NCBI GenBank assembly: GCA_016181175.1
Contig: JACOZV010000004.1
Span: 7,718-71,717, forward strand
Direction of reading: 5' to 3'
Source of the DNA: Candidatus Yanofskybacteria bacterium
GTDB lineage: Bacteria; Patescibacteriota; Minisyncoccia; 2-02-FULL-40-12; IGHO2-01-FULL-4-A
Length of the DNA: 64,000 nt
This document shows, piece after piece, positions 1 through 64,000 of the stretch; positions within the stretch are counted from its first letter, which is position 1; each line of letters begins with the position of its first letter. The translations under genes and the position numbers were made by a program. The notes below the pieces were generated by a model. The model made no database searches. It was not told where the DNA came from and worked only from the letters and a program-made list of their open reading frames with translations.

Positions 1-28
1 AATTAAAAAACTAGCTCTAGCAATCCCC

Positions 29-60
29 AACCAAAAACCCCGATAACGGGGTTTTTGGTT
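29..60. terminator. Rho-independent terminator hairpin (13-bp stem aaccaaaaacccc/ggggtttttggtt, loop gataac), symmetric A/T flanks
   Basis: Perfect 13-bp inverted repeat with A-tract before and T-tract after; lies downstream of minus-strand tRNA-Trp/rpmG. Confidence 0.6.
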
Positions 61-122
61 GGGTCCTTCCTTCGCGGTCTAGAAGCGGGTTTTACCCGCC
101 GTAGCCCGCTTAGGTGGGCGAA

Positions 123-195
123 GGCGGGGGCGTCCCGACTCGAACGGGAATTGACGGTTTTGGAGACCGTAGTCCTGCCATTGAACGACGCCCCC
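123..195 (-). tRNA. tRNA-Trp (anticodon CCA)
   Basis: Reverse complement folds as cloverleaf: acceptor GGGGGCG/CGCCCCC, D-loop AATGG, anticodon loop CTCCAAA, T-arm TCCCG-TTCGAGT-CGGGA; close to E. coli tRNA-Trp. Confidence 0.85.
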
Positions 196-213
196 AAAAT
201 AGTGCTTAAGGCA

Positions 214-372
214 CTATTTTTTTGTTTCTTTGTGCATCACGTGCTTTCTGCAAAACTTGCAGAATTTCTTCATTTCGATTGTCCGCGTAACCAGTTTCTT
301 ATTTTTCGTAGAAAAATAATTGACTTGCTTGCAGATGCTGCACTTTAATTTTATTAGGTTATCTTGGGACAT
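214..372 (-). CDS. rpmG: 50S ribosomal protein L33
   Basis: 52-aa product MSQDNLIKLKCSICKQVNYFSTKNKKLVTRTIEMKKFCKFCRKHVMHKETKK with L33 Cys pairs and KETK C-terminus; ATG at 370-372; canonical tRNA-Thr/rpmG/tRNA-Trp context. Confidence 0.85.
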   Translation of the reverse strand: MSQDNLIKLKCSICKQVNYFSTKNKKLVTRTIEMKKFCKFCRKHVMHKETKK

Positions 373-390
373 ATTGTTTATTATTAACTT

Positions 391-465
391 TGGAGCCAGC
401 GGTCGGAATCGGACCGACGCTCTTTCCCTTACCATGGGAGTGCTTTACCACTAAGCTACGCTGGC
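391..465 (-). tRNA. tRNA-Thr (anticodon GGT), CCA encoded
   Basis: rc = GCCAGCG TA GCTT AGTGGTA AAGC A CTCCC ATGGTAA GGGAA AGAGC GTCGG TCCGATT CCGAC CGCTGGC T CCA. Confidence 0.85.
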
Positions 466-469
466 ATAA

Positions 470-506
470 TACCATGGAGTTGCTCTTCCACTGAGCTACA
501 ACGGCC
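470..506 (-). pseudogene. Truncated tRNA copy (5' half only: acceptor + D-arm + anticodon stem/GGT), Thr-GGT-like
   Basis: rc = GGCCGTTGTAGCTCAGTGGAAGAGCAACTCCATGGTA, then runs directly into the complete tRNA-Thr(GGT); no matching 3' half. Confidence 0.5.
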
Positions 507-523
507 TCACACCTACTTAGCTT
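503..523. repeat. Left terminal inverted repeat (21 bp, ggcctcacacctacttagctt) of GIY-YIG cassette
   Basis: Perfect reverse-complement match to 778-798. Confidence 0.7.
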
Positions 524-776
524 CAACAACACAATTCTTAATTCGCCTTTTAAGTTGCAGGTATGCGTTTCCTCTCAATTTTATACTATATTCTCTATGC
601 TTGGCATCTCCTTGCGAATAATAACTTTCATAGTATATCAGCCACCAAGGAATATTCAACTTTGTGGCTTTAACCAAACCAAAATTGTGTTGTTGGAATC
701 TTAACGTAAGATCGTGGGTATAGCCAAAGTATAATTGGCCATCTTTTTTACTTTTCAAAACATAAAAATAATACAT
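513..776 (-). CDS. GIY-YIG nuclease superfamily protein (UPF0213/YhbQ-like, ~87 aa)
   Basis: MYYFYVLKSKKDGQLYFGYTHDLTLRFQQHN...REYSIK matches the GIY-YIG domain (YVYIL...DGSLYIGYT.DL.RR..EHN...RE..IK); ATG at 774-776; ORF-finder TTG start lies inside the inverted repeat. Confidence 0.75.
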   Translation of the reverse strand: MYYFYVLKSKKDGQLYFGYTHDLTLRFQQHNFGLVKATKLNIPWWLIYYESYYSQGDAKHREYSIKLRGNAYLQLKRRIKNCVVEAK

Positions 777-777
777 A

Positions 778-798
778 AAGCTAAGTAGGTGTGAGGCC
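778..798. repeat. Right terminal inverted repeat (21 bp) of GIY-YIG cassette
   Basis: Perfect reverse complement of 503-523. Confidence 0.7.
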
Positions 799-838
799 AA
801 CGGCCTTTTTTATCAACATTTTTTAACTTTATTTTTAT

Positions 839-853
839 TCTGTGGGGGCGGTA
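839..853. repeat. 15-bp direct repeat ctgtgggggcggtag (copy 1), identical to the 3' end of tRNA-Tyr
   Basis: Exact copy of 1040-1054 (the tRNA-Tyr acceptor/T-arm 3' end on the minus strand). Confidence 0.7.
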
Positions 854-1039
854 GCGTTGAAAACCAACTGCTTGGTTTTCAACGGGAATTTTAGCTTTGC
901 CTTGTGCGAATAGCACGGCAAAGCGTTATAAAAATTCCCATGCACCGTATTCGCTAAAAGCGAACTTGATGCAAATCTGCTGCTTCGCAGCAAGTCCAGA
1001 AACATAATCGCCGTAGGTAGTTATGTTTCTGGACTCTAT
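854..1039. ncRNA. Hairpin-dense 186-bp element (candidate structured RNA or miniature inserted element); strand undetermined
   Basis: Consecutive perfect stems: 13 bp (CGTTGAAAACCAA/TTGGTTTTCAACG), nested GGAATTTT...AAAATTCC with inner GCTTTGCC/GGCAAAGC and GTGC/GCAC, TTCGC/GCGAA, TGCTGC/GCAGCA, 13 bp TCCAGAAACATAA/TTATGTTTCTGGA; no ORF. Confidence 0.35.
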
Positions 1040-1054
1040 CTGTGGGGGCGGTAG
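1040..1054. repeat. 15-bp direct repeat copy 2 (native 3' end of tRNA-Tyr)
   Basis: Identical to 839-853. Confidence 0.7.
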
Positions 1055-1126
1055 GATTTGCACCTACGTAGGCACAAGGCCAGCAGATTTACAGTCTGCC
1101 CTCGTTGACTGCTTGAGTACACCCCC
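1043..1126 (-). tRNA. tRNA-Tyr (anticodon GTA), long variable arm
   Basis: rc = GGGGGTG TA CTC AAGCAGTCAAC GAG G GCAGA CTGTAAA TCTGC TGGCCTTGTGCC (variable hairpin) GTAGG TGCAAAT CCTAC CGCCCCC A. Confidence 0.8.
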
Positions 1127-1142
1127 TATTTTGGCCAACCGA

Positions 1143-1217
1143 TGGAGCCGACCCCGAGATTCGAACTCGGAACCTACGCTTTACAAAAGCGTTGCTCTGC
1201 CGTTGAGCTAGATCGGC
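1143..1217 (-). tRNA. tRNA-Thr (anticodon TGT), CCA encoded
   Basis: rc = GCCGATC TA GCTC AACGGCA GAGC A ACGCT TTTGTAA AGCGT AGGTT CCGAG TTCGAAT CTCGG GGTCGGC T CCA. Confidence 0.85.
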
Positions 1218-1822
1218 AACTTTTCCAATTTTTTTAAGAGTCGTGTGAGTTTGTTCCGAGTTGTTTCGTCCTCCGGATCAAGTTCTGCGGCTTTTTTAAA
1301 AGACTCAACTGCATCGTGCCACTCCTCCATTTTCATATATATATTGCCTAATTTTTTATAAAGCCCAGCGTCCTTTGGATTTGTTGCTATTTCAAGAATC
1401 AACTTATGTTCTTGCTCTTCTAAATCTACTCCCCTGCCACTGTCGCTACTAATCCTGACTTCTTGTTCGGCCTGGGCGGCCGCTTCGCTACTTATCACGC
1501 TCTCGTGATGCATCACTGATTTGCGAACCCTATTGATTAACCGATTGGTGACCGCGTCAAGTTTTAGCGAAAATAGTCTTAATTTCCTCAAAAATTTTTC
1601 AAATTCAGCAAGAAAATTAAGACGATATTGCCTTAAATCTACTTTCTGAATATAGGCAGTGGGCACCGGAAAAAATTCAGCCCAAAAACCAGACTGTTCC
1701 GGCACAACACTCTCAACCACTTCGGGGGTAAGTTTTTTAAGATAAACGAACTTTCGGCTTATAATCCAGCCGATAGAGACTATAGAGAAAATAAAAATAC
1801 CAAATGGAATGAAAAAAAACAT
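1208..1822 (-). CDS. Membrane-anchored protein with C-terminal TPR-like repeats (hypothetical)
   Basis: N-terminal TM (MFFFIPFGIFIFSIVSIGWII), C-terminal KLGNIYMKMEEWHDAVESFKKAAELDPED TPR motif; stop overlaps tRNA-Thr(TGT) by ~10 nt. Confidence 0.55.
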   Translation of the reverse strand: MFFFIPFGIFIFSIVSIGWIISRKFVYLKKLTPEVVESVVPEQSGFWAEFFPVPTAYIQKVDLRQYRLNFLAEFEKFLRKLRLFSLKLDAVTNRLINRVRKSVMHHESVISSEAAAQAEQEVRISSDSGRGVDLEEQEHKLILEIATNPKDAGLYKKLGNIYMKMEEWHDAVESFKKAAELDPEDETTRNKLTRLLKKLEKLPI

Positions 1823-1824
1823 GT

Positions 1825-2274
1825 TTAGAGTTGCAGTCGGCAAAACTTACCTATCTTTATGTTCTCCCCGAGTTTAGCTATATATTGAGTTATCAATTCT
1901 TCAACGGTAACATCTTGATCGCGAATATATGGCTGGCTTAAAAGCTCGGGGCCGTCTTGCGGATCCATTGCCGCAACCTGCATCGCCACCTCGTGGGCCA
2001 GTTCACTGAACATGGGATTTCGCGCCACAAAATCCGTTTCGCACAAAAGTTCCAACAATACACCCACTTTTTTGTTGGAATGAATATAGGCCTCAACTAA
2101 TCCTTGTCCGGTAGTACGCAATGCCTTTTTTTCAGCCACCTTAACGCCATGTGCCTTTAATACCTCCAAAGCTCGCGCCTTATCCCCGCCGGATTCATCC
2201 AGAGCTTTTTTTATCTCGTTAAAAGACAGGCCTGTTGAATCACGAAGTTCTTTTAATAGTTCTACATGGGACAT
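1825..2274 (-). CDS. tsf: Elongation factor Ts (short form)
   Basis: N-terminal UBA-like LLKELRDSTGLSFNEIKKALDESGGDKARALEVLKAHG; immediately downstream of rpsB. Confidence 0.8.
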   Translation of the reverse strand: MSHVELLKELRDSTGLSFNEIKKALDESGGDKARALEVLKAHGVKVAEKKALRTTGQGLVEAYIHSNKKVGVLLELLCETDFVARNPMFSELAHEVAMQVAAMDPQDGPELLSQPYIRDQDVTVEELITQYIAKLGENIKIGKFCRLQL

Positions 2275-2289
2275 ACATAATTGGGTTAA

Positions 2290-2988
2290 TTAAGGATTAG
2301 TGACGCCCTTGCATATTGCTTCCAATATGAGTTCTACTGATTTCTTGGAATTGTCGTTGGCCCCGATAGGATAATCGATCAGTTTGGGGTCACTATCGGT
2401 ATTAACTATGCCAACGACTTTAACACCTGCTCTTTTGGCTTCATGAACTGGCAATTGGCTCTCCTTAAGCGAGGTAATAAAAATTATGTCGGGAATACGT
2501 GACAGTTTGCGGATACCGCCGAATTTCAACTTCAGGCCTGCGATTTCTTTTTCTTTTAACACCTTTTCTTTTTTAGTAAACTTGTCAAAACCGCCTTCGG
2601 CTTGTTTTTTTTCAAGTTCTTCCAAATATTTAATCCTACCGGTAATTGTTTTGAAATTTGTCAAAGTGCCCCCAAGCCAGCGGTTGATTACATACGGCAT
2701 ACCCAATGTCTCGGCTGTTGTTTTAATCGAGTCGGCAGATTGTTTGGTCAAACCAACAAATAAAATCATCTTGCTTTCTGCCATGGCTTTCTTTAAAAAA
2801 TCCACCGCCTTAACGAGCGAATCTGTTGTTTTGATCAAATCTAATATATAGATATTATCTTTCAGGGTATAGATGTACGGTTTCATGTTTGGGTGGAAAA
2901 TCGTCTTCTTGCGCCCAAAATGCATCCCCGCCCTTACCATATCCTCATAGGCCGGCAAAAAACTGATTGTATTGTTTACTTCAGGCAT
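2290..2988 (-). CDS. rpsB: 30S ribosomal protein S2
   Basis: MVRAGMHFGRKKTIFHPNMKPYIY...ILFVGLTKQS...INRWLGGTLTNFKTI matches S2; start likely MPEVNN. Confidence 0.85.
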   Translation of the reverse strand: MPEVNNTISFLPAYEDMVRAGMHFGRKKTIFHPNMKPYIYTLKDNIYILDLIKTTDSLVKAVDFLKKAMAESKMILFVGLTKQSADSIKTTAETLGMPYVINRWLGGTLTNFKTITGRIKYLEELEKKQAEGGFDKFTKKEKVLKEKEIAGLKLKFGGIRKLSRIPDIIFITSLKESQLPVHEAKRAGVKVVGIVNTDSDPKLIDYPIGANDNSKKSVELILEAICKGVTNP

Positions 2989-3244
2989 GCTGAAAATAAT
3001 AACAAAAAAATTGGGGATATGCAACACAGCACTCGCCACCCACAAAAATTACAAACTTAATTAGCAATAGGATTTATCTACCGGCTCCGCGCGCGCGTTT
3101 TGCTGGCCGCTACGCGAACAGGCACAAAACCCACGCGCCTTCACCGGAAAACCCGTCGGACTAGCACTTTGTCTTAGAAATTTACGACCGATAAAAACTG
3201 CCGATTGGTATCGGCTTGGGGTTTGTAATCTTTGATGAAAAACA

Positions 3245-3275
3245 AAAGCCGAGGTGTCTCGGCAAAAATTGACAG
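3245..3275 (-). terminator. Rho-independent terminator downstream of the giant surface-protein gene
   Basis: minus strand GCCGAGACACCTCGGC followed by TTTTGTTTTTC. Confidence 0.55.
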
Positions 3276-3288
3276 TTGCCCCTATGAC

Positions 3289-6200
3289 TTATTTATAAAA
3301 ATTCCAGAAATTTCCAAAAATATCTAACGCTTTGTCTTTTAACCCCCCCCCCCCCGTAACTTGTATTTCCAAACTGGAATCGCTGAAATTACCGGCCAGA
3401 TCAAAAACTCTGGCAGTTATTTTATGCTTTCCCGACTCAAAAAACGGGACAAGCAACTCCAAAGCAACAGGAAAAAATATTCCATCATCAATCTTAAAAT
3501 AAACAACCGGCTGAACAATTTCCTCGAAACCCACACTGAATTTAAATCTCACAGTCTCGCCGATTTTCACCGACAAAGAACTCGCCTTTATTACTGGCGG
3601 TGCCGGCGGCGTTGAATCAATCATAATTTTGAATTGGGAAACCGGCCCGAGACGGCCATCGGTGTCTTCTGCCTGGAGACGAAAATAGTATATGCTGTCT
3701 TCATCAATGGAGATGTTAAGAAAATTGTCCGAAGTTGAAACGGCTTTGCCCGGTATAAAGTCCGGGGTTTGATTCAACGCATAGTGATAAACGCCGCCTT
3801 CAAGCAACGGCCAAGCCAGCTGAATATCTTTTTTATGATACCAGCGATTGCTGTTGGGATGGCTTGGTGAAAATATGGGTATTATTTCATTAATGCTCGC
3901 GTTGGTTAATCCTTGTCGGGTAATACTGTAAAAAGCGTCACTTGCCGCCCTAAGCACATCGGTCCCCAAGCCGTCATTGGCAAGAACTTGCGTCCCTTCG
4001 GCGAATTTAAGCGAAGCCCCGCCCACAGTTAACGGCTGCACTACAAGCTCGGCTACCGTACCGGACGGTTCGGAAAATCCGGGATTAGGAACGCCGCAAA
4101 CAATTGTTACCGTTCCCGCCGCATTATCAATATCTTTTTCCAAAAAAAGTCCGGGATCGCACAAGGAATTGGCCGTCAAAATATCAACTATTTCAAACAC
4201 GCTCGGGTCATATTTTATTACCGCGCTCACGACATTGATAATTTCTCCACCGGTAAGCACCTTTATGGCAATGTTTTTTTCAACAAATTGGTTAATGATA
4301 TCCGCTTCAGGTTCAAATTTAATCGTAGAATTATAGATAGAATACGGCGCTCTTTCTAATTTTATAGAAATGCGGTCCAGTTTGTTGTAACTGATAAAAT
4401 ACATCACGGAAAATAAAGTCAGGGTTATAATTAAAATAGTTGGAATCCGATGCCTATGATGGAAAACACTCAGGAAAAAAGATAAATATATGAAAATCGC
4501 AAGAAAAGCAAGCGCCATAAAACCGGCCAAAACAATGCTATAGAAATTGTGGCTGGTCGGAAAAAGAATAATCGTTCCGCCGGGGCTTCCCTCAATTCCC
4601 GGAAATACGATATTGCTGACAATGTAATATTCCTCGCTTATTTTAAGTTCTTTGGCAAATTTAGGAACTTGTTTGGCAATTAGGTCGGAACCAACCGAGA
4701 AAAAGCTATTCAGTATAAAAATAGTATCCTTATCCTTTAAGCTTGTGCTGATTAAACCCTCCTCTGGAGTATAAAAAATAACATGCGAACCATTCTTCAA
4801 ATACTTGTCCTGAAACCGTACGGCATAAGAATTGTTAAATAAGTTTCCCAGAACAATAGCGCCGATAACTTTGTCATCTTCTAAAATAAGGGAGTTGCTT
4901 ATTGCGGCCAGGGGATTTTTGACCCCACGGACGATTTCAGTAACCGTTTCACCTTTAGCCACCCGCCTTCCTTGGATAGTGGTTTGAAAAACATTATCTC
5001 CGCGTTGATCCGGCAAATGTGAACGAACAAGCACAAATCCGTCCTTGTCAGTTACGGCAATAAAACTAAGTTCCCTTTCTTTTGCTTCAGCTTGCACGAT
5101 GGAGAGAAGCTCCAGCGTATCGCCTGCCTTCAGGGCATCGTTAAGAACTCCTGAAGAGACAATCTCCTCTCTTTGGTCAGAAATGTATTTGAGTTCCTCG
5201 GAAAAAACAGTCTTTAGTTGAATAATTTGTTTATCAGTTGAATAAGAATACCACAAGCCCAAGAGCCAGTTAGAAAATAGCATAATGATTACAAACACCA
5301 GAATGCTTAGCAATATTTCAATCATCTCTTTTTTGTGTATCCAGTCGGTTTTGCTTTTTTTATTTAATTTCTTTTTTTTACGATATTTTTTAATTAAATA
5401 ACTCTTAACTTCATGCCCAGTAGCTAGAATCTCCTTTTTTGTCGCGACAAAAATGAGCGCAATAATCAAAATAGAGGAAACCAAAAGCCATTCATTTTTA
5501 ATAAAGTTAATGAAGCCGCCGAATATCTTTGTCAAAAAGTCAAAAATTAGTTCGGTAAAAGACCCGGATTTTACCCTAAATGATACTCGGTTAGAATCAA
5601 TAGAAATGGCACTCCTGTCATCAACCGCCTGCGCCGTCACCTCGTGGCGACCTCCTCGTTCCGGCTTAAACTCAACCTGCCAATATCCATTGGCATCGGC
5701 GTGCGTTTCCAGTATGTATTCCGGGTTGACCCTGATGGCAACCCGAACTTTTTGGTTGGGCTTGGCTTTTCCATTTATAGTAATGGTTTCGCCTATTTTA
5801 ACTTGCGGCTTTTCTATTTGATTTAAAATCACCGGCTCTATTGATTGAATCTCCATTTGATAGTCAGATTCTGAATAATTCCCTGCTTTATCAAAAGCTC
5901 TTATGATAATCTTGCGCACCCCTGGCAATTGCAAAGGCATTTTATATAATCCGGCCAACCCCGGTTCTATTTTTAACCAGTCACTCTCACCGATTTTCAT
6001 TTCATATCTATCAATACCAGATGTACCGTCTGAAGTATCAAAAGCGAGTCTGGGTTGCGGGTTGGTTAAGTCCGCCACATCCAATCTGGTTATTTTAAAA
6101 TCTGCGGGTTTTTGGGTATCAACGTTAAACTTAAACGAAGTTACGGGACCTAATCCCGCTGGTGTTTTCGCACGGGCGTTAAAATAAAATTCGCCCTCTC

Positions 6201-6984
6201 CTACATCATCCAGAACTTTTTCTGAAATCGGAGGATCATAGCTTATTATCGGCGGGGAATTGTTTCTTCGGCTCAAAACCAAAATGACCTCGCCGGTATC
6301 TACCGGCAAATCCCATTTGAAAATTGGGTTATTATTTGAATACCACTTTAACTGGTCTGGATGGGTAGACGATGTAATAATCAACTGCTCCGCTGAAACA
6401 GGAGCGGGAGTTGTGACTATTTTGGGCGTTGCTTGAGACGATGCCTGCGGCGATACCGGTGTTACCTTTGGTAATACCGATATTGCCCTTAAAACATAAG
6501 CTCCGCCCGCTAACGATGATAAAACATTCGTACCCTGCCCATCATTGGCTAAAACCGCGCCGGATGAAAAAGAAACTTGAGTAGTTGCCACCGCCTTTGC
6601 CTTGAAGTTTATAGTAAGAATATTGCCTGATGTTCCCGTATATCCAGGATTAAAAACAATGCCGCCGAAATTTATCGTTCCCAGCGCATTGGAAAAATCG
6701 GGTTCTTGCACCCAGAGACTGAAAATAGAACCAGTCCTCGTAAGAGACGTAACCGCGAGTTCAGCAGGATTAAATTTTAGTATGCCTACAGCGGCGTTAA
6801 TTGAAACACCGGCGCTATTAATCCTGATAGAAACACTAAAGTTGCTCCCATTATTATAAGTTCCCGAACCTGGAGATATAAAAAGCGTCGCGGCTCGCGC
6901 TAAAGAAAAGGGAAACAGAAACAAAAGCAAAGAAATTGCTGGAATTGCCCACTGCTTTTTAAATTTTATTTTTAACCCCTCCAA
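3289..6984 (-). CDS. Giant (1231 aa) cell-surface protein: signal peptide, N-terminal and C-proximal cohesin-like beta-sandwich domains, central two-TM segment enclosing a sensor-like extracytoplasmic region
   Basis: Signal peptide WAIPAISLLLFLFPFSLARA; two domains each ending in VLANDG.GT.VL; TM helices around aa 500 and 780; TTG start. Confidence 0.75.
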   Translation of the reverse strand: MEGLKIKFKKQWAIPAISLLLFLFPFSLARAATLFISPGSGTYNNGSNFSVSIRINSAGVSINAAVGILKFNPAELAVTSLTRTGSIFSLWVQEPDFSNALGTINFGGIVFNPGYTGTSGNILTINFKAKAVATTQVSFSSGAVLANDGQGTNVLSSLAGGAYVLRAISVLPKVTPVSPQASSQATPKIVTTPAPVSAEQLIITSSTHPDQLKWYSNNNPIFKWDLPVDTGEVILVLSRRNNSPPIISYDPPISEKVLDDVGEGEFYFNARAKTPAGLGPVTSFKFNVDTQKPADFKITRLDVADLTNPQPRLAFDTSDGTSGIDRYEMKIGESDWLKIEPGLAGLYKMPLQLPGVRKIIIRAFDKAGNYSESDYQMEIQSIEPVILNQIEKPQVKIGETITINGKAKPNQKVRVAIRVNPEYILETHADANGYWQVEFKPERGGRHEVTAQAVDDRSAISIDSNRVSFRVKSGSFTELIFDFLTKIFGGFINFIKNEWLLVSSILIIALIFVATKKEILATGHEVKSYLIKKYRKKKKLNKKSKTDWIHKKEMIEILLSILVFVIIMLFSNWLLGLWYSYSTDKQIIQLKTVFSEELKYISDQREEIVSSGVLNDALKAGDTLELLSIVQAEAKERELSFIAVTDKDGFVLVRSHLPDQRGDNVFQTTIQGRRVAKGETVTEIVRGVKNPLAAISNSLILEDDKVIGAIVLGNLFNNSYAVRFQDKYLKNGSHVIFYTPEEGLISTSLKDKDTIFILNSFFSVGSDLIAKQVPKFAKELKISEEYYIVSNIVFPGIEGSPGGTIILFPTSHNFYSIVLAGFMALAFLAIFIYLSFFLSVFHHRHRIPTILIITLTLFSVMYFISYNKLDRISIKLERAPYSIYNSTIKFEPEADIINQFVEKNIAIKVLTGGEIINVVSAVIKYDPSVFEIVDILTANSLCDPGLFLEKDIDNAAGTVTIVCGVPNPGFSEPSGTVAELVVQPLTVGGASLKFAEGTQVLANDGLGTDVLRAASDAFYSITRQGLTNASINEIIPIFSPSHPNSNRWYHKKDIQLAWPLLEGGVYHYALNQTPDFIPGKAVSTSDNFLNISIDEDSIYYFRLQAEDTDGRLGPVSQFKIMIDSTPPAPPVIKASSLSVKIGETVRFKFSVGFEEIVQPVVYFKIDDGIFFPVALELLVPFFESGKHKITARVFDLAGNFSDSSLEIQVTGGGGLKDKALDIFGNFWNFYK
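3343..3355. repeat. Homopolymer C13 (G13 on coding strand) inside the 3' end of the giant gene
   Basis: 13 consecutive C; encodes the GGGG in ...QVTGGGGLKDKALDIFGNFWNFYK, ~20 codons before the stop. Confidence 0.9.
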
Positions 6985-7003
6985 AGTTAAAATTGATAGC
7001 CTA

Positions 7004-7903
7004 CTATCTGAATCTTTTGTTATTTTTTATTAATTTTTTTGCTCTTCGTATTAACCGTGTTAAAAATGAAAAAAATAAAATAACCAAAAAAGTCGGCGTG
7101 CCAATTGCCAAATATGCAAATCCGTGGGGGACGAATTTCTCAATTCTTGCAAGCCCTACTTTATCCACGGCTTTTATCTCTATTATACTAAACGGATACA
7201 AATGCCGCAAAACATAAGGACTGTCTGCTTCACGCCACTGACCAAACAAACCAAGAGTTTTTTCCTTAACTTCATAGTGGCTAATGCCACTTCCCTTGTC
7301 TTGGGCTGAAAAAACGGCAACTCTGGCGCCATCAAATAAATTCTCGTTTTTGGTTATGAGTATCTCAAACTTTTCGGGCGCATAAAAATCCACAATTCGT
7401 GTTTTGATTATCTCTTGGTCGCCAGCTTCAAGAATATTAACAGCCGCTATCCCCGTGGTAACCGGCGCCTCCTGGCCTCCATCTTGGTGCAAATAAACCT
7501 TAAAATCTTCGAAAAATATCCGAGCTTCTCCTGTTTTCTTGGCCAAAAATGATAAATCAATAATTTTATCTTCCTTATCAGTGGTTGGTCCCTCTCCTCC
7601 GGGTATAATACCTGAAAATTTAATTGTATCTTTTCCGATTAAGGCTGGCCTATCAACCCATAAATTTATCAGCGAATTGGCATCAGAAAAATCTTTATAT
7701 TCAAGCAGGTTTGGGTCAAATTTGATTTTACTTTCTATGGCATTTATAAATTCTTCCGGATTTATCAGAACCTTAACTGAAAAAATCTGACCGGCCTCAA
7801 TTTCGCCCGGGATAGAAAAATATAATTTGGCCGCCGAGGCAAAATTAGAGAATAGTAAGTAGAAAGTAGAAAGTAGTAAAAAAATTAAATATTTTTTAAA
7901 CAT
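7004..7903 (-). CDS. Secreted cohesin-like domain protein with C-terminal TM anchor (299 aa)
   Basis: Signal peptide; domain pattern L.FSIPGEIEAGQIFSVKVLIN...SLINLWVDRP...FSGIIPGG parallels the N-terminal domain of the upstream giant protein; C-terminal TM TPTFLVILFFSFL. Confidence 0.6.
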   Translation of the reverse strand: MFKKYLIFLLLSTFYLLFSNFASAAKLYFSIPGEIEAGQIFSVKVLINPEEFINAIESKIKFDPNLLEYKDFSDANSLINLWVDRPALIGKDTIKFSGIIPGGEGPTTDKEDKIIDLSFLAKKTGEARIFFEDFKVYLHQDGGQEAPVTTGIAAVNILEAGDQEIIKTRIVDFYAPEKFEILITKNENLFDGARVAVFSAQDKGSGISHYEVKEKTLGLFGQWREADSPYVLRHLYPFSIIEIKAVDKVGLARIEKFVPHGFAYLAIGTPTFLVILFFSFLTRLIRRAKKLIKNNKRFR

Positions 7904-7930
7904 TTTTGTTCAGAAGTAATCTATCTGACT

Positions 7931-9730
7931 CTATCCGGACCAATGGAATGCTAATATGCTAAAGTCGGCTAAGTTCAAAAGTCCGTCACAGTTCAAGTCA
8001 ACATTAGAACCTTCGGGAACTGTTCTTTTCCACCAGTAAGCCATAATAGAAAAGTCTATTAGATTAATTTTTCCGTCACTATTAATATCGGCGTCGCGGG
8101 AACATTCTTTTTGCGGAACCGCAACGCCGATTCCAAAAGTCACCAGCTGGGAAAAAATGGATTCATCACCGGTTTTTAAAACTTCGGTTTTGGTTTTAAC
8201 AGTATGAATACCCTTCTCCAGACCGATAGTAGAAAAAACCTGTGAATAATCTCCGTTCAACAACGATTTGGTAATATAATCTTTTGGTTCTGATACGACG
8301 CTCACTCTGACTTGGGAATCGGGCACGGAAGACCCGCTAACGGTCAATTGCTCTCCTAGGTTAACGGAGGTTTTATTTAAACTGATTGTCGGCGGCAAAA
8401 CAATATTGGACACTTTTGCGATAGAACCGCTTGTCAAAATTTCCCGCTTAGTAAAGGTTACCGAACGCCGGCCGGTTTTGTCTTGCGCCCAAAATCCAAA
8501 GTTATAACCACCCGCTGATAACCCCGATAAAATAAAGCTGAATTTGCCGCTACTGTCAGCCGTAGTCGCACCGGCATTAGATCCGTCTTTCAAAAAATTA
8601 ATAACTGCCGACGGGTAAGCAAAACCCCCAAACTCCACAGCCGCTGTTGCAAGTATAGACCCGCCGCCGCCACCTCCGCCTCCGCCACTCGAAGCCGGTG
8701 TGGGCGTCGGTGTAGCCGCCGTGGTTCCAAAAATGGCAAATGAACTAAAATTAGCAGTAGAAAAAGTAATTGTTTTATTGGTTGTATTAATTGTCGCTCC
8801 GCTAACCAGTTGCCATGAGGAGTCGCTGGATCCCCAACGATAAGGCGCAAGGGAGCTTTCTGTAATACCGCTTACATCCGAACTGGAATAACTAAGAGTA
8901 ATGGTAGCCGGAATAGAAATGGCGCTTATCTGGTCTCCGGTACTTGGATGAAAAATGTTAAAGTCGTATGTTTTGCCGACAAAGTTTTTTTGGGAAGGCG
9001 CCGGTTTGCTGGAAGCAAAATAACTATTTGGAAAAGAATTTGCGACGAGTTGAACCGTCTGTGTGTAGAAGTTCTGAGGAAAATCAAGAACAGCGGTCGT
9101 ACCGCCGCTGTTGGTTAAAGTAAGAGCATTTCTGGTGGCCACATTAAAAGTAGAGGCATTGGCCGCTTCTGCTATGCTACTTGAGACGGGAGTAACACTT
9201 TTTTCATTAGAGGTAGCGACAACATTGCCCACCCCGTCTTTTGTTTCAATTTTAAAAGTATAATCGGAGTTATTAGTTAAACTTGATTTTTGATAGAAAA
9301 TAACATTCCCTACGTTTTGGCACGAATAAGTTCCGCCTGAAGTTAATTTTGTGCAAACATTATATCCACCAACAGAAAAACCCTGGGATGCCGAAGCCGG
9401 TGTCCAAGAAAGAAAAGCTTCGGCATTCCCCTTTAAAGCAGTATGCAATATTGGAGCTGTTACTTTCGGAAAATACAAAAACCCACTTCTCAAACCAAAG
9501 TTAGTAATTGAAGAACTGCCGATGGCTAAGTCGCCGACCGTTGCTCTCAAAATAAAACTTGACGAGCTTGACGAAGCTGTACCGCCGAAAATCGAATGTT
9601 GTGAGTCCAAAATCCTAAAATTATCGGAAGATAAACTCGCGCCAATAGAAATTTCGGCCGAGACAAAATCAGGGATTAGAAATACCAAAAACAATATTAT
9701 TAACACCAATAAACCCTTGTAATGGCTCAC
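7931..9730 (-). CDS. Secreted FN3-like / Gly9-linker / C-terminal dockerin-repeat protein (599 aa)
   Basis: Signal peptide; GGGGGGGGGS linker; C-terminus DINSDGKINLIDFSIMAYWW...DLNCDGLLNLADFSILAFHW = duplicated dockerin Ca-binding repeat. Confidence 0.7.
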   Translation of the reverse strand: MSHYKGLLVLIILFLVFLIPDFVSAEISIGASLSSDNFRILDSQHSIFGGTASSSSSSFILRATVGDLAIGSSSITNFGLRSGFLYFPKVTAPILHTALKGNAEAFLSWTPASASQGFSVGGYNVCTKLTSGGTYSCQNVGNVIFYQKSSLTNNSDYTFKIETKDGVGNVVATSNEKSVTPVSSSIAEAANASTFNVATRNALTLTNSGGTTAVLDFPQNFYTQTVQLVANSFPNSYFASSKPAPSQKNFVGKTYDFNIFHPSTGDQISAISIPATITLSYSSSDVSGITESSLAPYRWGSSDSSWQLVSGATINTTNKTITFSTANFSSFAIFGTTAATPTPTPASSGGGGGGGGGSILATAAVEFGGFAYPSAVINFLKDGSNAGATTADSSGKFSFILSGLSAGGYNFGFWAQDKTGRRSVTFTKREILTSGSIAKVSNIVLPPTISLNKTSVNLGEQLTVSGSSVPDSQVRVSVVSEPKDYITKSLLNGDYSQVFSTIGLEKGIHTVKTKTEVLKTGDESIFSQLVTFGIGVAVPQKECSRDADINSDGKINLIDFSIMAYWWKRTVPEGSNVDLNCDGLLNLADFSILAFHWSG

Positions 9731-9746
9731 TTGCTAATTTTAACAC

Positions 9747-9774
9747 AAAACCGCCGCAAAAGCGGCGGTTTTAT
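9747..9774. terminator. Bidirectional rho-independent terminator
   Basis: aaaaCCGCCGCaaaaGCGGCGGtttt. Confidence 0.6.
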
Positions 9775-9790
9775 CAACAAATTTAAAATT

Positions 9791-10237
9791 TTACTTATTT
9801 CCTATGCTTATAGGGGCTACTTCTACAATTTTATTGTTATCCGGGTCATAGAGGATGGCTTTTTTAGCATTGGCATACAGCAAAAGCTTGTCGCCCTTTT
9901 TTGCTTTCACGAAGAATTGCTGGTCTTTTAATTTTTCCGGATCTGAAACAGTGGCAACAGTCGGCGTTTCTCCTTCGGGCAATATGATAAGTTTGGAAAT
10001 TTGAGCAACCAACTTGGCTGTTTCTTCCCTGACGATCTTGTTTGGATCTTCTTTTAGCACGGCTGCTTCATTGTAAAAATAAAACGCTAAACCGCTTGTC
10101 GTAAGCGCAAGAAAAACCAAAATGGGAATCAAATGTTTTTTACGCTTGGGTGGTGTTTGAACGGCTAAATCTGTACCTAAGCCTTCGTTATTCATTTCTT
10201 CCTCTACTACAACTTCATTATTTATATGTTTACTCAT
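9791..10237 (-). CDS. Membrane-anchored hypothetical protein (148 aa)
   Basis: Single TM IPILVFLALTTSGLAFYFY followed by soluble domain. Confidence 0.5.
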   Translation of the reverse strand: MSKHINNEVVVEEEMNNEGLGTDLAVQTPPKRKKHLIPILVFLALTTSGLAFYFYNEAAVLKEDPNKIVREETAKLVAQISKLIILPEGETPTVATVSDPEKLKDQQFFVKAKKGDKLLLYANAKKAILYDPDNNKIVEVAPISIGNK

Positions 10238-10296
10238 ATCAATATACTACTTAACTAATTTTTAACTTTCAAGACGACTGTGGATAACTTCTGCTT

Positions 10297-12372
10297 TTAC
10301 TGATTCGTTTTAGGATTTAGATAGCCCTGAAGCTGGTTTAAATAGTTTGTGGTGTCATAGCGGTCCGGATCAAGATATAAAGATTTTTGAAACGAGTCTT
10401 CCGCTTTTTCAAACTGACCAGTCCTGAAATAAGCTAGACCAAGCCACATATAACTCTCTGGGGTTTTCTCGCCCATATCAATCGCGTTCTCCAGAAAAAT
10501 AATCGCCGAAATTAAACTCTGGGGATCATTCTTCCACACTTTAATAGAACCCATATACAACCAAACCCAGCTGTTTTTAGGATATTCGGCCACTACTTTT
10601 TTCAAGACAGAAGTGGACAAATTTTCACTGCCCATTAAATAAATAAACCGGCCGGCAATAATTCTATCTAACACATCATCGGACGTCAGCATGTGGTTAA
10701 TTCTCTCGTTGAGATTTCCAGGAGTACTAAATTTATTAATAACTTCACTGTTCTGAGGAATGTTTCTCAAAAGAATTACTGCATAAGAATCAATATAAAC
10801 TAATGACCATAATGGATCGCGCAAGCGCCTCAATAAAAAACTTCCCACAACCGGACTTCCGTCCCGCAAACTTATAAATATCGCGTTCAGGTTATATTTA
10901 TCCCGCGCTTCAATCCATTTTTCTTCACTTGATAGCGCCGGTATGAAAACATCATCAAAAAAAGAAACAGGATAAGAATCGGCTCCATTGTTGTCAACAA
11001 AAACACGCTCTTTAGGAAATAAGTGATAAATAATATAACCTCCGATATCATAATCATTAAAAATAGGACCTTTTAAGTTATTATTCTTGAAAAATTCTCC
11101 GGCATCATTTGAGTGGCGACCTAATCCAATGCCCCAGTCATTCTTATATCCCCGCGAAGCCGCATCCGCATTCAAATCATAAGCCTTATAAGGATAAACA
11201 GCAGAGATAATGACAACTAAACTATACCCTAACACGACTGCCAATTTTGGCCTTTTTTGCCTTAACCAATTTTTTATCGCAAGAAAAACACCATTAAAAT
11301 TAGACGAAACCGCGGGTAAAAATATAAACGCAAAAAGAGTAATTAATCTAATTTGGTTAAGTCCCGCGACGGCGCTAGCAAGTCCGGCCAATAAAAAGAA
11401 TATCGGTTTGTTTTTGTAGCGAAAACCAAAAATGGAACTAAAAAGAAAAATAAATACCATGGGCGCAAATGGCGAATTGAAAATATCCCACGAAAAAATA
11501 CTGGCTTTCAAATTAAAAAATGGCTGGTTTTCGCTTACCGAAAATGAGGCATAGTGAAATTTAATTTTAAGCGGAGCAAGCGCTCCTTCTAAGCCGTTGG
11601 GGTTGATAAATATTACAGCGAACAGTATAAACAGGACCGAAAGTAATTTTTTAACCACCGGATCATTTCGCAAATTTTTTAAATTTATTCTCCAATCCGC
11701 CAGCCGCCCGAATTGGCGGAGGCGGATTTTGGGCATATATAAAACAACTTTCTCAAACAAAAATCCGGCAACCAGAACGATGCCGAGAAAAAAGAAAAGA
11801 TGAAAATTAACCCACAAAAGCTGAAGCGGAATAAGCCAAAAAATCCTTTTTCTTTCCGGATGTTTTTCCAGGTCAAACAGCAAATAAAGAAACAGGGCGA
11901 GAAAAAGATAACTGAACATTTCCGGCCGTATTCTGTTGCGGCCCGCCAAGATCAAAATAGTCGGCAAAGAAAAAACCGCCACCAACCAAAAGTTAGCTTT
12001 TTTCATTGCTGCAATAAAAAGAATAGCGAAAGCGGAAAGAAGAATCGCGGTTTTTAAAATAGTCAATGCCCCAAAGCCGAAGATTTCGGACACGAGATAA
12101 AAAACAACGCTACTCATCCAGTGATGGTCGTATACAGGATGGTCCGGCACCGTAAAAGAATAGATGTTATTTCTAAATACATTTTGAGTTTCCCAAATCG
12201 TTTTGCCGTCCATAATATACAGACCGGTGTCGTTATCCATGTGCGGCAAACTTATCTTAATAAGCAAAAAAGAGGCATAAAAAGCCAGAATGATAATAAA
12301 AATCAGAATTTTCTTATAATCGGCGGGAATCAAATTCTTCATAAAACATTTTAGAGATAGCGCCAATGACAT
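10297..12372 (-). CDS. Polytopic membrane protein with C-terminal TPR repeats; probable GT-C fold glycosyltransferase (PMT/ArnT-like)
   Basis: ~12 predicted TM helices, then soluble domain ending in TPR (LGLAYFRTGQFEKAEDSFQKSLYLDPD); start uncertain (MSLALSL or MKNLIP); architecture-based call. Confidence 0.45.
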   Translation of the reverse strand: MSLALSLKCFMKNLIPADYKKILIFIIILAFYASFLLIKISLPHMDNDTGLYIMDGKTIWETQNVFRNNIYSFTVPDHPVYDHHWMSSVVFYLVSEIFGFGALTILKTAILLSAFAILFIAAMKKANFWLVAVFSLPTILILAGRNRIRPEMFSYLFLALFLYLLFDLEKHPERKRIFWLIPLQLLWVNFHLFFFLGIVLVAGFLFEKVVLYMPKIRLRQFGRLADWRINLKNLRNDPVVKKLLSVLFILFAVIFINPNGLEGALAPLKIKFHYASFSVSENQPFFNLKASIFSWDIFNSPFAPMVFIFLFSSIFGFRYKNKPIFFLLAGLASAVAGLNQIRLITLFAFIFLPAVSSNFNGVFLAIKNWLRQKRPKLAVVLGYSLVVIISAVYPYKAYDLNADAASRGYKNDWGIGLGRHSNDAGEFFKNNNLKGPIFNDYDIGGYIIYHLFPKERVFVDNNGADSYPVSFFDDVFIPALSSEEKWIEARDKYNLNAIFISLRDGSPVVGSFLLRRLRDPLWSLVYIDSYAVILLRNIPQNSEVINKFSTPGNLNERINHMLTSDDVLDRIIAGRFIYLMGSENLSTSVLKKVVAEYPKNSWVWLYMGSIKVWKNDPQSLISAIIFLENAIDMGEKTPESYMWLGLAYFRTGQFEKAEDSFQKSLYLDPDRYDTTNYLNQLQGYLNPKTNQ

Positions 12373-13303
12373 TGGAAAGTTTTTCAATGTCATGACCGCG
12401 CGTCATTACGCAAAGAAGGTACGGATTTTTAGGGTAATATACGATACCGCAATCATGGAGTTGTTTTATGCCACCCTCAAACCCGGTTCGCTCCCCGAAT
12501 TTATGCGCTACCGAAATTTCGGGGGGAACCCCAGCTACAATACCAATATTAAAATCTGTATTTGCCAGAAATTCTAATGTCTTTTCTGAAGTTTCTTTAT
12601 TCCTAAAAAATGATGCGTGGTAAAGCTGAATAAATATTGAGGAGTATGATTTTACGCTTATTACTTCGTCACGCTCTCCTCTTGGACTGACAATGCCCAA
12701 ATCTTGAATCGTTTCAGTAAAAACATCTGTATTTGGATAGGCCTGAATTAAATATTTAGTCAAAACAATGTATGCCTTATTGTCAGAATATTTAATCAGA
12801 CGCTTAAGCAAATCGTTTACAGAATAAGATTCATTTTCTTGAATTGATTCTTTTGGAGAAATTAATTGCTCAAAAATCACTTCTTTTGTCGTATGGTATG
12901 TTAATTTTTTTTCGAGCAACTCTGGTTTGTCCTCGGCAAAATTTAAATAGGTTATAAGCAGGGGCACCTTAAGTAAGCTGGCCGGGGCAAAAACGGCATG
13001 GTCATCAATACCCAGTGTCGGACCGCTCACAAGGTCTCTAAAATAAATGGACACATTAGTAATTTCTTTCTCTTTTATTTTAGAATCAATGAATTCTTCA
13101 ATCCTGCTCTTTAAGTCAGCATAAGCATGTTTTTTTATAACAAAAGAGTTATCGCAAGCCAGTTCTTTATTAATAAATTTAAACCTAGATTGATTACAAA
13201 AAAGATTAATATCAATAATATTAAATTTGTTTGCCAAAAATCCTCCTCCAAAAAGAATGAAAATAATAAGAAGGGTATTTGAAAACCTAAACCCAAAAAG
13301 CAT
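12314..13303 (-). CDS. Class A beta-lactamase-like serine hydrolase (membrane-anchored)
   Basis: S-x-x-K (APASLLKV), SDN (YSDNKAY), KTG-like (HKFGERTG) motifs in correct order. Confidence 0.6.
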   Translation of the reverse strand: MLFGFRFSNTLLIIFILFGGGFLANKFNIIDINLFCNQSRFKFINKELACDNSFVIKKHAYADLKSRIEEFIDSKIKEKEITNVSIYFRDLVSGPTLGIDDHAVFAPASLLKVPLLITYLNFAEDKPELLEKKLTYHTTKEVIFEQLISPKESIQENESYSVNDLLKRLIKYSDNKAYIVLTKYLIQAYPNTDVFTETIQDLGIVSPRGERDEVISVKSYSSIFIQLYHASFFRNKETSEKTLEFLANTDFNIGIVAGVPPEISVAHKFGERTGFEGGIKQLHDCGIVYYPKNPYLLCVMTRGHDIEKLSNVIGAISKMFYEEFDSRRL

Positions 13304-13339
13304 CTTTTCAGTTTAAACTAAAATAAGAGTTTTTCAAAT

Positions 13340-16300
13340 TTAAGTGTCCGGTGAAGTTTCCGAAAGCGGAGATTCTTCTGACGGAGGCGGCTCTGGCGTT
13401 GCTTGCGGTAAGCTTGTTGAATCCGGTTCAGGAGTTGGCTCTTCCACTGGAGGTTGAACCTCTACTTGAGGTTCAACCTCGGCGGATGGCGTAGGTTCCG
13501 GAGGTGGCGATTCTTCTATTATTGGCTCCGCCGTGGACTCTTCGGATACGGATGGTTCTGATTCTGAAGTCGGTTCTATGCTCGACTCCGGAGTTGCCAA
13601 AGATTCGTAATCTTTTGAAGGAATTGGCGTCGGTTCTGGCTGTGAATTATTGAGGATACTCGGAATAACCGAACACTCACCCGGTATGTGAACCAGTTGT
13701 CCCCTTGTCATTCTTACGCAATACGGCTCCCCTGTTTCGGTATCATAAAACGTAATGCCGTTTGGCCGGTCTCGACTCCCTATGGTTAGCGAGTCGGCTT
13801 TAAGCGCCCCTGAGAAAAACGCATTACCTAAACTGTCAAAGGTAATTACCGGCGGACCAGTGCCTCGCCCCAAGCTTGAAGGACCAAATGAAGTAGAGAA
13901 TGAATCTGAAGCAACATTGAAAATACTAAATACGCCGCCATTGGCCAATTTAAACCCGACATCATCATCCACCGGCTCAATGATGTTCACGACCAGCGTA
14001 TCAGTTAAGACCCGCGGTGAAATAATTTCCAATCCGGCTATTATTCTATCAGTATATATTTCCGACAAAGATGTGCTGGCTGTTATTTCCTGCTTGTGAC
14101 TTAACATCTGGGCCAGTACCAGGCGCCCGATATCAATATCTTCTGGTATCTCATCCATATTGACCCCATATTTGCCAAGAACCGACTTTGTCCTGGCTCC
14201 GGTAGAATATGTTGTGGAAATGAACATTAAGATTTTACCTTGGTCTTCAGGAAAACCATCAGATTGGCTAGCAACACTGACGTCAAAATCTTCCAATGCC
14301 GAACCAATTATTAATCCCGCTTTATCAGTCCTTACTGCGACACCCGGAACATCGGATGCGGTAAGCAAATCGCCTTTTTTAATTTCACCATTTGCAGTTG
14401 AAACCTTAACAAGCGCCGTTCCCGACAAAGCTACGGGTTGGGTATCCGACGGCCTTTGGTCGTTCAGGTCTTTATTCATTATTTGAAATGGATCAGTAGA
14501 GATAACCCCAACTACACGGTCTTCAGGGGTTGCTTTTTTAAGAACTGCTGTTTTCTGGAGACCTTGTTTTGAGTCATATGAGGTGTCATTGGGGCCTACA
14601 GCCACCACATCACCGGGCTCTACACCATCTTCAACCACGAAATATTCTGCCAAGTCGGAACCATTGGTACCCGAAAGAGCCCAGACGATAACTGCACCGG
14701 CTGCTCCGGCGGCACCTTTTCCAAGGTTTGCAGAACCACCGCCTCCAGCGCCACCTGGAGCTGCTCCGATTGTTCCATTGCCATTATGAGCTGAGCCAGC
14801 CCCCGAACCCCCGCCGCCACCCGCACCACCCATCGGACTTCCTCCACCATCGCCGCCACCGGCGCCGGCAACTGCGGCAAAACCTGAACCGCCATTGCTT
14901 CCGCTTAGATTTAAGGTACCGCCAATTGCACTCCCCCCCACACCACCAACACCATTGGCAAGTCCTAATCCCCCGCCATTACCTTGAATATTAGCCCCAC
15001 CATTAAGTGCGCCTGTAAATCTGCTTAAATTTCCAACAACTCCGACGGTGCCACCGGTACCAACAACGATAGACACATTTCCGTTGACAGCCGTTATTCC
15101 CGCACTATACCCACCACCACCACCACCACCACCACCGTTTATCGCCGCAGCATTATTTCCACCAGCACCGCCGCCCCATACTTCCACATAAACCTGATTA
15201 ACATACGCCTGTTTAACCCAATTGCCATTAGCAGTGAAGGCGTTTATAGCTTCAATACCAAATCCCGCATCACCGCTACCAGCAGAGGTATCATCATCAC
15301 CACACGAAAATTTTCCTGTTGTTATATCCCAACCCAATGTTTGGGTATCACCATCGCAATCAACTAACCCCGAACCTCTGACTCCCCCGTTAAAGGAAGC
15401 TGAACCGACTGAAGTAAGGGCGGCCAGAGCGTGAAGTCCTTTGGATATGTCGAAAATGTAAAGGCTTGAGTCAAAGTTGAATCCAGGGTCAGGTCATCGC
15501 CGGTCAAGGTGAGATCGGTGCCGGCGGTAAGATTGGTGTGATTTGATATGTCTATGCCTTGGGAAGCTATGGTTAGGGTTGGAAAGGCGGTGAAAGTTAA
15601 GGCTCCGCCCAGACCGGCTAATACAGTGGCGCCGGCTGAATCATCCCACATGAAGAATCTGTCGGCGTTGGGGTCGGTAAGAGTGGCTCCAGTGCCGCCG
15701 TCGGCTAAAGAAACATCTGTGCCGCCGACTGTGTAGACGTTGGATCCGCCTATTGTAAGGGCGGAAACGCTGGCGGTTTTTATCTCAAGAGTATTACTGA
15801 ATTGATTGGAAGCGTTACTGAATGTCCAGCTTCCGGTGATAGTTTCATTGGCGGCACGACTTGCAGGACCGGTAGTCCAGTCTAATGTGATGGTGCCGTT
15901 GGAAGCGGTATTGCTGAAATTGAACATGTTAGCATCGAATTGTAAGGAAGCGATGGCGAAATATGTGCCGGCGGTTACGGCGATGTCTAAGCCGTCGGAA
16001 ACGTTGCCGCCTGAACCGCCGCCGGTATTCGGCGGAAGGCCAGGTATATGTAACGCCATTGAATGTGGTGGCGCCGGATATTGAGGCCGTACCGCCAACT
16101 TCAAAAGCGGTATTGGTAAGAGCACCCGCATTAATACCCAGTTTTGAAAGTGTTGATGTTAACTCTAAACTTCCGGAAATTGAAGCGCTACTTCCAAAAC
16201 TCACAAATCCGTCAAATGAAACTGAACCGTCCACCTCAAGACCACCGGAGATTAGAAGATCGTTAGCGGAATAAATTGCATCGGAATGAGTCGTTGTCGC

Positions 16301-16834
16301 TGTCCCGAATCTTGAGTATGAAGCCGTAGTTAGTCCGCCGAACTGACCAACACCAGTCGCGTTCAAAAATCTCCCCCCGTGAACCGTCTCGGCGTTAACC
16401 GCAAATCCGGAAGCAACGATCCTTTGCCTGGGTGACAATGTTTCAAAGTCAACATTGTCATCAGACACCTGAACTTCCAAATAATAGGTCTGAGAATCAA
16501 AATCCAAATTTAACGCGCTATAACTGGCAGACGTATCACCAAGTAAAGTATTAAAAACACCTTGAGTAACTTTTATCGTTATCGCAGTTCCACCGGATGA
16601 CCACAACTCATTATCACCCGTTGCCGTAGAATGGATTTCGAACTTGAAATAAAAGTTAGTTCCGTTTCCGCCAAGAAGATTTCCAGAAGCATCAGCCAGC
16701 CGTCCTTGAAAACTTAAAATTTGAGGAACAGCAGCCGAAGAATGCCACGCAAAAAAAGTAAACGAAAAAACCGCAGTAATCAAAAACAGCGTGAAAAATC
16801 TTTTTAAAATTAAAATTTTCCCTCCTTGTTTCAC
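13340..16834 (-). pseudogene. ~3.5-kb glycine-rich secreted repeat protein gene interrupted by two frameshifts (three ORF fragments 15929-16834, 15364-16131, 13340-15337)
   Basis: N-terminal signal peptide fragment; fragment 1 ends in Arg-rich out-of-frame tail RRRFRRQRFRRLRHRR; fragment 3 frame stays open upstream of its TTG through 15493 with protein-like sequence; shifts near 16040-16075 and 15366-15493 (the latter includes a G5/C5 run); C-terminal Pro/Glu/Ser/Thr-rich tail. Confidence 0.6.
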
Positions 16835-16971
16835 TTATTAGAGAATAAATATATATTCCAATGAATTATATTTTCTCTAGTAATAATTTTAACATTAAAA
16901 CAAGCTTCCTGCTCGACTTTTATCCACAAGTTATTTTATGACATGAACGAAGACATTTTATAAGAATCCGG

Positions 16972-16997
16972 TTGCTTTATAAAATAAATTGTGATAA
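16972..16997 (+). promoter_or_regulatory. Candidate sigma70-like promoter for rpmE (TTGCTT -35, TGn-GATAAT extended -10)
   Basis: TTGCTT at 16972-16977, 14-nt spacer, tgtGATAAT ending 16997; TSS would be at or next to the start codon. Confidence 0.3.
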
Positions 16998-17004
16998 TCT
17001 AATA

Positions 17005-17256
17005 ATGATGAAACCAGACATTCACCCACAATATTTTGACGCCACAGTCCACTGCGCCTGCGGAAATAAATGGAAAACCGGCTCAACAATGCCGGAGATT
17101 AGCGTGGAAATTTGCAGTCAATGCCATCCTTTCTATACGGGCAAAGAAAAAATGCTTGATACGCGAGGACGAGTTGATAGGTTCAAAAAAAGAATGGGAA
17201 AATCGGATGTTGCAATCAAAAGCAAAACCGTTAAAAAACCTCGCATCAAAAAATAG
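17005..17256 (+). CDS. rpmE: 50S ribosomal protein L31
   Basis: [10 protein letters not shown]...CACGN...[11 protein letters not shown]...[11 protein letters not shown] matches L31 zinc-ribbon. Confidence 0.85.
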
Positions 17257-17277
17257 CTTGCCACCTGGCTCTCCTCA

Positions 17278-18168
17278 ATGCCAACAGCTGAAGAACTCAA
17301 AAAAGAACTTGATCAAATTCAAAAACAACTCGCTGATCCCGAGTTTGTTTTAGATTACAAGCGAGTAGCTGAAGCATCTAAGAGATATGCCGAGATTGAA
17401 CGATTGCTTTCCGGCGGCCAGTCAACTAACTCCGGGCAGGGCCGACAAGAAACTATTATTGAAATACGCGCCGGTACCGGTGGCGAGGAAGCGGCCTTGT
17501 TTTCTTCCAGACTTTTTGAAATGTACAAAAAATATGCCGAAACACAGGGTTGGCAAACAAGCGTCCTGGATTACAGTCAAACAACGCTTGGCGGTTATAA
17601 AAACATGGTCTTTGAACTGTCAGGAAAGGAGGTTTATAATAAAATGCGGTATGAGTCAGGCGTTCATAGAGTTCAACGAATTCCCGAAACCGAAAAAAGC
17701 GGACGCGTTCACACTTCAACAGCCACAGTGGCCGTACTCCCCAAAGCAAAGGAAACAGACTTGGAAATTAAACCTGAAGACCTTGAAATATCATTTTACC
17801 GCGCCGGCGGACCGGGAGGGCAAAATGTAAATAAAGTTTCAACCGCAGTAAGATTACTTCACAAACCATCCGGTTTAGTCGTCAGCTCGCAAAAGGAACG
17901 CTCCCAAGCGCGCAACAAGGAAAGCGCGCTGGAAGTCCTGCGATCCAAATTGTTGGATATCAAAAAACGCGAAGAAGTCGGAGCCGTTACCGAGGAACGC
18001 CGCAAACAGATTGGCTCTGCTGAACGCGCCGAAAAAATACGCACTTATAATTTCCCCCAAGACCGCATTACAGATCATCGCATCAAGAAAAGCTGGGGAA
18101 ACATAAGCAAAATACTGGACGGCAATCTTGATGTAATAGTTAATGCGTTGCTGAATATTAAAAATTAA
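17278..18168 (+). CDS. prfA: Peptide chain release factor 1 (short form)
   Basis: GGQ motif ([21 protein letters not shown]), PxT-type tripeptide region ([22 protein letters not shown]); canonical rpmE-prfA adjacency. Confidence 0.8.
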
Positions 18169-18294
18169 AAATAAAAGACTGGTTAATTTTATAATTTTTA
18201 ATTTTATAATTTTGTAAATAATTTCTAATGTTTAAAAATTAAAAACATTAAGATTTATTTAAAAATTAAAAATTGGAAATTAAAAATTACAAAA

Positions 18295-18852
18295 ATGCAA
18301 TTAGACCATCGTGCTTTATTTTTAAAATCTGGCACAAGCGGGTTAAATGCGCCGGGCGGTAAATCATCTGGGCCGGTTTTTGAGTTTGGCCCCGGTTGGG
18401 GAAGCAAAATAAAAAAGTGGTTTAAAAAATATATTCTCGGCGGTCACTGCACGCTCTGTCGGGCAACGCGTTATGTTCTTCTTTTTGGTCTGGTACTTCT
18501 GGTATTTGGCGGACCACAATTGAAGTCGCTGCTGGACAGCAAAAAACAGCAAGCCCTAATAAGTGAAACGAGAATAACCGAAACGGCTCAATCCGGCGAC
18601 AGTAAAATCAAAATGGCCCGCCGCGCCCTTACGGGTTATCTTAACAAATTCACCGACACGACCGTTACAAACGGCCAGAGAGTTTTCATTGAAACAGTAT
18701 TGAGCCAAACAATAACTGACGAATTGAAACCTGGCGCTCAAATAGATTTTGATTTTAAAAGCGTTGAGACCCTTATAGAGCAGTCACGCTTACTCACTCC
18801 TTCCCAGCTCCAAAAATGGGAGGACTACGCCAAAAAGGTGAAGTTTTATTAA
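18295..18852 (+). CDS. Hypothetical membrane-anchored protein (185 aa)
   Basis: TM VLLFGLVLLVFGG; preceded by AT-rich region; start uncertain. Confidence 0.4.
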   Translation: MQLDHRALFLKSGTSGLNAPGGKSSGPVFEFGPGWGSKIKKWFKKYILGGHCTLCRATRYVLLFGLVLLVFGGPQLKSLLDSKKQQALISETRITETAQSGDSKIKMARRALTGYLNKFTDTTVTNGQRVFIETVLSQTITDELKPGAQIDFDFKSVETLIEQSRLLTPSQLQKWEDYAKKVKFY

Positions 18853-18856
18853 ATCA

Positions 18857-18879
18857 AAACCCGCCTTATGGCGGGTTTT
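18857..18879. terminator. Bidirectional terminator between convergent genes
   Basis: aaaaCCCGCCttatGGCGGGtttt. Confidence 0.65.
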
Positions 18880-18881
18880 GA

Positions 18882-19568
18882 TTACTCTTTTTTCTCTGAC
18901 GACACCGGTGCTTCTTCCGCAACTTCCTCTTCGGGTTTTTCTTTCTTAATAACCTCAACCTCCTCCGGCGCGGTCGTAACCGGTGTCTCAAGTTGAGCCT
19001 TGAGTTCTTCTTCGGAAATCGGTTCCTGTACCAAAGCCACTATAACTTCGGGTTCAACCTTCACCTCAAGTTTTTTTGAGATTGATAAATCTTTTACCAA
19101 AATTTGGCTTTTAAATTCCGCGAGTACAGAGATATCTACATCGATCTGGTGGGGCAAATCTTGCGGAAAACCCTCAACTTCTATTTCAGACAGGTTTTTC
19201 ACTAAAATTCCGCCCAAGCCCTTAACCGCTGGGGATTCACCTATAAAATTAAGCTGAATTTTTGCATGTATTTTTTCATCCAAACGCACTTTATAAAAAT
19301 CTGCGTGCAAAAAAATATCATTTAACGGGTCACGAACAACATCGTGAATAATAGTAGGATGATCCTGTCCATCAACATTGAGATAAATTACAGTGGATTC
19401 ACCGGCTTCAGTATAAACCCGCTCAAATTCATTAACTGGCACCTGAATTGATAGTGGCTTAAAACCGTGACCATAAACTACGGCCGGCACAAAACCGCGT
19501 CGTCTAAGCGACTTCACCTGCCTGCCAATAATACTTCTCGGTTCCGCTTGTAGTATAACTCTTTCCAT
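18882..19568 (-). CDS. rplY: 50S ribosomal protein L25 / general stress protein Ctc
   Basis: RGFVPAVVYGHGFKPLSIQV...beta-barrel plus acidic C-terminal tail typical of Ctc. Confidence 0.8.
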   Translation of the reverse strand: MERVILQAEPRSIIGRQVKSLRRRGFVPAVVYGHGFKPLSIQVPVNEFERVYTEAGESTVIYLNVDGQDHPTIIHDVVRDPLNDIFLHADFYKVRLDEKIHAKIQLNFIGESPAVKGLGGILVKNLSEIEVEGFPQDLPHQIDVDISVLAEFKSQILVKDLSISKKLEVKVEPEVIVALVQEPISEEELKAQLETPVTTAPEEVEVIKKEKPEEEVAEEAPVSSEKKE

Positions 19569-19779
19569 TTGTGACGGGACTTACACGCTTAACTTAAGAA
19601 GCCCGAAATCTTATGGGCTTTGCTTGAGTTAAGCCCTACGGGTTTGTCCAATTTCTTCGTTAAAACCTCCGCTTCTCGCTCACCATAGTTCTGCTATGAC
19701 TCGCTTCGATGCTCGGTTTTGCCTTGAACTTCGCCAACCGCGTAAGCCCAGAATTATTAACTTAACACGGAAAAAATAA

Positions 19780-21080
<1,301 letters not shown>

Positions 21081-21088
21081 GATTGAGT

Positions 21089-21274
21089 CTAGTTACCCTT
21101 CTTTCCCCAGACATACAGATATAAAATATCCAATACACCCAAAGTGTTAACTAATAACAGCACAACAAACCATCGCTTGTTGCGGTTTTGTGCCGCTCGC
21201 CAAAGGGCCCAACCTTTCCACGGCAAACTCCATATTGCCGCCACAACCATAATAACTAAAAATAATTTACTCAT
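21089..21274 (-). CDS. Small two-TM membrane protein (61 aa), hypothetical
   Basis: LFLVIMVVAAIWSLPWKGWALW...FVVLLLVNTLGVLDILYLYVW. Confidence 0.4.
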   Translation of the reverse strand: MSKLFLVIMVVAAIWSLPWKGWALWRAAQNRNKRWFVVLLLVNTLGVLDILYLYVWGKKGN

Positions 21275-21313
21275 ATGAAAAGTATACCACGTTTGTTAAA
21301 AATTAAACATTAA

Positions 21314-21946
21314 ATGTGCAACCGGGTCAACTGTTGGCAAGCCAGTAATGGCATGCTTAAATGCACACAACATGAATCCCGAACGAGACAGCCTTCGCCA
21401 ACAACAAGGAAGGGTTACAATGGCTATTTAATCGGGAATAATAAAGTTATTTTTAATAGGCACGGAAATGATTTACACAACAAATCATTTCCTGTCTCGT
21501 ACGGGATGAAACTCCTCGGCCGCGCCTACAAGCAAAAAAATGGCTGGACCTGCGGCCCAGCGGTAACCAAAATAATCCTGAATTATTCAGGCAAAACTTG
21601 CCTGGACACCAACTTGGCTAAAGAACTTAAAACCACACCGTCGGGAACTTCAAATAGTCAATTAGTTAAATTTCTAAAAAAGAAAGGTGTAAAATTTAGA
21701 GTAAGAGAGGGAGCGAGCCTAGACGCCCTGAAAAGGTTCTCAAAAAAAAGTTTGGTTCTAGTTACTTATTGGATTCCCAACCACAAAGAACATCATTACT
21801 CAATCGTAAAAAAAGTTTCCTCAAAAAGAATTTATTTCCACGACACCTGGTTCGGCGCCAACCACAGTTATACTATTGGACACTTCCGCAAAAATTGGTG
21901 GGATGATGAAGCTAAAAGCAGCTGGCTATTGGCTGTTAAAAAATAG
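21314..21946 (+). CDS. Papain-like cysteine peptidase (C39-like) domain protein
   Basis: Catalytic Cys context QKNGWTCGPAV and downstream His (EHHYSIVKK); real start may be internal (MKLLGRAYK). Confidence 0.45.
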   Translation: MCNRVNCWQASNGMLKCTQHESRTRQPSPTTRKGYNGYLIGNNKVIFNRHGNDLHNKSFPVSYGMKLLGRAYKQKNGWTCGPAVTKIILNYSGKTCLDTNLAKELKTTPSGTSNSQLVKFLKKKGVKFRVREGASLDALKRFSKKSLVLVTYWIPNHKEHHYSIVKKVSSKRIYFHDTWFGANHSYTIGHFRKNWWDDEAKSSWLLAVKK

Positions 21947-21975
21947 CCCAGACAAATCGTCTGGGCTATTTTTTA
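21938..21975. terminator. Bidirectional terminator
   Basis: aaaaaaTAGCCCAGAcaaatcgTCTGGGCTAtttttt. Confidence 0.65.
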
Positions 21976-22583
21976 TATTGGACAACTTTGCCGGCCTTAA
22001 TCTCTGTTGGGTCGGCACTGCGGAATGAGGCAATGGTTTTTTTGTCGGCAATTTTTTGGTGAAGACAGTCGCATAACGCCTCGGCAATATGCCAAGGGTC
22101 TTTTTCAGCGGTTATCCAGTCGCTACCGAATTTTCTCAAATCAAGCGGCCTGGAATATTCCCTCAAATTCTTCCGGCCGACATTATCAAAGTATTCGTGG
22201 AAATAGGACATCGCTAACTCACGAATGCTTTTATAAACCGGCTCACGATAACGCAAAACAGCGTGGTTGGTCTTGCTGATCGCGCCCCAGTAACCACCGC
22301 GCTTGAAAAGCGTAACTACATGATCAAAATCCCTGTCAGCCGCACTCAAATCTAAAAGCAACGGCCTCTCGCCATGAAACCAAAGCACCGCTGACGCAAA
22401 CATAGCCCCCTCAATACAGTGCGCCTTATTTTTACGGAGCATAACCCGGGGCGACATGCAGGTATCTTTTTTGTGATCAAAATTTATAGGAATCGCTTCC
22501 AGAAAATCTTGTATTTTTTGGGGCGTATTTAATTTCCTGAAAATTTTTAGTTCTTCTGGATTTAGGAAAGAAAAGTTATCCAT
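21966..22583 (-). CDS. Hypothetical protein, possible transglutaminase-like cysteine-protease fold
   Basis: KAHCIEGAMFASAVLWFHGERP...DFDHVV resembles the Cys-His-Asp arrangement of the transglutaminase-like superfamily; weak. Confidence 0.3.
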   Translation of the reverse strand: MDNFSFLNPEELKIFRKLNTPQKIQDFLEAIPINFDHKKDTCMSPRVMLRKNKAHCIEGAMFASAVLWFHGERPLLLDLSAADRDFDHVVTLFKRGGYWGAISKTNHAVLRYREPVYKSIRELAMSYFHEYFDNVGRKNLREYSRPLDLRKFGSDWITAEKDPWHIAEALCDCLHQKIADKKTIASFRSADPTEIKAGKVVQYKK

Positions 22584-22701
22584 AAAATAACAAATTGTGC
22601 TAATTTCATATTAAATATAGCACAAACAAAATAGGATTGACCAACAATAAAAAATAATTTATTCTTTCGTGATAGATAACGCACATTTAAAAGGAGTTTA
22701 G

Positions 22702-23817
22702 ATGATAAAACAAGAAATCGAACGGCGTTTTTTGGTTAAAAAAATTAACCTGCCGCTAATGCTTTCCTGCGAAGACGGCTGTAAAAAAATACAGCAGGGA
22801 TACCTTGAACTGCCCGAACAGACAAAATCATTTAGGGTAAGATTGGCCAGTGAAGGAAAGTCAATTTTGGCAACAGCGACAATCAAAACCGGCTCGGGGT
22901 TGGTGCGCGAGGAAGGCCAGTTTAAAATAGATCGCCTTTTTGCGGAACACCTGCTAATGGCATGCCATCATCATCTTACAAAAACTAGGCATAAGGTTAA
23001 CGGCTGGGAAGTTGATTTTTATGATGAACCTTTGAAAGGAATTATTATCGCGGAAAAAGAATTGGCATCCGCAGACGAAAAAGTAGAACTGCCGCCATGG
23101 ATTATGGAAGCTACCGAGGTAACCGACAAGTTATCAAATTTACATCTTGCCAGACTAGCAAGTGAGTTGCGTGGCATTAACGGCCAAATTGCCTTGAATC
23201 ACACGAGAGAACTGCAAAAAGATATTTGCCGAATGGCCATAATTGGTCCCCCTTGTTCTGGTAAAAGTAGCATCTTGGAAATATTTAAAAAAAAGAGACC
23301 TGAAATATATTTTATTCCAGAAACGGCTTCAATGGTAATCCATCAACTTGGCATAAAACCAAGTGGCGATAGGGTCGCTAACCGCAGATTTCAGCTGACG
23401 GTATATCAAACTCAAAAAAATTTTGAAACGCTATCAATTCAATTCGCCAAATTAGAAAACAAAAAAGCAATTGCAGTAGATCGTGGCACACTGGATAACG
23501 CGGCGTATCTCAATGGCGGCTTGAAAGAATTTTTGAGTTTTTTCAAAACAAGCGTGGAACAAGAATATGCCCGATACGACGCCGTCATATATCTAGGTCC
23601 GCCACCAAAGCATATATTTGAAAAGGACCGCTTAAAAAATCCTGCCCGCTACGAAAAAAATTACGAAGAAATAGCACAAAGACACCGCGAGCTGTTCCGA
23701 TTGTGGAGCAAACACCCTGCATTTTTTTACATAGGATCCAAACTAAACTGGGAAGAAAAAGTTGATGAAGTTCGCTCGATAATAAAAAATATTTTAAGTA
23801 AAGGGGGGAGACAATGA
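22702..23817 (+). CDS. CYTH domain / P-loop NTPase (AAA_28/NadR-like) fusion protein
   Basis: N-terminal EIERRFLVKK...E.K CYTH signature; Walker A GPPCSGKSS and Walker B-like IAVDRGTLD downstream. Confidence 0.55.
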   Translation: MIKQEIERRFLVKKINLPLMLSCEDGCKKIQQGYLELPEQTKSFRVRLASEGKSILATATIKTGSGLVREEGQFKIDRLFAEHLLMACHHHLTKTRHKVNGWEVDFYDEPLKGIIIAEKELASADEKVELPPWIMEATEVTDKLSNLHLARLASELRGINGQIALNHTRELQKDICRMAIIGPPCSGKSSILEIFKKKRPEIYFIPETASMVIHQLGIKPSGDRVANRRFQLTVYQTQKNFETLSIQFAKLENKKAIAVDRGTLDNAAYLNGGLKEFLSFFKTSVEQEYARYDAVIYLGPPPKHIFEKDRLKNPARYEKNYEEIAQRHRELFRLWSKHPAFFYIGSKLNWEEKVDEVRSIIKNILSKGGRQ

Positions 23818-24551
23818 AGTCCGGCATTCCAAACCATATTGCTATCATACCGGACGGCAACCGGCGCTGGGCAAAATCTAAAGGACGGCCATCAGTAATG
23901 GGTCACCTGGAAGGTAAAAAACGATTTCACGAAATCAGCAAAATTGCGTTTAATCTCGGCATCCCCTATTTCACGTTTTGGGCAATGTCCGAAGACAACT
24001 ATAGAAAAAGGTGTGCCACTGAAATAGATTATTTGGTTTCTTTGCTAAAGAAAGGTCTAAACGGCCGCTTAACAAAAGACCTGTTTGAAAAACAAATCAG
24101 GTTCAAGGTTTTTGGCAAATGGAAAGAACTTACCGCCACCAGAGTTTTGGCTGATTTAATCAAGAACCTTGAGATGCGGACTGCAAATTTTGACAAACAC
24201 CACCTTACTCTCCTGTTGGGATACGACGGGAAACAAGAATTAGTCGAAGCTTTTCAAATCCAAGCGAAAATGAGAAATTGGCAACCACAAAACGCATGGC
24301 AACCTGGAGAATTAGATTTTCAAAAAATTAAGGCAACACTTTGGACGAGAGAACTGCCACCGGTAGATCTTGTTATCAGGACCGGCGAAACAAAAGAACA
24401 TTGGTTTCACAACAGTTCGGGTTTTATGATGTTGCACACCACCGATTCGGAAATTTATATATCACCCACCCTCTGGCCAGATTTTTCTGAAGAAGAGTTT
24501 AAAAAAATAATTGAAGAGTACGGCCAGCGAGAAAGAAAATTAGGAAAATAA
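23814..24551 (+). CDS. uppS: Undecaprenyl diphosphate synthase (cis-prenyltransferase)
   Basis: HIAIIPDGNRRWAK...GH..G motif; 4-nt overlap with upstream gene. Confidence 0.8.
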   Translation: MKSGIPNHIAIIPDGNRRWAKSKGRPSVMGHLEGKKRFHEISKIAFNLGIPYFTFWAMSEDNYRKRCATEIDYLVSLLKKGLNGRLTKDLFEKQIRFKVFGKWKELTATRVLADLIKNLEMRTANFDKHHLTLLLGYDGKQELVEAFQIQAKMRNWQPQNAWQPGELDFQKIKATLWTRELPPVDLVIRTGETKEHWFHNSSGFMMLHTTDSEIYISPTLWPDFSEEEFKKIIEEYGQRERKLGK

Positions 24552-24575
24552 AAGCGCGAGAAACGCGCTTTTTGT
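24550..24575. terminator. Terminator after uppS
   Basis: aaaaGCGCGagaaaCGCGCttttt. Confidence 0.65.
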
Positions 24576-24588
24576 TTAGGCATAATAG

Positions 24589-25065
24589 TTAGCCAAGCCA
24601 GAAACGTAATTTTGGAAATTTGGAACAAATTGGCAACCTTGAACACCAATTTTCCAGACCCCAAACACGACCCGCCCGGATTGTAGCAAGAAATAGCAAC
24701 ACCGAAATATAAATTATATGCTCATCTACTATGAACGAATGGGCATTGGGGTACGGGAATTGCAAAATCGGAAAATAATATAGGAGCATAAGCACTGCCC
24801 CCAGAACCGAACTCAACCTAACAAAGATTCCAAAAATAAGAGCTAGGCCCAACAGCGTAAGACCCCACTCGTTCACAAGATTAGTAAACGGTAAAATATC
24901 GGGTCGTAAAAACCAATTATAAAACCCAGTAAAAGTTTTGGCATTGCCAAGATAGCCAGCCGCCGACCATGTCGGGTCAACAACCTTTATGATCCCGGCG
25001 TAAAACATAAGCCAACCCATTGAAATGCGAAGCAAAAATAAACAAATTTTTTGAAATTTATTCAT
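24589..25065 (-). CDS. DoxX family membrane protein
   Basis: LLRISMGWLMFYAGIIKV and four TM helices typical of DoxX. Confidence 0.6.
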   Translation of the reverse strand: MNKFQKICLFLLRISMGWLMFYAGIIKVVDPTWSAAGYLGNAKTFTGFYNWFLRPDILPFTNLVNEWGLTLLGLALIFGIFVRLSSVLGAVLMLLYYFPILQFPYPNAHSFIVDEHIIYISVLLFLATIRAGRVWGLENWCSRLPICSKFPKLRFWLG

Positions 25066-25834
25066 AAAACAATAAAAGAAAAAATATTAAGGCCGCTATA
25101 ACACGATAAATGCCGAACCCGATAAATGAATGGCGCTGTATCAAATTAAGCAGGAATTTTACACCTAGTAAAGCGGCGAAAAAGGAAATAACAAACCCTG
25201 CCGCCAACAAATGGAATTGGCTGGCTGAAAATCCGCCGGCATTCTTAAAAAGGTCGTAGCCAGTTGCGGCGGCCATGGTCGGAACAGCCAAAACAAAAGA
25301 AAATTCAACTATAGCTACGCGTTTTATCCCGGCAAACATCCCCCCTATTATAGTTGCCGCCGCCCGCGATACGCCGGGTATAACCGCCAACGATTGCGCG
25401 CAACCCACCATGAATGCTTGGGTATAAGTAATGTCTTTCATACTAGCGGCTGAAGTTTCTTTTTCTTTAAACAACAGTTCAAAAATTATTAAAATAATAC
25501 CACCCGCAAACAAGGAAATAATAATTACGAACAAACTTTCAAATAAAACTCCTTTGATTGTTTTATACAGCAAAAAACCTACCACGGCCGTCGGCAAAAA
25601 GGCCACTAATGTTTTTTTGCCTATTCCCGGGTTTATTACCAACCGCCACGCGTAAAGAAATACAACGGCCAATATCGCCCCCAGCTGAATAGCAATTGTG
25701 AAACTTTTCATAAACTCCGATCCGCCCAATTGAAACAACCGGGACGCTAAAATAAGATGGGCCGTTGATGAGATCGGCAAAAACTCCGTAAATCCCTCCA
25801 GAATCCCTAAAATAAAAAGCTGTATTATATCCAT
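25058..25834 (-). CDS. uppP: Undecaprenyl-diphosphatase
   Basis: GILEGFTEFLPISSTAHLIL motif of UppP/BacA. Confidence 0.8.
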   Translation of the reverse strand: MDIIQLFILGILEGFTEFLPISSTAHLILASRLFQLGGSEFMKSFTIAIQLGAILAVVFLYAWRLVINPGIGKKTLVAFLPTAVVGFLLYKTIKGVLFESLFVIIISLFAGGIILIIFELLFKEKETSAASMKDITYTQAFMVGCAQSLAVIPGVSRAAATIIGGMFAGIKRVAIVEFSFVLAVPTMAAATGYDLFKNAGGFSASQFHLLAAGFVISFFAALLGVKFLLNLIQRHSFIGFGIYRVIAALIFFLLLFYE

Positions 25835-25850
25835 ATCATTGAGACTGTTT

Positions 25851-26192
25851 TTAACTCCACAAATAATGCCAAATGAAAAATAAAAACACAACCGAGAATC
25901 CGGCCAACGCGGTAATAATTAAAAATATCAGTCCCCCACGAATGGTATTGGGGTTTGCGCCCTTGGGCAATAAATAAAATATAGCCAATCCCCCGAAATA
26001 AACTATTAACGACAGCGCACTTTTGGTCAGCCAGTGGTGGCCTGTAAAACCGGCAAGCCAAGTCTTAAACGAAGGCGACAACTCACCCCAAATTGTAACT
26101 GCGGTGATAACAACAATAGAAAGAGCGGCGGCTATTGAAGATGAATAAGTTAGTTTAACCTTGTTCATAATATAACGACTTGCGATGTCCAA
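25851..26192 (-). CDS. Hypothetical polytopic membrane protein (113 aa)
   Basis: Three predicted TM helices. Confidence 0.4.
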   Translation of the reverse strand: MDIASRYIMNKVKLTYSSSIAAALSIVVITAVTIWGELSPSFKTWLAGFTGHHWLTKSALSLIVYFGGLAIFYLLPKGANPNTIRGGLIFLIITALAGFSVVFLFFIWHYLWS

Positions 26193-26229
26193 ATATTAAA
26201 ACCCAATATGAGGACATCGCAAGTCGTGT

Positions 26230-26742
26230 CTAGCCCCAGCGAACGGCGGCGGATATAATAAATCCCATCGCGCCGATGGCTAATCCCAGAAAAGCAATAA
26301 ATCCGGCTAATAACATAGCCGTTTTGCGTAGCTTGAATTTTTCAAATTCTTCTTTATCTACAAACGCCAAAATCATTGCCGTTATTGCTAGTGGCAAAAT
26401 AAACAAAAAAATATGCTCTTTGGCTTCCATCGCGATAGCATGTGCCCAAGGCGCCGTTCCCTTTAGAATTACCGGCTTCACCATCTTGCCGTAATTAACA
26501 ACATAGTAATAACCGCCGAGTAGCCAGGTTAAAGCAAAACCGATTACGCCGATTATGGAAGCCCATTTAATTCTGGCATGATTTTGCGACTTGCCGGCTT
26601 GTCCAGCTCCAGTTTGGGACTGTCCAAACTGGAGCTGGACCAACTCCCCTAAGTACCACAAAAAAGCGTCTATGCCGGCAATTGCAAAAGCAAGGTGTAA
26701 TCCCACCAATACAGGTTTATATGTTAAAAATGAAAGTATCAT
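26230..26742 (-). CDS. Hypothetical polytopic membrane protein (170 aa)
   Basis: Multiple TM helices; contains an in-frame 17-bp perfect inverted repeat. Confidence 0.45.
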   Translation of the reverse strand: MILSFLTYKPVLVGLHLAFAIAGIDAFLWYLGELVQLQFGQSQTGAGQAGKSQNHARIKWASIIGVIGFALTWLLGGYYYVVNYGKMVKPVILKGTAPWAHAIAMEAKEHIFLFILPLAITAMILAFVDKEEFEKFKLRKTAMLLAGFIAFLGLAIGAMGFIISAAVRWG

Positions 26743-26779
26743 TTTTTTATTATATCACATTAAACCAAGTTTATAGACG

Positions 26780-28609
26780 TTATGCGGCGCTATTTAAATA
26801 ATCAACTTCCATACGAGCACCGGAAATAATCGGCAGATAAGCCGCCAGTTGGCGTTTAAGGTATTCGATTTTTTTAGCTTTATCGTCCAGTAGATCAGCG
26901 GCATGGCGCATTTGCCCATAAAGCGATTCGACTTCTTCATTAAAATTTTGACCGCTGATTTCTAAAAATGATTCCTCCTTTTCTGTTTTGGCCTGTTCGG
27001 CAAGCACCTCCAGATCGGCCGCTCCTCCATCGGGAGTAGAGATCAGGATTGTATTGCCAAGAATATCCTTCTCCCATGAAGTGCCGCAGGCTTCGGTGCT
27101 AATACGTTCTCCCCTTCTCTCCCCTTCTTCAATTCTTACACGCGGCGTATTGAGCGCGACATCAGCTCCCTGCGCCAGAGCTTTTGCCAATACCTCGTTA
27201 TAATTTTTAACAAAGTGCACGCGTTTTTTAAGAATCGGATTGGCATCAATAACTTTAAAAATTCTTTTCAATTCCTCCTGCATCGGCTTGTCGGCCGAAT
27301 GCGCTTCTCCAGCCATTACCAGATAGGCATCTCGTTCTTCAAGAATACCAGCAAGTTCATCAGGACGTTCAAAAACCATACCTGGCCGTTTGTATTCCGC
27401 AATTCTTCGCTTCCAATCATATATTTTTGCCTCTTGCGGCACCACGACGGGCTCACCATATTGGTTTTTGTGTTTTTTTAAAACATCTCTCGCGATGGTG
27501 CGATCGCGTTCTTTTATTTCTTCCAATTTTTGAGCATCCATGGATTGTATTTTTTCCTTAAAATCGTCCAATACAAGATCAAATTCGTCAATAATGCCAT
27601 GCTCTCGATAATATGCAAGAAGTTCCCGATCTCCCCAGCGATCAAGCGCAATTCCATTAGTAATACCCTCAAATTCCACATTATTGCCGTGGATATCTTT
27701 GTATGTCTTGCCGGCTTCGCGTGCGTGAATCAAACTGACTCCATTCTTTTTGCCGGCAAGTTCTATCGCAAGAGTACTTAACTTGACCCTACCATCTCTA
27801 AATAATCCGCGAAGCCACTTTTTAACAGTGTCGCTTTGTATATTTGGCATTACAAAACGATCAAACTGATCAAGCGTAAATTCAGCTTCAGCGGCCTGTA
27901 CTAAAGTATGGTTAGTATAAATTGTGCCATCTTTTACGGCTCGCAATGCCTGCTCAAAATCGCCAACTACACGAACCTTCTCATCAAGGCACGCAAGAGC
28001 TGAAAAAACCGTAGCCGACTCATTGAGTTGCCGCACCGTTGGCTCCATTCCCATTTTCCTCATCGCCTGCCAACCGCCAAAACCCAATGATATTTCTTGA
28101 TAAAGACGGTGATCGCTATTGTTTTCACCCTGATAAAGCGCACCGAAGTTTTTCTCCGTGATTGTGAGTAATGTAACGCAACCCTCTTGTTTTTGGTATA
28201 CGCCCAATTCCGTAAAATCAGGTCTTCCACCCGCGACCTCTCTTACCGTAACTGACCAACCCGTAGGCTTAAATCCGCGTTTTTCCGGTTTTACGTTCGT
28301 TAGCTTGATTCTCTGTTCAAATTTCTTAAATCCCTGCGCTCTTTCTTTGGTATAAAAGGGGGTAATAAAAACAGCCGGAACTTGCTCTTTCTTTTTTACC
28401 TCAAGTGTGTCCGCCGCTAGAATTCCCAAACCTCCGCCGCCCCTTATACCGCTTCCGTAAAGTTCCATTGTAAAATAAGCCCATGGCGTTTCGGGGGTTA
28501 ACTTTTCTTTCAACTCCGGCCTGCCAATCCGTTCAAAAAACGACAGTCTTTTTTCACTTTCAATTTTCGTTTCCGGCTTTATCTCTGATTTTGGTTGTTC
28601 CAAAGACAT
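26780..28609 (-). CDS. Alpha-glucan phosphorylase-like (GT35 family) protein
   Basis: N-terminal AYFTMELYGSGIRGGGGLGILAADTL resembles the YFSMEF..GGLGILAGDHLK motif of alpha-glucan phosphorylases; protein shorter than typical. Confidence 0.4.
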   Translation of the reverse strand: MSLEQPKSEIKPETKIESEKRLSFFERIGRPELKEKLTPETPWAYFTMELYGSGIRGGGGLGILAADTLEVKKKEQVPAVFITPFYTKERAQGFKKFEQRIKLTNVKPEKRGFKPTGWSVTVREVAGGRPDFTELGVYQKQEGCVTLLTITEKNFGALYQGENNSDHRLYQEISLGFGGWQAMRKMGMEPTVRQLNESATVFSALACLDEKVRVVGDFEQALRAVKDGTIYTNHTLVQAAEAEFTLDQFDRFVMPNIQSDTVKKWLRGLFRDGRVKLSTLAIELAGKKNGVSLIHAREAGKTYKDIHGNNVEFEGITNGIALDRWGDRELLAYYREHGIIDEFDLVLDDFKEKIQSMDAQKLEEIKERDRTIARDVLKKHKNQYGEPVVVPQEAKIYDWKRRIAEYKRPGMVFERPDELAGILEERDAYLVMAGEAHSADKPMQEELKRIFKVIDANPILKKRVHFVKNYNEVLAKALAQGADVALNTPRVRIEEGERRGERISTEACGTSWEKDILGNTILISTPDGGAADLEVLAEQAKTEKEESFLEISGQNFNEEVESLYGQMRHAADLLDDKAKKIEYLKRQLAAYLPIISGARMEVDYLNSAA

Positions 28610-28776
28610 ACTCCAATTCTATCACTCATTCTTCTTTATTTTCAAACCCCGTTAGAAGTAACTACTGCGTAGCTTTACACATAAGTTAAAACTGTTTTCA
28701 GCAAACTTTTTAAGTTATTTGATAGTTATTGAATACAAACCCGCTAGGGCTACTTCTAATGGGGTCAAACCCAAAT

Positions 28777-28806
28777 TAAAAACCCACCAATTGGTGGGTA
28801 AAAAAT
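28777..28806. terminator. Terminator downstream of nrdJ
   Basis: aaaaACCCACCAattgGTGGGTaaaaaa. Confidence 0.6.
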
Positions 28807-28822
28807 AAAAAATTAAATAATC

Positions 28823-31504
28823 CTAATCACATGAACCGGTTGAAGTGGCACAATTCGAACATGTGTAACACGAGCCAGCTCTTTTCATGATAGTACCGCA
28901 TCCACAAACCGGAGCATCGGTATCGACACCACTGATACCGCTTTTTTCTGATACGCTAACAGGTGTTTTATCATGTGGCGGTCCAAAAATTTCTTCCTGG
29001 TCTTCCTTTGAAAGAAACTTCTTGCCAAGCCATTTAAAAATGTAATCAACAATTGAACTTGCGAAACGTATTTCCTGATTTTCGGTTATACCCGCCGGCT
29101 CAAATCTCATGTCTTTAAACTTCTTAACCAGAACTTTTAGCGGCACGCCCGACTGCAGAGCTACCGAAATAAGGGTTGCAATGGTATCAACCAATCCAGA
29201 CACCGTGCTCCCTTCCTTTGCCATGACAATAAATGTTTCACCAGGAGATCCATCGGGATAAAGACCAACGGTCAAATATCCTTCATGGCCGCCGAGAGAA
29301 AACTTATGGGTTATCGCATCTCTTGTGTCAGGCAACTTTCTTCTCGTGTAATTGCCGATTGTCTGGACGAGATTACCGTCAGCAGTTTGTGGATTTACTG
29401 TCTTTTTTGTTTTTTCTTCGTCTGAAACATTCAACGGCTGAACGCTCTTACAACCATCGCGGTAAACGGCCACTGCTTTCAGGCCAAGTTTCCACGACTG
29501 TATAAATACATCGCGAATATTCTCCACCGTGGCACCACTGGGCAGATTGACGGTTTTAGAAATCGCACCGGAAATAAAGGGCTGAACGGCACCCATCATT
29601 TTGATATGACCCGCATAACCGATACTTCTAACACCGTTTTGTGCTTTGAACGAACAGTCAAAAACGGGCAGGTGTTCATCCTTTAGATACGGCGCGCCTT
29701 CTATGGTTTCCTTTTCCAAAATGTAATTTTTGATGTCAGAAACTTGCTGTTCATTGTAACCGAGTTTTTTAAGAGCCGCCGGCACTTGGTTATTTATCAA
29801 CTTAAGTGTTCCACCACCCACGAGTTTCTTATACTTAACCAAAGCCAATTCCGGTTCAACTCCGGTCGTATCACAATCCATCAGGAATGCAATAGTACCG
29901 GTCGGAGCCAATACTGTAGCTTGAGAATTCCGATAGCCAAATTTTTGCCCTAGCCCAAAAGCTTCTTTCCAAACACATTCAGATTCGCGCATAAGATGCG
30001 TCCGCTCACCAAATTGGTTTTGAAGTTTTATGGCAAATATGCCGTGCTTTTCTATAACTTTCAACATGTCTTCACGATTTAACTCATATCCGGCAAACGG
30101 GCCAGTTACTTCCGCAATTCTTGCAGACATGCAGTATGCCTCTCCGGTCATAATAGAGGTAATAGCGGCTGCCACGTCACGGCCAAAATCAGAATCGTAG
30201 GGCAAGCCCATATTCATTAAAAGACTACCGAGGTTAGCATAGCCCAATCCAAGTTCACGGAAAGCAAGAGCATTGGCGGTTATTTTTGGTGTTGGATAAG
30301 AAGAGTTGCCGACAATGATTTCTTGGGCAAGAATCATGGTATCCACGGCTTTTTTAAATGAAACAATGTCAAAACTGCCGTCATTATTCAGAAATTTAAC
30401 CAAGTTAAGCGAAGCTAAGTTACAAGCGCTATCATCCAAATGCATATACTCACTGCATGGGTTTGAAGCGTTAATTCTGCCGGTTTTCGGACAAGTATGC
30501 CAATCGTTAATTATGGTATCAAATTGCATACCCGGATCAGCAGAACGCCAGGCGGCATCCGCAATCCACCTCATGACCTCTCTTGCTTTTACCACCCTGA
30601 GTGTTTCTCCGGTGGTAACCGCTTTGAGTTCCCAATCTTCATCGGCATCAACCCGTCGCATAAATTCATTGCTTACACGCACGGAGTTATTAGCATTTTG
30701 ATAAGGTATCATGGTATATGGACTAAAAAGATCACCGTCAATTGAATTTTGAAAACCGCTGGCCTCTAAAGCCCTCACTTCATCTTCTGCTATTGTTTTA
30801 CAACAAATAAACTGCTTGATATCGGGATGGTCAACATTTAAAACTACCATTTTGGCGGCGCGTCTAGTTGTGCCGCCAGAACGTATCATGTTGGCAAATC
30901 CGTCAGCACCTTTCATAAATGAAACCGGACCAGAAGATCTGCCACCTCTAGATAATGGCTCCAGAGAAGACCTTAGTGGTGAAAGATTTACTCCACTTCC
31001 AGAACCACCCTTAAAAATCCAGCCCTCCTGCCTGCACCATTCAAAAATTGATTCCATACTGTCGTCTATGGATAGAATAAAACAGGCACTACACTGCGGT
31101 TTGTCATAAACTCCAACATTGAACCAGACTGGGCTGTTAAACGCCGCCCACTGATTTATCATCAAGAATTTTAGGTCCTGCCTGAAATTTTCAGCATCTT
31201 GTTCGGTTGCGAAATAGCTGTCCAATATGCCCCAAGCAGTGATTCTATCTACAACGCGATTAACCATCTGCCTGGCACTATTTTCTCTTTCTGATGATTC
31301 TAGTTTACCGCGAAAATATTTTGAAGCCACGATATTGGTCGCGGTCTGGCTCCAAAAATCTGGAACTTCAACACCGTCCTGTCTAAAAAAGATCTTGCCT
31401 TTTTCATTAGTAATTTCTGCCGTTCTTTTTTCCCATTTTATAGAATCATATGGATCGCCTTCACCAAATAAACGAGGCCACGAAAGGCCCTTATTTTTTT
31501 CCAT
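28823..31504 (-). CDS. nrdJ: Adenosylcobalamin-dependent ribonucleotide reductase (class II)
   Basis: NPCSEYMHLDDSACNLASLNL active-site motif and C-terminal Cys-rich zinc ribbon (CGCGTIMKRAGSCYTCSNC). Confidence 0.85.
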   Translation of the reverse strand: MEKNKGLSWPRLFGEGDPYDSIKWEKRTAEITNEKGKIFFRQDGVEVPDFWSQTATNIVASKYFRGKLESSERENSARQMVNRVVDRITAWGILDSYFATEQDAENFRQDLKFLMINQWAAFNSPVWFNVGVYDKPQCSACFILSIDDSMESIFEWCRQEGWIFKGGSGSGVNLSPLRSSLEPLSRGGRSSGPVSFMKGADGFANMIRSGGTTRRAAKMVVLNVDHPDIKQFICCKTIAEDEVRALEASGFQNSIDGDLFSPYTMIPYQNANNSVRVSNEFMRRVDADEDWELKAVTTGETLRVVKAREVMRWIADAAWRSADPGMQFDTIINDWHTCPKTGRINASNPCSEYMHLDDSACNLASLNLVKFLNNDGSFDIVSFKKAVDTMILAQEIIVGNSSYPTPKITANALAFRELGLGYANLGSLLMNMGLPYDSDFGRDVAAAITSIMTGEAYCMSARIAEVTGPFAGYELNREDMLKVIEKHGIFAIKLQNQFGERTHLMRESECVWKEAFGLGQKFGYRNSQATVLAPTGTIAFLMDCDTTGVEPELALVKYKKLVGGGTLKLINNQVPAALKKLGYNEQQVSDIKNYILEKETIEGAPYLKDEHLPVFDCSFKAQNGVRSIGYAGHIKMMGAVQPFISGAISKTVNLPSGATVENIRDVFIQSWKLGLKAVAVYRDGCKSVQPLNVSDEEKTKKTVNPQTADGNLVQTIGNYTRRKLPDTRDAITHKFSLGGHEGYLTVGLYPDGSPGETFIVMAKEGSTVSGLVDTIATLISVALQSGVPLKVLVKKFKDMRFEPAGITENQEIRFASSIVDYIFKWLGKKFLSKEDQEEIFGPPHDKTPVSVSEKSGISGVDTDAPVCGCGTIMKRAGSCYTCSNCATSTGSCD

Positions 31505-31652
31505 TTCTACTCCTTTTGTTAACGAACAAAAATGTAGTTGGAATTATAGCAGTCTAAAAAATATGCGTCAAATTAATCCGACTAACACGATACGATTGAT
31601 TTTTTTTCTATGAAGCCTATGCTTTAAATAACTTGGTCTTTTAAAATATTTA

Positions 31653-32789
31653 GTGGAGATAGTCATGGCAAATAAAATGCGCGTGGGAACTCTTTTAAAC
31701 ACCTTCAAGCTAATACCCAAAATTTTGCAAGATACGCTTTTTTCCGACCCGCACCTTCATCATCCGCTACTGCGGCGGCGAATGGGCAATATCTTGCTCA
31801 AATTGGGCGGGCGATGTTTAAGCGGCATTTACCACGGTCCGCAAATGCCCCCGGAAAAATTGCTTTCAATGTTTAACCTTGAAAACCAAATTGAAGAATT
31901 GAGGAATGCCGGCGCGGAACATTTTGAACTTGATGACGACATAGTTTTCCTAAGACCCGAGATTACACAGTGGTGGCAAAATAAAATACCCTATTTGAGC
32001 CAGCTCAAAGATGAAGGCATAACCTTCAGCGAACACTTATCGCAATTCGGCGGATTGCAAGTTGATTCATTTATACCGGAAATCAGACAAGCTTCAGTCC
32101 AGGCGATAGGTAGAATGGTAAAACTTTTTGAACCGTTACAACCGCTTAATTATGTCCTGCATCTTGGCGGAGACAGATTTTTCCGCTACTTGAATACCCA
32201 TGCCATTGATCCTGTTTTAAGGCAAGAACTTGATAAAATATTCCCCCATTCACCTCTTAAAAAATATGCTCTGCGCAAATTTATACAGGGCTTAGTTTGG
32301 TGGACACAGCATCACGTCAATGACACTATCGTAGTTCCCTCTGTTTTGGAAACAATGAAAGAATTAAAAAAAATAATCCCCGCTCAAAACATTTGTTTGG
32401 AAAACCTGGAACACAGCGACTTTGATATGATGGCCGATATTGTTACCAAACAAATAGATGCCAGGATTTGTTTTGACGTAGGACATGACGTAATCAGGAA
32501 CGGCTTTGAACATCCCAAGCGATTTATTTTGAAATACGGACACAAGATCGCCCAATTGCACCTGCACGATATCCGCGTCATTGCCAGCACCATTTACCCG
32601 TCGGGGTATAAAGAGCCGGTTTATCAAGACCACAAGCCGCTTGGTGATGGGTCTCTTAACCTTAAAAATAATATCTTGATACCGCTAAAAGAAGTCGGGT
32701 TTTCTGGCCCGATTGTCATAGAAGATTATTACCACGACCCACTACCATCAGTAAAAATTCTAAGAAAAGCAATTGATGAAATAAGCTAG
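31653..32789 (+). CDS. Sugar phosphate isomerase/epimerase (xylose isomerase-like TIM barrel) family protein
   Basis: ENLEH, HLHD and DHKPLGDG metal-ligand motifs. Confidence 0.55.
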   Translation: MEIVMANKMRVGTLLNTFKLIPKILQDTLFSDPHLHHPLLRRRMGNILLKLGGRCLSGIYHGPQMPPEKLLSMFNLENQIEELRNAGAEHFELDDDIVFLRPEITQWWQNKIPYLSQLKDEGITFSEHLSQFGGLQVDSFIPEIRQASVQAIGRMVKLFEPLQPLNYVLHLGGDRFFRYLNTHAIDPVLRQELDKIFPHSPLKKYALRKFIQGLVWWTQHHVNDTIVVPSVLETMKELKKIIPAQNICLENLEHSDFDMMADIVTKQIDARICFDVGHDVIRNGFEHPKRFILKYGHKIAQLHLHDIRVIASTIYPSGYKEPVYQDHKPLGDGSLNLKNNILIPLKEVGFSGPIVIEDYYHDPLPSVKILRKAIDEIS

Positions 32790-32796
32790 TTGAATG

Positions 32797-32848
32797 CCGC
32801 CATAACAGGCGGTTTTTTTATTAAAAAAAACCGCCTGTTATGGGGCGG
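32797..32848. terminator. Long bidirectional terminator between convergent genes
   Basis: CCATAACAGGCGGttttttt...aaaaaaaaCCGCCTGTTATGG. Confidence 0.65.
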
Positions 32849-32851
32849 AGG

Positions 32852-34345
32852 TTAAAACCCATGAAGGAATGCTCTCAATGCTAAGTTGGTCAAACCGTTA
32901 TACGGAAGCCACCACGGTTCCTTTGTCTTAAAAAACGGCAAATGGAAAAACGGGTGGTCGTGCCAAACAATAGTCTTGGGTTTTCCGAATCGCTGAATAC
33001 CGGTTCGGCCGTGCCGCGGCAAACCGCCGTATTGGGACGTACTCCCCTTCCGACCGCATTGCGGCGCGTCAGTTATAAACCAGTTTATCATCGCGTCATT
33101 GCCGACAACATTGCCAGCCTGAATATATCCGGCTATTTCATAAAATAATTTCTTGTTTTTGGTAAAAACGGAAGCATTCAAACCCAAATGAGAATCATTG
33201 GCCAAAGAGATGGCTTCTCCGATGTCATCAAATTCCATGAATGGCATTACGGGACCAAAGGTCTCTTCTTTCATCACAGACATCGAATGATCCGTGGGAT
33301 ATAAAATTGCCGGAGTCAGCCAGTTGCCACCATCGCGCAACCGATCTGGCAATTCTTTCCTCCAACAAACATGGGCTCCGGCTTTTTTGACGTCCTCAAT
33401 TTGTTTTTCCACAACATCAAATTGAGCTCTTGTAATCATGGGACCATAATCTCTGCCGGGTTTAAGATCATAGTGCACAATCTGAATGACATAAGACAAA
33501 ATGGCGTGTAAAACTTCTTTGTGAACGTAAATCCTTTCAAACGATTTGCAATATTGACCTGAATTTGCAATTGCACCGTACACCAGTGCTTGGGCAGTAC
33601 GCCGTAAATCCGCATCGGGCAGGACGATTGCCGGCGCCTTGCCGCCCATTTCTAAATTGGGTATGAAGCCGCGAGACTGGCAAATTTCAGCAACTTTTTT
33701 GCCGGTTTTACATGAACCGGTAAAACTAATGTGATCCGCAACTTGGCAAAGTTTCGCTCCAATATCGCCGTAACCCAATAGCACTTGCATCAAGCCCGCA
33801 GGAAAACCGACATTTTTCATAATTTCTTCCAGCTTTAAGGCCGTCAAGGGCGTATATTCAGACGGCTTCCAGATAACCGCGCTGCCAAGAAATAATGCCG
33901 GAAAAATATCTGCCGCCGGAATAGCCAAAGGCAAATTCCATGGAGTAATTACCCCCACAAGCTGATGCGGTTCAAAGAAGACCTTCGCATTTTTATTTGA
34001 TAAAAATACGTGATTAGAAACATGCTCGCAGGCATAAGCTTCACCCCTCCGCTCAAGCTCATGAATTTCGGCAACAGCGGATATCACGTCAACCATCGCA
34101 TCCGGCCAAGTTTTTCCCGTTTCTGATTGATTCGGCTCGACTAATTCATGATATTTTTTTTGAATATGGCGTTTCAGTTTCTTGAAAAGTTTCAATCGAT
34201 CGGAAAAGGAAACTTTTTGCCATTTTATTTGAGCCTTTCTGCCTTCACGCACAAAAAAATCCAATATAGTTTCATCATGACAAACAATTTCTCTAAATAC
34301 CTTGCCAGTGGCAGGATTAGTTACAACAATAGATTCATGGGTCAT
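32852..34345 (-). CDS. NAD(P)-dependent aldehyde dehydrogenase
   Basis: LEMGGKAPAIV (ELGGK motif) and catalytic Cys NSGQYCKSFERIYV. Confidence 0.8.
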   Translation of the reverse strand: MTHESIVVTNPATGKVFREIVCHDETILDFFVREGRKAQIKWQKVSFSDRLKLFKKLKRHIQKKYHELVEPNQSETGKTWPDAMVDVISAVAEIHELERRGEAYACEHVSNHVFLSNKNAKVFFEPHQLVGVITPWNLPLAIPAADIFPALFLGSAVIWKPSEYTPLTALKLEEIMKNVGFPAGLMQVLLGYGDIGAKLCQVADHISFTGSCKTGKKVAEICQSRGFIPNLEMGGKAPAIVLPDADLRRTAQALVYGAIANSGQYCKSFERIYVHKEVLHAILSYVIQIVHYDLKPGRDYGPMITRAQFDVVEKQIEDVKKAGAHVCWRKELPDRLRDGGNWLTPAILYPTDHSMSVMKEETFGPVMPFMEFDDIGEAISLANDSHLGLNASVFTKNKKLFYEIAGYIQAGNVVGNDAMINWFITDAPQCGRKGSTSQYGGLPRHGRTGIQRFGKPKTIVWHDHPFFHLPFFKTKEPWWLPYNGLTNLALRAFLHGF

Positions 34346-34525
34346 TTTGTCTCTTTTTTATTAAAGATCAAATTCTAACCGCAGTCTATTTTAAACATAT
34401 ATAAAAAACAAGGGGGAAGTTACAATTTGACCCCGCCCTTGAAAAGGACGGGCGGGGTTTACAAAATATCAATAATAGTAAAGAATGATGACAACTTGAT
34501 AGCACATTAAAAAGGTAGGTAAAGT

Positions 34526-35593
34526 ATGTCAGAAACAAAAAAACCAACTGCTTTGGTAACCGGCGCCTACGGATTTGTGGGGCCGCATATGATAAAACTG
34601 CTGATAGATAATGGCTTTGGGGTCATAGCCACAGACCATCCAAATGCTAAACCCAAACCATTGCCTTATAATGTGGAATATCAACCGTGCGATCTGGCAA
34701 ATTTTTCAGATGTGGCCTCGTTGATTGCTAAACATAGACCAAACGTTGAATTCCTCGTTGCTTCTATTTTTAGATACGATGTTCCGCGAGAAAAAATTCT
34801 AAAGACCAATCACGCTATCATGAGAAATTGCTTAGAAGCAACGCGAAAATACAATCCTGATGTTCAACATATTGTGGCTTGGATTTCAGCATCCGTTTAT
34901 GGAGAAAGTTTCCGCAAGTCAAAGAACGTAAACGAAGGACATATAATCATTGATCAGCCTCTTTCAGAAAACTCACCAATGCGTCCTCGAAACGCCTACG
35001 AAGAATCAAAGGCATTACAACACATGATTTGCCAAGAATATGAAGATCTTCCTATAACCGAAATTTTTCCGATGGCAATTTACGGACCGGGTGGTAACTA
35101 TGGAGCAATGGTGATCATTGACATGATGGCCAAAAACCAGCTCCCGGGTTTTCCGTGCGGTGGCAAAAATAGAATTAGTTTGGTACATGTCTCGGATGTA
35201 TGCAGGGCGGCGCTTTTCCTTGCTAAACGCCAAGATACAATTGGAAAATGCTTTAATCTTGGCGACCGCTCCAGCTATACCATTAAAGATTTGATGCTGT
35301 GGCTAAAAAAGGAGTTTGAACGGGTAGGAATCAGGGTCGATCTTTTCCCGGTTAGCTATCCGATGTGGCTGATGAAGTTTTTCGCATGGCAATCAGAAAG
35401 AATCGCACGAAAATATAATCACCCGCCATTAGTTCAACGCGATTTCTTGGGCTACTTTGAACGTGGTTATAACTTTTTGGTTAGTTCTGAGTCTATTCGT
35501 AACCTTGGATTTAGATTTCAATATAATGACCCGCTACTTGATGGTGGCCTGCGTGAAACAATTGAATGGATGAGGGAGGAGGGACTGATATGA
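34526..35593 (+). CDS. NAD-dependent epimerase/dehydratase (extended SDR)
   Basis: ALVTGAYGFVGPHMIKLL Rossmann motif. Confidence 0.7.
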   Translation: MSETKKPTALVTGAYGFVGPHMIKLLIDNGFGVIATDHPNAKPKPLPYNVEYQPCDLANFSDVASLIAKHRPNVEFLVASIFRYDVPREKILKTNHAIMRNCLEATRKYNPDVQHIVAWISASVYGESFRKSKNVNEGHIIIDQPLSENSPMRPRNAYEESKALQHMICQEYEDLPITEIFPMAIYGPGGNYGAMVIIDMMAKNQLPGFPCGGKNRISLVHVSDVCRAALFLAKRQDTIGKCFNLGDRSSYTIKDLMLWLKKEFERVGIRVDLFPVSYPMWLMKFFAWQSERIARKYNHPPLVQRDFLGYFERGYNFLVSSESIRNLGFRFQYNDPLLDGGLRETIEWMREEGLI

Positions 35594-36312
35594 TTATTAT
35601 GTTATTGATGGTTCTTGCCAGTATCGGCATTGTTCTTACGGCTGAACGGCACGCAACAACACGCGGTGTAATACGAGGGCTCGCTCAAGCGTATACTCCC
35701 GGCACTTGCCATAGCTTCCTACTTGATATACCAATTCTTCTGCCGCTTGTCGGCTTACTGGTCGAAGTCCTGGCAAGACGCATAAATAGTCTAAGGGCTC
35801 TGGCAATTTTCCCAACCATAACTTCACTCATATTCTTGTTTGCTGGATTTTTTTTGCAAAATAACTTTTTAATGATTTTAGCCTTCATTCTCTATTGCCC
35901 ATTTGTTCCTGGATTATTGTTTGGAGGAAAAACTTGGCTATGGTGGACAATGCGCCAAACACCGCTATATTATACGGCGCTTGTGATTTTCTTGACGATT
36001 TCCGGTTCTCTTTATGTTGATTACATTAATTTTTCATTTCTGACGCCACTACTCGGCCATGCCGAAGCATGGAGTGGAAATCACTTTATGTGGAATTCCG
36101 GGATTGAGGTTGTGGGGTTCAACCCACTTATTGACACGACTGTGCCGACTTACAAAAACTTCCTGGGTTCCTGGAACCTTCTTGCTCTTGTTTTATTTCT
36201 CACCTATCCCTTTGTCATGATAGGTGCCGGCACCAGAATTCATGGATTAATTTTCGGCTATAGTGAAAAACAGACCGGCATTTCCGCTTTATTTTTAGAA
36301 CGCAAAACCTAA
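35590..36312 (+). CDS. Hypothetical polytopic membrane protein
   Basis: GGAGG RBS 8 nt before ATG at 35590; six or more predicted TM helices. Confidence 0.5.
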   Translation: MIIMLLMVLASIGIVLTAERHATTRGVIRGLAQAYTPGTCHSFLLDIPILLPLVGLLVEVLARRINSLRALAIFPTITSLIFLFAGFFLQNNFLMILAFILYCPFVPGLLFGGKTWLWWTMRQTPLYYTALVIFLTISGSLYVDYINFSFLTPLLGHAEAWSGNHFMWNSGIEVVGFNPLIDTTVPTYKNFLGSWNLLALVLFLTYPFVMIGAGTRIHGLIFGYSEKQTGISALFLERKT

Positions 36313-36337
36313 TCGGGATAAAAACCCGATTTTTTTA
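36312..36337. terminator. Terminator
   Basis: ATCGGGataaaaaCCCGATttttttt. Confidence 0.6.
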
Positions 36338-36417
36338 TTAGCCTTTACAAGTTTCGCAATTCGGCGTATTTTTTAGATGAATTATTTGGGTTCTTTTAAA
36401 ATAAGCGGGAGAAAACC

Positions 36418-38400
36418 ATGAAAGATATTCAAAGAATAGCTGTTTTTGGCGCTGGAACTATGGGTTTGGGTATTGCCCAAAACGCCCTGCAAAGCGGCTT
36501 TGATGTTTACCTTTATGATGTTTTTTCGTCAATGGCAAAAAATAAAAATAATAGCGGACCGTTTGAAATTGCGTATCAGGAAACGATTCAAGATTTTAAA
36601 AGAAGACTCTGGCTTGCGCTTTTTTTGGCTAAAGGATCAGATAGCCGGCTCTTATACTATTCCAAGGAAGCCGTAAACTCGGCTTTGAGCCGTATCCAAT
36701 TTTTTGATTCAAGCAATTTAGACTCACTAACTTTGGCCGATTTTATCATAGAAGCAATTTTCGAAGATTCAGAAACCAAAATGAAACTCTACGAAGCGGT
36801 GACCGAAAAAATCGACGACAGTATTCCAATAGCTTCAAACACTTCAACCATAAAAATTGAGACTCTGGCTCAAGCCGTAAAAAATCCACAGAGATTTCTG
36901 GGGATGCACTTTTTTAACCCAGTACCAAAAATGCATTTGGTTGAATTGGTTTTTTCCAAATACACCAACAAGGTAACAGCGGATTCGGCAATTTTCTTGG
37001 CTTCCGCCTTGGGTAAAACCCACGTTATCGCCCCAGATATTCCGGGTTTTATCGTAAATCGGGTTGCACTGCCCATGCTAATGACCACCTTTGAAGTTTT
37101 GTCTGAAAGCACAACTCCCCAAGACATAGACGGAGCTTTTACAAGCGGGGAATGGTTCAAAGATCAAAAGTCATTAAGGATTATGAAGGCTATGGCTAAT
37201 TCTGTTTCAGAGCTCGCAAAAGAAACCGGCTGTAGCATGGATGCCATTGACAAGGCTTTACGATTGGGCTTAAACTGGCCCGTCAAAGCTTCGGAATTGG
37301 ATCGGCTCCTGTCGCTATCGACCGATAAACTTGAAGAACAAAAAGAAGAACTCAAATTCAGGATGGGGCCGGTAATGTTCAGCGATTTAGTTGGCAATGA
37401 TGTCAGCTTAGACGCATTAAAGTCATTCCAAAAACAAGAACCGGAAAAACACTGGTCTATTCCGCCGCTACTTGCAAAAATGGTAGCGGAAAAAAAACTG
37501 GGAATGAAAACCGGAAACGGTTTTTACGAATACAGATCAGGGGTCAGGCTTGATAACCTGGGTGATGGCTACTGGCAAATTACCTTCGGCGATGGCCGAA
37601 GCAACCTTTTGTCGTCATCAATCGTAAAACAACTCCGTGAAGCATTTGAATCGTTAAGAAGCCAAAAAGACATTCGAGCCGTTTTTATTGGAGCCAACGG
37701 ACCGGTAAACGGTGCGAACATCAAAGAGTTTCCCTTGTGTCTGCAAAGTGTTGAGCAAGCACAAAAAGCAGTAAACGAATTCAACGATTTGCTTAAAACC
37801 ATTGAGGATTTTCCGGCTCTAGTTGTCGCGATCATTCGCCAGCGTGCTTTGGGCGGCGGCTACGAATTGGCTCTGGCTTGCGACCGGATTGTCGCCACAA
37901 AAGACAGCCAAATCGGTTTGCCAGAAGTAACCTTGGGTATTATGCCTGGTGCAGGAGGCACGCAAAGGTTGCCTCGCCGCGCCGGAAGGGTTCGTGCTAT
38001 TAACCTAATACTTTCCGGCAGACTCGAAAAAGCCGAACCTCCATTTGTCGATTTCGTTTTATCAACAATAGAACCGCGATTTTTAAAATTACTGTTTGCG
38101 CAACCTTACAAGCCAATCAAACAATCAAAGAACGGACCGCTTAACGAAATGTTTAGCGACAAACTGGCGGCTCTCAAAGAAATACTAAAAATATGGCTGG
38201 GTTGGAAAGTAAAAGGCATGACACCACCTAAATCTTTTGCGTCGGCGTGTCAAACAATAATTCGTGGCAGTAGAAAAACTCTTGAAGAAGGACTGCTATG
38301 TGAAAAAAACGCAATTTTAGAATCTTTCCAAAGCCGTGATGCCGAAGAAGGGATCAGAGCTTTTCTTGAAAAACGTAAACCTAAATTTACCGGACAATAA
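36418..38400 (+). CDS. Fusion protein: 3-hydroxyacyl-CoA dehydrogenase (N-terminal) / enoyl-CoA hydratase (C-terminal)
   Basis: N-terminal IAVFGAGTMGLGIAQ Rossmann; C-terminal crotonase ALGGGYELALACDRIVA; domain order reversed relative to FadB/FadJ. Confidence 0.7.
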   Translation: MKDIQRIAVFGAGTMGLGIAQNALQSGFDVYLYDVFSSMAKNKNNSGPFEIAYQETIQDFKRRLWLALFLAKGSDSRLLYYSKEAVNSALSRIQFFDSSNLDSLTLADFIIEAIFEDSETKMKLYEAVTEKIDDSIPIASNTSTIKIETLAQAVKNPQRFLGMHFFNPVPKMHLVELVFSKYTNKVTADSAIFLASALGKTHVIAPDIPGFIVNRVALPMLMTTFEVLSESTTPQDIDGAFTSGEWFKDQKSLRIMKAMANSVSELAKETGCSMDAIDKALRLGLNWPVKASELDRLLSLSTDKLEEQKEELKFRMGPVMFSDLVGNDVSLDALKSFQKQEPEKHWSIPPLLAKMVAEKKLGMKTGNGFYEYRSGVRLDNLGDGYWQITFGDGRSNLLSSSIVKQLREAFESLRSQKDIRAVFIGANGPVNGANIKEFPLCLQSVEQAQKAVNEFNDLLKTIEDFPALVVAIIRQRALGGGYELALACDRIVATKDSQIGLPEVTLGIMPGAGGTQRLPRRAGRVRAINLILSGRLEKAEPPFVDFVLSTIEPRFLKLLFAQPYKPIKQSKNGPLNEMFSDKLAALKEILKIWLGWKVKGMTPPKSFASACQTIIRGSRKTLEEGLLCEKNAILESFQSRDAEEGIRAFLEKRKPKFTGQ

Positions 38401-38421
38401 AACCTGCAAAAGCAGGTTTTT
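38401..38421. terminator. Terminator between convergent genes
   Basis: AACCTGCaaaaGCAGGTTttt. Confidence 0.6.
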
Positions 38422-38441
38422 AATTTAGCTATTTTTCCAGA

Positions 38442-38960
38442 TTATTCTGACAATCCTGGTCTGTTTTGTTCTATAAAATCCGTTACTTTTGTAGAATTCT
38501 CGTTGCTTAAAATTTGCATGAGCAATTCATCTTCTATAAAAATCGGTGAATTAAAATGTAATGCCATGGCAACCGCATCGCTGGGCCTACTATCTATAAT
38601 TTTCTCTTCCTCGCCTTGTTGACAGTAAATCTCGGCAAAATATGTTGCATCCTCGTCAATTCTGGTAATAACGACTTTGTTTATCTTTATACCCCAATCA
38701 ACAAGAGTATTTTTAAAAAGATCGTGCGTTAGCGGTCTTAAAGTAGCAGCACCCTCAAGTAACAAAGAAATGGCTACATACACAGACTCGTCTATCCAGA
38801 TCGGAAATGTGGAATTTGTTAGTTTGTCCCGAGGCAAAAGAATATAGTGAATTTCTAGGGGCTGATCTTCCTCCTCTTGGCCATCCTTAACCTGGCTGTT
38901 TTTTATGTAACCCTTTATGATTACGGGAGAACTTAAATCAACTATTAACTCTCTCAGCAT
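38442..38960 (-). CDS. Bifunctional nuclease (BFN/DUF151) family protein
   Basis: RPSDAVAMALHF motif characteristic of DUF151. Confidence 0.6.
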   Translation of the reverse strand: MLRELIVDLSSPVIIKGYIKNSQVKDGQEEEDQPLEIHYILLPRDKLTNSTFPIWIDESVYVAISLLLEGAATLRPLTHDLFKNTLVDWGIKINKVVITRIDEDATYFAEIYCQQGEEEKIIDSRPSDAVAMALHFNSPIFIEDELLMQILSNENSTKVTDFIEQNRPGLSE

Positions 38961-39044
38961 TTTGCTTCCTTATTTTAATGAACGAGTAATTAGTTGATGT
39001 AAGAGTATCACTGGTGTTTCTTGCTGTCCAACATTGGTTAGTGT

Positions 39045-39266
39045 TTAAAAACTTATTTCAAAAATTTTGTTTCTTTTTTTTGCGCCACTGATTAGCCTGA
39101 TTTTAGCCGATGACATTTTAAAATACGAAATTAGAGCGGGCACAACCGCTTTGTTGGCTAAACCTCGTTCGGCTTTTTCCTTTACCCTAACTTCCAAGCT
39201 ATCCTCTGACTTTTTTATGATTCCTGTTTTCTTTGAGCCGACGAAAACCTTTACTTTAATCAACAA
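39045..39266 (-). CDS. DUF167 (YggU) family protein
   Basis: KVKVFVGSKKTGI...LEVRVKEKAERGLANKAVVPALISYF...IRLISGAKKRNK pattern. Confidence 0.6.
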   Translation of the reverse strand: MLIKVKVFVGSKKTGIIKKSEDSLEVRVKEKAERGLANKAVVPALISYFKMSSAKIRLISGAKKRNKIFEISF

Positions 39267-39270
39267 TTTA

Positions 39271-39405
39271 TTATTTGCCTTTTATCTTTTTCCAAAGCCA
39301 AAAACCAAGAAGCACTAAGTCAATAAGAATAACAGCTGAAAAAAGTGATGCAAACAAACCAAAACCGCCTCCCCAGCCCATCATGTTTCCCCAATAACCC
39401 ATCAT
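39271..39405 (-). CDS. Unlisted small membrane peptide (44 aa, MMGYWGNMMGWGGGFGLFASLFSAVILIDLVLLGFWLWKKIKGK)
   Basis: ATG preceded by strong RBS aaaGGGGGtg at 7-8 nt; Gly/Trp-rich N-terminus plus one TM helix; not in the >=60-aa ORF track. Confidence 0.45.
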   Translation of the reverse strand: MMGYWGNMMGWGGGFGLFASLFSAVILIDLVLLGFWLWKKIKGK

Positions 39406-39435
39406 GTAGATGCACCCCCTTTCGTTTTAGCCATT

Positions 39436-40398
39436 TTAATTCTCAAACAATATCGGTATTTCTATGGCATCATCATATTCAGGAAGACCCGAAGGATTGT
39501 CTTTTCTTAAAATAAGTGCTCCCCTTCTGCTGAAGTCACCGATATATTCCGGCTTTTTAAATTCAATCACTCCTTCAAACGGAACAAAGTCCTCGGTCAT
39601 CCAATCTTTTTTCGCCATTGCATACCCTTCGGAGATAATTCTTCCGTCCCAATCCGTCAGCACAATTGGAAAACTTGCTTCAAAAAACCAAATACCCCTA
39701 GCCTGGCCCTTCACGGTCAAGGGACTTGAAACAGTATCATTAGCTTTGACATTTTCAACCTTGATTAAGTCTTCCTTGGGACAAAGCGCAAACTCGCAAT
39801 TTGGTCCAGTCCTACCAACATACGATCCATCTGAACAAAGTTTAGCATCCTGCGTACAGAAAACAGTGTCGGGTGTTTTATTGGCTTGCCAAATGGAAAA
39901 ATTAAGATAGGCCGCAAAACTCACCCAGAGAATATATGGCACTAGCAAATATGCCGCGGAATGGAAAATTTTGTAAAACACAACGATTGTCCAGACAATC
40001 GCAAACCAGAGCGCTACGATATCAACAAATGCCCAACCGAGATTATTTATGGTGAGCCATGTCGAACCATGCAATCCGAAAAAAATAATTGACCAGATAG
40101 CATTCAAGAATAACTGGATAAAAAACACCGCGATGGCCATTTTCCACATCCACAACATTCTAACATTCTGCAGAATGTTAGAATGTTGTTTCCAAACAAG
40201 GAAAAGCGCGATACCCATTAGTGCGTAAAGTGTTGTCCACGCCGGCCCAAATACCCATGCCGGTGGGTTAAGTGCCGGCTTTGTGAGTGTCTCATACCAG
40301 GTTGGAATTGCCGAGATCGTAAACACGGAACCAAGAATACCAGCAAGTTCGGATACGCCGACTGCAATGAATAACTTAGTAAGATTATTTAAACGCAT
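39436..40398 (-). CDS. TspO/MBR (tryptophan-rich sensory protein) fused to C-terminal Gmad2 Ig-like domain
   Basis: N-terminal KPALNPPAWVFGPAWTTLYALMGIALFL TspO signature; C-terminal soluble Cys-containing beta domain. Confidence 0.6.
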   Translation of the reverse strand: MRLNNLTKLFIAVGVSELAGILGSVFTISAIPTWYETLTKPALNPPAWVFGPAWTTLYALMGIALFLVWKQHSNILQNVRMLWMWKMAIAVFFIQLFLNAIWSIIFFGLHGSTWLTINNLGWAFVDIVALWFAIVWTIVVFYKIFHSAAYLLVPYILWVSFAAYLNFSIWQANKTPDTVFCTQDAKLCSDGSYVGRTGPNCEFALCPKEDLIKVENVKANDTVSSPLTVKGQARGIWFFEASFPIVLTDWDGRIISEGYAMAKKDWMTEDFVPFEGVIEFKKPEYIGDFSRRGALILRKDNPSGLPEYDDAIEIPILFEN

Positions 40399-40431
40399 AA
40401 TTAAATTATATCTTAAATCATTTATACGAAC

Positions 40432-40464
40432 AAAAAAACAAAACGACACGAAAGTGTCGTTTTG
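40432..40464 (-). terminator. Terminator for the small gene 40599-40799
   Basis: minus strand CGACACtttcGTGTCG followed by TTTTGTTTTTTTG. Confidence 0.55.
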
Positions 40465-40598
40465 TCCTGTCTGGCTCCGAACTGTTGACTGCGTTCGAAC
40501 ATGGATTAGGGCAAACTATCGGACGTATTATGTGCCTAAATTAGAGAAGCCGAAATAAAAAATGACCGTTCTCGGCCAGCGAGCCCATCGTGGACAAC

Positions 40599-40799
40599 CT
40601 ACTTGTTGATGTCTCTGTGTATCTCTTCTTGAACCTCAGATAGACGGGCTTTGTAAAGCGGAGCAATTTCTCCGAGTTCTTGGCAATATCCTGGCTCCTG
40701 GAGTTCCATGAGCATATTGCTCACAGCTACTCGAATTGCCATCGATTGAGCCTCATTTAACTTGGTACTACCAATCATGATTGTCGCTTCTTTTGACAT
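40599..40799 (-). CDS. Small hypothetical protein (66 aa)
   Basis: ORF with a perfect palindrome in its promoter region; no recognisable domain. Confidence 0.35.
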   Translation of the reverse strand: MSKEATIMIGSTKLNEAQSMAIRVAVSNMLMELQEPGYCQELGEIAPLYKARLSEVQEEIHRDINK

Positions 40800-40835
40800 G
40801 CGTTACCTCCCATTAAAAAAATATACCACTTTTGT

Positions 40836-40851
40836 GGTATATTGTCAAACA
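40836..40851. promoter_or_regulatory. Operator-like palindrome TACCACttttGTGGTA
   Basis: Perfect 6-bp inverted repeat with 4-nt spacer ~40 nt upstream of the 40799 start. Confidence 0.3.
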
Positions 40852-41039
40852 ATGCTCGCTTGGGTGGATAGTTTCAGGAACTATAATTGGCGCAAGGCTC
40901 TACCGTGTCCGGATGTAACAATTAAGCATTCAAAATACTTGTTGTCTTTGATTTGACTTGTACTGAGCTTGTCGAAGTAATCCTCTCCCGACATTTCGGG
41001 TAAGGTTCAGAAAAGTGAAAAGTAAACCGTCAACCATAA

Positions 41040-41423
41040 TTAGTTTTGCATTTTTGGTTTTCTGAAAAGCGATTTGTTATAGATGACAGCAGTAATAATT
41101 AATCCAACGCCCGTTCCCCAAATCTGCCATATTCCCCAAGTACTGGCAAATACATAGCGACCGACATAAAGAAGAATTGCCCCAATCACAAGCAGTATAA
41201 ATGGTTTTTGATTTTTATGCGCTCGGTAGTCCAAAATAAAGCCAACTGCACCAAGAGTAATGAAACCAAAAGCAATCCATCGCCAAACTGGTATTAAGGC
41301 ACCTAATCCTAAATAAGTTAAAAGCGAAGCCGAACCAATCCAGCAGAGCGGACAGACACCTATTGCTCCAGCACCTAGAATAGGGGCTAGTCTCGTCACT
41401 ATCTTTTTAAAAAATTCCCTCAC
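41040..41423 (-). CDS. Four-TM membrane protein with N-terminal CPLC motif (MerC-like?)
   Basis: GAIGVCPLCWIGSASLL in first TM; hypothetical. Confidence 0.4.
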   Translation of the reverse strand: MREFFKKIVTRLAPILGAGAIGVCPLCWIGSASLLTYLGLGALIPVWRWIAFGFITLGAVGFILDYRAHKNQKPFILLVIGAILLYVGRYVFASTWGIWQIWGTGVGLIITAVIYNKSLFRKPKMQN

Positions 41424-41427
41424 GAAC

Positions 41428-41604
41428 TTATTTTATATCATTATTCTTATTTTCCTCTGCTTGAGCGGTAATCTCTAAATTACAACTATGATGCTCCTTA
41501 CACCATGCTTCGCATTTTTCAGCTTGTTCTTTTTCAACGTAGTGAAAACCGCATTCTTCACATTGATATAATTGCTTGACTTCTTGTATCGAAACTTTAA
41601 CCAT
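41428..41604 (-). CDS. Unlisted small zinc-ribbon protein (58 aa, MVKVSIQEVKQLYQCEECGFHYVEKEQAEKCEAWCKEHHSC...)
   Basis: CxxC...CxxxC motif pairs; ATG at 41602-41604, stop rc-TAA at 41428-41430; sits just downstream of trxB. Confidence 0.5.
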   Translation of the reverse strand: MVKVSIQEVKQLYQCEECGFHYVEKEQAEKCEAWCKEHHSCNLEITAQAEENKNNDIK

Positions 41605-41606
41605 AT

Positions 41607-42584
41607 TTATAATGCCTCCGCTGCGGGGCTTTGTTTCTGGCGCTGAAGCAGATAGTTGTAGGCTGCCAAAGCTGCCTTAACCGCATCGCCAGCAGAGATG
41701 TTATTTTGCTTATAGGGGTCATTCGTTATATCACCGGCTGCAAATATACCGGGATGGGAAGTAGAAGCATGGCGCGGGTTAATGACTACTTGCCCCCATT
41801 GATCAAGTTCTACCAAACCCTTTACTATTTCCGAGTTTGGTACCGAACCTATTTCTACAAAGACACCATCCAGAGACATTGTCCCCTCTTCTTTTGTTTG
41901 TTTGTCCCTGTATTTTAGACCAGAGACAAATTTATCACCTGTTATTTCAAGAGTCTCGGCGTTTAATATCAAACCCTTGAATTTATTGCTTTTTTTAATC
42001 TCTTCTAGCGTGGTGGCATCGCCCTTGATTTTGTCAGAGTTATTGAAGAGGTAAACCTCGGAGGCATAGGGTATCAAGTCCTGAACCGCTTCCAGTCCGG
42101 CATTGCCACCGCCAACTACCGCTACTTTTTTACCTGGGAAAAGTGGAGCATCGCAGGTTGAGCAATAAGCGACGCCCTTGCTGCTAAACTGTTCTTCTCC
42201 TGGTATTCCTAGCTTTCGACGCCTTGCACCGGCAGCGAGAATCAACGCCTTGCCTTGATATTTATTTGATTGATCGGTCTCAACTTCAAAATCGCAAGTC
42301 CTTCCCGGATCGGTGCATGCTATCGCGCTTACTTTAACTACTTTCTCTGGAGATTTTATTTCAACCATTTCTGGGTATGAGCGTATATGGGTTTCCAGTT
42401 TTTGAGCCAAGTCGAATCCTGAAATATGGGGGTCGCCAATCCAGTTTTGAATATCATCGGAAACGATTGATTGCCCGCCGAATGAATCGGCAATAAAAAG
42501 GGTTTTTAGTTTTTTCCTGGCCGCATAAACCCCGGCCGCTACTCCAGCCGGCCCGCCGCCGATAATAATTAGGTCGTAAGCCAT
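41607..42584 (-). CDS. trxB: Thioredoxin-disulfide reductase
   Basis: FAD GGGPAG, redox CSTCDAPLF, NADPH GGGNAG motifs. Confidence 0.85.
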   Translation of the reverse strand: MAYDLIIIGGGPAGVAAGVYAARKKLKTLFIADSFGGQSIVSDDIQNWIGDPHISGFDLAQKLETHIRSYPEMVEIKSPEKVVKVSAIACTDPGRTCDFEVETDQSNKYQGKALILAAGARRRKLGIPGEEQFSSKGVAYCSTCDAPLFPGKKVAVVGGGNAGLEAVQDLIPYASEVYLFNNSDKIKGDATTLEEIKKSNKFKGLILNAETLEITGDKFVSGLKYRDKQTKEEGTMSLDGVFVEIGSVPNSEIVKGLVELDQWGQVVINPRHASTSHPGIFAAGDITNDPYKQNNISAGDAVKAALAAYNYLLQRQKQSPAAEAL

Positions 42585-42638
42585 AGTATGTGTGACAATG
42601 AATCTCCACGCAACAAATTACGCGAAGATTCATCATTT

Positions 42639-42881
42639 TTAGGCAGTCTTAACCTTCTCCCATAGTTCAAGATCTTGGAAAAATCTATCGTCTTCGTATT
42701 TTTTGTTTGCCATGCAAGAAAAACAGCTAGTAAACATCGCGCCTTTTTCAAAATATTGTTTCCTTCCGCAAGGCACGCATATATATTCTCCCGCTTCTTT
42801 TACCAAACTACCGACCGCGAATACCGTCTCGGCAGACTCCTGTTTTTCTCCGGTTTTATTAAAGGTTTTATTAGTAAACAT
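42639..42881 (-). CDS. Small zinc-ribbon protein (80 aa)
   Basis: CVPCG...CFSC Cys pairs. Confidence 0.45.
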   Translation of the reverse strand: MFTNKTFNKTGEKQESAETVFAVGSLVKEAGEYICVPCGRKQYFEKGAMFTSCFSCMANKKYEDDRFFQDLELWEKVKTA

Positions 42882-42909
42882 GGTTTTTTATTATTTTAAG
42901 ACGCTCAAC

Positions 42910-43617
42910 CTACAGACCGCCGTTTGTTAATATTTGATCTATTAAACCGGCGAAAACTTGATATGGCTGGGCGCCAACAAGTTGACGGCCATTGAGAAAA
43001 AAGTTGGGCGTGCCGCGAGCGCCGAATCGAGCCGCATCTTGACTGTCTTTGGCTATTTCTTGCTGATATTTGCCTGATTCATAACAAGAACTGAATTGTT
43101 CCGTGTCAAGCCCCAGATCAGAAGCAAATTTTATAAGATTATTTTTTTTAAAAACTCCAACATTGTAACCGCGGCGTTCGGAATAAAGCCGATCGTGATA
43201 ATCCCAATACTTCTCTTGTTCTCCGGCGCATTCTGCCGCCTCAGCGGCATTTTGGGACTCGCGACCGTTGATAACAAGGTCACGAAACACAATCTTTAGT
43301 TTTCCCGTTTTAACATATTTATCAATTAGAATTGATTCGGTCTCGTTAAAAAACTTGGTGCAAAAAGTACATTGATAATCGGCGAACTCTACCAATGTTA
43401 TAGGGGCATCGGGATTGCCAAGCACGGCGTCATTATCTTCAAGAGATGTTGGGCCCGGAACGATTTGCGCGGCCTGCTGCGGGCGTGGCGCGCTGTTGCC
43501 CAGATGATTTCCCGTGGGTTGATTGGTGGCCTTTCCGCCAACTAAAATCAGTATCACTGACAGACCGATAGCGCCTGCTATCATGCTTATCGAAGTTATT
43601 AAAGATTTATTTTTCAT
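42910..43617 (-). CDS. DsbA-like thiol:disulfide oxidoreductase (N-terminal TM anchor)
   Basis: Thioredoxin fold with CTFC active site (FADYQCTFCTKF). Confidence 0.7.
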   Translation of the reverse strand: MKNKSLITSISMIAGAIGLSVILILVGGKATNQPTGNHLGNSAPRPQQAAQIVPGPTSLEDNDAVLGNPDAPITLVEFADYQCTFCTKFFNETESILIDKYVKTGKLKIVFRDLVINGRESQNAAEAAECAGEQEKYWDYHDRLYSERRGYNVGVFKKNNLIKFASDLGLDTEQFSSCYESGKYQQEIAKDSQDAARFGARGTPNFFLNGRQLVGAQPYQVFAGLIDQILTNGGL

Positions 43618-43620
43618 AAT

Positions 43621-44388
43621 TTATAAAAATCTATTTATATATTCTTCATAAAACTGGTATTGCAGCAACCAACCGCGGAATTGGTTAAAAACCGGCGTGA
43701 ACTGGTTACTGATAAGGAGAGCGCCGAGCGCGATAAGAAAAATACCAGCGACAACATTGATGACCTTGAGCATTCGGCCCCACTTGGCAAAAACCGTAAA
43801 CGCTTTGCCGATAAGAAGCGCAGTAATCAAAAAAGGTATGGCTAGCCCTAAAGAAAACATCATCAAAAGAAATGTGCCCTGCGCCACCGTACCGGATCCG
43901 GATGCCAGGAAAAGAATAGAACCCAAGAGCGGCCCGACACAGGGCGACCAACCGAGAGCGAAAAGCACGCCGATACCGAATGAGTTTGTCTTATTAGATG
44001 AAGTAAAAAGCTTGGGCAATCGAATCTGTTTCTCTGCGCTCAACCATGGCAGTTTTAATAATCCCGACAAAAATAGTCCGAACAGTATTATCAAGATACC
44101 GCCGATTCTTTGAAGCCATAACCGGATAACAAAAATTTTACCCAGGAATGAGAAAGCCACGCCGAATAATATAAATACCAGTGAAAATCCAAGCACATAG
44201 AAAACAGCGTTGCTGAATATTTTCCAACGTAACCGTTTTAGCTTCTCGGGATCGTTCAGCTCTTCCGGCCCGACGCCGGCAATCACACCCAAAAACGCCG
44301 GCACAAGCGGTAGAGTGCAGGGCGCGAAAAAAGTAAATACGCCGGCAACAAATGAAGAAAGTATTAATGCGATACCAAATTCTATCAT
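43621..44388 (-). CDS. ccdA: Cytochrome c-type biogenesis protein CcdA / DsbD transmembrane domain
   Basis: FFAPCTLPLVPAFLGV and second Cys in SPCVGPLLGSI; six TM helices. Confidence 0.75.
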   Translation of the reverse strand: MIEFGIALILSSFVAGVFTFFAPCTLPLVPAFLGVIAGVGPEELNDPEKLKRLRWKIFSNAVFYVLGFSLVFILFGVAFSFLGKIFVIRLWLQRIGGILIILFGLFLSGLLKLPWLSAEKQIRLPKLFTSSNKTNSFGIGVLFALGWSPCVGPLLGSILFLASGSGTVAQGTFLLMMFSLGLAIPFLITALLIGKAFTVFAKWGRMLKVINVVAGIFLIALGALLISNQFTPVFNQFRGWLLQYQFYEEYINRFL

Positions 44389-44420
44389 CGTTTATTTGAT
44401 TATTTTATTTATTTTTTGGA

Positions 44421-44894
44421 TTAACTCTGCCTGTGGGGCATCGCAAAGCCTCCGTAACGTCCATAGATAGAGTCGGATTTATCGTTAAGAAAAACAAGGG
44501 CATCGGCTAGACTAAGCTGGTCCGTGAATTTTTGGCCGGTTTTCTGATCTTCGCCTCGGTTAATCGCCAAAGTAACATACTGGCCACCGGATTGTTTTTG
44601 AACACGGGCCATAAGCGGAAGCTCTTCAACGCAAAACGGACACCATGACGCCCAGAAATTTACGAACACCGGTTTCTGTCCGCGAAAATCAGACAACCTT
44701 ACGGTCTTGCCGTTATAATCTGTTAATTCAAAATCGGGCGCGAGATTGCCGATCTTTGTCCCCGTTGTTAGCTCGCCTTGCGGTTCTTCCGTGGTTGAGG
44801 GCGTTGAAACTGATGTTTCTTTTTTGCCATCGCGCAAAACTAATGCCAAAACCGCCGCAATAATTATGACTATAATTGGAATAATTTTTTTCAT
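44421..44894 (-). CDS. TlpA/ResA-like membrane-anchored thioredoxin
   Basis: WASWCPFCVEELP active site. Confidence 0.75.
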   Translation of the reverse strand: MKKIIPIIVIIIAAVLALVLRDGKKETSVSTPSTTEEPQGELTTGTKIGNLAPDFELTDYNGKTVRLSDFRGQKPVFVNFWASWCPFCVEELPLMARVQKQSGGQYVTLAINRGEDQKTGQKFTDQLSLADALVFLNDKSDSIYGRYGGFAMPHRQS

Positions 44895-44941
44895 ATTTCG
44901 TGCATTATTTGCAACCGCAAGCGGGGGCACCGTCTTCCTTA

Positions 44942-45178
44942 TTATTTTATCCCAAGTAATTGCGAAAGCCGCGGCTTATCAAAGCCGACAACAATCGTGC
45001 CGTCAATATCAATAACCGGCACTGACATTGCTCCTGATTTTTCCATTGCTTCCTCCGCTGCGGCGTGATCTGACGCCACATCTTTTTCCTCGTAGACGAC
45101 ATTATGCTCTTTGAAAAAAGCTTTGGTCATCTTGCAATATGCGCAGGTGGGTGTTGTATATATTGTTACTTTAACCAT
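44942..45178 (-). CDS. Glutaredoxin / NrdH-like redoxin
   Basis: YTTPTCAYCKMTKAF CxxC, 78 aa. Confidence 0.7.
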   Translation of the reverse strand: MVKVTIYTTPTCAYCKMTKAFFKEHNVVYEEKDVASDHAAAEEAMEKSGAMSVPVIDIDGTIVVGFDKPRLSQLLGIK

Positions 45179-45194
45179 AGTTTTGTTATTTTAA

Positions 45195-45581
45195 TTACTG
45201 AATTAACCTATAGTATCCGCCGCCAGTAAAGAATATCGCCAGGTTAGATGCCAACAATATAAAATCAAACTCCCAACCGGTTTTATCCATCGCGGAAAAC
45301 CTCGTTTTCCATTTTGTCATCTTGAAATATATTGCCCCGACCATGACAATAGACAGCAAGATGGATGCTAACTGTATATAAATTCCTAAGAGCAGACCTA
45401 TACCAGAAAGGGCTTCAATCATACCAAGCATGAATACCTCACCTCCGGACATGCCCATCATCTGACCCATCATGCCGGCTTTCATCAGTTTTGGCAGGCC
45501 ATGGTAAAGAAAGATGATTGCTACCGCCAATCTCAATATCAGTAAACCGAGATTGGCATTCAAAAAAACTGATGGATCCAT
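45195..45581 (-). CDS. DoxX family membrane protein
   Basis: LLILRLAVAIIFLYHGLPKL. Confidence 0.6.
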   Translation of the reverse strand: MDPSVFLNANLGLLILRLAVAIIFLYHGLPKLMKAGMMGQMMGMSGGEVFMLGMIEALSGIGLLLGIYIQLASILLSIVMVGAIYFKMTKWKTRFSAMDKTGWEFDFILLASNLAIFFTGGGYYRLIQ

Positions 45582-45685
45582 TCTGTTTAGATAAACTAAG
45601 CTGATGTTTCTCTGTTTTGATTTTCAACTCAGAAAAAGCATCATTCTTAATTATTAATGGGTTGAACTCAGCTCGATGGGCCAAA

Positions 45686-46656
45686 TTATTTATATAATTC
45701 CGTCTCCGGATGAACTGCTAACCAACTGAACCAGAATCCTCCAATATATGGAAGCGGTTTTTTGTTTGCGCCGATAAACATTCTCACTTCTCCTTCCGTT
45801 TTTTTCTGGATTAGAATCTGCTTTCCGCTGAACGTATCTTTTGTCTCTCCGGCTTTCAGAGCTTCCGAATGATATGCTTTGTACTTTCCATCAATCTGAA
45901 TTCCCAAAACAAATTCTTTGGGGTGCAGACGGGTATCGCTAAAGGATGCACCGAAGGAAACATCGTTGGAGGTGTAATAATCGCCATAAGGATCGTAGCC
46001 GTAACTTCTGATGGTTCCCGTGTCTTTAGAAAGAACGGTTGTGCCGGGATGCAGTTTTTTCCAGTCGCTGTATCTGACTACATCGGATGGGATAACTTTC
46101 AATTTCGTTCCTGTAAACTCACCGACAATCGCTTCGCCGAGCACCTGTGACCATAGAGATTCCTTTTGGGGGTCACCGGTTCGGTTATACATAACAAGGT
46201 TGGACTTCCAGAGCTTCCCGGAAGTGCCAAATTCCACTGTCGTACCGTCTAATTTTCTTTCAAAAACAATACCAGTCAGACAAAGGGGGCAATACGTGAC
46301 CAATACTGGTTGATTGCCAACGGTGTCATTCACAATCTCATGCCAAACTAGTATTTGATAAGGATAAAATCGGAATCCGCTTCTTTAGTGGATAGAAATT
46401 TCGGGTCATCAATTGAGGGTATGCCGTCTTTAGGCGGACCGCCGGATAGAATTTCATTTAATGGTACGGAATGTTTTACCCCGTCGGTTATTAAAATTTT
46501 TCTGTCTGATATTGGCATGTTGAAATCAGAATTGGCCGGCGCTGTTTCTAAAACTTTGGTCTCTCCTTTGGGCAGTTTAAACTGGCGCGATTGGTTATAA
46601 AAATAAAACCCGCCAACTCCAAGCAATAACACAATAATTATAACCCATTTTATCAT
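45686..46656 (-). pseudogene. DUF3179 family gene split by frameshift/indel into N-terminal (46348-46656) and C-terminal (45686-46333) ORFs
   Basis: N-terminal fragment carries TM + GGPPKDGIPSIDDPKF; second frame read upstream of its GTG gives FYPYQILVWHEIVNDTVGNQPVLVTYCPLC (core DUF3179 motif); frames differ; ~15 aa of the family's segment between DDPKF and the YP motif is missing. Confidence 0.6.
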
Positions 46657-47003
46657 TTAACTGTTTTTATAAGTTTAATTAGCTGGTTAGTTAGTTTGTT
46701 ATCTCTATTAAGGCAATAGCATATCTCCTGACCATAACGGCACCTAGAAACAACACCCAAAAGCTCTAACTTTTTCAACTGGTGAGAGATGGCGGATAAA
46801 GATGAGTTCGTCATTTCAGATATCCTGCCTACGCAAGGCTCTTTCTCTGCTATTAAAACCTTAAAAATACTGATCCTGGTAGGGTCGGACAAGAGGCTAA
46901 AAACTTCCGCTGGTTCTAATTGTTTGTATTGGTCATTCATGGATTCGATTAACTCACCATGGGTTGATTCTATAAGCTTATCACAACTTGAAGAATTGAG
47001 CAA
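46653..47003 (-). CDS. ArsR/SmtB family HTH transcriptional regulator
   Basis: LSDPTRISIFKVL...CVGRISEMTNSSLSAISHQLKKLELLGVV. Confidence 0.7.
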   Translation of the reverse strand: MLNSSSCDKLIESTHGELIESMNDQYKQLEPAEVFSLLSDPTRISIFKVLIAEKEPCVGRISEMTNSSLSAISHQLKKLELLGVVSRCRYGQEICYCLNRDNKLTNQLIKLIKTVK

Positions 47004-47276
47004 CTATTCAAGTATACTACCTGAAAAATATGCCGTCAACTGTGGACAACTTGAACATCAAAAAACTGCCCCTGGGCAGCTTAAATTAAAATCATCGTTT
47101 ATCTATCGCCGAGCGTTTCTTTCATTTTGGTGTTACTTCCGTTCCGCCTCTGGTACCGACCCCGGCAAAATGCTTTTTTTCAAAATCATTGAGTTCGTCT
47201 TTATGATTTTTAGCCAACATAGCGTAATTCATCAAATTACGGGCCATCACATCAACCATTGCTTTGGTGGCTTTGC

Positions 47277-47780
47277 TCATTCTCCTTTTTTCAGCATCTT
47301 GGTCCATGCTTCCGCCACACTCTCGGGCGGTATGACAAATCCGAGCCACTGCAAAAAATTGCATAAATTGCCAACAATATGTTGGACCCCGTCTTCGTGA
47401 CCGGTAATAATCAAACCGGCAATTTTATGATAGAAATCAGATTTTCCGGTCATAATATATGACTCGTCAAAATGAGTCATCCTTTCCATAACCCGTTGAA
47501 TCAAACTTGATTGCCCGCCCCACCAAATAGGGGTAGCGAAAATAACAATATCAGCTTTCCGCAAGGCATCGGCAATCTTGGGCCAGTCGTCGTCATCAGA
47601 CATCTTTTCCCCCAGGCCAACCGGGATATTCATATTGGCTAAACGAAATTTCTCCATTTCTGTTCCATATTCATTAAAATGCTTCAAAAGATTATCAACA
47701 AGCTCGTCTGTATTAGATGGCCCATCGCCAACCTTAAGAGTTCCCAATAAAACCACTATTTTTATTTTTTCTTCAAACAT
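47277..47780 (-). CDS. Flavodoxin-like fold NAD(P)H-dependent FMN reductase family protein
   Basis: IVIFATPIWWGGQSSLIQ motif. Confidence 0.6.
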   Translation of the reverse strand: MFEEKIKIVVLLGTLKVGDGPSNTDELVDNLLKHFNEYGTEMEKFRLANMNIPVGLGEKMSDDDDWPKIADALRKADIVIFATPIWWGGQSSLIQRVMERMTHFDESYIMTGKSDFYHKIAGLIITGHEDGVQHIVGNLCNFLQWLGFVIPPESVAEAWTKMLKKGE

Positions 47781-47783
47781 AAT

Positions 47784-48023
47784 TTATTCAATATTTGTCT
47801 TTATTCCACAAATCTTGCAGAACTTATGCCAAAAATTAGGATGATCGACAATCAGCTCTTCCAATATAGCAAACGGAATGACAATAACAATAGCGCCCAA
47901 CATAATACGGGGGGTTATTATTTGATCAGTTAAGAAGTATAAAGACAACAAGTTGTCGGCTAGGTTGGATATTAAACCGAAAATTACAAACTCCAAAATT
48001 CTGAATATGGTTTTAGGTTTCAT
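47784..48023 (-). CDS. Small membrane protein (hypothetical)
   Basis: MKPKTIFRILEFVIFGLISNL... two TM helices. Confidence 0.35.
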   Translation of the reverse strand: MKPKTIFRILEFVIFGLISNLADNLLSLYFLTDQIITPRIMLGAIVIVIPFAILEELIVDHPNFWHKFCKICGIKTNIE

Positions 48024-48030
48024 GTATTCA

Positions 48031-48456
48031 TTATATCCGCCATTTAAAAATAAGGTAAGAGAGTAGGCCAAGTTGTAAAGTTGGAGTTAGCCCCGTATCT
48101 AATAAGGGTATGATCGGCATTAATGAAGTATATGCCCATCGACCGCTACTGATAGCAAAACGTTCTAGTACAACCGCAACAACAACACCGAATATTAACG
48201 CATACCATTTTCTTTCTCTAAAATATGAAATTCTTATAAATAATACAGCTAAAAGTGTTATAAAAAAAGCATCAAAAAGCGTAGCTCGCAATAAAATGAG
48301 TTGAGTTATCTCTCCTGCCTTATAATGGATATACAGATACGAATACAGATTTTCCCAAACTAAATTCAACAAGAAACTAATTATAAAAATTAGAGATAAT
48401 TTCTTAAACATTAGGGCTTTTGATCGAGTTGAGGACGGAGGCAGGTCGCAACACAC
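48031..48456 (-). CDS. Polytopic membrane protein (hypothetical)
   Basis: Four predicted TM helices. Confidence 0.4.
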   Translation of the reverse strand: MCCDLPPSSTRSKALMFKKLSLIFIISFLLNLVWENLYSYLYIHYKAGEITQLILLRATLFDAFFITLLAVLFIRISYFRERKWYALIFGVVVAVVLERFAISSGRWAYTSLMPIIPLLDTGLTPTLQLGLLSYLIFKWRI

Positions 48457-48904
48457 CAGAAACTACTTGATAGGTGGGTAAACGCCTTTATGGCCTATGA
48501 CTGAAAGAAGGCTTTTGCTGATCCAGAAGTGGCTATTAAACAGATATGTCAGCTACTGGCCACAATATAGTGAATTAAAAAACTACTTCCCTGGCCTATC
48601 AAAATCTGGCCCTCGGGGTTCTTTGTCTACAAAAGGTTAGAACTGGATAAAAACCGCTTAAACAAAGCACAAAAGGAAGCTCTCGCTTCCCTTCATTCAC
48701 ACTGGCTCGCTTGGCTAACCGCTTTCCGAACAACGGACTGGTCTAAAATCTTCCCATATCCATTGGTTTCTTTGAGGCAGATGCGCTACTTACTCACTTT
48801 AGTGGACTAACTTTTGCCCTCTTTTTTGCCTTTTTGAATAATTTTCGAACCGGACGACTCCAGCCCAAAAAATCGGGTACTTTACTGCTTACAATACTTT
48901 GCAT

Positions 48905-49075
48905 TTAGGATCCTTGTTTGCGCGCCGGTTCTTCCTTGATTCGACGAAGTGTTTCGTCGAAGAGAATGGCGAAGGCGTCATCAAGATTACGCTGACCTTC
49001 TTCAGTTAAAGGAAGCTGGTGATAGCGCAGCTCAACAAGTAACGGTTTCTGTTTTCTTTTTTTCTTGGTGGTCAT
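48905..49075 (-). CDS. Unlisted small basic protein (56 aa, MTTKKKRKQKPLLVELRYHQLPLTEEGQRNLDDAFAILFDETLRRIKEEPARKQGS)
   Basis: ATG 6 nt after the stop of the upstream nuclease-fold gene; last gene of the co-directional defence array; antitoxin/RHH-like size and charge. Confidence 0.35.
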   Translation of the reverse strand: MTTKKKRKQKPLLVELRYHQLPLTEEGQRNLDDAFAILFDETLRRIKEEPARKQGS

Positions 49076-49080
49076 GACAA

Positions 49081-50559
49081 TTACATTACCAACTTCCTAT
49101 ATGCCCCATCTAAAAAAGTGTCTATTGCTCTGATCTGATTATCTCTCCTTAAATCGAGGAGTGTTTTTATATCATCGTCGTCAAGCGCGATGATAAAACC
49201 TCGATCGTCGGACGCTGTATCTTTGCATCGTTGAATGAAGCGCGTCTTGTTGGTAAAACTCCTGCATATTAACAATCCGAATCTGCCACGATTAGTAGAA
49301 AACCTACCGGACAACTGGTCGAGTTCGGGGTTAGCCGGATCAGATGAGTAATTCTTACACTCAACAAAAATATAGCTTGATGGTACTCGCTTGTTCTGCG
49401 GTAATTCCCAAAAGAACCCTTTTTTTGCAGCGTTTTCGAAAACGATATCAACTTTCTTTCTCCTTTCATGTAGCGGCTGCTCCTTTTTCGGATTTATAAG
49501 AAACGGATAAAAAATGGCAGTGAGCGCCCCTTGAATATGGTTATGGAAATTGTCTGCGTCAGCATCACCAGTATCTATACGATCCAGTTCTGCTTTTAGA
49601 GCATCGAAGTCAAAAGCTGGGCGTGCACCTATAGCATCAATGTCTTCGTTACTAATTTCTTCGAGATTGTACTGTTTACTGTCGCGATATCGTCGCAAAA
49701 CTTCCGGATGATCTTTCGAAAAAGTGTAAAGAAATTGCTTCGAATGAGGGTGAAGTTCTTTGAGTGCCTTTTTTGTAGGCGGTCTACGCGTTCCATCTTT
49801 AAGCACCCTCACAAGGGCAGAGTTCGCGCTTAAATGCTCTTCCTGTAAAAAGTTTAGTACGAAATGCTGATAGTATTCCTGATGGCTAAACTCCAAACTA
49901 AAACGCGCAACTGCTTTAGGGACAAGTAAAACATTTCTATCATTACACACCGGAAGATTAACATACTCATTAGTCCATTCATTACGAACCGTATTCCAAA
50001 CAGTGCCGCTTGGTACGTTGTGCATTGTAATACCCCAAAATATACATTCGTTTTGGGTGTACTCGATTAACTTTCCGCGAATAATGTTAGTGGTCATGTC
50101 AGATATCTTGTCATGGCTGATGCCTTCGATAAGAAGTTCGCACTCTTCAAGATCTTTAAGAAACCCAGTTCTTACAGCCGAGCTTTCAGCCAACGCATCA
50201 TATAAATCGTTCGCCTGATCTCCTCCTACACCCCTACCTCTCGGGGATCCTCCAACAGACAAACCAAAACGAGTTTGATTCGGCTCTCGCAATCCTGAAA
50301 GCATGTATTTTGCGTCATCCTTTCTATCGGCTCTGATCAAGTCGATAACTCTTTGAAAAAAATTAACGATCTGATTGTGGCAATCGATTGACCACCTATC
50401 ATTCCGCTTTGAAAGAGCATAAGGATCAATAAACAAAGGAATATCCCCATTATTTATGGGAACATCGACAAAATCGAGTTCGTACTGGCTTTTACCAAGT
50501 CGGAAGTTCTCCGAAAAGGTTTCGTATCTTCTTGGTTGTTGTGTTCTTTGTCTTGGCAT
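49081..50559 (-). CDS. Hypothetical 492-aa protein with C-terminal PD-(D/E)xK restriction-endonuclease-like fold; candidate RM-associated effector/toxin
   Basis: C-terminal KKVDIVFENAAKKG...SYIFVECKNYSSD (D, E-x-K arrangement); N-terminal 330 aa unrecognised; starts 8 nt after hsdS stop. Confidence 0.5.
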   Translation of the reverse strand: MPRQRTQQPRRYETFSENFRLGKSQYELDFVDVPINNGDIPLFIDPYALSKRNDRWSIDCHNQIVNFFQRVIDLIRADRKDDAKYMLSGLREPNQTRFGLSVGGSPRGRGVGGDQANDLYDALAESSAVRTGFLKDLEECELLIEGISHDKISDMTTNIIRGKLIEYTQNECIFWGITMHNVPSGTVWNTVRNEWTNEYVNLPVCNDRNVLLVPKAVARFSLEFSHQEYYQHFVLNFLQEEHLSANSALVRVLKDGTRRPPTKKALKELHPHSKQFLYTFSKDHPEVLRRYRDSKQYNLEEISNEDIDAIGARPAFDFDALKAELDRIDTGDADADNFHNHIQGALTAIFYPFLINPKKEQPLHERRKKVDIVFENAAKKGFFWELPQNKRVPSSYIFVECKNYSSDPANPELDQLSGRFSTNRGRFGLLICRSFTNKTRFIQRCKDTASDDRGFIIALDDDDIKTLLDLRRDNQIRAIDTFLDGAYRKLVM

Positions 50560-50567
50560 GGTTCATG

Positions 50568-52250
50568 CTATTTGATCAATTTCTTATTCCAGCCCTTTGA
50601 TTTGATGAACTTGAGCGTGCCTTCGATTTCGGCTTTCCTAAACTTGTTTGGTTTCCATGCTTGAATCTTGTCATTGATCGTTGTGAGATCGTCGCTTTTT
50701 GCATCCTGCACAACCTTGCAGACGGTTGCCAAGCACTCAATTTGAGCGCTGGTGGAGTTTTTAATTGCCGGCATAAGATCATTAAGGACGGACTCCATGT
50801 TGCTCAAGATTTTTGAGTTGTATTTGAAGAGTTTACCGGAGTTAGCGCCTAAACCATAGACGCCGTTTTTTTGCTGAAAGAAGCCATTGCGAGGACTTGC
50901 GCCGGCGGTGATGGCTTTCTTAATCTGTAGATCGTAGGGGCCGAAGTTCTGCGAGGTAAAGCTGAAGCCGAGCGGTACCCTGTAAACTTCCTGCGCGAGA
51001 TATAAGAGCTTCGCCACAACCATTTCACCACGTTCAAAACGTTGCAACACCGCTCCGATGGCTTGCCACACCGGAAAGACACTTGCTTTGACAGGAACAG
51101 CAGCCACGCCCTCTTTTACCAACTCACCAGCAAGCGCTTTTGACAAGGCGGAATCAAAAAGTTCCTTCAGCTTCTCTTTTTGAACGAGAAGTCCTTTTTT
51201 ATACTCTTTAATAGCACTAAACCTCTCGGCAATGGCATGCTGGTCTGTCGTTGGTGGTACCATGATTTTTATTTTTTTAAGTGCGGTAGAGTTTACTGCG
51301 GCTTGATTTACCCACGGCGTGCATAGATAACGAAATCTATCGGTTGAATATAAGTATTGAAGATATATAGAGAAGTAGCGCGGATCTAATACTTTTTCGT
51401 TTGTGCGAATCCGAGTGATGTGATTTGAAAAGACATACTTGTAATCCTTGTCTATGTAAACGCTTTTTCCAACTAAACTAATACTGTTTGTATTATTAAA
51501 TAGGACATCACCACTCTTCAGGAAATAAGTTTCCGCATGTGGGTAATCCTGTGGAATATACTTGATGCTATCAAAGTTCAAACTACCGTCATCGCCGATA
51601 TTATTAGGTCTGATTTGTCCAATACCCTTCCCAACCGGACGGAAGGCAAAACCATTCGTAACATCGACTACTAACGCACCGATCTTTTCTTCCTTCCAGC
51701 TTTTTGACGATGATCCAAAAATCTTATTCAAAAGCGACTGAAAAAGCTGATCTGTTTTTTCAATAAGCGCATCATTGAGTTTTTGGGCTTCGCGGATAGA
51801 ATCAACACGTTCTGCAATTGCTTGTTGGGTATTTAAAGACGGCATTGGTACTCGTAAATTTTCAAGGAAGGTTCTATTCAAATGTGGTACTGCCGCTCCT
51901 TGCGCTGCTGATCTAATTTTTTGCTGATTAAATTGCAAAAGGTAAGCAAGGTATCGACTTTCCAGTGTTTCGTTATGAACCACTTTAGCAATCGTGGAAC
52001 CAACAAATCCTCTTAAACCGATACCAACGGTGCCGGCATAAGCACCATCCCAAACCAATAAAACATCGTCATTGTCGCATCGAACTCCGTTATTTTCTGA
52101 AGTGTAAAGCGTATATTGACCACTTCTTAAATTTTCAATGCCAATATAAGGCAAGGTGTCCTTTGCGGCTTCTGCTGCGGAAATCATCATTTTACCTTTC
52201 GCAAAAGAAATAAGTTCGCCTAATTTTTTTGTTTGATAATTACTTTGCAT
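50568..52250 (-). CDS. hsdS: Type I restriction-modification specificity subunit HsdS with ~180-aa C-terminal Panacea (DUF4065)-like extension
   Basis: Two TRD/conserved-repeat halves typical of HsdS (aa 1-380), then VVAKLLYLAQEVYRVPLGFSFTSQNFGPYDLQIKKAI resembling the Panacea KLQKLLYYAQ...GP motif; 560 aa versus ~400-450 for typical HsdS. Confidence 0.6.
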   Translation of the reverse strand: MQSNYQTKKLGELISFAKGKMMISAAEAAKDTLPYIGIENLRSGQYTLYTSENNGVRCDNDDVLLVWDGAYAGTVGIGLRGFVGSTIAKVVHNETLESRYLAYLLQFNQQKIRSAAQGAAVPHLNRTFLENLRVPMPSLNTQQAIAERVDSIREAQKLNDALIEKTDQLFQSLLNKIFGSSSKSWKEEKIGALVVDVTNGFAFRPVGKGIGQIRPNNIGDDGSLNFDSIKYIPQDYPHAETYFLKSGDVLFNNTNSISLVGKSVYIDKDYKYVFSNHITRIRTNEKVLDPRYFSIYLQYLYSTDRFRYLCTPWVNQAAVNSTALKKIKIMVPPTTDQHAIAERFSAIKEYKKGLLVQKEKLKELFDSALSKALAGELVKEGVAAVPVKASVFPVWQAIGAVLQRFERGEMVVAKLLYLAQEVYRVPLGFSFTSQNFGPYDLQIKKAITAGASPRNGFFQQKNGVYGLGANSGKLFKYNSKILSNMESVLNDLMPAIKNSTSAQIECLATVCKVVQDAKSDDLTTINDKIQAWKPNKFRKAEIEGTLKFIKSKGWNKKLIK

Positions 52251-52869
52251 AAGAATGCGCAGAGTATTGAATTCTACCTACGCGGTTTAATAAGCGCGTA
52301 TCCCGAACTTTTAAGTTTTCACCATCTTTATCGAATGGCCTTATTTCTGCTTTCCAAATAGATCTACAAAAAACAGTGTTCTGATCATTCATATATGTAA
52401 TTTCTAAACATACTGGTATCGCAAATTCAGCCATTTCATACCATTCTCTAAAATTTTTTATGAGTTGAAGTTTGATTCTAAATGACTCATCCTCTGTGGT
52501 CTGATAGAGGGGCACCTTATGATATCTTTCTTCTGCGATGGGCATACCGGTCGCTTTGGGTTGGGAGATATTAAAAGCCGATCCGCGACCAGAATTGAAA
52601 CAGTCAAACTCTATGGAAAAAACTATTTCAAAATGATTCGCATCAGCACGGATTATGCTTCCGGCATCCATCACACCATATCCATGCTCTACTTCACTAT
52701 GTCTAACCCCAACCCATATTCTTAATGGACGCAAAATTAAGCTGGGTACTGTACTTAATGCAGAATTCCAATCTGCTTTTCTGATAGCTTTTATCGAAAT
52801 CCACAGTGAAACAACTGCGGTTATCCCGACTAAAATATCTGCCGTTTTAGAAATTATTTCAAAATTCAT
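52240..52869 (-). CDS. Hypothetical N-terminally TM-anchored protein (209 aa) inserted between hsdM and hsdS
   Basis: TM ILVGITAVVSLWISI; no recognisable domain; 6-nt gap to hsdM, 11-nt overlap with hsdS. Confidence 0.45.
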   Translation of the reverse strand: MNFEIISKTADILVGITAVVSLWISIKAIRKADWNSALSTVPSLILRPLRIWVGVRHSEVEHGYGVMDAGSIIRADANHFEIVFSIEFDCFNSGRGSAFNISQPKATGMPIAEERYHKVPLYQTTEDESFRIKLQLIKNFREWYEMAEFAIPVCLEITYMNDQNTVFCRSIWKAEIRPFDKDGENLKVRDTRLLNRVGRIQYSAHSYAK

Positions 52870-52875
52870 AATCTT

Positions 52876-54405
52876 TTATCCCAGTTTATCTGTCATCTCT
52901 TCTTGTAATTTTGTTAGATCTTTATTGATTTTCTCAATTTCTTTCAAAATAATTTTTGGCTCGCGGTGTTTTATCTCTTCTCCGATAGCATATGGGTTAT
53001 AAGTGTTTGCAGAAAGTATGTAATCATTTTCGATGATTTCTTTAACTGGCGTAAACCATGCAAGCTGTTTTTCAACTGCGCGGTTTTTATGCCAGAGTTC
53101 CAACAGCTTCGGAATATCATTTCTATATTGGCTGCCGAATTTTTTGGATGCTGAAAGCGATGAACCATCACCTTGCATATCAAAGAACCATACCTTTGCA
53201 GATTCATCGAGTTTCGGCACCGCCTTTTTTTTGAACACCAAGAAGGACGTTTTTACGCCGGCATACGGCTGAAACACGCCTGCCGGCATGGAAACAACCG
53301 CCTGTAAGTCCGTATTTTCAAGTAGAAAACGGCGGATCTCTTTATCATCGCGGTTGGTACCAAAAAATGAACCTTCGGGAAGGATTATGCCGGCTCTGCC
53401 ATTGGGCTTGAGCGAGTTTATAACATGACCCAAAAATAGAACCTGTGTTTTGGTTGATTTGACCGGCAAGGTTGGTTTTATACGTTCCCGATCAACCTTT
53501 CCAGAGAATGGTGGATTTGTAAGGACAATATCGAATGTGCGCAGATCATCCTCATCTTCAGATCCAGCAACCGTGTCTTTGCGCTTAATGTTCGCACTCT
53601 CTATGCCATGTAATATCAAATTCATAAGTGCTAACCGCACCATCTCCGGATCAACATCAGAACCCAAAAAGGTTTTTTTGGTTAGAAATTCCCACTGTTT
53701 TTTATCGAGCTTATCTCCAAACCCCCTCTTGTGTCCATTTTCCTCTTCAATGCTTTTGGGATCGCTATTTCTTAATCGGATCCAATCATAGCCGGAGATG
53801 AGGAAGCCACCAGAACCACACGCAGGATCATAAACAGTTTCGCCAATTTTTGGATTCACCATTTCAACTATGACGCGAACGATATGACGCGGAGTGAGAA
53901 ATTGTCCAAGTTCGCCGGCTGATTCAATACTTGCAAGCAGCTCTTCATAAAGATCGCCCTTAACATCTGTGTCTAATCCTGTTAAATTGATCGTGTCAAT
54001 AATTTCAATCGTGTTTTTTAATGTAACAGAATGGGGAATTTCGAGCTTCGCATCATAAAAAATTTGCCGTATGTTAGAGTGTCCATTTTGCAATCGCTCC
54101 ACAAAGGGAAATACCTCATCACGAACAATTTTATACAATTCATCGCCAGCTTTTTCTTTCCAGCGCGACCATCGGAATTTTTCGTTTTTGCCCTCGAAAA
54201 TTGATTTATGTTTACGCCCAGTAAGTTCTTCGCCTCTCTCCATAGAAATATCCTGTTCCTCAAGCATTTTCAAAAAAAACAAAAAGCTAATCTGCTGGAT
54301 CCTTCTCACAGGGTCTCGTAAACCTGCACCCCAAAGATAATCGTTCAGGCGATCTAATTTTTGGCGAAACTCTATTCTTAATTGTTGTATTTTTTGTTCG
54401 GGCAT
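52876..54405 (-). CDS. hsdM: Type I RM N6-adenine DNA methyltransferase subunit
   Basis: NPPF motif (VLTNPPFSGK), AdoMet motif DPACGSGGFL. Confidence 0.85.
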   Translation of the reverse strand: MPEQKIQQLRIEFRQKLDRLNDYLWGAGLRDPVRRIQQISFLFFLKMLEEQDISMERGEELTGRKHKSIFEGKNEKFRWSRWKEKAGDELYKIVRDEVFPFVERLQNGHSNIRQIFYDAKLEIPHSVTLKNTIEIIDTINLTGLDTDVKGDLYEELLASIESAGELGQFLTPRHIVRVIVEMVNPKIGETVYDPACGSGGFLISGYDWIRLRNSDPKSIEEENGHKRGFGDKLDKKQWEFLTKKTFLGSDVDPEMVRLALMNLILHGIESANIKRKDTVAGSEDEDDLRTFDIVLTNPPFSGKVDRERIKPTLPVKSTKTQVLFLGHVINSLKPNGRAGIILPEGSFFGTNRDDKEIRRFLLENTDLQAVVSMPAGVFQPYAGVKTSFLVFKKKAVPKLDESAKVWFFDMQGDGSSLSASKKFGSQYRNDIPKLLELWHKNRAVEKQLAWFTPVKEIIENDYILSANTYNPYAIGEEIKHREPKIILKEIEKINKDLTKLQEEMTDKLG

Positions 54406-54407
54406 AG

Positions 54408-56663
54408 TTATCGTGTACAGATCCTTTGGTTAAGCTCCGAGAGAGCGGATTGTAAAACACCTTCCTCAAACACTCGCAACGCATAATTAAGACCACCGAT
54501 TTGCCGGAAGATCGGCTCGTTGAATATGGAAATATCAACCGGCTCTTTGCGAACGATACATTGCGACTTTACCAAACGCAGGATTTTTATTTGATCGGAT
54601 GCAAAGTTTTTCTCGATTAGCCATGATTCAAAAAGCTGATTTACACGCTGCTCATGTAGTTGCTCTTCTGTAGGGAACTCCTTTGTTTTGAGTGCTGCTT
54701 GTATGAAGTCATTGAGCGTGCCTACCGGATAGCGATATGCTTCTCGCAAGTTTGCTTCGTTAAAATAGAACTCCGGAGAATTAAGTTTTTCGGAAAGGAA
54801 GGCGGTTTCGTCATTTGAAAGATCTTCGCCTTGTTTAACTTTTGAAATAAGCGGCTCGGTTTTAGCCATCTCTTGAACTTGCTGCTCCCATGCCACCTGA
54901 TAATCATCGGCATCAATTCTTTCGCCTTCTGCTCCAACTTCGATATGCGCACGCTGCATAACCACGTCCATGTTTTCGGGTGCTGTTTCCGGCACTTGAA
55001 CAAAAAGTCGCTTCACCACTTCTTCCTCTTCCTGCGTTAAATCTTCAGCTTCGGTTCCCCACGGAATACCAGCTTTAATTTTTGCATAGGCAGAATACGG
55101 ATCAAATCCTTCGTCATTGAAGTAACGAGTAACGCCAGCAAAGTCATAAATACGAAAAGATGTTTTGCTGATTTTTTGATATAATCGGCTGCCACGTCCT
55201 CGCATCTGTTGGTAAAGGATCGGGGAACGTGTAGGACGCGCCATGATCAAGTTTTCTACCATTGGGACATCGATGCCGGTATCCATCATACCCACCGAAA
55301 CCGCTACCATCGGCATTTCTTGGTGCTTAAAACGTCTTATGGCTCCACGAGGATCTTCGGTATCGGAAGTAATAACTTCAGCGTATCTTCCCTTATATTC
55401 CGGATATGTCTGATTGAGATAATACGCCAATTGCGCAGCGTGTTTTTTCGTAACAGCATAAAGAATGGTTTTGCGATGGTGTTTTGGTTCATGCTTTTCT
55501 TCTTCCTCTCTGAATGTTTTTGCCAATTGCTCGTTTCTTGCCGGCACATTGATTTTTCTCTCCAAATCTTCGGCGTTGTAATCTTCACCCTCAAATTGCA
55601 CACCTTCTAAAGACACTTTGGTGTCGATCTGTAAGATCTCATAACCAGCAAGAAATCCCTCTTTGATGCCTCGTCGAATACTGTATAGAAATGTCGGTTT
55701 ACCCTTTTTTTCACGCTCATCCCAACAACCAAAGAGCTTATAGGTGTTACGATCAATAAACACACTCGGCGTTGCTGTAAGACCTATCCGGATTGCGTCA
55801 AAATGCGATAGGACAGCGTTGTAGATGCCGAAGATGGATCTATGTGCTTCGTCCGAGATAACCACATCAAAATAACCACTTGTAAAATTCGATAGTTGCG
55901 AATAAAGAGTGGGAAGTGTCGAGATGATTATTGAGGATTCGTCTTTTTGCTTGCCTCCGTAAAGAAGCTTTGTAGGATAATCTTTCAAAATTTCATCAAA
56001 AACTTCCTTTGTTTGTATGCCTAAATCAATGCGATCAACAAGAAATAAAACACGCCGGATGAGATTCGCTTCAAACAGCCGTTTGAGATAAAGAGCTATG
56101 GTATCTGTCTTGCCAGTGCCGGTTGCCATAGCGATGAGCATTTTGCGCAAACCGCCCTCAATGGTTTTGTCCATGATCTGCATGGCCTCCTTTTGATATG
56201 GGCGTGGTGTGCGTAATTCGCCACCTTTAAAATAATTGTCGGGTACAGGAATGGCGGTTATCGGCTTTTGATCTATTCGTAGGGTTTGGATTTTTTCTAA
56301 ATCGCGTTGAGAAAAGAAGGTAATTACCTTTTGCTCTGGACGATATTTGTAATCCCAAAAATAAATATCCTCTCCATTGGAAAGGAAAATGAAATCGATA
56401 CCCAGCTCTTCTGCGTAGGTCAATGCCTGCTGTTTTGCCAATACTGGTTCAGTTGAAAACCGCTTTGCTTCGATAAGCCCGATGGCTCTGCCGCGTCTAT
56501 CCCTCAAGAAATAATCGGCACGTCCATCCTTCACCGGATCTTCGGTTGAAACTTGATTTTTATCCTCAATATCCCAGCCAGCTTCGCGGAGTTTGCGATC
56601 GATGACAATGCGAGCGTCCGTTTCTCTTGAGTTGTTATTGTTATTTGTCATATTCATTTTCAT
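54408..56663 (-). CDS. hsdR: Type I restriction enzyme R subunit (compact, 751 aa)
   Basis: N-terminal PD-(D/E)xK (DYFLRD...IEAKR), SF2 helicase Walker A MATGTGKTDT and DEAH-like VVISDEAHRS. Confidence 0.75.
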   Translation of the reverse strand: MKMNMTNNNNNSRETDARIVIDRKLREAGWDIEDKNQVSTEDPVKDGRADYFLRDRRGRAIGLIEAKRFSTEPVLAKQQALTYAEELGIDFIFLSNGEDIYFWDYKYRPEQKVITFFSQRDLEKIQTLRIDQKPITAIPVPDNYFKGGELRTPRPYQKEAMQIMDKTIEGGLRKMLIAMATGTGKTDTIALYLKRLFEANLIRRVLFLVDRIDLGIQTKEVFDEILKDYPTKLLYGGKQKDESSIIISTLPTLYSQLSNFTSGYFDVVISDEAHRSIFGIYNAVLSHFDAIRIGLTATPSVFIDRNTYKLFGCWDEREKKGKPTFLYSIRRGIKEGFLAGYEILQIDTKVSLEGVQFEGEDYNAEDLERKINVPARNEQLAKTFREEEEKHEPKHHRKTILYAVTKKHAAQLAYYLNQTYPEYKGRYAEVITSDTEDPRGAIRRFKHQEMPMVAVSVGMMDTGIDVPMVENLIMARPTRSPILYQQMRGRGSRLYQKISKTSFRIYDFAGVTRYFNDEGFDPYSAYAKIKAGIPWGTEAEDLTQEEEEVVKRLFVQVPETAPENMDVVMQRAHIEVGAEGERIDADDYQVAWEQQVQEMAKTEPLISKVKQGEDLSNDETAFLSEKLNSPEFYFNEANLREAYRYPVGTLNDFIQAALKTKEFPTEEQLHEQRVNQLFESWLIEKNFASDQIKILRLVKSQCIVRKEPVDISIFNEPIFRQIGGLNYALRVFEEGVLQSALSELNQRICTR

Positions 56664-56676
56664 TCTTGAGCTTGAT

Positions 56677-58476
56677 CTATAAATTCTCGTAATACCCCCT
56701 GATCTTTTTCGCCATGAGTTTGCGGCGTTCCTTCAAAAACCTTTCGTAATCCCCAAGCTCCATATTCTGAAAGCCATCCGGTATGCAATTCTGTTTTAGG
56801 TTCTCGGCGAGATCTTTTTTATCGGTTATGCCGCCATACTTGAGCTTGCCTCCTTCGGTTTGTTTCATTACTTCAGCCATGTACTCTTTGGGAGATTTTT
56901 TGCCGACTTTGATATTTATTTCAGATTGAGCATAAGTAAAGTTGCCAATCTGGTTGTAATCGCCCCTACTTAAGCCGCCTGCTTTCTTCAGGTATTCCTT
57001 TGGAAAGAGATGATGGATGTCGCCGCGATGACTGATCATATTACCAACGGTAATGTCGGTTGAAAGAAAGCCCCTGTCGTTATTTTTAACCTGTGCCGCA
57101 AAAAAAAGATTGAGAAATGGATTGCTGATGCTCGCCTTATCGAGTTCCTGAATAAGCTGCGCGTTCCAAAAAGCATCGGAGAGTTGCGCTTCTTCGATTG
57201 ATTTCAAAATCTCGCCAGCATCGCCATTGGAAATCTGCTTAATATCCGAATCAAATTGGCTTTCCGGTGATCCGGAATAACGTCCGGTGAGGATAGACAT
57301 CACAAACCAGCGTTGGACATACTTTTCGATCAAGCTTGGATCGACACTCTTATCGCGCAGCTTGAGATATAAAATATAGGCAAAGTTAAGAGCGTTTTGC
57401 GAATTGATAAGGTCGTTGCTTATAAAGCCGCAGGATTTGATGATCATTACAAACCGCTTGAAGTTTGTTTCATTTACAAAATCCAGTACCGCATCACGGA
57501 GTTTTTGGAAAGACGCATCCATTATGTCTTGCTCAAAACTGCGTGTTTCAAAGTTACGCCCCGAAAGCAGTCCGACAAGATCCGCCATCTTGCCTCGTTC
57601 AAATTGTTTGGTGAAACTCACACGCAACACATCGGAATAATCCGGATCGTAGAGGTCGTCATTTTCATCTTTAAGCCATGCAAGTTTTGAAAGGTAAACA
57701 GTTTTGTTAAACTCTGCATCATTTTCAGTTATGTGTTTGTAAAACTGCGGCTCGCGCGCAAGATGGCAAAAATAGTCGACACACTTTCTTAAATTAACGC
57801 CGAAATTATCCTCCTTGTCATAAGAAGCTATCTTCGACATGGCAAAGTCAGCTTGGCTTAATACAACACCTTTGGAATTGATACGGATAAAAATCTCGGT
57901 AACCGTTTCAATATCTAAACCGGCATCAAGTTCAATAAAACCAACCTGCTTGCTTTTGATCTGTAATAACTTCTCAATGTTCTTTTCAATGAGTTCACGA
58001 TTTACGTCAAGATTTTTGTCGCAATAGTCAGTTACATCTTTGAATAAGCCGCCGTCCTTACTCATAAGTTTTGAGATGTCAGCTATCCACGCCTTGTCCT
58101 TTTTTATTGCCGGTGTGAGTGTGGCAAATTCTTCTATGATGGGGTGAAATGCAATATAGATCCGTTCCTCCTTATAATCTTTATTGATAATGTTTTGACC
58201 GAGAATTGCCGCACGGAGAGCGGTAATGCGTTGCTGTCCGTCAATCAAGACCTTTTTGCCGTTGGAAATGGAGCCATCTTTAAGACGAACATCGGGGTTT
58301 TTCCATGCAATGATATAGCCGATCGGATAGCCACGATAAAGCGAATCCATCAGATCGCGCACCTTTGTCGAATCCCAAACAAACGGACGCTGGATTTCCG
58401 GTATAGCGATTTCCTTTTCCTGAACCCAATTCAGGATATTGCTCACAAAGTATTGATTGACTGTGTATTTTTGCAT
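56677..58476 (-). CDS. GmrSD-family Type IV (modification-dependent) restriction endonuclease: DUF262 + DUF1524
   Basis: DUF262 motifs IPEIQRPFVW and DGQQRITAL; C-terminal HNH-like DIHHLFPKEY; start taken at MQKYTVNQY. Confidence 0.75.
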   Translation of the reverse strand: MQKYTVNQYFVSNILNWVQEKEIAIPEIQRPFVWDSTKVRDLMDSLYRGYPIGYIIAWKNPDVRLKDGSISNGKKVLIDGQQRITALRAAILGQNIINKDYKEERIYIAFHPIIEEFATLTPAIKKDKAWIADISKLMSKDGGLFKDVTDYCDKNLDVNRELIEKNIEKLLQIKSKQVGFIELDAGLDIETVTEIFIRINSKGVVLSQADFAMSKIASYDKEDNFGVNLRKCVDYFCHLAREPQFYKHITENDAEFNKTVYLSKLAWLKDENDDLYDPDYSDVLRVSFTKQFERGKMADLVGLLSGRNFETRSFEQDIMDASFQKLRDAVLDFVNETNFKRFVMIIKSCGFISNDLINSQNALNFAYILYLKLRDKSVDPSLIEKYVQRWFVMSILTGRYSGSPESQFDSDIKQISNGDAGEILKSIEEAQLSDAFWNAQLIQELDKASISNPFLNLFFAAQVKNNDRGFLSTDITVGNMISHRGDIHHLFPKEYLKKAGGLSRGDYNQIGNFTYAQSEINIKVGKKSPKEYMAEVMKQTEGGKLKYGGITDKKDLAENLKQNCIPDGFQNMELGDYERFLKERRKLMAKKIRGYYENL

Positions 58477-58477
58477 A

Positions 58478-58666
58478 TTACTTTTTTGGTTTCTTGATAT
58501 TCGATCGAGAACGAATAAACGCCTCGAGATCGCTCTCGCTGATCCGCCAATAGCCGACTTTGGTCGCCTTGAGCCGCCCACTCGAAATATAGCGATACAA
58601 GGATCGCTCGCTAACTCGCAAATACTTTGCCGCTTCACGTAATGTAAGAAATTTCTTTTTGGTCAT
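58478..58666 (-). CDS. Excisionase/Xis-family helix-turn-helix DNA-binding protein (62 aa)
   Basis: LTLREAAKYLRVSERSLYRYISSGRLKATKVGYWRISESDLEAF matches the excisionase-type HTH. Confidence 0.65.
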   Translation of the reverse strand: MTKKKFLTLREAAKYLRVSERSLYRYISSGRLKATKVGYWRISESDLEAFIRSRSNIKKPKK

Positions 58667-58693
58667 AGGTCAATTGATTTCATTCTATCGCAA

Positions 58694-58715
58694 AAAAGCC
58701 ACATGGTCAAATGTG
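58694..58715. promoter_or_regulatory. Operator-like motif TGGTCAAATGTGGCAA.GTC.G (copy 1) upstream of the xis-like gene
   Basis: 18/20 identical to the copy at 59331-59352. Confidence 0.45.
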
Positions 58716-58747
58716 GCAAAGTCGGTTATCTTCCTAAAAGGCAGGTG

Positions 58748-59188
58748 TTAGCAGGGGTAACCATTTGGACAAATATCTTCCTGTCGTTCGGTCGTCGGAT
58801 CAATAGGGGTGTTTAAGTCCGGCACGGTATGGTTGCGTGCCATCAACCACCAAACGAGAAGTATCCAAAATCCCCAAAATAAAACTACTGGAACAACTTT
58901 TGAGATGTTTTTCTTTACTCTGATTTTCAACGGAGGGTGAAGTACATGTTTAAGCTCATGGCTTGCTAAATCGCCGTACTCGATTTTCTCCACACACTTT
59001 GGACACGCAACAAATTCTTTCTGCTGCTCGGAAAAGCGCTTGTTTACTCTTGCCCAGAACCCCTCGTCAATAAATGGATTTCTATTTTTTCCGCTCATAG
59101 TTTTGTGAGCGGCGAGTTTTGAAACACAAAACCCACCACTGGGAGGGCTTGCGCCCCTATGGAAGTTTCCCTCCATAACGTTAGGCAC
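58748..59188 (-). CDS. Hypothetical protein with Cys/His zinc-finger-like motif and C-terminal TM helix
   Basis: CPKCVEKIEYGDLASHELKH; TM VVPVVLFWGFWILLVWWLM. Confidence 0.4.
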   Translation of the reverse strand: MPNVMEGNFHRGASPPSGGFCVSKLAAHKTMSGKNRNPFIDEGFWARVNKRFSEQQKEFVACPKCVEKIEYGDLASHELKHVLHPPLKIRVKKNISKVVPVVLFWGFWILLVWWLMARNHTVPDLNTPIDPTTERQEDICPNGYPC

Positions 59189-59330
59189 GCCCCAAATGAT
59201 GGGTTTTCTATGCCTAACGATTTGCGACCATGCCGCCAGCCGAAGCCGATGGTTTAGATCATTTGATATCCAATTGTGTTTTTAAGTATATCAGAAAAAC
59301 ATGAGATCCTGCAACGGATGAAAAATACTG

Positions 59331-59352
59331 CTGGTCAAATGTGGCAAGGTCT
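59331..59352. promoter_or_regulatory. Operator-like motif copy 2 in the divergent promoter region
   Basis: ctGGTCAAATGTGGCAAgGTCtG. Confidence 0.45.
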
Positions 59353-59371
59353 GCTAAAATGAGTTTTAAGA

Positions 59372-59869
59372 ATGACGATGAATATGAAAATGAATAGTAA
59401 AAAAACCGAACCATTTCGCGTTGTTATAAATACAAGTACCGACCCCAATGTGCCATTGATTGAGCTTGTACGTGGTAACCGGAAAGCCAAACTTCCACCT
59501 ATTGCGATCAAAAACGTACGTCTTGATACCGATCGCTATTTGCTTGTCGTAAATGACGGCGAGCGCGTTGTTGCCTTTAAGTCAAAAAGGCACAAGAAGG
59601 GACTGGATAAAGAAACGAAGCTATTTAAAGTGCTGGTATTGCTTTTTGATTTTCGCCTCGAAAAAAAGGGTGAAAAAATACTCCACAGCAAAAACCTTAA
59701 CCCCGACTACACTTCTCTAAAAAATATCGCCGGAAATAGCGGAAGCCCAACACAAGAAGCAGCATATAGAAACATAAAGCGGTTAAATGGCTACTTTGAG
59801 GAAAATGGCTTGTCTATATGGATTGAAAAACACGGCAATGATTGCCGCCTCGTAGTTAAGAAGAGTTAA
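59372..59869 (+). CDS. Hypothetical protein (165 aa), mobile-element module
   Basis: ORF with plausible coding bias; no recognisable domain. Confidence 0.4.
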   Translation: MTMNMKMNSKKTEPFRVVINTSTDPNVPLIELVRGNRKAKLPPIAIKNVRLDTDRYLLVVNDGERVVAFKSKRHKKGLDKETKLFKVLVLLFDFRLEKKGEKILHSKNLNPDYTSLKNIAGNSGSPTQEAAYRNIKRLNGYFEENGLSIWIEKHGNDCRLVVKKS

Positions 59870-60052
59870 TACGCGGACATTATTTTTACAGAAGCGCTCG
59901 ATACTTTAAGGATAAAAGCGCTCAAAAAGTAGAAAAAATCCCTCAAGGGACATTTTGAAAATGTCCCCGATTTTTCTCAATAGTGAATGATATGGTCAAA
60001 GCAAGATACGCTTTGGCTTTTTTGTTTTCCCAAGCCAGCGCGGTCGGATGAT

Positions 60053-60298
60053 ATGAAGATACTAAATGAAAAAAACTTTTATCAAACTTCTGACTTTTGC
60101 CTCGCAACGGTTATTTCACTTTCTTTTCCGATAGAAGCAGTAGATCGGCAGAACACGCGAAAAGTTCAATTTATATTTCGTCGCAATAACGTCCTCGATA
60201 AGCTGATCGAGGATTTTTGGCGTGGTGAGATCCGAATTGATCCACAGCTTTTCTATAACCAATTACGAGTGATGAAAGCTCGGATTTACAACGACTAA
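60053..60298 (+). CDS. Hypothetical small protein
   Basis: ORF 59987-60298; likely start MKILNEK. Confidence 0.35.
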   Translation: MKILNEKNFYQTSDFCLATVISLSFPIEAVDRQNTRKVQFIFRRNNVLDKLIEDFWRGEIRIDPQLFYNQLRVMKARIYND

Positions 60299-60299
60299 C

Positions 60300-60554
60300 A
60301 TGCTTAAACCATCGGCAATTGAAGAATTAAGGTCGATATTGCTCGAAGAGTTTGGGCGTGATGTTGATATTAAAACAGCCAGAACGATCGGCGAGGATTT
60401 AGTCGGCTTCTACGACACTCTCGCAAAGATCGCGCATAAGGATAAAACGATAAGCAAAAATCTTTCCCCTTGCTCGGGTTCCATAGTGGACTATCCACTT
60501 GCAATGAGTAGTTCATTGAAAAAGAGGGTGGAACCCGAACAAAGAGAAAGATAA
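60300..60554 (+). CDS. Hypothetical small protein (84 aa)
   Basis: Starts 2 nt after the previous ORF and is immediately followed by the helicase gene. Confidence 0.4.
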   Translation: MLKPSAIEELRSILLEEFGRDVDIKTARTIGEDLVGFYDTLAKIAHKDKTISKNLSPCSGSIVDYPLAMSSSLKKRVEPEQRER

Positions 60555-60565
60555 AAAAAGAAATT

Positions 60566-62125
60566 ATGAAAAACATTTTTAGTGGTAACCACAAAAAAGG
60601 AAAGGTGTCCGACAAACTGAAGGGCGCGGAATTGGTTTTAGATGTGATCGAAAAAAGCGACTTATGGCTCTTTCACGATCAATTAAACGAGGCATACGCC
60701 GTTATAGCTGGTGATGGAGCATCAATAATGAAAATCGACTCGCAAAAGTTCCACAACTGGCTTTTTAATCATATCTATGACGAAACCGGAAAGATCAGCA
60801 ACACAGCCGCGTGCGAGGCAGCCATAAAGGTTCTGAAACATCAAGCAGAAACTGGGAATCTATTTGAGCTTGGAGTTAGGGTAAAACTGCGTGAGGGCGG
60901 TATTTGGTACGATCTCGGCGGTCAAAACTTTGTGAGTATCGCAGAAGATGGATGGTTGGTAACTGATCCTCCGCAACCAATCCTCTTTAAGAGGTTCGGG
61001 CATCAAAAAGAGCAGGTGCGACCGGAACGCGAGGGTAGCATGAATGAGTTTATGGAGCTTATTAACCTACAAGACAAAAAAGAATCTTTGCTCCTCATGG
61101 TTTACTTGGTTGCATCGTTTATTCCTAACTTTCCTCATCCTGTATTGATTGTGCATGGTTCGCAGGGGGCTGCTAAAAGTACCGCATGTAAATTGATTAA
61201 AGAATTAGTGGATCCATCTGCATTAGAAACTTCGACTATAAACGACGATAAAGACATAAAAGAATTGGTACAAGCCGCATCGCATCATTGGCTGTTAGTT
61301 CTCGATAATATCTCCTATATCTCCGAGAAAATCTCGGACACGATCTCACGAATATGTACCGGAGGCGGATTATCTAAAAGAATACATTATAGCAATGACG
61401 ACGACTTCATTTACAACTTTATGCACATAGTCGCCATTAACGGAATCCATCAGATCGTAAGCAAGCCCGATCTCCTCGATCGATCAATCTTGTTGGCGCT
61501 TGAACGCATCCCTGAAGATAAAAGGATAACGGAGGAGCAACTTTGGGGTCGTTTCAATGCAATGAAAGGAAGAGTTCTCGGCGCGGTTTTCGATGCCGTA
61601 TCCGGAGCATTGCGTGAATATCCGAATGTGCAGTTAGCAACATTGCCACGAATGGCGGACTTTGCACGCTGGGGATGCGCTATTGCGAGGACGCTCGGCT
61701 ACACCGACGAGGACTTTATGAATGTATACAAAACGAATATCGGAAGGCAGAACCAAGAGGCGCTTTCAGCAAGCGCCACAGCAGCAGTCATCATCAAGCT
61801 CATGGAAGATAATGATGTTTTCGAAGATACACCATCTGCTCTTTTGCGACTAATGGATCCGATAGCCGACGATCTCAAGGTAAAAGAAGCGAAGGATTAT
61901 CCACGACAGGCAAACTGGCTTTGGAGGCGCATTGAAGCGGTTATACCGAACCTTGCTGACGCCGGCATAAAGGTCGAGCAAACGAAAGATACTGAACGGA
62001 AGATAAAAATATCAAAGATATTGCGCGGTGATGACAGCACTGAAATTATGCCGTCTTCCGAAAAACCAGCAGAAGAACCTGCAAAAGACAGCATCGACAG
62101 CATAGACGGCACTTTCCCCCTGTAG
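60566..62125 (+). CDS. Phage/plasmid primase-associated SF3 helicase (D5/P4-alpha-like) replication protein
   Basis: Walker A VHGSQGAAKST, Walker B LLVLDNISY, motif C VAINGIH in SF3 spacing. Confidence 0.6.
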   Translation: MKNIFSGNHKKGKVSDKLKGAELVLDVIEKSDLWLFHDQLNEAYAVIAGDGASIMKIDSQKFHNWLFNHIYDETGKISNTAACEAAIKVLKHQAETGNLFELGVRVKLREGGIWYDLGGQNFVSIAEDGWLVTDPPQPILFKRFGHQKEQVRPEREGSMNEFMELINLQDKKESLLLMVYLVASFIPNFPHPVLIVHGSQGAAKSTACKLIKELVDPSALETSTINDDKDIKELVQAASHHWLLVLDNISYISEKISDTISRICTGGGLSKRIHYSNDDDFIYNFMHIVAINGIHQIVSKPDLLDRSILLALERIPEDKRITEEQLWGRFNAMKGRVLGAVFDAVSGALREYPNVQLATLPRMADFARWGCAIARTLGYTDEDFMNVYKTNIGRQNQEALSASATAAVIIKLMEDNDVFEDTPSALLRLMDPIADDLKVKEAKDYPRQANWLWRRIEAVIPNLADAGIKVEQTKDTERKIKISKILRGDDSTEIMPSSEKPAEEPAKDSIDSIDGTFPL

Positions 62126-62190
62126 GTTTTGGGGTTGTAGGGGTAAATAAAGAAATAGGAATTGCTGTCTGTGTTGTCGGTAAAAAAACT

Positions 62191-62418
62191 ATGAAGAATC
62201 GAACCGAACAATTTAGAGCATGGCGAAGGCGCAATCCGGCGGCATGGAACGCTATTGTAAAGCGCTGCAAGCGCAAGGGGCGCGCGCTCAAGCTACAGTG
62301 GGTTATAAACGAGTATTCGCGCTGGCAGAAGTGGTGTGCAGCGCATCCAGCACAACACCGTAAAATAGCACGCGATTCTTACCACAGAAGAAAAACAAAT
62401 AAGATCAGGGATGCTTGA
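62191..62418 (+). CDS. Small highly basic protein (75 aa)
   Basis: Arg/Lys/Trp-rich; immediately upstream of iteron-like array. Confidence 0.35.
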   Translation: MKNRTEQFRAWRRRNPAAWNAIVKRCKRKGRALKLQWVINEYSRWQKWCAAHPAQHRKIARDSYHRRKTNKIRDA

Positions 62419-62700
62419 GTTGTATTCATTGTCAGATTTTTATCTGGCAGCAAGCTGGGTTGTATTCGTTGTCAAAGTGTACATGGATATAACTACAGTA
62501 GTAATGTGCGCATAAAAGATGGGGTTGAACAGGAGTGCGTGTCGTATTGTCAAGCTTCGAAGCAAGTATTGCACGCAAAGAAAAGATGGCTTGATTGAAA
62601 ACGTGTATTTGTTTGTCAAGCCCCGAAGAGAAAAACAAGGAAAAAAGTAAACATTGTATCGACAATGTATTGATAGTATAATGGCAATGTACCCCCAGTT
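62419..62700. repeat. Iteron-like array of TTGTATTC/TTGTCAA-type repeats (candidate origin or recombinase-binding site)
   Basis: gttgtattcattgtcag (62419), gttgtattcgttgtcaaag (62460), cgtattgtcaagc (62541), gtatttgtttgtcaagc (62595), attgtatcgacaatgtattgatagtataatgg (62653). Confidence 0.5.
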
Positions 62701-62808
62701 GCACTACAATCCGTGATTTTTTATTGGCTTCTGCCCTTAAGGGGGGCGGTGCCGGAAGCCAATCCTCACGGAAAAAGCGACTGGGGTACCACCGCTCCCT
62801 TTAAGTTT

Positions 62809-64000
62809 ATGAAAAACGAACAAAATACAACTAAAAATAAGGCGATTTCCTTTTGCCGCGTAAGCTCGAAGGAGCAAGCCGATGAGGGTTATTCGCTTGA
62901 ATCGCAGGAAAAGCTACTTGAGGCATACGCTACAGACGATAAACGAGATTTTAAGATCATCAAGATCTATAAGATCACGGAATCAGCGAGCGGAAAGCAG
63001 GTACGAAAGACATTTCAGGAAGCACTGAAATACGCCACTGATCAAAAAATAAAGATCATTCTGTGTGAAAAGATTGATCGATTAACACGCAACCTTAAAG
63101 ACGCCAGCACAATTGACGATTGGGTAAAGGATAAAGACACTACCGGTCGGCAGGTTCACTTTGTAAAGGAAAACTTTATTCTTAACGCTGATACAAAGGC
63201 ACACGATAACCTTGTGTGGGATATGAAGGTGGCTATTGCGCGTTTCTATTCAAACAATCTATCCGAAGAAGTGAAGAAGGGGCAAAAGGAAAAGATCGCG
63301 CAAGGATGGCTTCCTACGAAGCCGCCGCTTGGGTATCGCACGATCGGCGACAAAGGGCATAAAACGCACGAAATTGACGAGAAGATCGCCCCATATATCC
63401 GTAAGATGTTTGAGCTTTACGCTACCGGTAATTACTCAACGCTTTCTTTGGTAAGGGTTATGTACAAGGAAGGTTTGCGCAACCGCGAGGGTAAAAGGGT
63501 TGGAAAGAGTAGATTGCATCAATTGCTTTCGGATCCATTTTATTACGGCAAGATGCGATGGAAAGGCGAGGTTGTTAAAGCAGAACACGAACCCCTTATT
63601 CCGAAAGAATTGTTTGACGACGTTCAAAAAATACTTGTCCGGAAGATCAAATATCCCATGTATAGGAAACACCTCCCTATATTTAAGGCGATGCTGCGCT
63701 GCGGAGAGTGCAAAGGCACTGTTACGTGGGAAATACAAAAAAATCATTGGTACGCTCACTGTAGCCATTACCGAAACTGCAAGCAAAAAAAGTATGTCCG
63801 GCAGGAAGCTGTCGAAGAACAGCTTTTCCCATACTTTGATCGAGTTGCCCCGATAAACACGCGCTTGCTGCAGTGGCTTGAGAAGCAGCTTAAAGAAAGC
63901 CACACCGAAGAGATCAAATACAACACCTCAAAGCGAGAGGAGTTAAACCGGATCATCGCAACCGCCGATAGACGGATCGAGGCGGCGTATAAAGAGAAGC
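62809..64000 (+). CDS. Large serine recombinase (integrase), partial - continues past window end
   Basis: N-terminal resolvase catalytic domain ISFCRVSSKEQADEGYSLESQ with catalytic Ser; recombinase domain; Cys zinc-ribbon CGECKG...CSHYRNC; no stop before 64000. Confidence 0.8.
   Translation, partial: MKNEQNTTKNKAISFCRVSSKEQADEGYSLESQEKLLEAYATDDKRDFKIIKIYKITESASGKQVRKTFQEALKYATDQKIKIILCEKIDRLTRNLKDASTIDDWVKDKDTTGRQVHFVKENFILNADTKAHDNLVWDMKVAIARFYSNNLSEEVKKGQKEKIAQGWLPTKPPLGYRTIGDKGHKTHEIDEKIAPYIRKMFELYATGNYSTLSLVRVMYKEGLRNREGKRVGKSRLHQLLSDPFYYGKMRWKGEVVKAEHEPLIPKELFDDVQKILVRKIKYPMYRKHLPIFKAMLRCGECKGTVTWEIQKNHWYAHCSHYRNCKQKKYVRQEAVEEQLFPYFDRVAPINTRLLQWLEKQLKESHTEEIKYNTSKREELNRIIATADRRIEAAYKEK

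Follow-up and report, generated by a model that had tools for sequence, protein, structure and literature searches.

A GIY-YIG nuclease gene between perfect inverted repeats at a tRNA gene: a probable compact mobile element of CPR bacteria

A 296-bp unit, in which the ORF of an 87-aa GIY-YIG nuclease is bounded by terminal inverted repeats of ~20 bp ((S)CCTCACACCTACT...; terminal motif of the element, CTCACACCTA...TAGGTGTGAG), is probably an intact copy of a compact mobile element of the CPR/Patescibacteria, having inverted ends, a 4- to 5-bp target duplication, and a minimal nuclease of the Slx1/YhbQ type as its sole protein. The element (~290 bp) is widespread in these ultra-small bacteria; it would prefer the first nucleotides of tRNA genes and appears to regenerate an intact tRNA 7 nt past its stop codon.

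The repeat-bounded unit and its locus

The unit (hereafter the cassette) is located near one end of the window, i.e., the whole 64-kb stretch of DNA that was analysed. The DNA comes from Candidatus Yanofskybacteria (Patescibacteria), its EF-Ts being 100% identical to a protein recorded under that name. In window positions 1–1300 every gene lies on the minus strand, and the features are, in order of transcription:

1217–1143, minus strand: tRNA-Thr(TGT), first in transcription order
1126–1042, minus strand: tRNA-Tyr, second
1038–855, minus strand: structured non-coding stretch, third, followed by a short A+T-rich spacer and then the cassette
798–802, minus strand: upstream copy of the target duplication CGTTG (5 bp), where tRNA-Thr(GGT) starts in the empty-site relative L101
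778–798, minus strand: left (upstream) inverted end, GGCCTCACACCTACTTAGCTT, 1 nt short of the ATG and covarying in relatives
778–797, minus strand: symmetric left terminal repeat proper, base 798 being part of the target duplication
513–776, minus strand: GIY-YIG nuclease ORF, 87 aa plus stop, ATG start, MYYFYVLKSKKDGQLYFGYTHDL...KNCVVEAK*, minimal UPF0213/YhbQ/Slx1 type
503–523, minus strand: right (downstream) inverted end, AAGCTAAGTAGGTGTGAGGCC, holding the last three codons and the TAG stop
504–523, minus strand: symmetric right repeat proper, its final GC being nt 1–2 of the ensuing tRNA fragment
499–503, minus strand: downstream copy of the target duplication CGTTG (5 bp), nt 3–7 of the tRNA fragment
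470–505, minus strand: 5′ fragment (dead 5′ exon) of tRNA-Thr(GGU), GCCGTTGTAGCTCAGTGGAAGAGCAACTCCATGGTA, adjoining the downstream arm and running from the acceptor strand to the anticodon loop, with one mismatch to the 5′ exon of the intron-bearing tRNA-Thr in the related loci L001 and L018
391–465, minus strand: resident, intact tRNA-Thr(GGT) of the GCCAGCG type, the same allele as in the empty-site relative L104
375–214, minus strand: rpmG, after the intact tRNA-Thr(GGT)
195–123, minus strand: tRNA-Trp, last of the listed genes

The two arms were returned by a repeat finder as 21 nt long, 100% complementary, and 254 nt apart. When up to 3 mismatches were allowed, no further arm copies were found in the 64-kb window beyond these two, and 0 of 100 shuffles gave a match. 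The 21-bp stem was also included in the minimum-free-energy fold of the region (z = –11). A preliminary description of this DNA had reported perfect 21-bp inverted repeats around an 87-aa GIY-YIG ORF, in a unit between tRNA-Tyr and tRNA-Thr(GGT), and on both points it was borne out. Its statement that the repeats overlap both ends of the ORF held for the downstream arm, into which the final three codons and the stop fall; the upstream arm stops 1 nt short of the ATG and would reach into the ORF only if the upstream TTG at 800 were the start. The tRNA-Gly or tuf gene that relatives were said usually to carry here occurs at this position in none of the closest relatives (L101, L104, and L042). 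That description did not mention the tRNA-Thr fragment (505–470) or the 5- to 7-nt copy of the tRNA start at 798–804. In the latter, positions 798–802 and 803–804 together form a 7-nt copy, GCCGTTG, of the tRNA-Thr 5′ acceptor strand, i.e., the first seven bases of the tRNA fragment are repeated right outside the upstream arm.

Recurrence in related genomes and target sites

Through exact-protein look-ups and from species genomes and metagenomes, 97 related loci were gathered, among which a close clade (63–90% protein identity) comprises ~30 distinct loci in CPR genomes and metagenomes. Across these ~30 loci the arms measured 19–24 nt with 0–1 mismatch and kept the register seen in the window, the left arm ending 1–8 nt ahead of the ATG and the right arm consisting of the final 10 nt of the ORF plus 9–10 nt. 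The outer 12 nt of the arms (CTCACACCTACT) were essentially invariant, even though synonymous substitution in the ORF had nearly saturated (pS about 0.8), and the inner 8 nt co-changed on both sides, the right side encoding variable C-terminal residues. In a 20-sequence alignment, 97.3% of the cells were paired and both sides had changed in 8 of the 20 pairs (31 cells), a level that 0 of 500 shuffles reached and that slid controls came nowhere close to. G–U pairs occupied only 3 of the 400 cells, and mismatches were too few for a comparison of G–U with A–C (i.e., of RNA- with DNA-level selection). Moreover, the arms were identical in the window, L003, and L018 despite a synonymous divergence of 0.5–0.75 in the ORF. 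The preliminary description had allowed for a unique repeat, with relatives carrying the gene at the same place without it; the opposite was found, L001, L003, and L018 all keeping the identical repeat. As far as these alignments reach, terminal inverted repeats are thus conserved across copies in the manner by which insertion sequences are recognised, and the invariance of the outer arms, together with their retention in ORF-less copies, points to a DNA-level role of the repeat.

The same pairing could be read as belonging to an immobile host gene, i.e., a small nuclease cotranscribed with the tRNA, whose inverted repeat would form a long-range RNA stem for processing, by which the mRNA is freed or silenced. 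The place of the stem in the minimum-free-energy fold, the compensatory changes that maintain pairing, the constant length of 20–21 bp, and the unfailing co-orientation of ORF and tRNA all fit such a gene, as does a 2006 superfamily survey in which a prokaryotic Slx1-like domain fused to a tRNA methyltransferase suggested a link to RNA metabolism (PMC1564403). We nevertheless consider it highly improbable. The cassette is absent at the same locus in close relatives, and it sits before at least 6 tRNA species as well as at non-tRNA sites, with unrelated upstream neighbours (in the close clade T4SS pilins, an IS110-type transposase, an HD-domain gene, and others). Target duplications, tandem arrays, and ORF-less and decayed copies are hallmarks of selfish elements, G–U pairs are as scarce as stated above, and around E. 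coli yhbQ there is neither the repeat nor a neighbouring tRNA. A purely host-side RNA stem is therefore unlikely, because of both the empty sites and the element-like debris described below.

With regard to a mobile element, the sites of insertion were informative. Among the distinct loci of the close clade, 21 have a tRNA gene that starts exactly 7 nt past the stop codon, 2–4 nt inside the right arm, the tRNAs at this spacing being Glu(CTC), Glu(TTC), Arg(TCG), Arg(GCG), and Thr(GGT); the tRNA-Val(CAC) of L015 starts 1 nt past the stop. The ORF and the tRNA had the same orientation at each of some eight independent sites. Direct repeats of 4–5 bp flanked the symmetric arms at twelve or more different sites:

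CGTTG: window and L001 group (tRNA-Thr)
CGCCA, CCCCA, CCCTA, and CCCCG: tRNA-Glu sites
CCCTG and CCTCG: tRNA-Arg sites
GGTTA: tRNA-Val site
CCCG: tRNA-Trp 3′ end, in L042 and L052
CATAA (L017), TACA (L005), and TTGA (L014): non-tRNA sites

At the tRNA 5′ sites nt 3–7 are duplicated, and the terminal GG, GC, or GGGGC of the right arm replaces nt 1–2(5). Since the arm bases and the duplicated nt 3–7 together restore the 5′ end, a complete tRNA gene is regenerated downstream. The boundaries at these sites are ambiguous in that a 5-bp duplication with symmetric ends and a 7- to 12-nt acceptor-strand duplication with asymmetric ends both fit, and the sequences at non-tRNA sites favour the reading of a 4- to 5-bp duplication. 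Judged from this set of junctions, which stay ambiguous at tRNA 5′ ends, a fixed short target duplication at independent sites is a second trait shared with insertion sequences. The upstream copy matched the local tRNA exactly in about 19 of 26 cases, covering at least 7 different acceptor sequences, and was 1–2 nt off in the rest (L011, L013, L020, L023/24, L029, and L042), differences that are also explained by homing or recombination carrying the copy along.

Comparison of the orthologous tRNA cluster in relatives, a check proposed with the preliminary description, yielded two clusters without the cassette. In L101 (GCA_016185545.1; EF-Ts 83% identical to that of the window) the order is Thr(TGT)-Tyr-(non-coding insert)-spacer-Thr(GGT)-rpmG-Trp, with no GIY-YIG gene, and the spacer (...CCGCCCCCACCGAATAAAAATTAAAAAATAATTTTTAACTAAATAG) runs directly into the tRNA, where the homologous window spacer runs into GCCGTTG and the cassette. 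In L104 (EF-Ts 86%) tRNA-Tyr and a small ORF are followed by a GCCAGCG-type tRNA-Thr(GGT) like that of the window, again with no cassette. L001 and L018, whose proteins are 87–90% identical to that of the window, share this L104 upstream flank, the small ORF, and AAAAGAAAATTAAAAAAGAA...AAATAG, and continue after AAATAG with GCCGTTG, the cassette, and the tRNA. Empty and filled left flanks were compared by eye, MAFFT having placed the big gap poorly. An allele-matched empty site was not found among these relatives, because the empty ones carry other tRNA-Thr alleles. L104 also holds an HNH endonuclease gene, arranged as a degenerate tRNA piece, the ORF, and an intact tRNA.

Decayed and compound copies were found as well. 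L016, L047, and L048 carry an ORF-less unit (19-nt arms, 23-nt loop) just before tRNA-Glu and behind an ORF unit that is frameshifted, i.e., decayed, as in L016. In L042 an ORF-less unit (2471–2583) follows tRNA-Trp and contains a nested 28-nt palindrome of a related end, and in L052 an ORF-less unit of roughly 135 bp follows tRNA-Trp with a full unit next to it. The ORF-less relatives in L016, L042, and L052 are MITEs by definition; the window unit, apparently autonomous and with its ORF intact and under selection, is not. The label "MITE-like or homing cassette" in the preliminary description is accordingly supported by the recurring repeat, the target duplications, the ORF-less copies, and the empty sites, and fails for the window copy itself with respect to the term MITE. 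Tandem units parted by one shared copy of the duplication occurred in L002, L004, L052, and L085, which is the pattern that repeated insertion into a regenerated target would give. Moreover, the protein tree interleaves the targets (Thr twice, Arg three times), with most of the Glu-targeting elements forming one clade. Only one copy was seen in the 64-kb window, and a scan of 185,579 species genomes gave a single locus for each genome, so that the multi-copy behaviour typical of insertion sequences was not seen in these scans; two units lay on some contigs (L015, L022, L042, and L052).

Homing, distant relatives, and the window copy

The tRNA fragment next to the window copy bears on how the cassette arrived. 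In L001 and L018 the tRNA-Thr(GGU) on which the cassette lies has a group I-like intron of roughly 300 nt (Rfam RF00028; full-length match at 23–28 bits, below threshold) after its anticodon; this intron is a separate feature downstream of the cassette. The window fragment (505–470) stops in the anticodon loop where this intron begins, and ...CCATGGTA is followed there by TTAT and then by the L104-type intact tRNA-Thr(GGT), with neither intron nor 3′ exon. Because rpmG follows the intact tRNA-Thr, without any 3′ half, the fragment is a pseudogene, and a split or intron-containing tRNA using it was rejected. An intron-encoded (group I) endonuclease was likewise rejected, since no intron model had a match in window 1–3000 and the L001/L018 intron is separate from the cassette. 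Either the cassette brought along 35 nt of an earlier target, or an intron-type gene was cut short here and an intron-less one took its place. L010 and L064 show the same arrangement, in which the cassette is followed by a tRNA 5′ fragment and then by an intact tRNA with the anticodon of that fragment.

Distant relatives (33–48% identity) mostly have no enclosing repeat and keep the link to tRNA genes; the protein tree places the repeat-enclosed clade inside this wider set. At 12 distant loci, which involve 10 tRNA species, a 10- to 50-nt copy of the 5′ portion of the tRNA stands before the ORF, and a G+C-rich hairpin splits this copy cleanly within the D loop or the anticodon loop. An intact tRNA comes after the ORF, whose last codons sometimes lie inside that tRNA.

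These observations can be set against the main rival reading, a different kind of mobility, i.e., that of a free-standing homing-endonuclease cassette, for which cassette-free tRNA genes would be cut and repaired from the cassette-bearing allele with the tRNA-derived flanks as homology arms. The inverted repeat would then be mainly an RNA-level device (for translation control or protection of the mRNA 3′ end), and the apparent target duplications would be inherited from rare founding insertions. Consistent with homing are the single copy per genome in the scans, the highly conserved nature of the target genes, the concentration of most Glu-targeting elements in a single protein clade, and the upstream acceptor copies that differ from the local tRNA in some loci as if carried along. 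The 10- to 50-nt upstream tRNA copies of the distant relatives, with the intact tRNA downstream, would make plausible homology arms; the HNH gene in L104 has a matching layout, and the window copy carries a foreign 35-nt tRNA-Thr exon. We still judge homing unlikely. In the close clade the left homology arm would be only 5–8 nt, and there would be no immunity, because the rebuilt tRNA would still present the target. A DNA-binding domain is missing from the protein, which is more like Slx1 than like I-TevI or the Seg enzymes. Furthermore, the insertions away from tRNA genes and those at the tRNA-Trp 3′ end are accompanied by their own 4- to 5-bp duplications, and ORF-less and nested copies keep paired ends though there is no ORF to regulate. 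Judged from sequence alone, transposition is no more than the likelier of the two, and an RNA-stem role of the repeat may add to its DNA role.

The nuclease, a candidate mechanism, and known systems

The ORF matched the Pfam GIY-YIG family PF01541 with E = 2.7e-11 (44.1 bits, cut-off 22.6), and among 30 homologues Y16, G18, R26, H30, and E62 were invariant and Y5 nearly so. The nearest solved structures by sequence were the UPF0213 proteins 1zg2 (E = 1.6e-4) and 1ywl. An AlphaFold model (pLDDT 92.7) consisted of a beta-beta-alpha-beta-alpha core and one basic C-terminal helix; a Foldseek search with this model returned UPF0213 BH0048 as nearest, followed by Slx1 nuclease domains (TMq 0.62–0.67, rmsd 1.2–3 Å, 25–30% identity), and I-TevI reached a TMq of just 0.47. 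By these sequence and model comparisons the protein is assigned within the GIY-YIG superfamily to the UPF0213/YhbQ-Slx1 branch rather than to the UvrC/I-TevI branch. The layout of Seg and I-TevI enzymes, a catalytic domain with a C-terminal DNA-binding region, did not apply to its 87 aa of core and single helix. E. coli YhbQ is 29% identical to the window protein, and no enclosing repeat or tRNA neighbour was seen when its gene was checked, so that an enclosing repeat as a general trait of YhbQ genes was rejected.

The UPF0213/YhbQ branch amounts to about 4,000 clusters at 50% identity. In a 90%-clustered database the window protein had 107 relatives, nearly all of 84–87 aa and from CPR bacteria. 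Exact-sequence look-ups with the 87-aa and 95-aa versions of the GIY-YIG protein and with L33 returned no identical record. A close viral relative was absent from IMG/VR, and phage records gave just matches of 36–41% identity; a phage or viral origin was rejected on the grounds that the viral collections hold no close relative. The dN/dS ratio was 0.10–0.13 against the nearest relatives and the median pN/pS was 0.22 over 298 pairs, so substitution patterns indicate that the nuclease is under purifying selection.

To our knowledge, YhbQ-type genes have not been described as mobile, and we know of no GIY-YIG-class enzyme that catalyses transposition; nor can a GIY-YIG enzyme religate DNA by itself. 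For the mobile element favoured here, the nuclease would be the element's own mobility enzyme, acting on the inverted ends or on their hairpin. It may make a 4- to 5-nt staggered break in the target and/or free the element ends, after which host repair or ligation could complete the insertion. We infer such a transposition chemistry, and by analogy an action of the nuclease on a hairpin or cruciform formed by the arms. Once inserted, the element would lie in the 5′ leader of the tRNA and be removed by RNase P, releasing the tRNA. A promoter scan of the cassette gave weak consensus matches alone, with predicted starts inside the ORF. The ORF is presumably promoterless and expressed by read-through from the tRNA promoter, as suggested by its constant co-orientation with the tRNA, though the symmetric ends allow both orientations. 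Since the stem abuts the ATG and contains the stop codon, it should restrain the translation of read-through transcripts, and by occluding the start region it might keep nuclease expression low.

It is possible, although we rather doubt it, that this is the smallest autonomous transposable element yet and the first with a minimal Slx1-like GIY-YIG protein as its only enzyme, depending on a hairpin- or cruciform-dependent cut at the inverted ends and a 4- to 5-nt staggered cut at the end of the tRNA acceptor stem. The distant relatives with their hairpin-interrupted decoy would then represent a second mode of the same tRNA-targeting strategy. If the 87-aa nuclease is the mobility enzyme, the cassette could be a new enzymatic class of transposon, i.e., a new class for prokaryotic transposable elements with a new lower limit to autonomous size, and the large, functionally obscure UPF0213/YhbQ branch would gain its first concrete biological context. 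Insertion into the first tRNA nucleotides, rebuilt from the element's own end, amounts to a "safe harbour" trick, and a small structure-guided nuclease with defined ends could interest tool developers. The tRNA clusters of reduced CPR genomes are hot spots for several kinds of tiny insertion, namely this cassette, the group I introns, the HNH cassette, and a non-coding element found at the 3′ ends of tRNAs.

Slx1, a structure-selective nuclease, acts together with Slx4 on branched DNA, unlike the cassette nuclease, which is the sole product of its repeat-bounded unit. In the 2006 survey, stand-alone prokaryotic Slx1-like proteins appear as the minimal form of the domain, with no function assigned and no auxiliary domain (PMC1564403); the UPF0213/YhbQ and Slx1 domains have their fold and motifs in common with the cassette protein, which shares the absence of an auxiliary domain with the prokaryotic Slx1-like ones. 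The Seg family of phage T4, including SegB in a tRNA gene cluster (mentioned in PMC13096335), resembles the cassette as a selfish GIY-YIG gene lodged among tRNA genes and presumably spreading at the DNA level. The cassette protein differs from Seg and I-TevI in its 87 aa, its closer structural likeness to Slx1, and the lack of close viral relatives in the viral collections. Seg and I-TevI enzymes, about 200–250 aa long, include a DNA-binding domain, and neither terminal inverted repeats nor target duplications are known from their genes.

With insertion sequences and MITEs the cassette family shares inverted ends of ~20 bp, short duplications, ORF-less derivatives, nested and tandem insertions, and empty versus filled sites. 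However, its orientation bias and its preference for tRNA ends are strict, and none of the known transposase classes (DDE, HUH, serine, or tyrosine) is represented in the cassette, whose only ORF is the GIY-YIG gene. As far as we know, about 290 bp is far below the size of any autonomous insertion sequence. Elements that restore the tRNA they invade include integrase-type islands at tRNA 3′ ends, the eukaryotic Dada transposons in tRNA and snRNA genes, and fungal mitochondrial GIY-YIG ORFs that bring a replacement gene terminus. Like the cassette, these target a conserved RNA gene, regenerate the complete gene, and leave a short duplicated or displaced piece; unlike them, the cassette restores the 5′ end through 2–5 nt of its own end plus the 4- to 5-bp duplication and has no integrase or DDE enzyme. 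In a full-text search of incomplete coverage, no description of a cassette-like element was found.

Finally, two RNA-level systems offer parallels. The RNase III stems flanking rRNA are, as in the cassette, complementary and covarying flanks of a transcribed unit, and the fold-back inhibition of the IS10 transposase suggests that the cassette stem over the translation start could likewise limit read-through expression. The cassette departs from both in the invariance of its outer 12 nt, in the stop codon within the stem, and in the retention of the stem in ORF-less copies. Its perfect complementarity and constant length of about 21 bp would also suit an RNA stem of the RNase III type.

Structured inserts behind tRNA 3′ ends

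Immediately 3′ of tRNA-Tyr or tRNA-Thr, the window and several related loci carry highly structured, non-coding inserts of 130–185 nt, the boundaries of which are formed by a 16–19-nt direct repeat that copies the 3′ end of the adjoining tRNA.

Window 855–1038, minus strand: structured non-coding insert, abutting tRNA-Tyr
Window 839–854 and 1039–1054: direct repeats bounding this insert
L101 4813–4945, L042 1842–1970 and L022 2066–2102: counterparts of the window insert in related loci

In L101 and L042, the insert includes the tRNA T-arm copied in antisense, as well as two GC-rich hairpins bearing GGCGAGC motifs, and positions 970–982 of the window insert form a 13-nt antisense match to the anticodon arm of tRNA-Tyr (1081–1093). 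The insert is missing in the relative L104, and a comparison with Rfam yielded no match for it. In appearance, this is a second type of small element, with tRNA 3′ ends as its target.

Nuclease genes beside broken tRNA copies

In 12 loci with distant GIY-YIG relatives (i.e., L055, L057, L058, L063, L075, L084, L087, L088, L090, L091, L093 and L095), the ORF is preceded on its 5′ side by a copy of a tRNA 5′ part. A G+C-rich hairpin, in many cases CC(C/T)GCCTGCC...GGCAGGCGGG, interrupts this copy within its D loop or its anticodon loop, without target duplication. An intact tRNA lies downstream, and the end of the ORF in some cases overlaps nt 1–23 of this tRNA. In the close relative L104, a broken tRNA copy, a nuclease gene and an intact tRNA follow one another in this same arrangement, but the nuclease belongs to a different family.

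L104 4563–5045: HNH endonuclease ORF region (43 + 82 aa as called)

This ORF is flanked by a degenerate 5′ piece of tRNA-Thr, alongside which lies a hairpin with GCCGACC in its loop, and by an intact tRNA-Thr(TGT).

An intron-type tRNA-Thr(GGU) and its orphan exon

In L001 and L018, the closest relatives of the cassette (i.e., the GIY-YIG ORF bounded by inverted repeats), the tRNA-Thr(GGU) following the cassette is split after the anticodon by a group I intron-like sequence of ca. 300 nt, which matched RF00028 over its full length at 23–28 bits, under the gathering score. ARAGORN left this split tRNA uncalled.

L001 751–1050 and L018 587–878: group I intron-like sequence in tRNA-Thr(GGU)
Window 470–505: orphan 5′ exon of the intron-type tRNA-Thr(GGU)

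The window exon, located 4 nt 5′ of the intact tRNA-Thr(GGT), is a pseudogene fragment overlooked by gene finders.

Further neighbours and a nested palindrome

Window 1843–1208: TPR-protein ORF, overlapping tRNA-Thr(TGT) (1217–1143)
L101 1927–2589: Y1 (IS200/IS605-type) transposase gene, just upstream of rpsB
L042 2519–2546: perfect 28-nt palindrome CCCCCACACCTATGCATAGGTGTGGGGG

The TPR-protein ORF shares 10 nt (1208–1217) with the start of tRNA-Thr(TGT), a tight junction common to the window, L101 and L098. The Y1 transposase gene of L101, an empty-site relative, is lacking at the corresponding place in the window. Finally, the L042 palindrome, nested in an ORF-less unit, consists of two element ends of the L017 type (L017 being a cassette relative at a non-tRNA site) that directly adjoin each other, and may be a minimal derivative.

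Follow-up and report, generated by a model that had tools for sequence, protein, structure and literature searches.

We examined a 64-kb window (the whole stretch of 64,000 nucleotides that was analyzed) from an ultra-small bacterium of Candidatus Yanofskybacteria, which belongs to the Patescibacteria/CPR; its EF-Ts is 100% identical to a protein that NCBI assigns to this group. The subject is a non-coding, hairpin-packed element that begins right after a tRNA-Tyr gene on the same strand. The genes surrounding it are all on the minus strand, as are the features described below. First, the tRNA cluster is headed by tRNA-Thr(UGU) (1143-1217; ARAGORN and Rfam tRNA, 66.7 bits), which is followed by a complete tRNA-Tyr(GUA) without an encoded CCA (1042/1043-1126; ARAGORN and Rfam). 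The element comes next, and after it an AT-rich trailer, ATAAAAATAAAG (827-838), which was delimited by sequence comparison and is presumed to be the original trailer of tRNA-Tyr. Further downstream lie a selfish cassette (503-798), in which a GIY-YIG gene (513-776) sits inside a perfect 21-bp inverted repeat, and the remnant 5' half (5' exon) of a second tRNA-Thr(GGU) of the GCCGUUG type (470-505). The tRNA-Thr(GGU) gene (391-465; ARAGORN and Rfam) forms the downstream limit of this hypervariable spacer and is followed by rpmG (214-372) and tRNA-Trp (123-195). The gap from tRNA-Tyr to tRNA-Thr(GGU) is 575 bp in the window. Exact-protein look-ups of L33 and of the 87-aa GIY-YIG protein returned no match, and those of the TPR protein and EF-Ts returned only short contigs, broken at tRNAs. 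A stack of intrinsic terminators (a G+C-rich stem plus a U tract) was rejected as an identity for the element, since no terminator-like site was found on the minus strand of 839-1054, and none separates tRNA-Tyr from the element.

The element is bounded by a direct repeat of the tRNA-Tyr 3' end. The original prediction had placed a 15-bp repeat at 839-853 and 1040-1054. Exactly two copies of the 15-mer CTGTGGGGGCGGTAG are present in the 64-kb window (840-854 and 1040-1054); the repeat is therefore real and its second copy was correctly placed, but the first copy lies 1 nt away from the predicted position. Two matches to the 15-mer were obtained in 0 of 100 shuffles, against an expectation of 0.01. 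The full exact repeat is 16 bp long, TCTGTGGGGGCGGTAG, and occupies 839-854 and 1039-1054 at a spacing of 200, so that 184 bp (855-1038) separate the copies and not the 186 bp given earlier. Of these 16 nt, 12 are the end of tRNA-Tyr and 4 belong to the trailer; the tRNA part comprises the T-stem 3' strand CUAC, the acceptor 3' strand CGCCCCC and the discriminator A. Copy 1 (1039-1054; CTACCGCCCCCACAGA) is the end of the gene itself with its first trailer bases, and copy 2 (839-854), the distal copy, duplicates the tRNA-Tyr 3' end and forms the 3' boundary of the unit. The last nucleotide of copy 2 and the trailer together read GAATAAAAAT; the distal copies at two loci of relatives (L004 and L019) are followed by this motif as well. 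The distal copy was considered as a part of the GIY-YIG cassette and this was rejected, because L019 and L020 have the copy without the cassette; GIY-YIG homologues elsewhere are without tRNA fragments, which also counts against a cassette origin.

The insert was described at the outset as dense in hairpins, and this was confirmed. The minimum free energy (MFE) of the minus strand is -89 kcal/mol versus -48 +/- 4 in shuffles (z = -9.7). The plus strand is at least as stable (-101.6 kcal/mol, z = -9.1). In the element body, 139 of 182 nt (76%) are paired, in stems of 15 bp (993-1007/1021-1035), 6 bp, 6+7 bp nested, 9+8+4 bp nested and 12-13 bp (855-867/872-884); the first stem is thus longer than the 13 bp originally counted. 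These stems make up five hairpin modules in a row. In the MFE structure, hairpin H1 (993-1035) has a 15-bp perfect stem and a 13-nt loop, and H2 (978-992) has a 6-bp stem, UGCUGC/GCAGCA. The nested hairpins H3 (6 bp, one G-U) and H4 (7 bp, one G-U) occupy 941-973, and H5 (9 bp, GGGAAUUUU/AAAAUUCCC) surrounds H6 (8+4 bp) at 884-939. H7 (856-883), a 12-13-bp perfect stem with a GCAG loop, abuts copy 2. A short closing helix is predicted between GAUAG (1036-1040), as the 5' strand, and CUACC of copy 2 (850-854).

A second tRNA-derived segment lies within the element. The sequence CAGCAGAUUUGCA (970-982), which lies 61 nt past the end of tRNA-Tyr, is complementary to the anticodon loop and 3' stem of that tRNA (1081-1093); 12 of the 13 pairs are Watson-Crick and the remaining one is G-U. 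The final 8 nt of the segment match the antisense of the T-loop as well. Searches against Rfam at gathering thresholds returned only tRNAs and LOOT for the whole window. At E <= 10 over window 1-1400, no credible family was found for the element, RtT included.

Relatives were gathered by way of EF-Ts homologues and a GTDB genome scan with a 26-nt piece of tRNA-Tyr, the latter yielding 25 Yanofskybacteria/Paceibacteria loci. The tRNA-Tyr gene is 100% identical in the relatives whose loci were read. We refer to the sequence family of the window element as type A. Homologues were found at the same position in L019 (EF-Ts 74% identical) and L020 (57%), in both of which type A is followed by a copy of the tRNA-Tyr 3' end; in addition, L030 has the start of type A at a contig end. 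Type A is therefore rare, being present in three to four of about 26 related genomes. No further type A copy was found in the 64-kb window, nor away from tRNA 3' ends in about 30 loci, and a metagenome scan with a gapped type A pattern recovered nothing but the contig of L019 itself and one spurious hit within a coding gene. A MITE, REP-like repeat or small transposon was rejected in view of the lack of terminal inverted repeats, the 16-bp repeat and the single copy per 64 kb.

Independent MFE folds of the three type A sequences gave the same five-module layout. The closing helix varies among them: it has 4 of 5 bp in the window (GAUAG/CUACC) and 5 of 5 in L019 (GGUAG/CUACC), and none is predicted in L020. 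RNAalifold predicted 65 pairs on the three-sequence alignment, and 94.6% of the alignment cells at these pairs are paired. Twelve of the 65 pairs are changed on both sides, versus 4.5 +/- 1.6 in shuffles (0 of 500 reach this number) and 0-2 in slid controls; this count is that of three sequences, and the shuffle control is a comparison and not a probability. The double changes are concentrated in H7 (4 of 12 pairs), H4 (4 of 7) and H1, where L019 has one compensatory change from A-U to U-A. The H2 stem is invariant in all three genomes, as is the antisense segment 970-982, and, outside the hairpin loop, all three (L020 included) conserve a 23-nt block, UGCUGCG..GCAGCAGAUUUGC, which takes in H2 and the linker after it. 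Overall, the window and L019 share 85% identity in type A, compared with 73% in the DNA of tsf and 71% in that of rpmG. A lack of covariation and an absence of the repeat from the tRNA-Tyr flanks of relatives had been named as grounds for dismissing the original prediction; covariation and the repeat were both found, the latter in L019, L020 and the carriers of the second family described below. These results are good evidence from three sequences, short of proof, that the type A structure is maintained. The long perfect stems could instead be maintained at the DNA level.

The absence of an ORF, as first stated, has to be qualified. Mechanical ORFs of 36-56 aa exist in the element, but none keeps its frame in the homologues. 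No reading frame was found to be conserved across type A, and a coding mini-gene was rejected on this ground. The 36-56-aa ORFs at this locus should accordingly not be called genes.

A second family, which we defined in this analysis and named type B, is absent from Rfam. Its sequence is unrelated to type A, and it is hairpin-rich and without an ORF. Type B after tRNA-Tyr ends in a copy of the tRNA-Tyr 3' end, which in L004 is followed by the AT-rich trailer of the window. Type B is also found after tRNA-Trp (L016, L027 and L033), with Trp-specific ends. It carries two segments that derive from the host tRNA. The first, near the start, is 10-15 nt antisense to the T-loop, T-stem and acceptor of that tRNA (GGTAGGATTTGCA at tRNA-Tyr and TGCTAGGATTCGAAC at tRNA-Trp), and the second, at the end, is a direct copy of its 3' end. 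Both segments match the host in the tRNA-Tyr elements of L004, L015, L023 and L033 and in the tRNA-Trp element of L033. Only one segment is present in exact form in L016 and L027 (tRNA-Trp) and in L028 (tRNA-Tyr). Type B thus resembles type A in its insertion point, its distal tRNA 3'-end copy, the AT-rich trailer, the richness in hairpins and the lack of an ORF. It differs in having a variable hairpin first and then a 9-12-bp closing helix, formed by the anti-T-arm segment and the distal copy. Rfam, including RtT, was also run on type B and on the loci of seven relatives, with no match to the elements.

The two type B copies of L033, one at tRNA-Tyr and the other at tRNA-Trp, allowed a comparison within one genome. 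They have 34 pairs in common, of which 8 are compensatory. Among them are host-specific changes in the closing helix and several pairs that are G-U when the tRNA-sense strand is read. On a stem that covaries fully, the loop GAGUCCACYGGGUUGA is conserved. Since many compensatory changes separate the two paralogues, they are old and not the products of recent hops. The consensus of six type B sequences (MAFFT/RNAalifold) is weak except for the closing helix. Furthermore, the type B antisense segment matches the real tRNA over 13-15 nt and the distal copy over 7-9 nt; because of this difference, pairing with the distal copy alone fails to explain why the antisense segment is conserved.

The spacer that holds these elements differs greatly among relatives. 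Across 26 related genomes, the distance from tRNA-Tyr to tRNA-Thr(GGU) ranges from 9 to 575 nt, and the contents are interchangeable. The closest relatives of the window are without type A. Type B stands at the same point in L024/L031 (EF-Ts 88%), L004 (83%) and L015 (73%), and a small ORF takes the place of the element in L008 (86%). Short spacers of 9-52 nt, with trailers that are not alignable, were found in L032, L011, L021 and L017. L020 has two different units, A+B, in tandem. In L026, a 519-aa large serine recombinase ORF abuts the tRNA-Tyr 3' end; it is the only recombinase seen at this point, and its flanks are unrelated sequence. GIY-YIG, LAGLIDADG and HNH genes or their remnants occur at the loci of relatives, among them a GIY-YIG remnant in L025 that lies between tRNA-Tyr and a type-B-style distal copy. 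Relatives also have a group-I-like intron in the neighboring tRNA-Thr(GGU) (Intron_gpI, 22.5 bits, E = 9.5e-4, under the gathering score). Nothing specific was found in the literature on CPR tRNA introns and endonucleases or on free-standing GIY-YIG genes near tRNAs.

The layout of the window element resembled that of the 178-bp repeats distal to E. coli tyrT, and this likeness was tested. At the tyrT locus of E. coli, RtT (RF00391, rttR) has stood as an unexplained curiosity since the late 1970s. Its mode of action is still called unknown, with stress-linked signals reported (2024 preprint, 10.1101/2024.07.17.603846), and in a comparative study rttR is one tyrT repeat unit, lost by inference in some strains (PMC3318445). 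In K-12 the order of the locus is tyrT-RtT-tyrV-RtT-RtT-RtT, and the unit annotated as the sRNA rttR stands beside tyrV. As a positive control, RF00391 scored 133-137 bits on each K-12 unit (gathering score 45 bits). In the consensus of this family, the closing helix pairs GGGGAAGGAU, antisense to the T-stem and acceptor of tRNA-Tyr, with AUCCUUCCCC of the direct 3'-end copy, and the K-12 annotation of rttR ends on the last base of the CCA of the duplicated copy.

The window element and E. coli RtT share the same architecture. Both lie directly 3' of tRNA-Tyr on the same strand, in units of about 180-200 bp (178 for RtT and 200 for the window), and both end in a direct copy of the tRNA 3' end, which has 16 or more nt in E. 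coli and 12 nt in the window (16 with the trailer). Both have an inverted tRNA-derived segment about 60 nt after the tRNA: it is found at +63 in E. coli, with the direct copy at +163 (AATCCTTCCCCCACCA), and at +61 in the window, with the direct copy at +189. A pairing of an upstream strand with the duplicated T-stem/acceptor strand may be common to both: it covers about 9 bp in RtT, and 4 of 5 bp are predicted in the window, where the longer antisense block matches the anticodon arm instead. Tandem units are known from K-12, with four RtT copies, and from L020, with A+B, whereas the window has a single unit. There are also clear differences. No sequence or covariance-model similarity was detected, RtT giving no match at E <= 10 over window 1-1400, and the internal fold consists of five perfect hairpins in a row in the window but of P1-P4 in RtT. 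The antisense segment of the window matches the anticodon arm, whereas those of RtT and type B match the T arm. The window copy is without CCA, in contrast to that of RtT, because these CPR tRNA genes do not encode CCA. The window has no counterpart of the tpr mini-ORF of RtT, and the hosts are Patescibacteria in the one case and Enterobacteria in the other. The tyrU-glyT spacer of E. coli, which belongs to the orthologous operon, was searched for a duplicated tRNA end and none was found. Because no Rfam family matches type A, type B or the seven relatives' loci, the link to RtT is one of architecture and not of demonstrated homology. Given the lack of an RtT match and the different internal folds, we call the design of the element RtT-like but do not place it in RF00391.

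Some by-products of tRNA operons may also be compared. 3'ETS-leuZ of E. coli exemplifies the sRNAs cut from spacers or trailers of tRNA operons, and the t-elements of plant mitochondria are tRNA-like processing signals. The RNA proposed here would likewise arise as a by-product of operon transcription and have its ends set by tRNA-processing enzymes; however, RNAs of these types are short, and no duplicated tRNA 3' end bounds them. A literature search found nothing comparable to the present trailers reported from CPR bacteria.

From this comparison, we suggest that 839-1054 is one unit of an RtT-like trailer element of a tRNA operon, the flanking repeats of which allow gain, loss and swapping by recombination. 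We put the probability of this reading at roughly one in two. The original prediction had offered three options, and a structured small RNA co-transcribed with the tRNA operon is the best supported of them, given its conservation and compensatory changes in two further genomes, the lack of a terminator-like site between it and tRNA-Tyr, and the RtT layout; the co-transcription is what we infer. In the proposed mechanism, the unit would be transcribed within the operon tRNA-Thr / tRNA-Tyr / ... / tRNA-Thr / rpmG / tRNA-Trp, and 3' processing of the tRNA would free its 5' end. The unit would then fold into a compact multi-hairpin RNA, closed where the first bases of the trailer form a short helix with the duplicate of the T-stem/acceptor strand; this copy of the tRNA 3' strand would also serve as a tRNA-like 3' boundary. 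Finally, the direct repeat and the invariant tRNA gene would provide homology for recombination, by which units may be lost, tandem-duplicated or swapped between genomes. Such repeat-mediated loss and swapping would explain why close relatives have type B, a small ORF or nothing at this point, and recombination between repeats would explain the tandem units in L020 and E. coli. The patchy distribution among the genomes compared shows that the element is dispensable. Stems of 13-15 bp without a mismatch are found more typically in DNA palindromes than in functional RNAs, and the plus strand is at least as stable; both points count against an RNA.

The element might instead be a non-autonomous miniature DNA element, or the stump of a larger one, inserted site-specifically into the tRNA-Tyr 3' end, as the original prediction had also proposed. 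The 16-bp repeat would then be the identity block of attL and attR, with the proximal copy restoring the tRNA, and the hairpins would serve as sites at the DNA level or as a terminator that came with the element. Integrative elements at tRNA 3' ends, such as prophages and islands, leave a direct repeat on both sides, the proximal copy keeps the tRNA intact, and the site is variable in content. The repeat in the window is the classic footprint of such insertions, and the variable spacer (9-575 nt in 26 related genomes, with interchangeable contents) fits a hot spot. In the window, L004 and L019, the motif GAATAAAAAT behind the distal copy has the look of the original trailer; the large serine recombinase ORF of L026 abuts the tRNA-Tyr 3' end; and L020 holds two different units in tandem. 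In addition, the identity of type A between the window and L019 exceeds that of the flanking genes while closer relatives have type B, which is consistent with horizontal movement. However, the insert of only 184 bp contains no recombinase gene and no conserved ORF. The search for the unit elsewhere, recommended with the original prediction, showed no second copy in the 64-kb window and, in about 30 loci, elements only at tRNA 3' ends; the metagenome scan, with its single genuine hit on L019's contig, agrees with this. Three scans of IMG/VR (with the type A pattern, the type B pattern and a 17-mer of the tRNA-Tyr 3' end) gave no hits or hit only coding sequence and unrelated tRNAs, so that neither pattern nor a plausible attP was seen there. 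Integration also leaves unexplained the inverted tRNA-derived segment, its specificity for the host tRNA at Tyr and Trp and the G-U pairs on the sense strand, and the L033 paralogues, with their many compensatory changes, are old. The window element thus differs from known tRNA-targeting integrative elements in its size, the lack of an integrase and of a free form among the sequences scanned, the extra inverted segment and the covarying structure. The repeat and the hot spot stand as evidence for an att duplication; with no integrase, free attP or second copy found, we consider it unlikely, but still the main competitor.

A functionless recombination scar appears less probable, and we regard it as doubtful. 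In such a scar, located in a hot spot for homing endonucleases, breaks and patch repair would have left partial tRNA copies, and template switching at the DNA level would keep the palindromes perfect and mimic compensatory change. The spacer of the window does hold a GIY-YIG cassette and a remnant tRNA-Thr 5' exon, the relatives have GIY-YIG, LAGLIDADG and HNH genes or remnants, and the GIY-YIG remnant of L025 lies between tRNA-Tyr and a type-B-style distal copy. The stems, moreover, are unusually long and perfect and fold on both strands. Against this, the distal copy follows H7 at the same place in the window, L019 and L020, which have no endonuclease gene in common, and the copy therefore belongs to the element. 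The design recurs in three unrelated families (A, B and RtT), at two tRNAs and in two phyla. Unpaired blocks are conserved as well, including the L033 loop GAGUCCACYGGGUUGA over its fully covarying stem, and the elements are more conserved than the neighboring protein genes.

It is improbable, in our estimation, that the element is a cis-acting switch on the maturation of tRNA-Tyr. By this model, base-pairing of the antisense segment to the tRNA arm, and of the 5' acceptor strand to the distal copy, would give a non-tRNA fold that competes with the cloverleaf and sets the amount of mature tRNA-Tyr or the read-through to downstream genes. The MFE structure of tRNA plus element does pick the alternative pairing in the window, in L004 and in L033 (tRNA-Trp). 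For E. coli tyrV with RtT, the MFE likewise joins the acceptor strand to the distal copy, and the antisense segment to the 3' strand of the T arm. L028 is without a distal copy, and there the MFE shows only the pairing of the antisense segment with the T arm. The longer match of the type B antisense segment to the tRNA (13-15 nt) than to the distal copy (only 7-9 nt) points the same way. These are thermodynamic predictions only, however, and co-transcriptional folding, tRNA tertiary structure and modifications favor the cloverleaf. No sensor or ligand is in sight, and the element is absent in many relatives with an identical tRNA-Tyr.

The last of the three options, by which the tRNA would carry a small self-cleaving ribozyme or the degenerate form of a self-splicing intron, is scarcely credible: because of the direct repeat, removal between the copies would regenerate the same tRNA end, and relatives have the group-I-like intron in the neighboring tRNA-Thr(GGU), but no intron or ribozyme family matches the element at E <= 10, the tRNA-Tyr is complete and uninterrupted and needs no splicing, and the architecture is a simple row of hairpins with no recognizable catalytic core.

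If 839-1054 is a unit of an RtT-like trailer element, a broader grouping may be considered. Types A and B and RtT might together form one widespread and unrecognized class of "tRNA-templated trailer RNAs", whose inverted and direct segments are copied from the host tRNA or kept matched to it. We advance this tentatively, as an idea with the odds against it. Within such a class, the RNA could act specifically on its own tRNA, for instance by switching its folding or processing, or by serving as a decoy or sponge for tRNA-Tyr and tRNA-Trp or for the factors that bind or cleave them. Alternatively, its members could spread between tRNA genes and regenerate their ends from the target. That this design recurs in so distant a phylum, in unrelated sequence, at two tRNAs and with ends that match the host, was unexpected, and it suggests that the design is selected or is made by a general mechanism. 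The families described here provide independent material from the CPR for comparative and experimental work on such trailers, and they flag a class of structured non-coding elements that is missing from Rfam.

Two further observations concern the distribution of these sequences. Among all 84 tRNAs of the loci compared, which were screened for this, copies of a tRNA's own 3' end were found downstream of tRNA-Tyr and tRNA-Trp only. The tRNA-Tyr/tRNA-Thr spacer of Paceibacteria is also a hot spot for selfish elements, where GIY-YIG, LAGLIDADG and HNH genes, a serine recombinase and a tRNA intron occur.

The 87-aa GIY-YIG gene on the minus strand of the window is enclosed by two inverted repeats, the outer one perfect and 21 bp long (503-523/778-798), the inner one 13 bp long. 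Many CPR lineages carry homologues with 66-90% identity, which sit in unrelated intergenic regions, for instance between pilC and pilin genes. We located homologous cassettes around positions 1470-1780 of L041, L044 and L045-L050, loci from other genomes; the outer and inner inverted repeats are retained in the homologues, with compensatory changes. The gene with its repeats (503-798) looks like a selfish endonuclease cassette of ~300 bp with a conserved terminal stem.

Other open reading frames at the tRNA cluster of relatives were also recorded. Between tRNA-Tyr and the next genes, L029 carries a 204-aa ORF (5118-5732) with a putative LAGLIDADG-like motif, which was called by eye. C-terminal remnants of this type of ORF were found directly upstream of tRNA-Thr(GGU) in L014 and L023. 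In addition, precomputed Pfam annotation places an HNH ORF upstream of tRNA-Thr(UGU) in L008 (6292-6540). The tRNA cluster appears to have been colonised by up to three endonuclease families, namely GIY-YIG, HNH and, putatively, LAGLIDADG-like. In L026, a large serine recombinase ORF of 519 aa (3440-4999) runs into the tRNA-Tyr 3' end, which suggests that this one relative harbors an integrated element with the tRNA-Tyr 3' end as its attachment site.

The spacer between tRNA-Tyr and tRNA-Thr(GGU) has further contents. In six relatives (L008, L010, L012, L016, L025 and L027) it is filled by a conserved ORF of ~45-60 aa (consensus MIKKIGSKY...G.Y.TK.EA..RL.Q.EFFK), and the hairpin-packed type A element is absent from all six. 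Hairpin-dense modules were also observed directly 3' of tRNA-Tyr, before GIY-YIG genes, in L018 (~150 nt, inner hairpins inside a 21-bp outer inverted repeat) and L014 (~95 nt); neither has a duplicated tRNA end.

A tRNA-Thr(GGU) of the GCCGUUG type persists in the window as a 36-nt remnant, its 5' half (470-505, minus strand), and an intact GCCAGCG-type tRNA-Thr(GGU) starts 4 nt downstream. The remnant ends in the anticodon loop. At the same point, the GCCGUUG-type genes of five relatives (L009, L014, L022, L023 and L025) are interrupted by a group-I-like intron of ~200 nt, as in L009 4994-5215. The intron matched Intron_gpI at 22.5 bits (E = 9.5e-4), under the gathering score, and ARAGORN did not detect these five intron-bearing genes.

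Between tRNA-Trp and the terminator hairpin (26-63) lies a structured segment of ~60 nt (CUUCGCCCACCUAAGCGGGCUACGGCGGGUAAAACCCGCU...GCGAAGG; 64-122, minus strand), which is conserved in the window, L024, L015 and L033. This segment marks the original tRNA-Trp trailer, because in L033 it comes after the distal, duplicated copy of the tRNA-Trp 3' end. The interval between rpmG and tRNA-Trp contains only a 25-nt hairpin in the window, whereas L004 has a region of ~180 nt (6756-6935) with long-range complementarity (GCCACUCGCCAUAGUACC ... GGCACUAUGGCUCGC).

Across the window, long perfect hairpins (11-20 bp) recur every few kb, many with A-tract and T-tract arms (e.g., 26-63, 9747-9772, 13450-13480, 18852-18883, 21049-21088, 21937-21975, 26601-26640, 32800-32843 and 40152-40189). 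These hairpins are probably bidirectional terminators. Given this recurrence, long perfect stems are a habit of this genome, so that an individual stem of the type A element carries less weight. Finally, a LOOT RNA (RF03000) was matched on the minus strand at 59144-59260; its score of 71.1 bits exceeds the gathering score (46.4).

Follow-up and report, generated by a model that had tools for sequence, protein, structure and literature searches.

The Type I restriction-modification (R-M) operon studied here, from Candidatus Yanofskybacteria, encodes a specificity subunit, HsdS, with an additional C-terminal domain, and directly behind it a 492-aa protein with a nuclease domain. This raises the question whether the additional domain (hereafter the tail) holds the nuclease in check. 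The preliminary description of this DNA had proposed that it does: the tail would be a Panacea antitoxin domain, by which the nuclease is neutralized as one half of a toxin/antitoxin pair tethered to the R-M complex. The operon lies in a window (the whole stretch of DNA that was analysed) of 64,000 nucleotides, to which all positions refer; all features described are on the minus strand.

Organization of the operon

The operon consists of seven tightly packed genes and is adjoined by mobile-element genes. A promoter-like site, TTGACC-17-TAGAAT, is found upstream (58682..58710) and agrees at 10 of 12 positions, as a consensus match only; a terminator-like hairpin with a 12-pair stem and then a T-rich stretch follows the operon (48669..48696), as a pattern match only. 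The first gene (56677..58638) encodes a GmrSD-like (DUF262) protein of 653 aa (Pfam GmrSD_N, E = 6.8e-33; PADLOC HEC-05, E = 7e-32) and is a Type IV-restriction-like defence gene. It is followed after 13 nt by hsdR (54408..56663) for the restriction subunit of 751 aa (Pfam ResIII, Helicase_C, HSDR_N and EcoEI_R_C; PADLOC REase_I, E = 6.7e-70) and by hsdM (52876..54405) for the methyltransferase subunit of 509 aa (Pfam N6_Mtase, E = 1e-61, and HsdM_N; PADLOC MTase_I, E = 3.4e-141). Both share the operon with hsdS (50568-52250, 560 aa), so that HsdS is accompanied by the gene set that characterizes a Type I R-M system. The gene for the 492-aa protein (49081-50559), which belongs to the family DUF8370, begins on the same strand exactly 8 nt after hsdS, as had been described, and this spacing is compatible with translational coupling.

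Two small genes complete the operon, and for neither of them did family-profile searches (Pfam, PADLOC, NCBIfam, PHROG) give a match. The one between hsdM and hsdS, orf209 (52240..52869), overlaps the start of hsdS by 11 nt and encodes a hydrophobic N-terminal segment that, judged by eye, resembles a membrane helix. Among its 15 homologues, those in the loci L097 and L098 are located immediately upstream of hsdS, in L098 again with an 11-nt overlap, and the one in L099 lies outside any R-M locus; the tail-bearing Kaiserbacteria locus L009 is without it. Thus, orf209 is a recurrent gene linked to R-M. The last one is a candidate gene, the basic ORF of 56 aa that had been noted previously (48905..49075, 5 nt after the 492-aa ORF). 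A single similar ORF was detected; it lies behind a 72%-identical DUF8370 in L005 and shares the motif 'A[FY]xILFDE'. A 90%-identical copy of DUF8370 is followed by a different ORF of 55 aa.

The tail of HsdS and its relatives

HsdS is a complete specificity subunit with two target-recognition domains plus a C-terminal domain of 178 aa. The core (residues 1 to about 378; 51117..52250) contains both recognition domains and the conserved helices; residues 4-377 cover positions 2-392 of the 392 of PADLOC Specificity_I (E = 4.8e-65), and Pfam Methylase_S is matched by two stretches (E = 5.7e-34). Tail-less relatives from sister loci measure 372-383 aa, which bears out that hsdS is longer than usual, residues about 383-560 being extra. 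This tail (residues 383-560; 50571..51104) is basic and mostly helical, and belongs to the superfamily of the DarG C-terminal domain and Panacea.

The best match to the tail in both sequence and fold is DarG of the DarTG system (PDB 7yk3). The tail aligned with positions 167-326 of the 329 of the PADLOC DarG model (E = 6.5e-11) and with positions 185-324 of the 338 of the NCBIfam model (E = 6.5e-7), and tblastn retrieved with it, at 30% identity, a genuine DarG that adjoins DarT on Cytobacillus plasmids. An AF2 model of the tail (pLDDT 86) gave one meaningful PDB match in Foldseek, the C-terminal domain of DarG (7yk3_B, TM 0.68 over the entire domain, probability 1.0). A DUF4065/SocA-like match had been expected from this comparison; what was found is a relative from the same superfamily, as homology between DUF4065 proteins and the C-terminal domain of DarG has been stated (PMC13621843). 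The proposal that the tail is a Panacea domain consequently stands as regards the superfamily. Its alignment spans the Pfam model SocA_Panacea (PF13274) from position 2 to 113 of 113, and it has the N-terminal 'AKLLYL...(F/Y)GP' motif of PanA and SocA, so that the 'KLLYLAQ...GP' pattern is more than chance. However, its score of 16.1 bits (E = 0.022) is below the cut-off of 25.7 bits, and it is nearer to DarG. Only 3 of 82 members of the tail family reached E < 0.01 with SocA_Panacea. The tail is fused to HsdS, instead of being free or fused to an HTH domain, and has no conserved toxin partner in a two-gene locus. A comparison of profiles by hhalign, of the tail family against the HTH-Panacea protein of the related locus L098, yielded a probability of 28% together with E = 6e-4 over 65 N-terminal columns. 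By sequence and predicted fold, the tail is a homologue of the C-terminal domain with which DarG binds DarT, and a more distant one of Panacea/DUF4065.

The protein as a whole differs from DarG. HsdS takes the place of the macrodomain, the N-terminal 378 aa being without a Macro match in Pfam, and the whole protein scores 25.8 with NCBIfam DarG, for which the cut-off is 250. With the Cytobacillus DarT as query (tblastn, E <= 1) nothing was retrieved from the window or from any locus with a tailed HsdS; the sole match, in L016, is a true DarTG. In addition, the tail is basic (pI 9.8, and 9-9.9 in 26 of 28 family members), whereas the C-terminal domain of DarG has been described as a mimic of ssDNA. 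Because of this difference the mechanism of DarG may not transfer to the tail.

A profile search among 1.84 billion representatives revealed 266 relatives of the tail, mostly proteins of 550-650 aa that end with this domain. All 82 long relatives that were scanned carry Methylase_S and hence are HsdS proteins, and near-invariant residues of the tail are kept across at least 82 diverged members. The tailed HsdS subfamily is large, and the tail is a distinguishing trait of HsdS as such; no description of this subfamily or of the recurrent fusion was found in the literature. Each of the 10 other tail-bearing loci has the order hsdM-hsdS::tail-hsdR or hsdR-hsdM-hsdS::tail, and hsdM and hsdR are the only constant companions of the tail. 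In seven of them hsdR comes directly after the tail, overlapping the stop codon or starting a few nt later, with no toxin gene in between. The survey of extended hsdS genes for a constant downstream gene, which had been suggested beforehand, disclosed DUF8370 in none of the 10. This includes L009, where HsdR and HsdM are 81% and 75% identical to those of the window.

Other genes do occur near the tail. In L014 a Mrr_cat gene directly follows hsdS::tail with an overlap of 16 nt, in L015 a gene for HARE-HTH plus PDDEXK_5 with an overlap of 11 nt, and in L101 a gene for a 162-aa protein of membrane-spanning look (judged by eye) with an overlap of 8 nt. In L010-L013 nuclease-like genes are positioned after hsdR, two of them judged by eye only. 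Where the sequence of a tail-bearing locus extends far enough, the 3' end of the operon in most cases includes an accessory nuclease of the PD-(D/E)xK type (Mrr_cat, PDDEXK_5, NucS_C-like, DUF2779 or DUF8370), a tally that covers tail-bearing loci only. No accessory gene is present in L009.

The DUF8370 nuclease and its neighbourhoods

The 492-aa protein fits the models of its family along its full length: it matched both PDC-M36A models of PADLOC (E = 2.1e-48 and 3.6e-20) and phrog_27295 (E = 3.6e-105), and among the matches listed all 120 homologues carry the precomputed annotation PF28123 (Pfam DUF8370). Its N-terminal domain (residues 1 to about 329; 49573..50559) accounts for the stronger PDC-M36A match on residues 16-240. 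Its C-terminal PD-(D/E)xK nuclease domain (residues about 330-492; 49084..49572) has a FokI-like fold, and the D...E-x-K core read from the sequence earlier proved to be D371, E400 and K402, invariant across 40 homologues. An identification as PrrC or RloC was rejected, given the FokI-like DNA nuclease fold and the absence of a match to PrrC/RloC or other abortive-infection models. PDC-M36 is a candidate system in PADLOC of which this would be protein A; no partner protein was detected in the window or among the 10 neighbours tested, and no mention of PDC-M36 or DUF8370 was found in the papers searched.

In its architecture, an N-terminal module followed by a C-terminal PD-(D/E)xK domain, DUF8370 resembles the Type IIS enzymes FokI and N.BspD6I and the Type IV enzymes Mrr, MspJI and AspBHI. 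Foldseek gave no confident match for the N-terminal 330 aa, and weak whole-length alignments of the protein to N.BspD6I and FokI (E 0.03-0.05, TM 0.22-0.28). The N-terminal domain is possibly a recognition module like that of FokI and N.BspD6I, but it is strongly conserved, unusually so for a domain of sequence-specific recognition.

The family comprises about 3000 clusters. DUF8370 mostly stands alone amid varied defence genes without a conserved partner; its neighbours include a MvaI/BcnI restriction enzyme together with its methyltransferase, OLD, GmrSD, Shedu, a Cas4-like protein, AbiV and Csx23. None of the 90 other DUF8370 loci contains the tail. The 90%-identical copy has an upstream gene different from that of the window, and in L022, whose HsdM is 76% identical to that of the window, DUF8370 starts 18 nt after a tail-less hsdS of 373 aa. 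A tail-less hsdS is immediately upstream of DUF8370 in 8 of 83 loci (about seven independent ones, since L070 and L072 look like duplicates). Nine further loci of the 83 have one homologous neighbour family in common; the members checked are LexA-S24-methyltransferase fusions in L006, L017, L018 and L038, and a plain C5 methyltransferase in L033. Thus DUF8370 frequently adjoins methyltransferase genes, much as mrr adjoins hsdRMS in E. coli K-12, although in most of the 83 loci an adjacent methyltransferase is absent, and the window offers hsdM only. From these neighbourhoods DUF8370 would seem to behave like a restriction nuclease of Type IIS or Type IV style that often lands beside DNA-methyltransferase genes, and to have no need of the HsdS tail.

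Possible functions of the tail

In the preliminary description the tail binds and neutralizes the 492-aa nuclease until the R-M complex is put out of action by anti-restriction proteins of a phage and this toxin is freed, which would cause abortive infection. The homology of the tail to a toxin-binding antitoxin domain, the location of both genes 8 nt apart on one strand of one operon and the conserved catalytic triad are in its favour. It also has a precedent in EcoprrI, the Type I R-M complex that keeps the anticodon nuclease PrrC latent; both cases have an extra nuclease-fold gene within a Type I operon and the idea of a masked effector in common. DUF8370, however, has a DNA-nuclease fold without similarity to PrrC, is placed at the operon end after hsdS, and is linked to Type I systems occasionally and irrespective of the tail. 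Above all, tail and DUF8370 were never seen together elsewhere (0 of 10 tail loci, 0 of 90 DUF8370 loci), so that the pairing does not pass the test of co-occurrence set for it beforehand; nor do they form a PanAT locus, for which the criterion is a two-gene locus conserved across species, its toxin always of one family and no more than 100 nt away (PMC8832971). The 90%-identical nuclease in another context, the tail-less sister system L022 and the compact three-gene hsdM/S/R operons of the tail family, with nothing extra between hsdS and hsdR, speak against it as well. An obligately neutralized toxin is not expected to be distributed as DUF8370 is, in a family of about 3000 clusters and mostly stand-alone. 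This model is therefore regarded as very improbable.

The explanation that we prefer, and to which we give roughly an even chance, is that two independent modules, a tailed Type I R-M system and a mobile DUF8370 nuclease, came to share one operon on a mobile island. The nuclease would be a single-gene defence system in which a conserved N-terminal domain is combined with a FokI-like cleavage domain. The tail most probably arose from a PanA-type antitoxin gene that was parked just after hsdS and became fused to it; the unfused state would survive in L098, where a tail-less hsdS is separated from hsdR by a canonical HTH-Panacea PanA and an ORF of 130 aa. In the Type I complex the tail might serve as a protein-binding module. 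Its ligand would most likely be HsdR, which it could gate or dock, because no other toxic nuclease accompanies the tail in every locus; this leading guess derives from co-occurrence only. Nearly identical HsdM/HsdR backbones with a tailed HsdS in L009 and a tail-less one in L022 argue against a co-evolved contact with HsdR, and the tail looks like an add-on.

The accessory nucleases at the 3' end of most tail loci of sufficient length favour docking and speak against the two-module explanation, as does the close spacing of hsdS and DUF8370 in the window. The tail could tether whichever nuclease sits at that end and keep it latent on the R-M complex: HsdR in most loci, elsewhere an Mrr-like, PDDEXK_5, NucS-like, DUF2779-linked or DUF8370 protein. 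The variable genes directly after hsdS::tail (L014, L015, L101 and the window), hsdR at this position in seven loci, the nuclease-like genes of L010-L013 and the ability of Panacea to swap partners (PMC8832971) agree with such a dock. We nevertheless consider it rather unlikely, for the background rate is uncontrolled and Type IV/Mrr-like nucleases are common beside Type I systems, DUF8370 also follows a tail-less hsdS (8 loci), L009 does without an accessory gene, and the nuclease families concerned normally occur without antitoxins. A similarly low probability is assigned to the idea that the tail has lost its antitoxin role and now, as a basic domain, binds nucleic acid or else senses phage proteins, in either case modulating Type I activity. 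Acidic anti-restriction proteins that mimic DNA might be its targets, for example, or it might bring in a protease as does SocA, a Panacea member that works as a proteolytic adaptor (PMC8832971). The high pI of the family, its near-invariant residues and the seven loci without a toxin gene before hsdR are in line with this; on the other hand, a high pI is common in the lysine-rich proteomes of the CPR (candidate phyla radiation), no DNA-binding motif was identified in the tail, and experiments offer no precedent for a domain on HsdS in this role.

In its most general form, which we deem somewhat less probable still, the tail would be a universal docking site that holds swappable operon nucleases (HsdR, Mrr-like, PDDEXK_5, NucS-like, DUF8370) latent. 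If this were true, a phage that neutralizes restriction would thereby release a second nuclease, and the guard known from PrrC and EcoprrI would be generalized in these operons, built from a hyperpromiscuous antitoxin domain.

The C-terminal extension of HsdS

The hsdS gene of the window (50568-52250, minus strand, 560 aa), annotated as 'restriction endonuclease subunit S', encodes a complete two-TRD specificity subunit in residues 4-377, to which residues ~383-560 are additional. This extension, referred to here as the tail, had been called Panacea-like in the preliminary description. When it was compared on its own with the Pfam model SocA_Panacea, the whole model was aligned at E=0.022, which lies below the gathering score. 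The C-terminal part of the DarG models matched far better (NCBIfam, E=6.5e-7; PADLOC, E=6.5e-11), and tblastn of the tail against plasmids retrieved a macrodomain protein adjoining an annotated DarT, i.e. a true DarG. An AF2 model of the tail based on five sequences was confident (pLDDT 86.2). Comparison of this model with the PDB by Foldseek gave a single genuine match, to 7yk3, whose chains B and D are the DarG C-terminal domain in complex with DarT (TM 0.68-0.69, probability 1.0, end-to-end alignment). The tail is thus neither a third TRD nor a coiled coil. PDB sequence searches with the tail and with its profile gave nothing useful, and in the PDB the DarG domain was found by fold search only. 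According to PMC13621843 (2026), DUF4065/Panacea proteins and this DarG domain are homologues, which together with these matches makes 'Panacea-like' acceptable at the level of the superfamily. Strict Pfam membership failed, the tail being closer to the DarG C-terminal domain than to Panacea. The tail family is strongly basic, whereas the DarG C-terminal domain is described as an ssDNA mimic.

A search of 1.84 billion representative proteins with the tail profile gave 266 matches at E<=1e-3, of which 120 were at <=1e-10 and 49 at <=1e-30. Most were proteins of 550-650 aa that end in this domain, Methylase_S was present in all 82 long members scanned, and the shorter matches that were checked proved to be single-TRD HsdS fusions or gene-call fragments. 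Near-invariant positions in the family are G408, E409, M410, K414, G437, F458, E505 and W532 (HsdS numbering). At least 82 diverged clusters belong to it, mainly from Patescibacteria but also from Omnitrophota and one gammaproteobacterial genome; the tail was absent from the viral contigs searched. This shows that the fusion of HsdS to a DarG-C-terminal-domain/Panacea-like domain is real and recurrent. Although few defence systems have been studied as thoroughly as Type I restriction enzymes, full-text searches of the literature that combined these enzymes or HsdS with Panacea/DUF4065 or DarG revealed no described HsdS subfamily with an antitoxin-type, toxin-binding domain.

Several matches were set aside. 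Proteins that seemed to consist of the tail alone (P0001-P0004, P0187 and P0232) were incomplete HsdS fusions or had been called from a start inside such a fusion, and one locus (L016; L numbers denote the other loci compared) was a true DarTG locus. In L010 HsdM, one target-recognition domain and the DarG-like tail appear to be combined in a single 864-aa ORF (6946-9540, plus strand).

The operon and its DUF8370 nuclease

In the window hsdS is one of seven closely spaced genes on the minus strand. They are a GmrSD-like gene (56677-58638, 653 aa), hsdR (54408-56663, 751 aa), hsdM (52876-54405, 509 aa), orf209 (52240-52869, 209 aa), hsdS itself, a 492-aa gene (49081-50559) and a 56-aa ORF (48905-49075). 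The first four are separated by gaps of 13, 2 and 6 nt, orf209 and hsdS overlap by 11 nt, and 5 nt separate the 492-aa gene from the 56-aa ORF. A promoter-like site (58682-58710, minus strand) upstream and a terminator-like hairpin (48669-48696, minus strand) downstream are pattern matches only. A LOOT RNA lies just upstream of the operon (59144-59260, minus strand; Rfam RF03000, 71 bits, gathering score 46), and a 146-aa ORF (58748-59188) has its start within it. The source genome is a metagenome assembly. To the right of the operon, on the plus strand, lie a DUF5659 gene (59987-60298), a gene for a 519-aa protein with a Walker-A-like motif seen by eye (60566-62125) and a large serine recombinase gene that extends past the window end (62713-63999). 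This is mobile-element gene content. Genes of the same recombinase or DUF5659 families also lie beside L010-L013 and L015, all of them tail-bearing, so that these Type I systems appear to be carried on integrative elements.

The 492-aa protein, annotated as hypothetical, matches the PADLOC candidate PDC-M36A and phrog_27295. About 3000 homologous clusters were found; all those listed carry the Pfam annotation DUF8370 and many are named from Patescibacteria. The D...E-x-K nuclease core noticed earlier was borne out, D371, E400 and K402 being invariant in an alignment of 40 sequences. The AF2 model was confident (pLDDT 89.6), and Foldseek gave weak whole-length alignments only, to N.BspD6I and FokI, with no confident match for the N-terminal 330 aa. 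A PDB search with the DUF8370 profile returned nothing useful, no relevant literature on PDC-M36 or DUF8370 was found, GenBank phages contained no DUF8370 match and none of 10 DUF8370 neighbours tested was a PDC-M36 partner protein. DUF8370/PDC-M36A is a predicted FokI-like nuclease that is often linked to methyltransferase genes; it was already listed as a defence candidate, and the FokI-like structural assignment is added here.

Companions of the tail and of DUF8370

The 492-aa gene directly follows hsdS on the same strand with a gap of 8 nt (50559 versus 50568), as had been stated in the preliminary description, in which the tail was proposed to neutralize this nuclease as a toxin/antitoxin pair tethered to the restriction system. 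The pairing was examined in ten independent tail-bearing loci (L001, L002, L004 and L009-L015) from Patescibacteria, Saccharibacteria, Omnitrophota and one gammaproteobacterial genome. The locus search used 8 closer tail sequences; the 28-sequence profile held no stretch conserved enough for searching. A DUF8370 homologue was present in none of the ten, and DarT was found neither in these loci nor in the window. Conversely, the tail was absent from all 90 DUF8370 loci besides the window. Of these, 80 came from metagenomes, 3 from exact look-ups and 6 from viral contigs of IMG/VR, which also lacked hsdS, and one holds a 90%-identical copy. Of the three refuting conditions named in the preliminary description, the first two do not hold, as the extension is no third TRD or coiled coil and the catalytic triad is conserved, but the third does. 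Because the pair occurs together in none of these other loci, the proposed pairing is unsupported and the region is best read, from gene content, as two modules that would share one operon. This removes an attractive interpretation and constitutes a clean negative.

The neighbours of DUF8370 were varied defence genes, among which two types recurred. The first, seen in 8 loci (L070 and L072 look like duplicates of each other), was an hsdS without tail immediately upstream of DUF8370 and in the same orientation. The second was one family found in 9 loci, upstream and divergent in 7 and downstream on the same strand in 2. All four of the upstream divergent members tested were LexA-S24-DNA-methyltransferase fusions, and one of the two downstream members (L033) was a plain C5 methyltransferase. 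The most telling case is L022, with the order hsdR-hsdM-KAP NTPase-hsdS-DUF8370, in which HsdM is 76% identical to that of the window and an hsdS of 373 aa without tail lies 18 nt from DUF8370. In L104 the 90%-identical copy comes after a gene with an unrelated C-terminus. Together with the absence of the tail from the 90 loci and the variety of neighbours, this indicates that DUF8370 is a mobile, self-sufficient predicted nuclease gene, which can do without the tail and tends to lie near methyltransferase genes. The KAP-family P-loop NTPase of L022 (2271-4886, plus strand) has 871 aa. The four LexA-S24 fusions, all on the minus strand and divergent from DUF8370 (L006, 6085-7947; L017, 403-2064; L018, 1308-2810; L038, 2891-4432), have an unusual repressor-methyltransferase architecture, the methyltransferase being of the N6/N4 type in three and of the C5 type in L038. 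A cleavable LexA-like switch might in this way be coupled to methylation or restriction.

For the tail, the gene order was hsdM-hsdS::tail-hsdR or hsdR-hsdM-hsdS::tail in all ten loci. In seven, hsdR directly follows the tail, at <=5 nt from the stop codon (L004, L010-L013) or overlapping it (L001, L002). The nearest relative of the window system, L009 from Kaiserbacteria (HsdR 81% and HsdM 75% identical), has the tail, lacks orf209 and DUF8370 and continues with a cation-efflux gene. The only constant companions of the tail are hsdM and hsdR. We take the tail to be a protein-binding module that would act inside the Type I complex, and because hsdM and hsdR alone always accompany it, HsdR would be its likeliest ligand. 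Alternatively, the tail could be a promiscuous dock for nucleases encoded at the 3' end of the operon. Most tail-bearing loci with sufficient flank do carry there an operonic accessory gene of the PD-(D/E)xK type, of one family or another: Mrr_cat (L014), HARE-HTH with PDDEXK_5 (L015), NucS_C-like with DUF5655 (L011, L012), DUF2779 (L013, L014), genes with nuclease motifs read by eye (L010, L013) and DUF8370 in the window. Type IV nucleases are well known to sit beside Type I systems, and the same pattern could reflect no more than this habit. We regard a docking function as unlikely and retain a ligand within the Type I complex as the preferred reading.

A two-gene module recurs among these accessory genes, a nuclease of ~470-480 aa and then a DUF2779 protein, located after hsdR in L013 (11919-13373 and 13357-14970) and after hsdS::tail in L014 (9510-10913 and 10904-12400). 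Its nuclease carries Mrr_cat in L014 and, by eye, a FokI-like 'PD...DAK' motif in L013. A PDB search with the joined unknown accessory genes found nothing. In L101 a 162-aa protein of membrane-spanning appearance, judged by eye, overlaps the tail stop codon.

The two small genes of the operon were also considered as partners. The orf209 product has no family match and a hydrophobic N-terminal segment resembling, by eye, a membrane helix. Among 15 homologues, two lie directly upstream of hsdS (L097, 7001-7660; L098, 4573-5241), in L098 with the same 11-nt overlap of the hsdS start, and one lies outside restriction-modification loci beside a DUF4145 gene (L099). As it is missing from the other tail-bearing loci and present with tail-less hsdS, orf209 was rejected as cognate toxin of the tail. 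The 56-aa ORF was rejected as a conserved partner, since only one similar ORF was found, of 81 aa (L005, 9487-9732, plus strand), 4 nt downstream of a 72%-identical DUF8370. Their C-terminal parts have an 'A[FY]xILFDE' motif in common that was detected in no other locus; the ORF downstream of the 90%-identical DUF8370, of 55 aa, is a different one.

Origin and meaning of the fusion

In L098 the interval between a tail-less hsdS and hsdR (6518-7589) holds a canonical HTH-Panacea PanA and a 130-aa ORF that is RelE-like by eye, and the corresponding slot of L097 (9294-10679) holds a Fic gene and a 62-aa ORF. It is plausible that toxin-antitoxin-type cassettes in this position were the precursor of the HsdS::tail fusion, which may have arisen by capture of a PanA gene by hsdS. 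The fusion would physically link restriction-modification and toxin-antitoxin machinery, and would show how a free-standing PanA-type gene can be incorporated into an enzyme. The ligand of the tail would tell whether control or guard modules are built into Type I systems.

Follow-up and report, generated by a model that had tools for sequence, protein, structure and literature searches.

The minus-strand cluster of eight genes studied here (g1 to g8) lies in a 64,000-nucleotide stretch of a Candidatus Yanofskybacteria contig, hereafter the window, and is best read, with a probability that we put at about 0.7, as cargo of a defence island made up of separable modules that follow one another head to tail and probably share one promoter. 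The first module would comprise an HTH_17 regulator (g1) and a Type I restriction-modification (R-M) system (HsdR g3, HsdM g4, HsdS g6) with two additions, a membrane-anchored beta-sandwich protein (g5) presumably coupled translationally to hsdS and a DarG-C/Panacea-like domain of antitoxin type on the C-terminus of HsdS. A GmrSD-family enzyme (g2) would form the second, and the third would be a stand-alone nuclease (g7) joining an N-terminal recognition or sensing domain to a FokI-like cleavage domain, with g8 as a doubtful small add-on; the whole is likely to act against phages. As defence islands go the cluster is of a common type, and its unusual element is the antitoxin-type domain fused to HsdS. 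Features are listed in Table 1.

Table 1. Features of the cluster and its flanks, in window positions.
Feature	Position	Strand	Basis
g1, 62-aa HTH_17 (excisionase/MerR-like) DNA-binding protein	58478..58666	-	Pfam, NCBIfam, PADLOC
g2, 599-aa GmrSD-family (DUF262) protein, putative modification-dependent Type IV restriction enzyme	56677..58476	-	Pfam, PADLOC
g3, HsdR, 751 aa, Type I restriction/translocase subunit with EcoEI_R_C tail	54408..56663	-	Pfam, PADLOC
g4, HsdM, 509 aa, Type I N6-adenine methyltransferase	52876..54405	-	Pfam, PADLOC
g5, 209-aa protein, N-terminal hydrophobic helix (residues 3-39) and beta-sandwich	52240..52869	-	
g6, whole ORF, HsdS and C-terminal extension	50568-52250	-	ORF coordinates
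HsdS core in the N-terminal part of g6 (residues 1 to ~380), two target-recognition domains	51111..52250	-	Pfam, PADLOC
g6 C-terminal extension, antitoxin-type domain, residues ~381-560 (~180)	50568..51110	-	NCBIfam, hhalign, Pfam
g7, 492-aa solitary nuclease (DUF8370, PDC-M36A)	49081..50559	-	PADLOC, PF28123, phrog_27295
g7 FokI-like PD-(D/E)xK cleavage domain, residues ~352-492	49081-49506	-	motif, fold
g8, 56-aa basic ORF, weakly supported as gene	48905..49075	-	ORF call
Promoter-like site TTGACC-17-TAGAAT, ~16 nt upstream of g1 ATG	58682..58719	-	consensus match
Terminator-like hairpin, 12-bp stem and T-rich tail	48669..48696	-	consensus scan

Layout and integrity of the cluster

All eight open reading frames described in an earlier note on this DNA are present where it placed them (48905-58666), and its domain calls proved essentially right in profile searches of Pfam, NCBIfam and PADLOC models; that the family assignments come with intact motifs was counted in favour of separable modules. 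From g1 to g8 the coordinates give spacings of +1, +13, +2, +6, -11, +8 and +5 nt, so that the lower bound of the range claimed earlier (-11 to +14) is exact and the upper is +13. The packing is tight, as had been said, but it is not special to the cluster, since housekeeping neighbours at 45.7-48.5 kb are packed equally tightly. A chimeric assembly had been named as a possible objection; the segment is not an assembly artefact, because contigs from three separate sequencing runs agree with it exactly, the longest (L001) covering g1-g8 and the others g4-g8 (L002) and g6-g8 (L003), and g5 was also found on an NCBI contig of ~126 kb. Of the two compositional deviations that had been proposed as a check, that in tetranucleotides is present (rank 2 among 55 segments of the same size) while GC is unchanged, a combination that fits horizontal acquisition of the segment.

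PADLOC models do not assign all eight genes to known systems: g3, g4 and g6 match Type I R-M, g2 matches GmrSD-like candidates (HEC-05) and g7 the candidate PDC-M36A, with no match to any PADLOC model for g5 or g8. Of the members then regarded as unknown and as candidates for new functions, g7 is already catalogued as a candidate family (DUF8370, PDC-M36A, phrog_27295). The reading of the cluster as composite stands, because its parts exist separately in other genomes.

The Type I core and its small neighbours

Judged from their sequences, hsdR, hsdM and hsdS form an intact Type I R-M system. In g3, Pfam finds ResIII (3.5e-34), Helicase_C, HSDR_N and EcoEI_R_C (2.8e-17), PADLOC REase_I matches at 6.7e-70, and the translation holds the IEAK and DEAH motifs of a PD-(D/E)xK nuclease and an SF2 helicase/translocase. 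It scores 267.9 bits with the NCBIfam EcoAI/FtnUII-family equivalog, for which the cut-off is 550, the EcoEI_R_C tail being present nonetheless; this shortfall was entered against the assignment to modules. HsdM matches N6_Mtase (1.1e-61), HsdM_N and, over its full length, PADLOC MTase_I (3.4e-141), and contains the NPPF motif (LTNPPFSG) of gamma-class N6-adenine methyltransferases. The core of g6 matches Methylase_S (5.7e-34) in two stretches and PADLOC Specificity_I (4.8e-65) over residues 4-377, as does a specificity subunit that has conserved helices between two target-recognition domains. The complex would methylate a bipartite host site and cut unmethylated incoming DNA after ATP-driven translocation.

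The eight genes might alternatively constitute one integrated machine of the MADS (methylation-associated defence system) type rather than stacked systems. The gene count is indeed eight, and MADS models match g1 (mad1, 6.7e-12), g4 (mad2, 5.5e-48) and g6 (mad5, 4.5e-32). The NCBIfam scores nevertheless lie far below their cut-offs (MAD1 29 of 80 bits, MAD2 159 of 720, MAD5 52 of 400), the Type I models given above match g4 and g6 much more strongly, and neither PADLOC nor NCBIfam yields a match to mad3, mad4, mad6, mad7 or mad8; the cluster moreover includes a canonical HsdR, and its modules are found separately in other genomes. This alternative is disfavoured and, in our estimate, highly improbable; the wide lead of Type I over MADS models in PADLOC was itself counted towards stacked modules.

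The 3′ end of g5 overlaps hsdS by 11 nt, an overlap that is usual among g5 loci, and is consistent with translational coupling. The gene is confined to CPR bacteria and is present in Type I loci without the HsdS fusion; that g5 and the fusion occur apart was also counted towards separable modules. The description of g8 as a small basic ORF is right as to its net charge, whereas its standing as a conserved component is doubtful given its weak conservation: no family match was found in Pfam, NCBIfam, PADLOC or PHROGs, and just one ORF is a plausible homolog, that of 81 aa following a 72%-identical g7 in L004, with 35% identity and the shared motif A[FY]xILFDE. In L127, where g7 is 90% identical, the ORF behind it shows no clear relationship to g8 (E 0.07).

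The antitoxin-type extension of HsdS

Sequence comparison shows homology of the g6 extension to the C-terminal domain by which DarG binds DarT, and a more remote relationship to Panacea. The NCBIfam DarG model matches it with E 6e-6 over model positions 185-324, hhalign against a Cytobacillus DarG encoded beside DarT gives a probability of 92.3% (E 5.6e-7), and the sole matches in a tblastn search with the extension were Cytobacillus macro-domain proteins encoded beside DarT. The Pfam SocA_Panacea profile (PF13274) spans positions 2-113 of its 113 in the extension and scores 16.1 bits (E 0.022) against a gathering threshold of 25.7, and it reaches E 0.01 or better in only 4 of 81 members of the extension family. 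Conversely, an HMM of that family run against 11,538 ORFs matched, outside its own family, only bona fide Panacea proteins, in one of which a GPV aligns with the invariant GPY of the extension (G63-P64-Y65 of the domain); GPV is the signature motif of the Panacea domain (PMC8832971). The label “Panacea” previously placed on HsdS thus captured a distant match and missed the nearest relative, the C-terminal domain of DarG. The fusion recurs widely. The domain occurs in 243 protein clusters at 50% identity, mostly at the C-terminus of proteins of 550-650 aa, with Methylase_S in 60 of the 81 family members, and every examined locus of the fusion is a Type I locus, including 33 loci without g5 and g7. 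Our literature search found no paper on a DarG-C/Panacea-like domain fused to HsdS.

The gene that follows the fusion is also patterned. Counting fusion loci alone, the next gene on the same strand is of nuclease type in all readable loci but L120, where a serine recombinase lies on the opposite strand. It is hsdR in ~21 distinct loci, GmrSD in L098, L124 and L126 (and in L123/125 after a small 162-aa ORF), Mrr_cat in L121, a Cas4/RNaseH-like gene in L118, HARE-HTH with PDDEXK_5 (below the Pfam cut-off) in L116/117, T5orf172 in L114/115, and DUF8370 (g7) in the window. A pure mosaic does not explain either the antitoxin-type domain on HsdS or the nuclease-type gene behind it. Both might be expected if the fused domain restrained the nuclease encoded directly downstream, which is g7 in this cluster and HsdR or a Type IV enzyme in other loci; a toxic nuclease would then be freed when, for instance, a phage anti-restriction protein disturbed the methyltransferase complex. 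EcoprrI holds the anticodon nuclease PrrC latent in a comparable way, and accessory genes sit within Type I R-M loci. Consistent with such a guard or toxin-antitoxin coupling are the homology of the extension to a toxin-binding domain, the weak similarity to Panacea, whose GPV aligns with the invariant GPY of the extension, the succession of nuclease-type genes, and related fusion-free loci in which a free HTH-Panacea antitoxin and a small gene in the toxin position stand ahead of hsdR. The two partners present here are nonetheless never together elsewhere, g7 being found in 0 of 33 other fusion loci and the fusion in 0 of 80 g7 loci, so they are not a co-evolving pair. No dedicated toxin recurs beside the fusion across loci, and DarT is absent from them. 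Type I loci are in any case known to neighbour Type IV enzymes, the next-gene pattern comes from fusion loci alone, and L120 departs from it. Coupling of this kind therefore seems to us rather unlikely, and separate modules remain the preferred explanation.

The GmrSD-family enzyme and the solitary nuclease

The N-terminal GmrSD_N domain (DUF262) of g2 scores 115.2 bits against a Pfam cut-off of 33.2; PADLOC matches the protein to HEC-05 (1.4e-31), a candidate family and not a validated type, and among solved proteins the nearest to it in sequence (E 1.2e-10) is 7p9k, a DUF262 protein which we take to be BrxU. In the C-terminal 389 residues Pfam gives no match to GmrSD_C (DUF1524) even at E <=10, a lack that was counted against the modular assignment; a His-containing motif, GDIHHLFPKEY...NFTYAQSEIN, was spotted there by eye only. 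An upstream GTG was rejected as the start of g2 in favour of the ATG at 58476, because a 72%-identical homolog in L111 begins there. That homolog stands after hsdR in another hsdS-fusion locus, at a different position, and was counted among the signs of a separable unit. The enzyme most likely cuts DNA with modified bases and would thus act on phages whose hypermodified DNA evades Type I restriction.

Over its full length the nuclease g7 matches PADLOC PDC-M36A (2.1e-48) and phrog_27295 (3.6e-105) and is assigned to PF28123 in precomputed annotation. D371, E400 and K402 are invariant, as in D...(D/E)xK nucleases of the FokI-like kind, and a structure model (pLDDT 86.4) gives the cleavage domain a FokI-type fold, with these residues on the alpha/beta core typical of such nucleases; the sequence has no similarity to solved proteins, and the N-terminal domain (~residues 1-350) has no recognisable relative. 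In 80 species-level loci g7 has no conserved neighbour: no neighbouring family appears in more than 9 loci, and Type I genes lie within 10 kb in only ~5. Its neighbours are often defence or mobile-element genes (a Type IIG enzyme, DitA, AbiO/Nhi-like proteins, integrases, transposases). The solitary habit of g7, its fold and its presence in PHROGs and on 13 viral (IMG/VR) contigs were counted towards an independent module. An apparent DNA methyltransferase adjoins it in only 3 of the 80 loci (one 3-locus neighbour cluster), unlike a Type IIS enzyme with a cognate methyltransferase, and these three were entered on the opposite side. Since g7 usually stands without a methyltransferase, we infer that it may be modification-dependent (Type IV-like) or otherwise self-controlled.

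Regulation and transcription

Pfam HTH_17 matches g1 with E 2.9e-18, and the excisionase family TIGR01764 scores 48 bits against a cut-off of 28.8. In three other distinct loci on four contigs (L099/L100, which are duplicates, L107 and L109) a homolog with 51-56% identity precedes hsdM, and no integrase is found near g1 within the window; HTH_17 regulator is a better reading of g1 than the former label “Xis-like HTH”. The protein is probably a transcriptional regulator of the locus. Two repeats overlap the promoter-like site before g1: a perfect inverted repeat of 7 bp with T6 behind it (GCCACAT N6 ATGTGGC), and an exact 16-mer whose other copy lies at 59332-59347. The site may serve as a promoter, an operator or an upstream terminator. 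At the other end, the terminator-like hairpin lies ~210 nt downstream of g8 and is the top-scoring candidate on the minus strand in the scanned region. The single strong site at each end was counted in favour of modules behind one promoter, and the weak promoter-like and terminator-like sites that the consensus scan also lists within the cluster were counted against.

These internal sites, such as 52937-52908 and 52896-52868 ahead of g5, also bear on the possibility that the genes are merely adjacent, every module being separately promoted and regulated and the dense packing a mere consequence of a compact genome. The equally dense housekeeping neighbours and the clearly independent sources of the modules agree with separate transcription. 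Gaps of -11 to +13 nt nevertheless leave hardly any space for intergenic promoters or terminators, promoter-like sites are fewer than expected from shuffled sequence (17 against 24.2), and the only 10-of-12 promoter match in the cluster or at its head is the one before g1. Separate transcription is accordingly unlikely, and transcription of the stacked modules from one promoter seems the better account.

Comparison with known systems

With EcoAI/EcoEI-like Type I systems (family IB) the core shares the N-terminal nuclease motif, SF2 helicase motifs and EcoEI_R_C tail of HsdR, the NPPF of HsdM and an HsdS with two target-recognition domains; it differs in its gene order, R-M-(g5)-S, in the membrane-anchored g5 inserted between hsdM and hsdS, in the additional ~180-aa domain of HsdS and in an HsdR below the EcoAI equivalog cut-off. 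GmrSD and BrxU Type IV enzymes combine DUF262 with a C-terminal DUF1524, of which g2 has the former far above threshold and, in place of a Pfam match to the latter, the motif seen by eye; like BrxU in its BREX island, g2 adjoins a methylation-based system. FokI and N.BspD6I (Type IIS) and MspJI and AspBHI (modification-dependent) resemble g7, in which a large N-terminal domain precedes a C-terminal FokI-like cleavage domain, whereas g7 usually lacks an adjacent methyltransferase, its N-terminal domain has no recognisable relative and its family is catalogued only under the three names given above.

The DarT-inhibiting C-terminal domain of DarG has a GPYD motif in common with the g6 extension, the similarity to Panacea (DUF4065) is weak and reciprocal, and in related loci free HTH-Panacea antitoxins follow hsdS at the position of the extension. 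Unlike those antitoxins, the domain here is fused to HsdS, has neither a macro domain nor an HTH domain, and has no DarT or other dedicated toxin conserved beside it. Finally, the cluster differs from PrrC-EcoprrI in having no PrrC-like anticodon nuclease and in that any coupling would run through the HsdS-fused domain, and resembles it in that extra genes lie inside a Type I operon or immediately behind it, and in that an abortive or secondary effector might be tied to the R-M complex.

A probable layered defence locus on the minus strand

The eight genes that the earlier note had placed at 48905-58666 are present as co-directional, tightly packed minus-strand open reading frames, numbered here g1 to g8 in transcription order and separated by +1, +13, +2, +6, -11, +8 and +5 nt, a range of -11 to +13 nt. 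Such packing is not distinctive by itself, since the neighbouring housekeeping genes are just as compact. Family matches or cross-genome conservation back the gene status of seven of the eight. The sequence is identical in contigs from three separate sequencing runs, the longest of which (L001) covers g1-g8 and the others g4-g8 (L002) and g6-g8 (L003), and a Candidatus Yanofskybacteria MAG at NCBI has g5 too, on a contig of about 126 kb; the chimeric assembly that had been raised as a concern is therefore unlikely.

Coordinates of the cluster genes, flanking features and LOOT RNAs (positions in the window unless a locus is named)
Feature	Position	Strand	Remarks
g1, HTH_17 protein	58478-58666	minus	
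g2, GmrSD-family	56677-58476	minus	ATG start confirmed by 72%-identical 599-aa homolog in L111
g3, HsdR	54408-56663	minus	
g4, HsdM	52876-54405	minus	
g5, accessory protein	52240-52869	minus	
g6, HsdS with extension	50568-52250	minus	
g7, FokI-like nuclease	49081-50559	minus	
g8, small ORF	48905-49075	minus	
ORF between LOOT and g1	58748-59188	minus	146 aa from GTG; shorter version from internal ATG
LOOT RNA	59144-59260	minus	full-length Rfam RF03000, 71 bits vs gathering score 46.4
Divergent gene block	59372-62418	plus	ORFs of 165 aa, 103 aa (DUF5659), 84 aa, 519 aa and 75 aa
LOOT RNA, related locus L106	5071-5190		
LOOT RNA, related locus L109	15273-15393		
LOOT RNA, related locus L111	5363-5491		
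LOOT RNA, related locus L118	4443-4558		
LOOT RNA, related locus L120	12042-12169		

A complete Type I restriction-modification (R-M) system is formed by g3, an HsdR with HSDR_N, ResIII, Helicase_C and EcoEI_R_C domains and the motifs IEAK and DEAH, by g4, an HsdM with its NPPF motif, and by g6, an HsdS with two recognition domains. It lies side by side with the GmrSD-family g2 and the FokI-like nuclease g7, which bears out the composite defence cluster proposed from the sequence. In g2 the GmrSD_N domain scores 115 bits and GmrSD_C had no Pfam match; among solved structures, its sequence is closest to the DUF262 protein 7p9k. The first gene had been called an Xis-like HTH protein, and membership of g1 in the HTH_17 excisionase family stands (Pfam E 2.9e-18; TIGR01764 above cut-off), but an excisionase role is less likely: homologs with 51-56% identity stand ahead of hsdM at three further distinct fusion loci (on four contigs, of which two are duplicates), favouring a role as regulator.

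The best-supported reading, to which we give a probability of roughly 0.7, is a mosaic, layered defence locus in which Type I restriction would act against unmethylated DNA, g2 against modified DNA, and g7 as a third, stand-alone FokI-like layer, the modules probably being co-transcribed with the HTH_17 regulator in control. An integrated machine like the methylation-associated defence system (MADS) is highly improbable: g1, g4 and g6 do match MADS models, but far below the cut-offs and much less well than they match Type I models, and no match was found to the remaining five MADS components.

Support for g8 as a gene is weak. It was rejected as a conserved component, being found in the same population only, plus one weak homolog in L004. 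Small ORFs of similar size occur directly 3' of the closest g7 homologs at L004 11487-11732 and L127 1605-1772; the former has the motif A[FY]xILFDE in common with g8, and the latter has no clear relation to it. Alignment of g8 with a plus-strand 84-aa ORF at 60300-60554 was unconvincing (13% identity).

An accessory gene coupled to hsdS

No library searched gave a family match for g5. It is a real accessory gene tied to Type I hsdS. Fifteen homologs were found (42-100% identity), the named ones from bacteria of the candidate phyla radiation (CPR). In the window and in loci L091/92 and L093 g5 is directly 5' of hsdS, the two genes overlapping by 11 nt in each; in L088/89 the overlap is with a 125-aa gene ahead of hsdS, and in L128 g5 comes after an hsdS-like ORF; L090 is the only locus in which R-M genes are absent around it. 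In the predicted structure (pLDDT 85.6) a long hydrophobic helix at the N-terminus leads into a beta-sandwich, whose structural matches were all generic beta-sandwiches; our guess is that g5 might tether the methyltransferase core to the membrane or serve it as a sensor. The CPR Type I loci L088/L089, L091/L092 and L093 are packed with embedded accessory genes, several ORFs, g5 homologs among them, lying between hsdM and hsdS.

An antitoxin-type extension on HsdS

Residues ~381-560 of g6 extend past a complete HsdS. The earlier note had read this protein as HsdS-Panacea, and the HsdS core and an antitoxin-type extension are upheld, but with Panacea as the more distant relative: the end-to-end match to Pfam SocA_Panacea is below threshold (E 0.022) and the NCBIfam DarG model matches more strongly (E 6e-6), through the C-terminal part of DarG, the antitoxin of DarT. 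Searched by tblastn against 72,556 plasmids, the extension found only Cytobacillus macro-domain proteins encoded beside DarT, with matches confined to their C-terminal domain, and hhalign of the extension family profile with the Cytobacillus DarG gave a probability of 92.3% (E 5.6e-7) and a common GPYD motif. An HMM of the family, run on the 11,538 ORFs of all fetched loci, had, up to E 10, no hits outside its own family except three bona fide Pfam Panacea proteins (E 0.0075-0.022). The signature motif of Panacea is GPV (PMC8832971), and an invariant GPY of the extension family aligns to that position. The DarG C-terminal domain is reported to inhibit DarT via ssDNA mimicry (Deep et al. 2023, cited in the reference list of PMC11825919). 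A sequence search of the PDB with the g6 C-terminal domain gave no significant match.

The fusion recurs widely. An exhaustive profile search (E up to 1e-3) placed the domain in 243 clusters at 50% identity, most of them proteins of 550-650 aa with the domain C-terminal, and Methylase_S is carried by 60 of 81 sampled members. Apparent stand-alone versions (P0121-P0124) were discarded, being either cut off by the start of a contig or miscalled; the true ORF in L084 encodes an HsdS fusion of 498 aa. Loci were gathered with a domain-only alignment, and all 33 metagenome loci placed the domain in a Type I locus. The next gene is hsdR in about 21 distinct loci, GmrSD in L098, L124 and L126 (and, behind a small 162-aa ORF, in L123/125), Mrr_cat in L121, a Cas4/RNaseH-like nuclease in L118, HARE-HTH with PDDEXK_5 in L116/117 (PDDEXK_5 below Pfam's cut-off), T5orf172 in L114/115, and an opposite-strand serine recombinase in L120. 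A nuclease-type gene follows the fusion in nearly all readable loci, a striking regularity for which fusion loci alone were scored.

In related CPR loci with g5 and no fusion, the place between hsdS and hsdR is taken by a free HTH-SocA_Panacea antitoxin with a small downstream gene (L091/92, L093) or by a Fic gene (L088/89), which suggests that the fusion may descend from an embedded antitoxin gene.

The main rival to a layered locus of separate modules is that the DarG-C/Panacea-like domain is a built-in regulator that binds and controls the neighbouring nuclease, in a guard or toxin-antitoxin arrangement. This is a rather unlikely alternative. It would account for the antitoxin ancestry of the domain and for its conserved adjacency to nuclease genes, but that adjacency was scored in fusion loci alone and the domain has no specific co-occurrence with g7. 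Were it so, the bound nuclease would mostly be HsdR, elsewhere a Type IV-like enzyme (g7, for instance), and its activity would depend on the condition of the methyltransferase core; the domain could serve as an in-cis "antitoxin" or DNA mimic limiting self-restriction, or as a guard releasing the nuclease once phage anti-restriction proteins attack the complex. A narrower proposal, that the g6 domain and g7 are a co-evolving antitoxin-toxin pair, was rejected, g7 occurring in 0 of 33 fusion loci and the fusion in 0 of 80 g7 loci.

A putative self-contained nuclease

The layered reading treats g7 as independent. It matches PADLOC PDC-M36A (2.1e-48), Pfam DUF8370 (precomputed annotation) and phrog_27295, and an alignment of 24 homologs shows no variation at residues D371, E400 and K402. 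AlphaFold modelled g7 with confidence (pLDDT 86.4, pTM 0.87); Foldseek found weak whole-chain similarity only, to N.BspD6I and FokI, the N-terminal ~350 residues had no informative structural match, and the sequence had no significant match in the PDB. The family is present in at least 312 species-level genomes of many phyla and on 13 viral contigs. Its surroundings are scattered: of the neighbouring gene families none is shared by more than 9 of 80 loci, Type I genes are near in about 5 and a methyltransferase adjoins in only about 3, frequent neighbours being integrases, transposases and other defence genes (a Type IIG enzyme, DitA, AbiO/Nhi-like proteins). All-against-all clustering of neighbours within 6 kb gave no conserved partner ("PDC-M36B"). 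Because of the family matches, catalytic residues, scattered neighbours and rarity of an adjacent methyltransferase, g7 is read as a putative self-contained, mobile restriction-like nuclease, most likely modification-dependent or otherwise self-limiting.

Transcription signals and island borders

The best promoter-like site (TTGACC-17-TAGAAT) is just 5' of g1, where a perfect 7-bp inverted repeat overlaps it, and the best terminator-like hairpin of this strand is ~210 nt 3' of g8. Independent transcription of the modules is unlikely, even if tight packing is common to this genome's neighbouring genes. An exact 16-mer, TTGCCACATTTGACCA, occurs twice on the minus strand, at 58704-58719, where it overlaps the -35 region and hairpin 5' of g1, and at 59332-59347, ~70 nt upstream of a LOOT RNA; possibly the two sites share an operator or promoter element. 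This RNA lies ~480 nt 5' of g1, likewise on the minus strand, and of 16 related loci scanned, 5 have LOOT within 10 kb of the fusion Type I locus. What comes directly after LOOT on its own strand is each time a membrane protein or zinc-ribbon membrane ORF, so that LOOT looks like the 5' leader of that gene. The ORF between LOOT and g1 has a C-x2-C motif, a C-terminal hydrophobic segment and no family match; its long version is probably not real, since the 5' part overlaps the RNA.

The compositional deviation that the earlier note proposed to check is seen in tetranucleotides, where the cluster segment ranks second of 55 same-size segments, and not in GC content, which is unremarkable. It runs on from the cluster to the window end, so the acquired island may exceed eight genes and include the plus-strand block at 59.4-62.4 kb, whose ORFs have no family matches apart from DUF5659. 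The last ~1.6 kb (62400-64000) has few ORFs above ~90 aa. Just 3' of the cluster, at ~41000-48460 on the minus strand, are housekeeping/redox-like genes (by Pfam an FMN_red flavoprotein and an ArsR-type regulator; by eye thioredoxin-reductase-like, DsbA-like and CcdA-like proteins), which makes this the likely chromosomal side of the island, bordering it near 48.5-48.9 kb. Within the window the island borders showed neither an integrase nor a tRNA. A cluster of four tRNAs (Trp-CCA, Thr-GGT, Tyr-GTA, Thr-TGT) is at the window start (123-1217, minus), and in several related loci a tRNA is near the Type I genes, L120 having also a serine recombinase.

Significance and comparison with known systems

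Literature searches found nothing relevant on HsdS-DUF4065 fusions or on PDC-M36/DUF8370; neither the fusion of HsdS with a DarG-C/Panacea-like domain nor the hsdS-coupled g5 seems to have been described, and the g7 family is catalogued as a candidate and uncharacterised. Checking the cluster has yielded, among other things, a CPR-restricted, hsdS-coupled membrane protein in g5 and, in g7, a concrete, testable assignment for DUF8370/PDC-M36A as a stand-alone enzyme with a FokI-like cleavage domain. Control of a nuclease by the HsdS domain, doubtful as it is, would be a way of regulating Type I R-M that has no earlier description and would link toxin-antitoxin with restriction systems directly in evolution; it would also explain, in a form open to testing, how self-restriction is avoided or anti-restriction sensed in some Type I systems. 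Taken together the eight genes hold little surprise, since Type IV-like nucleases stacked on a Type I system make a familiar defence-island layout, and the combination of Type I, Type IV and extra components is of a known kind.
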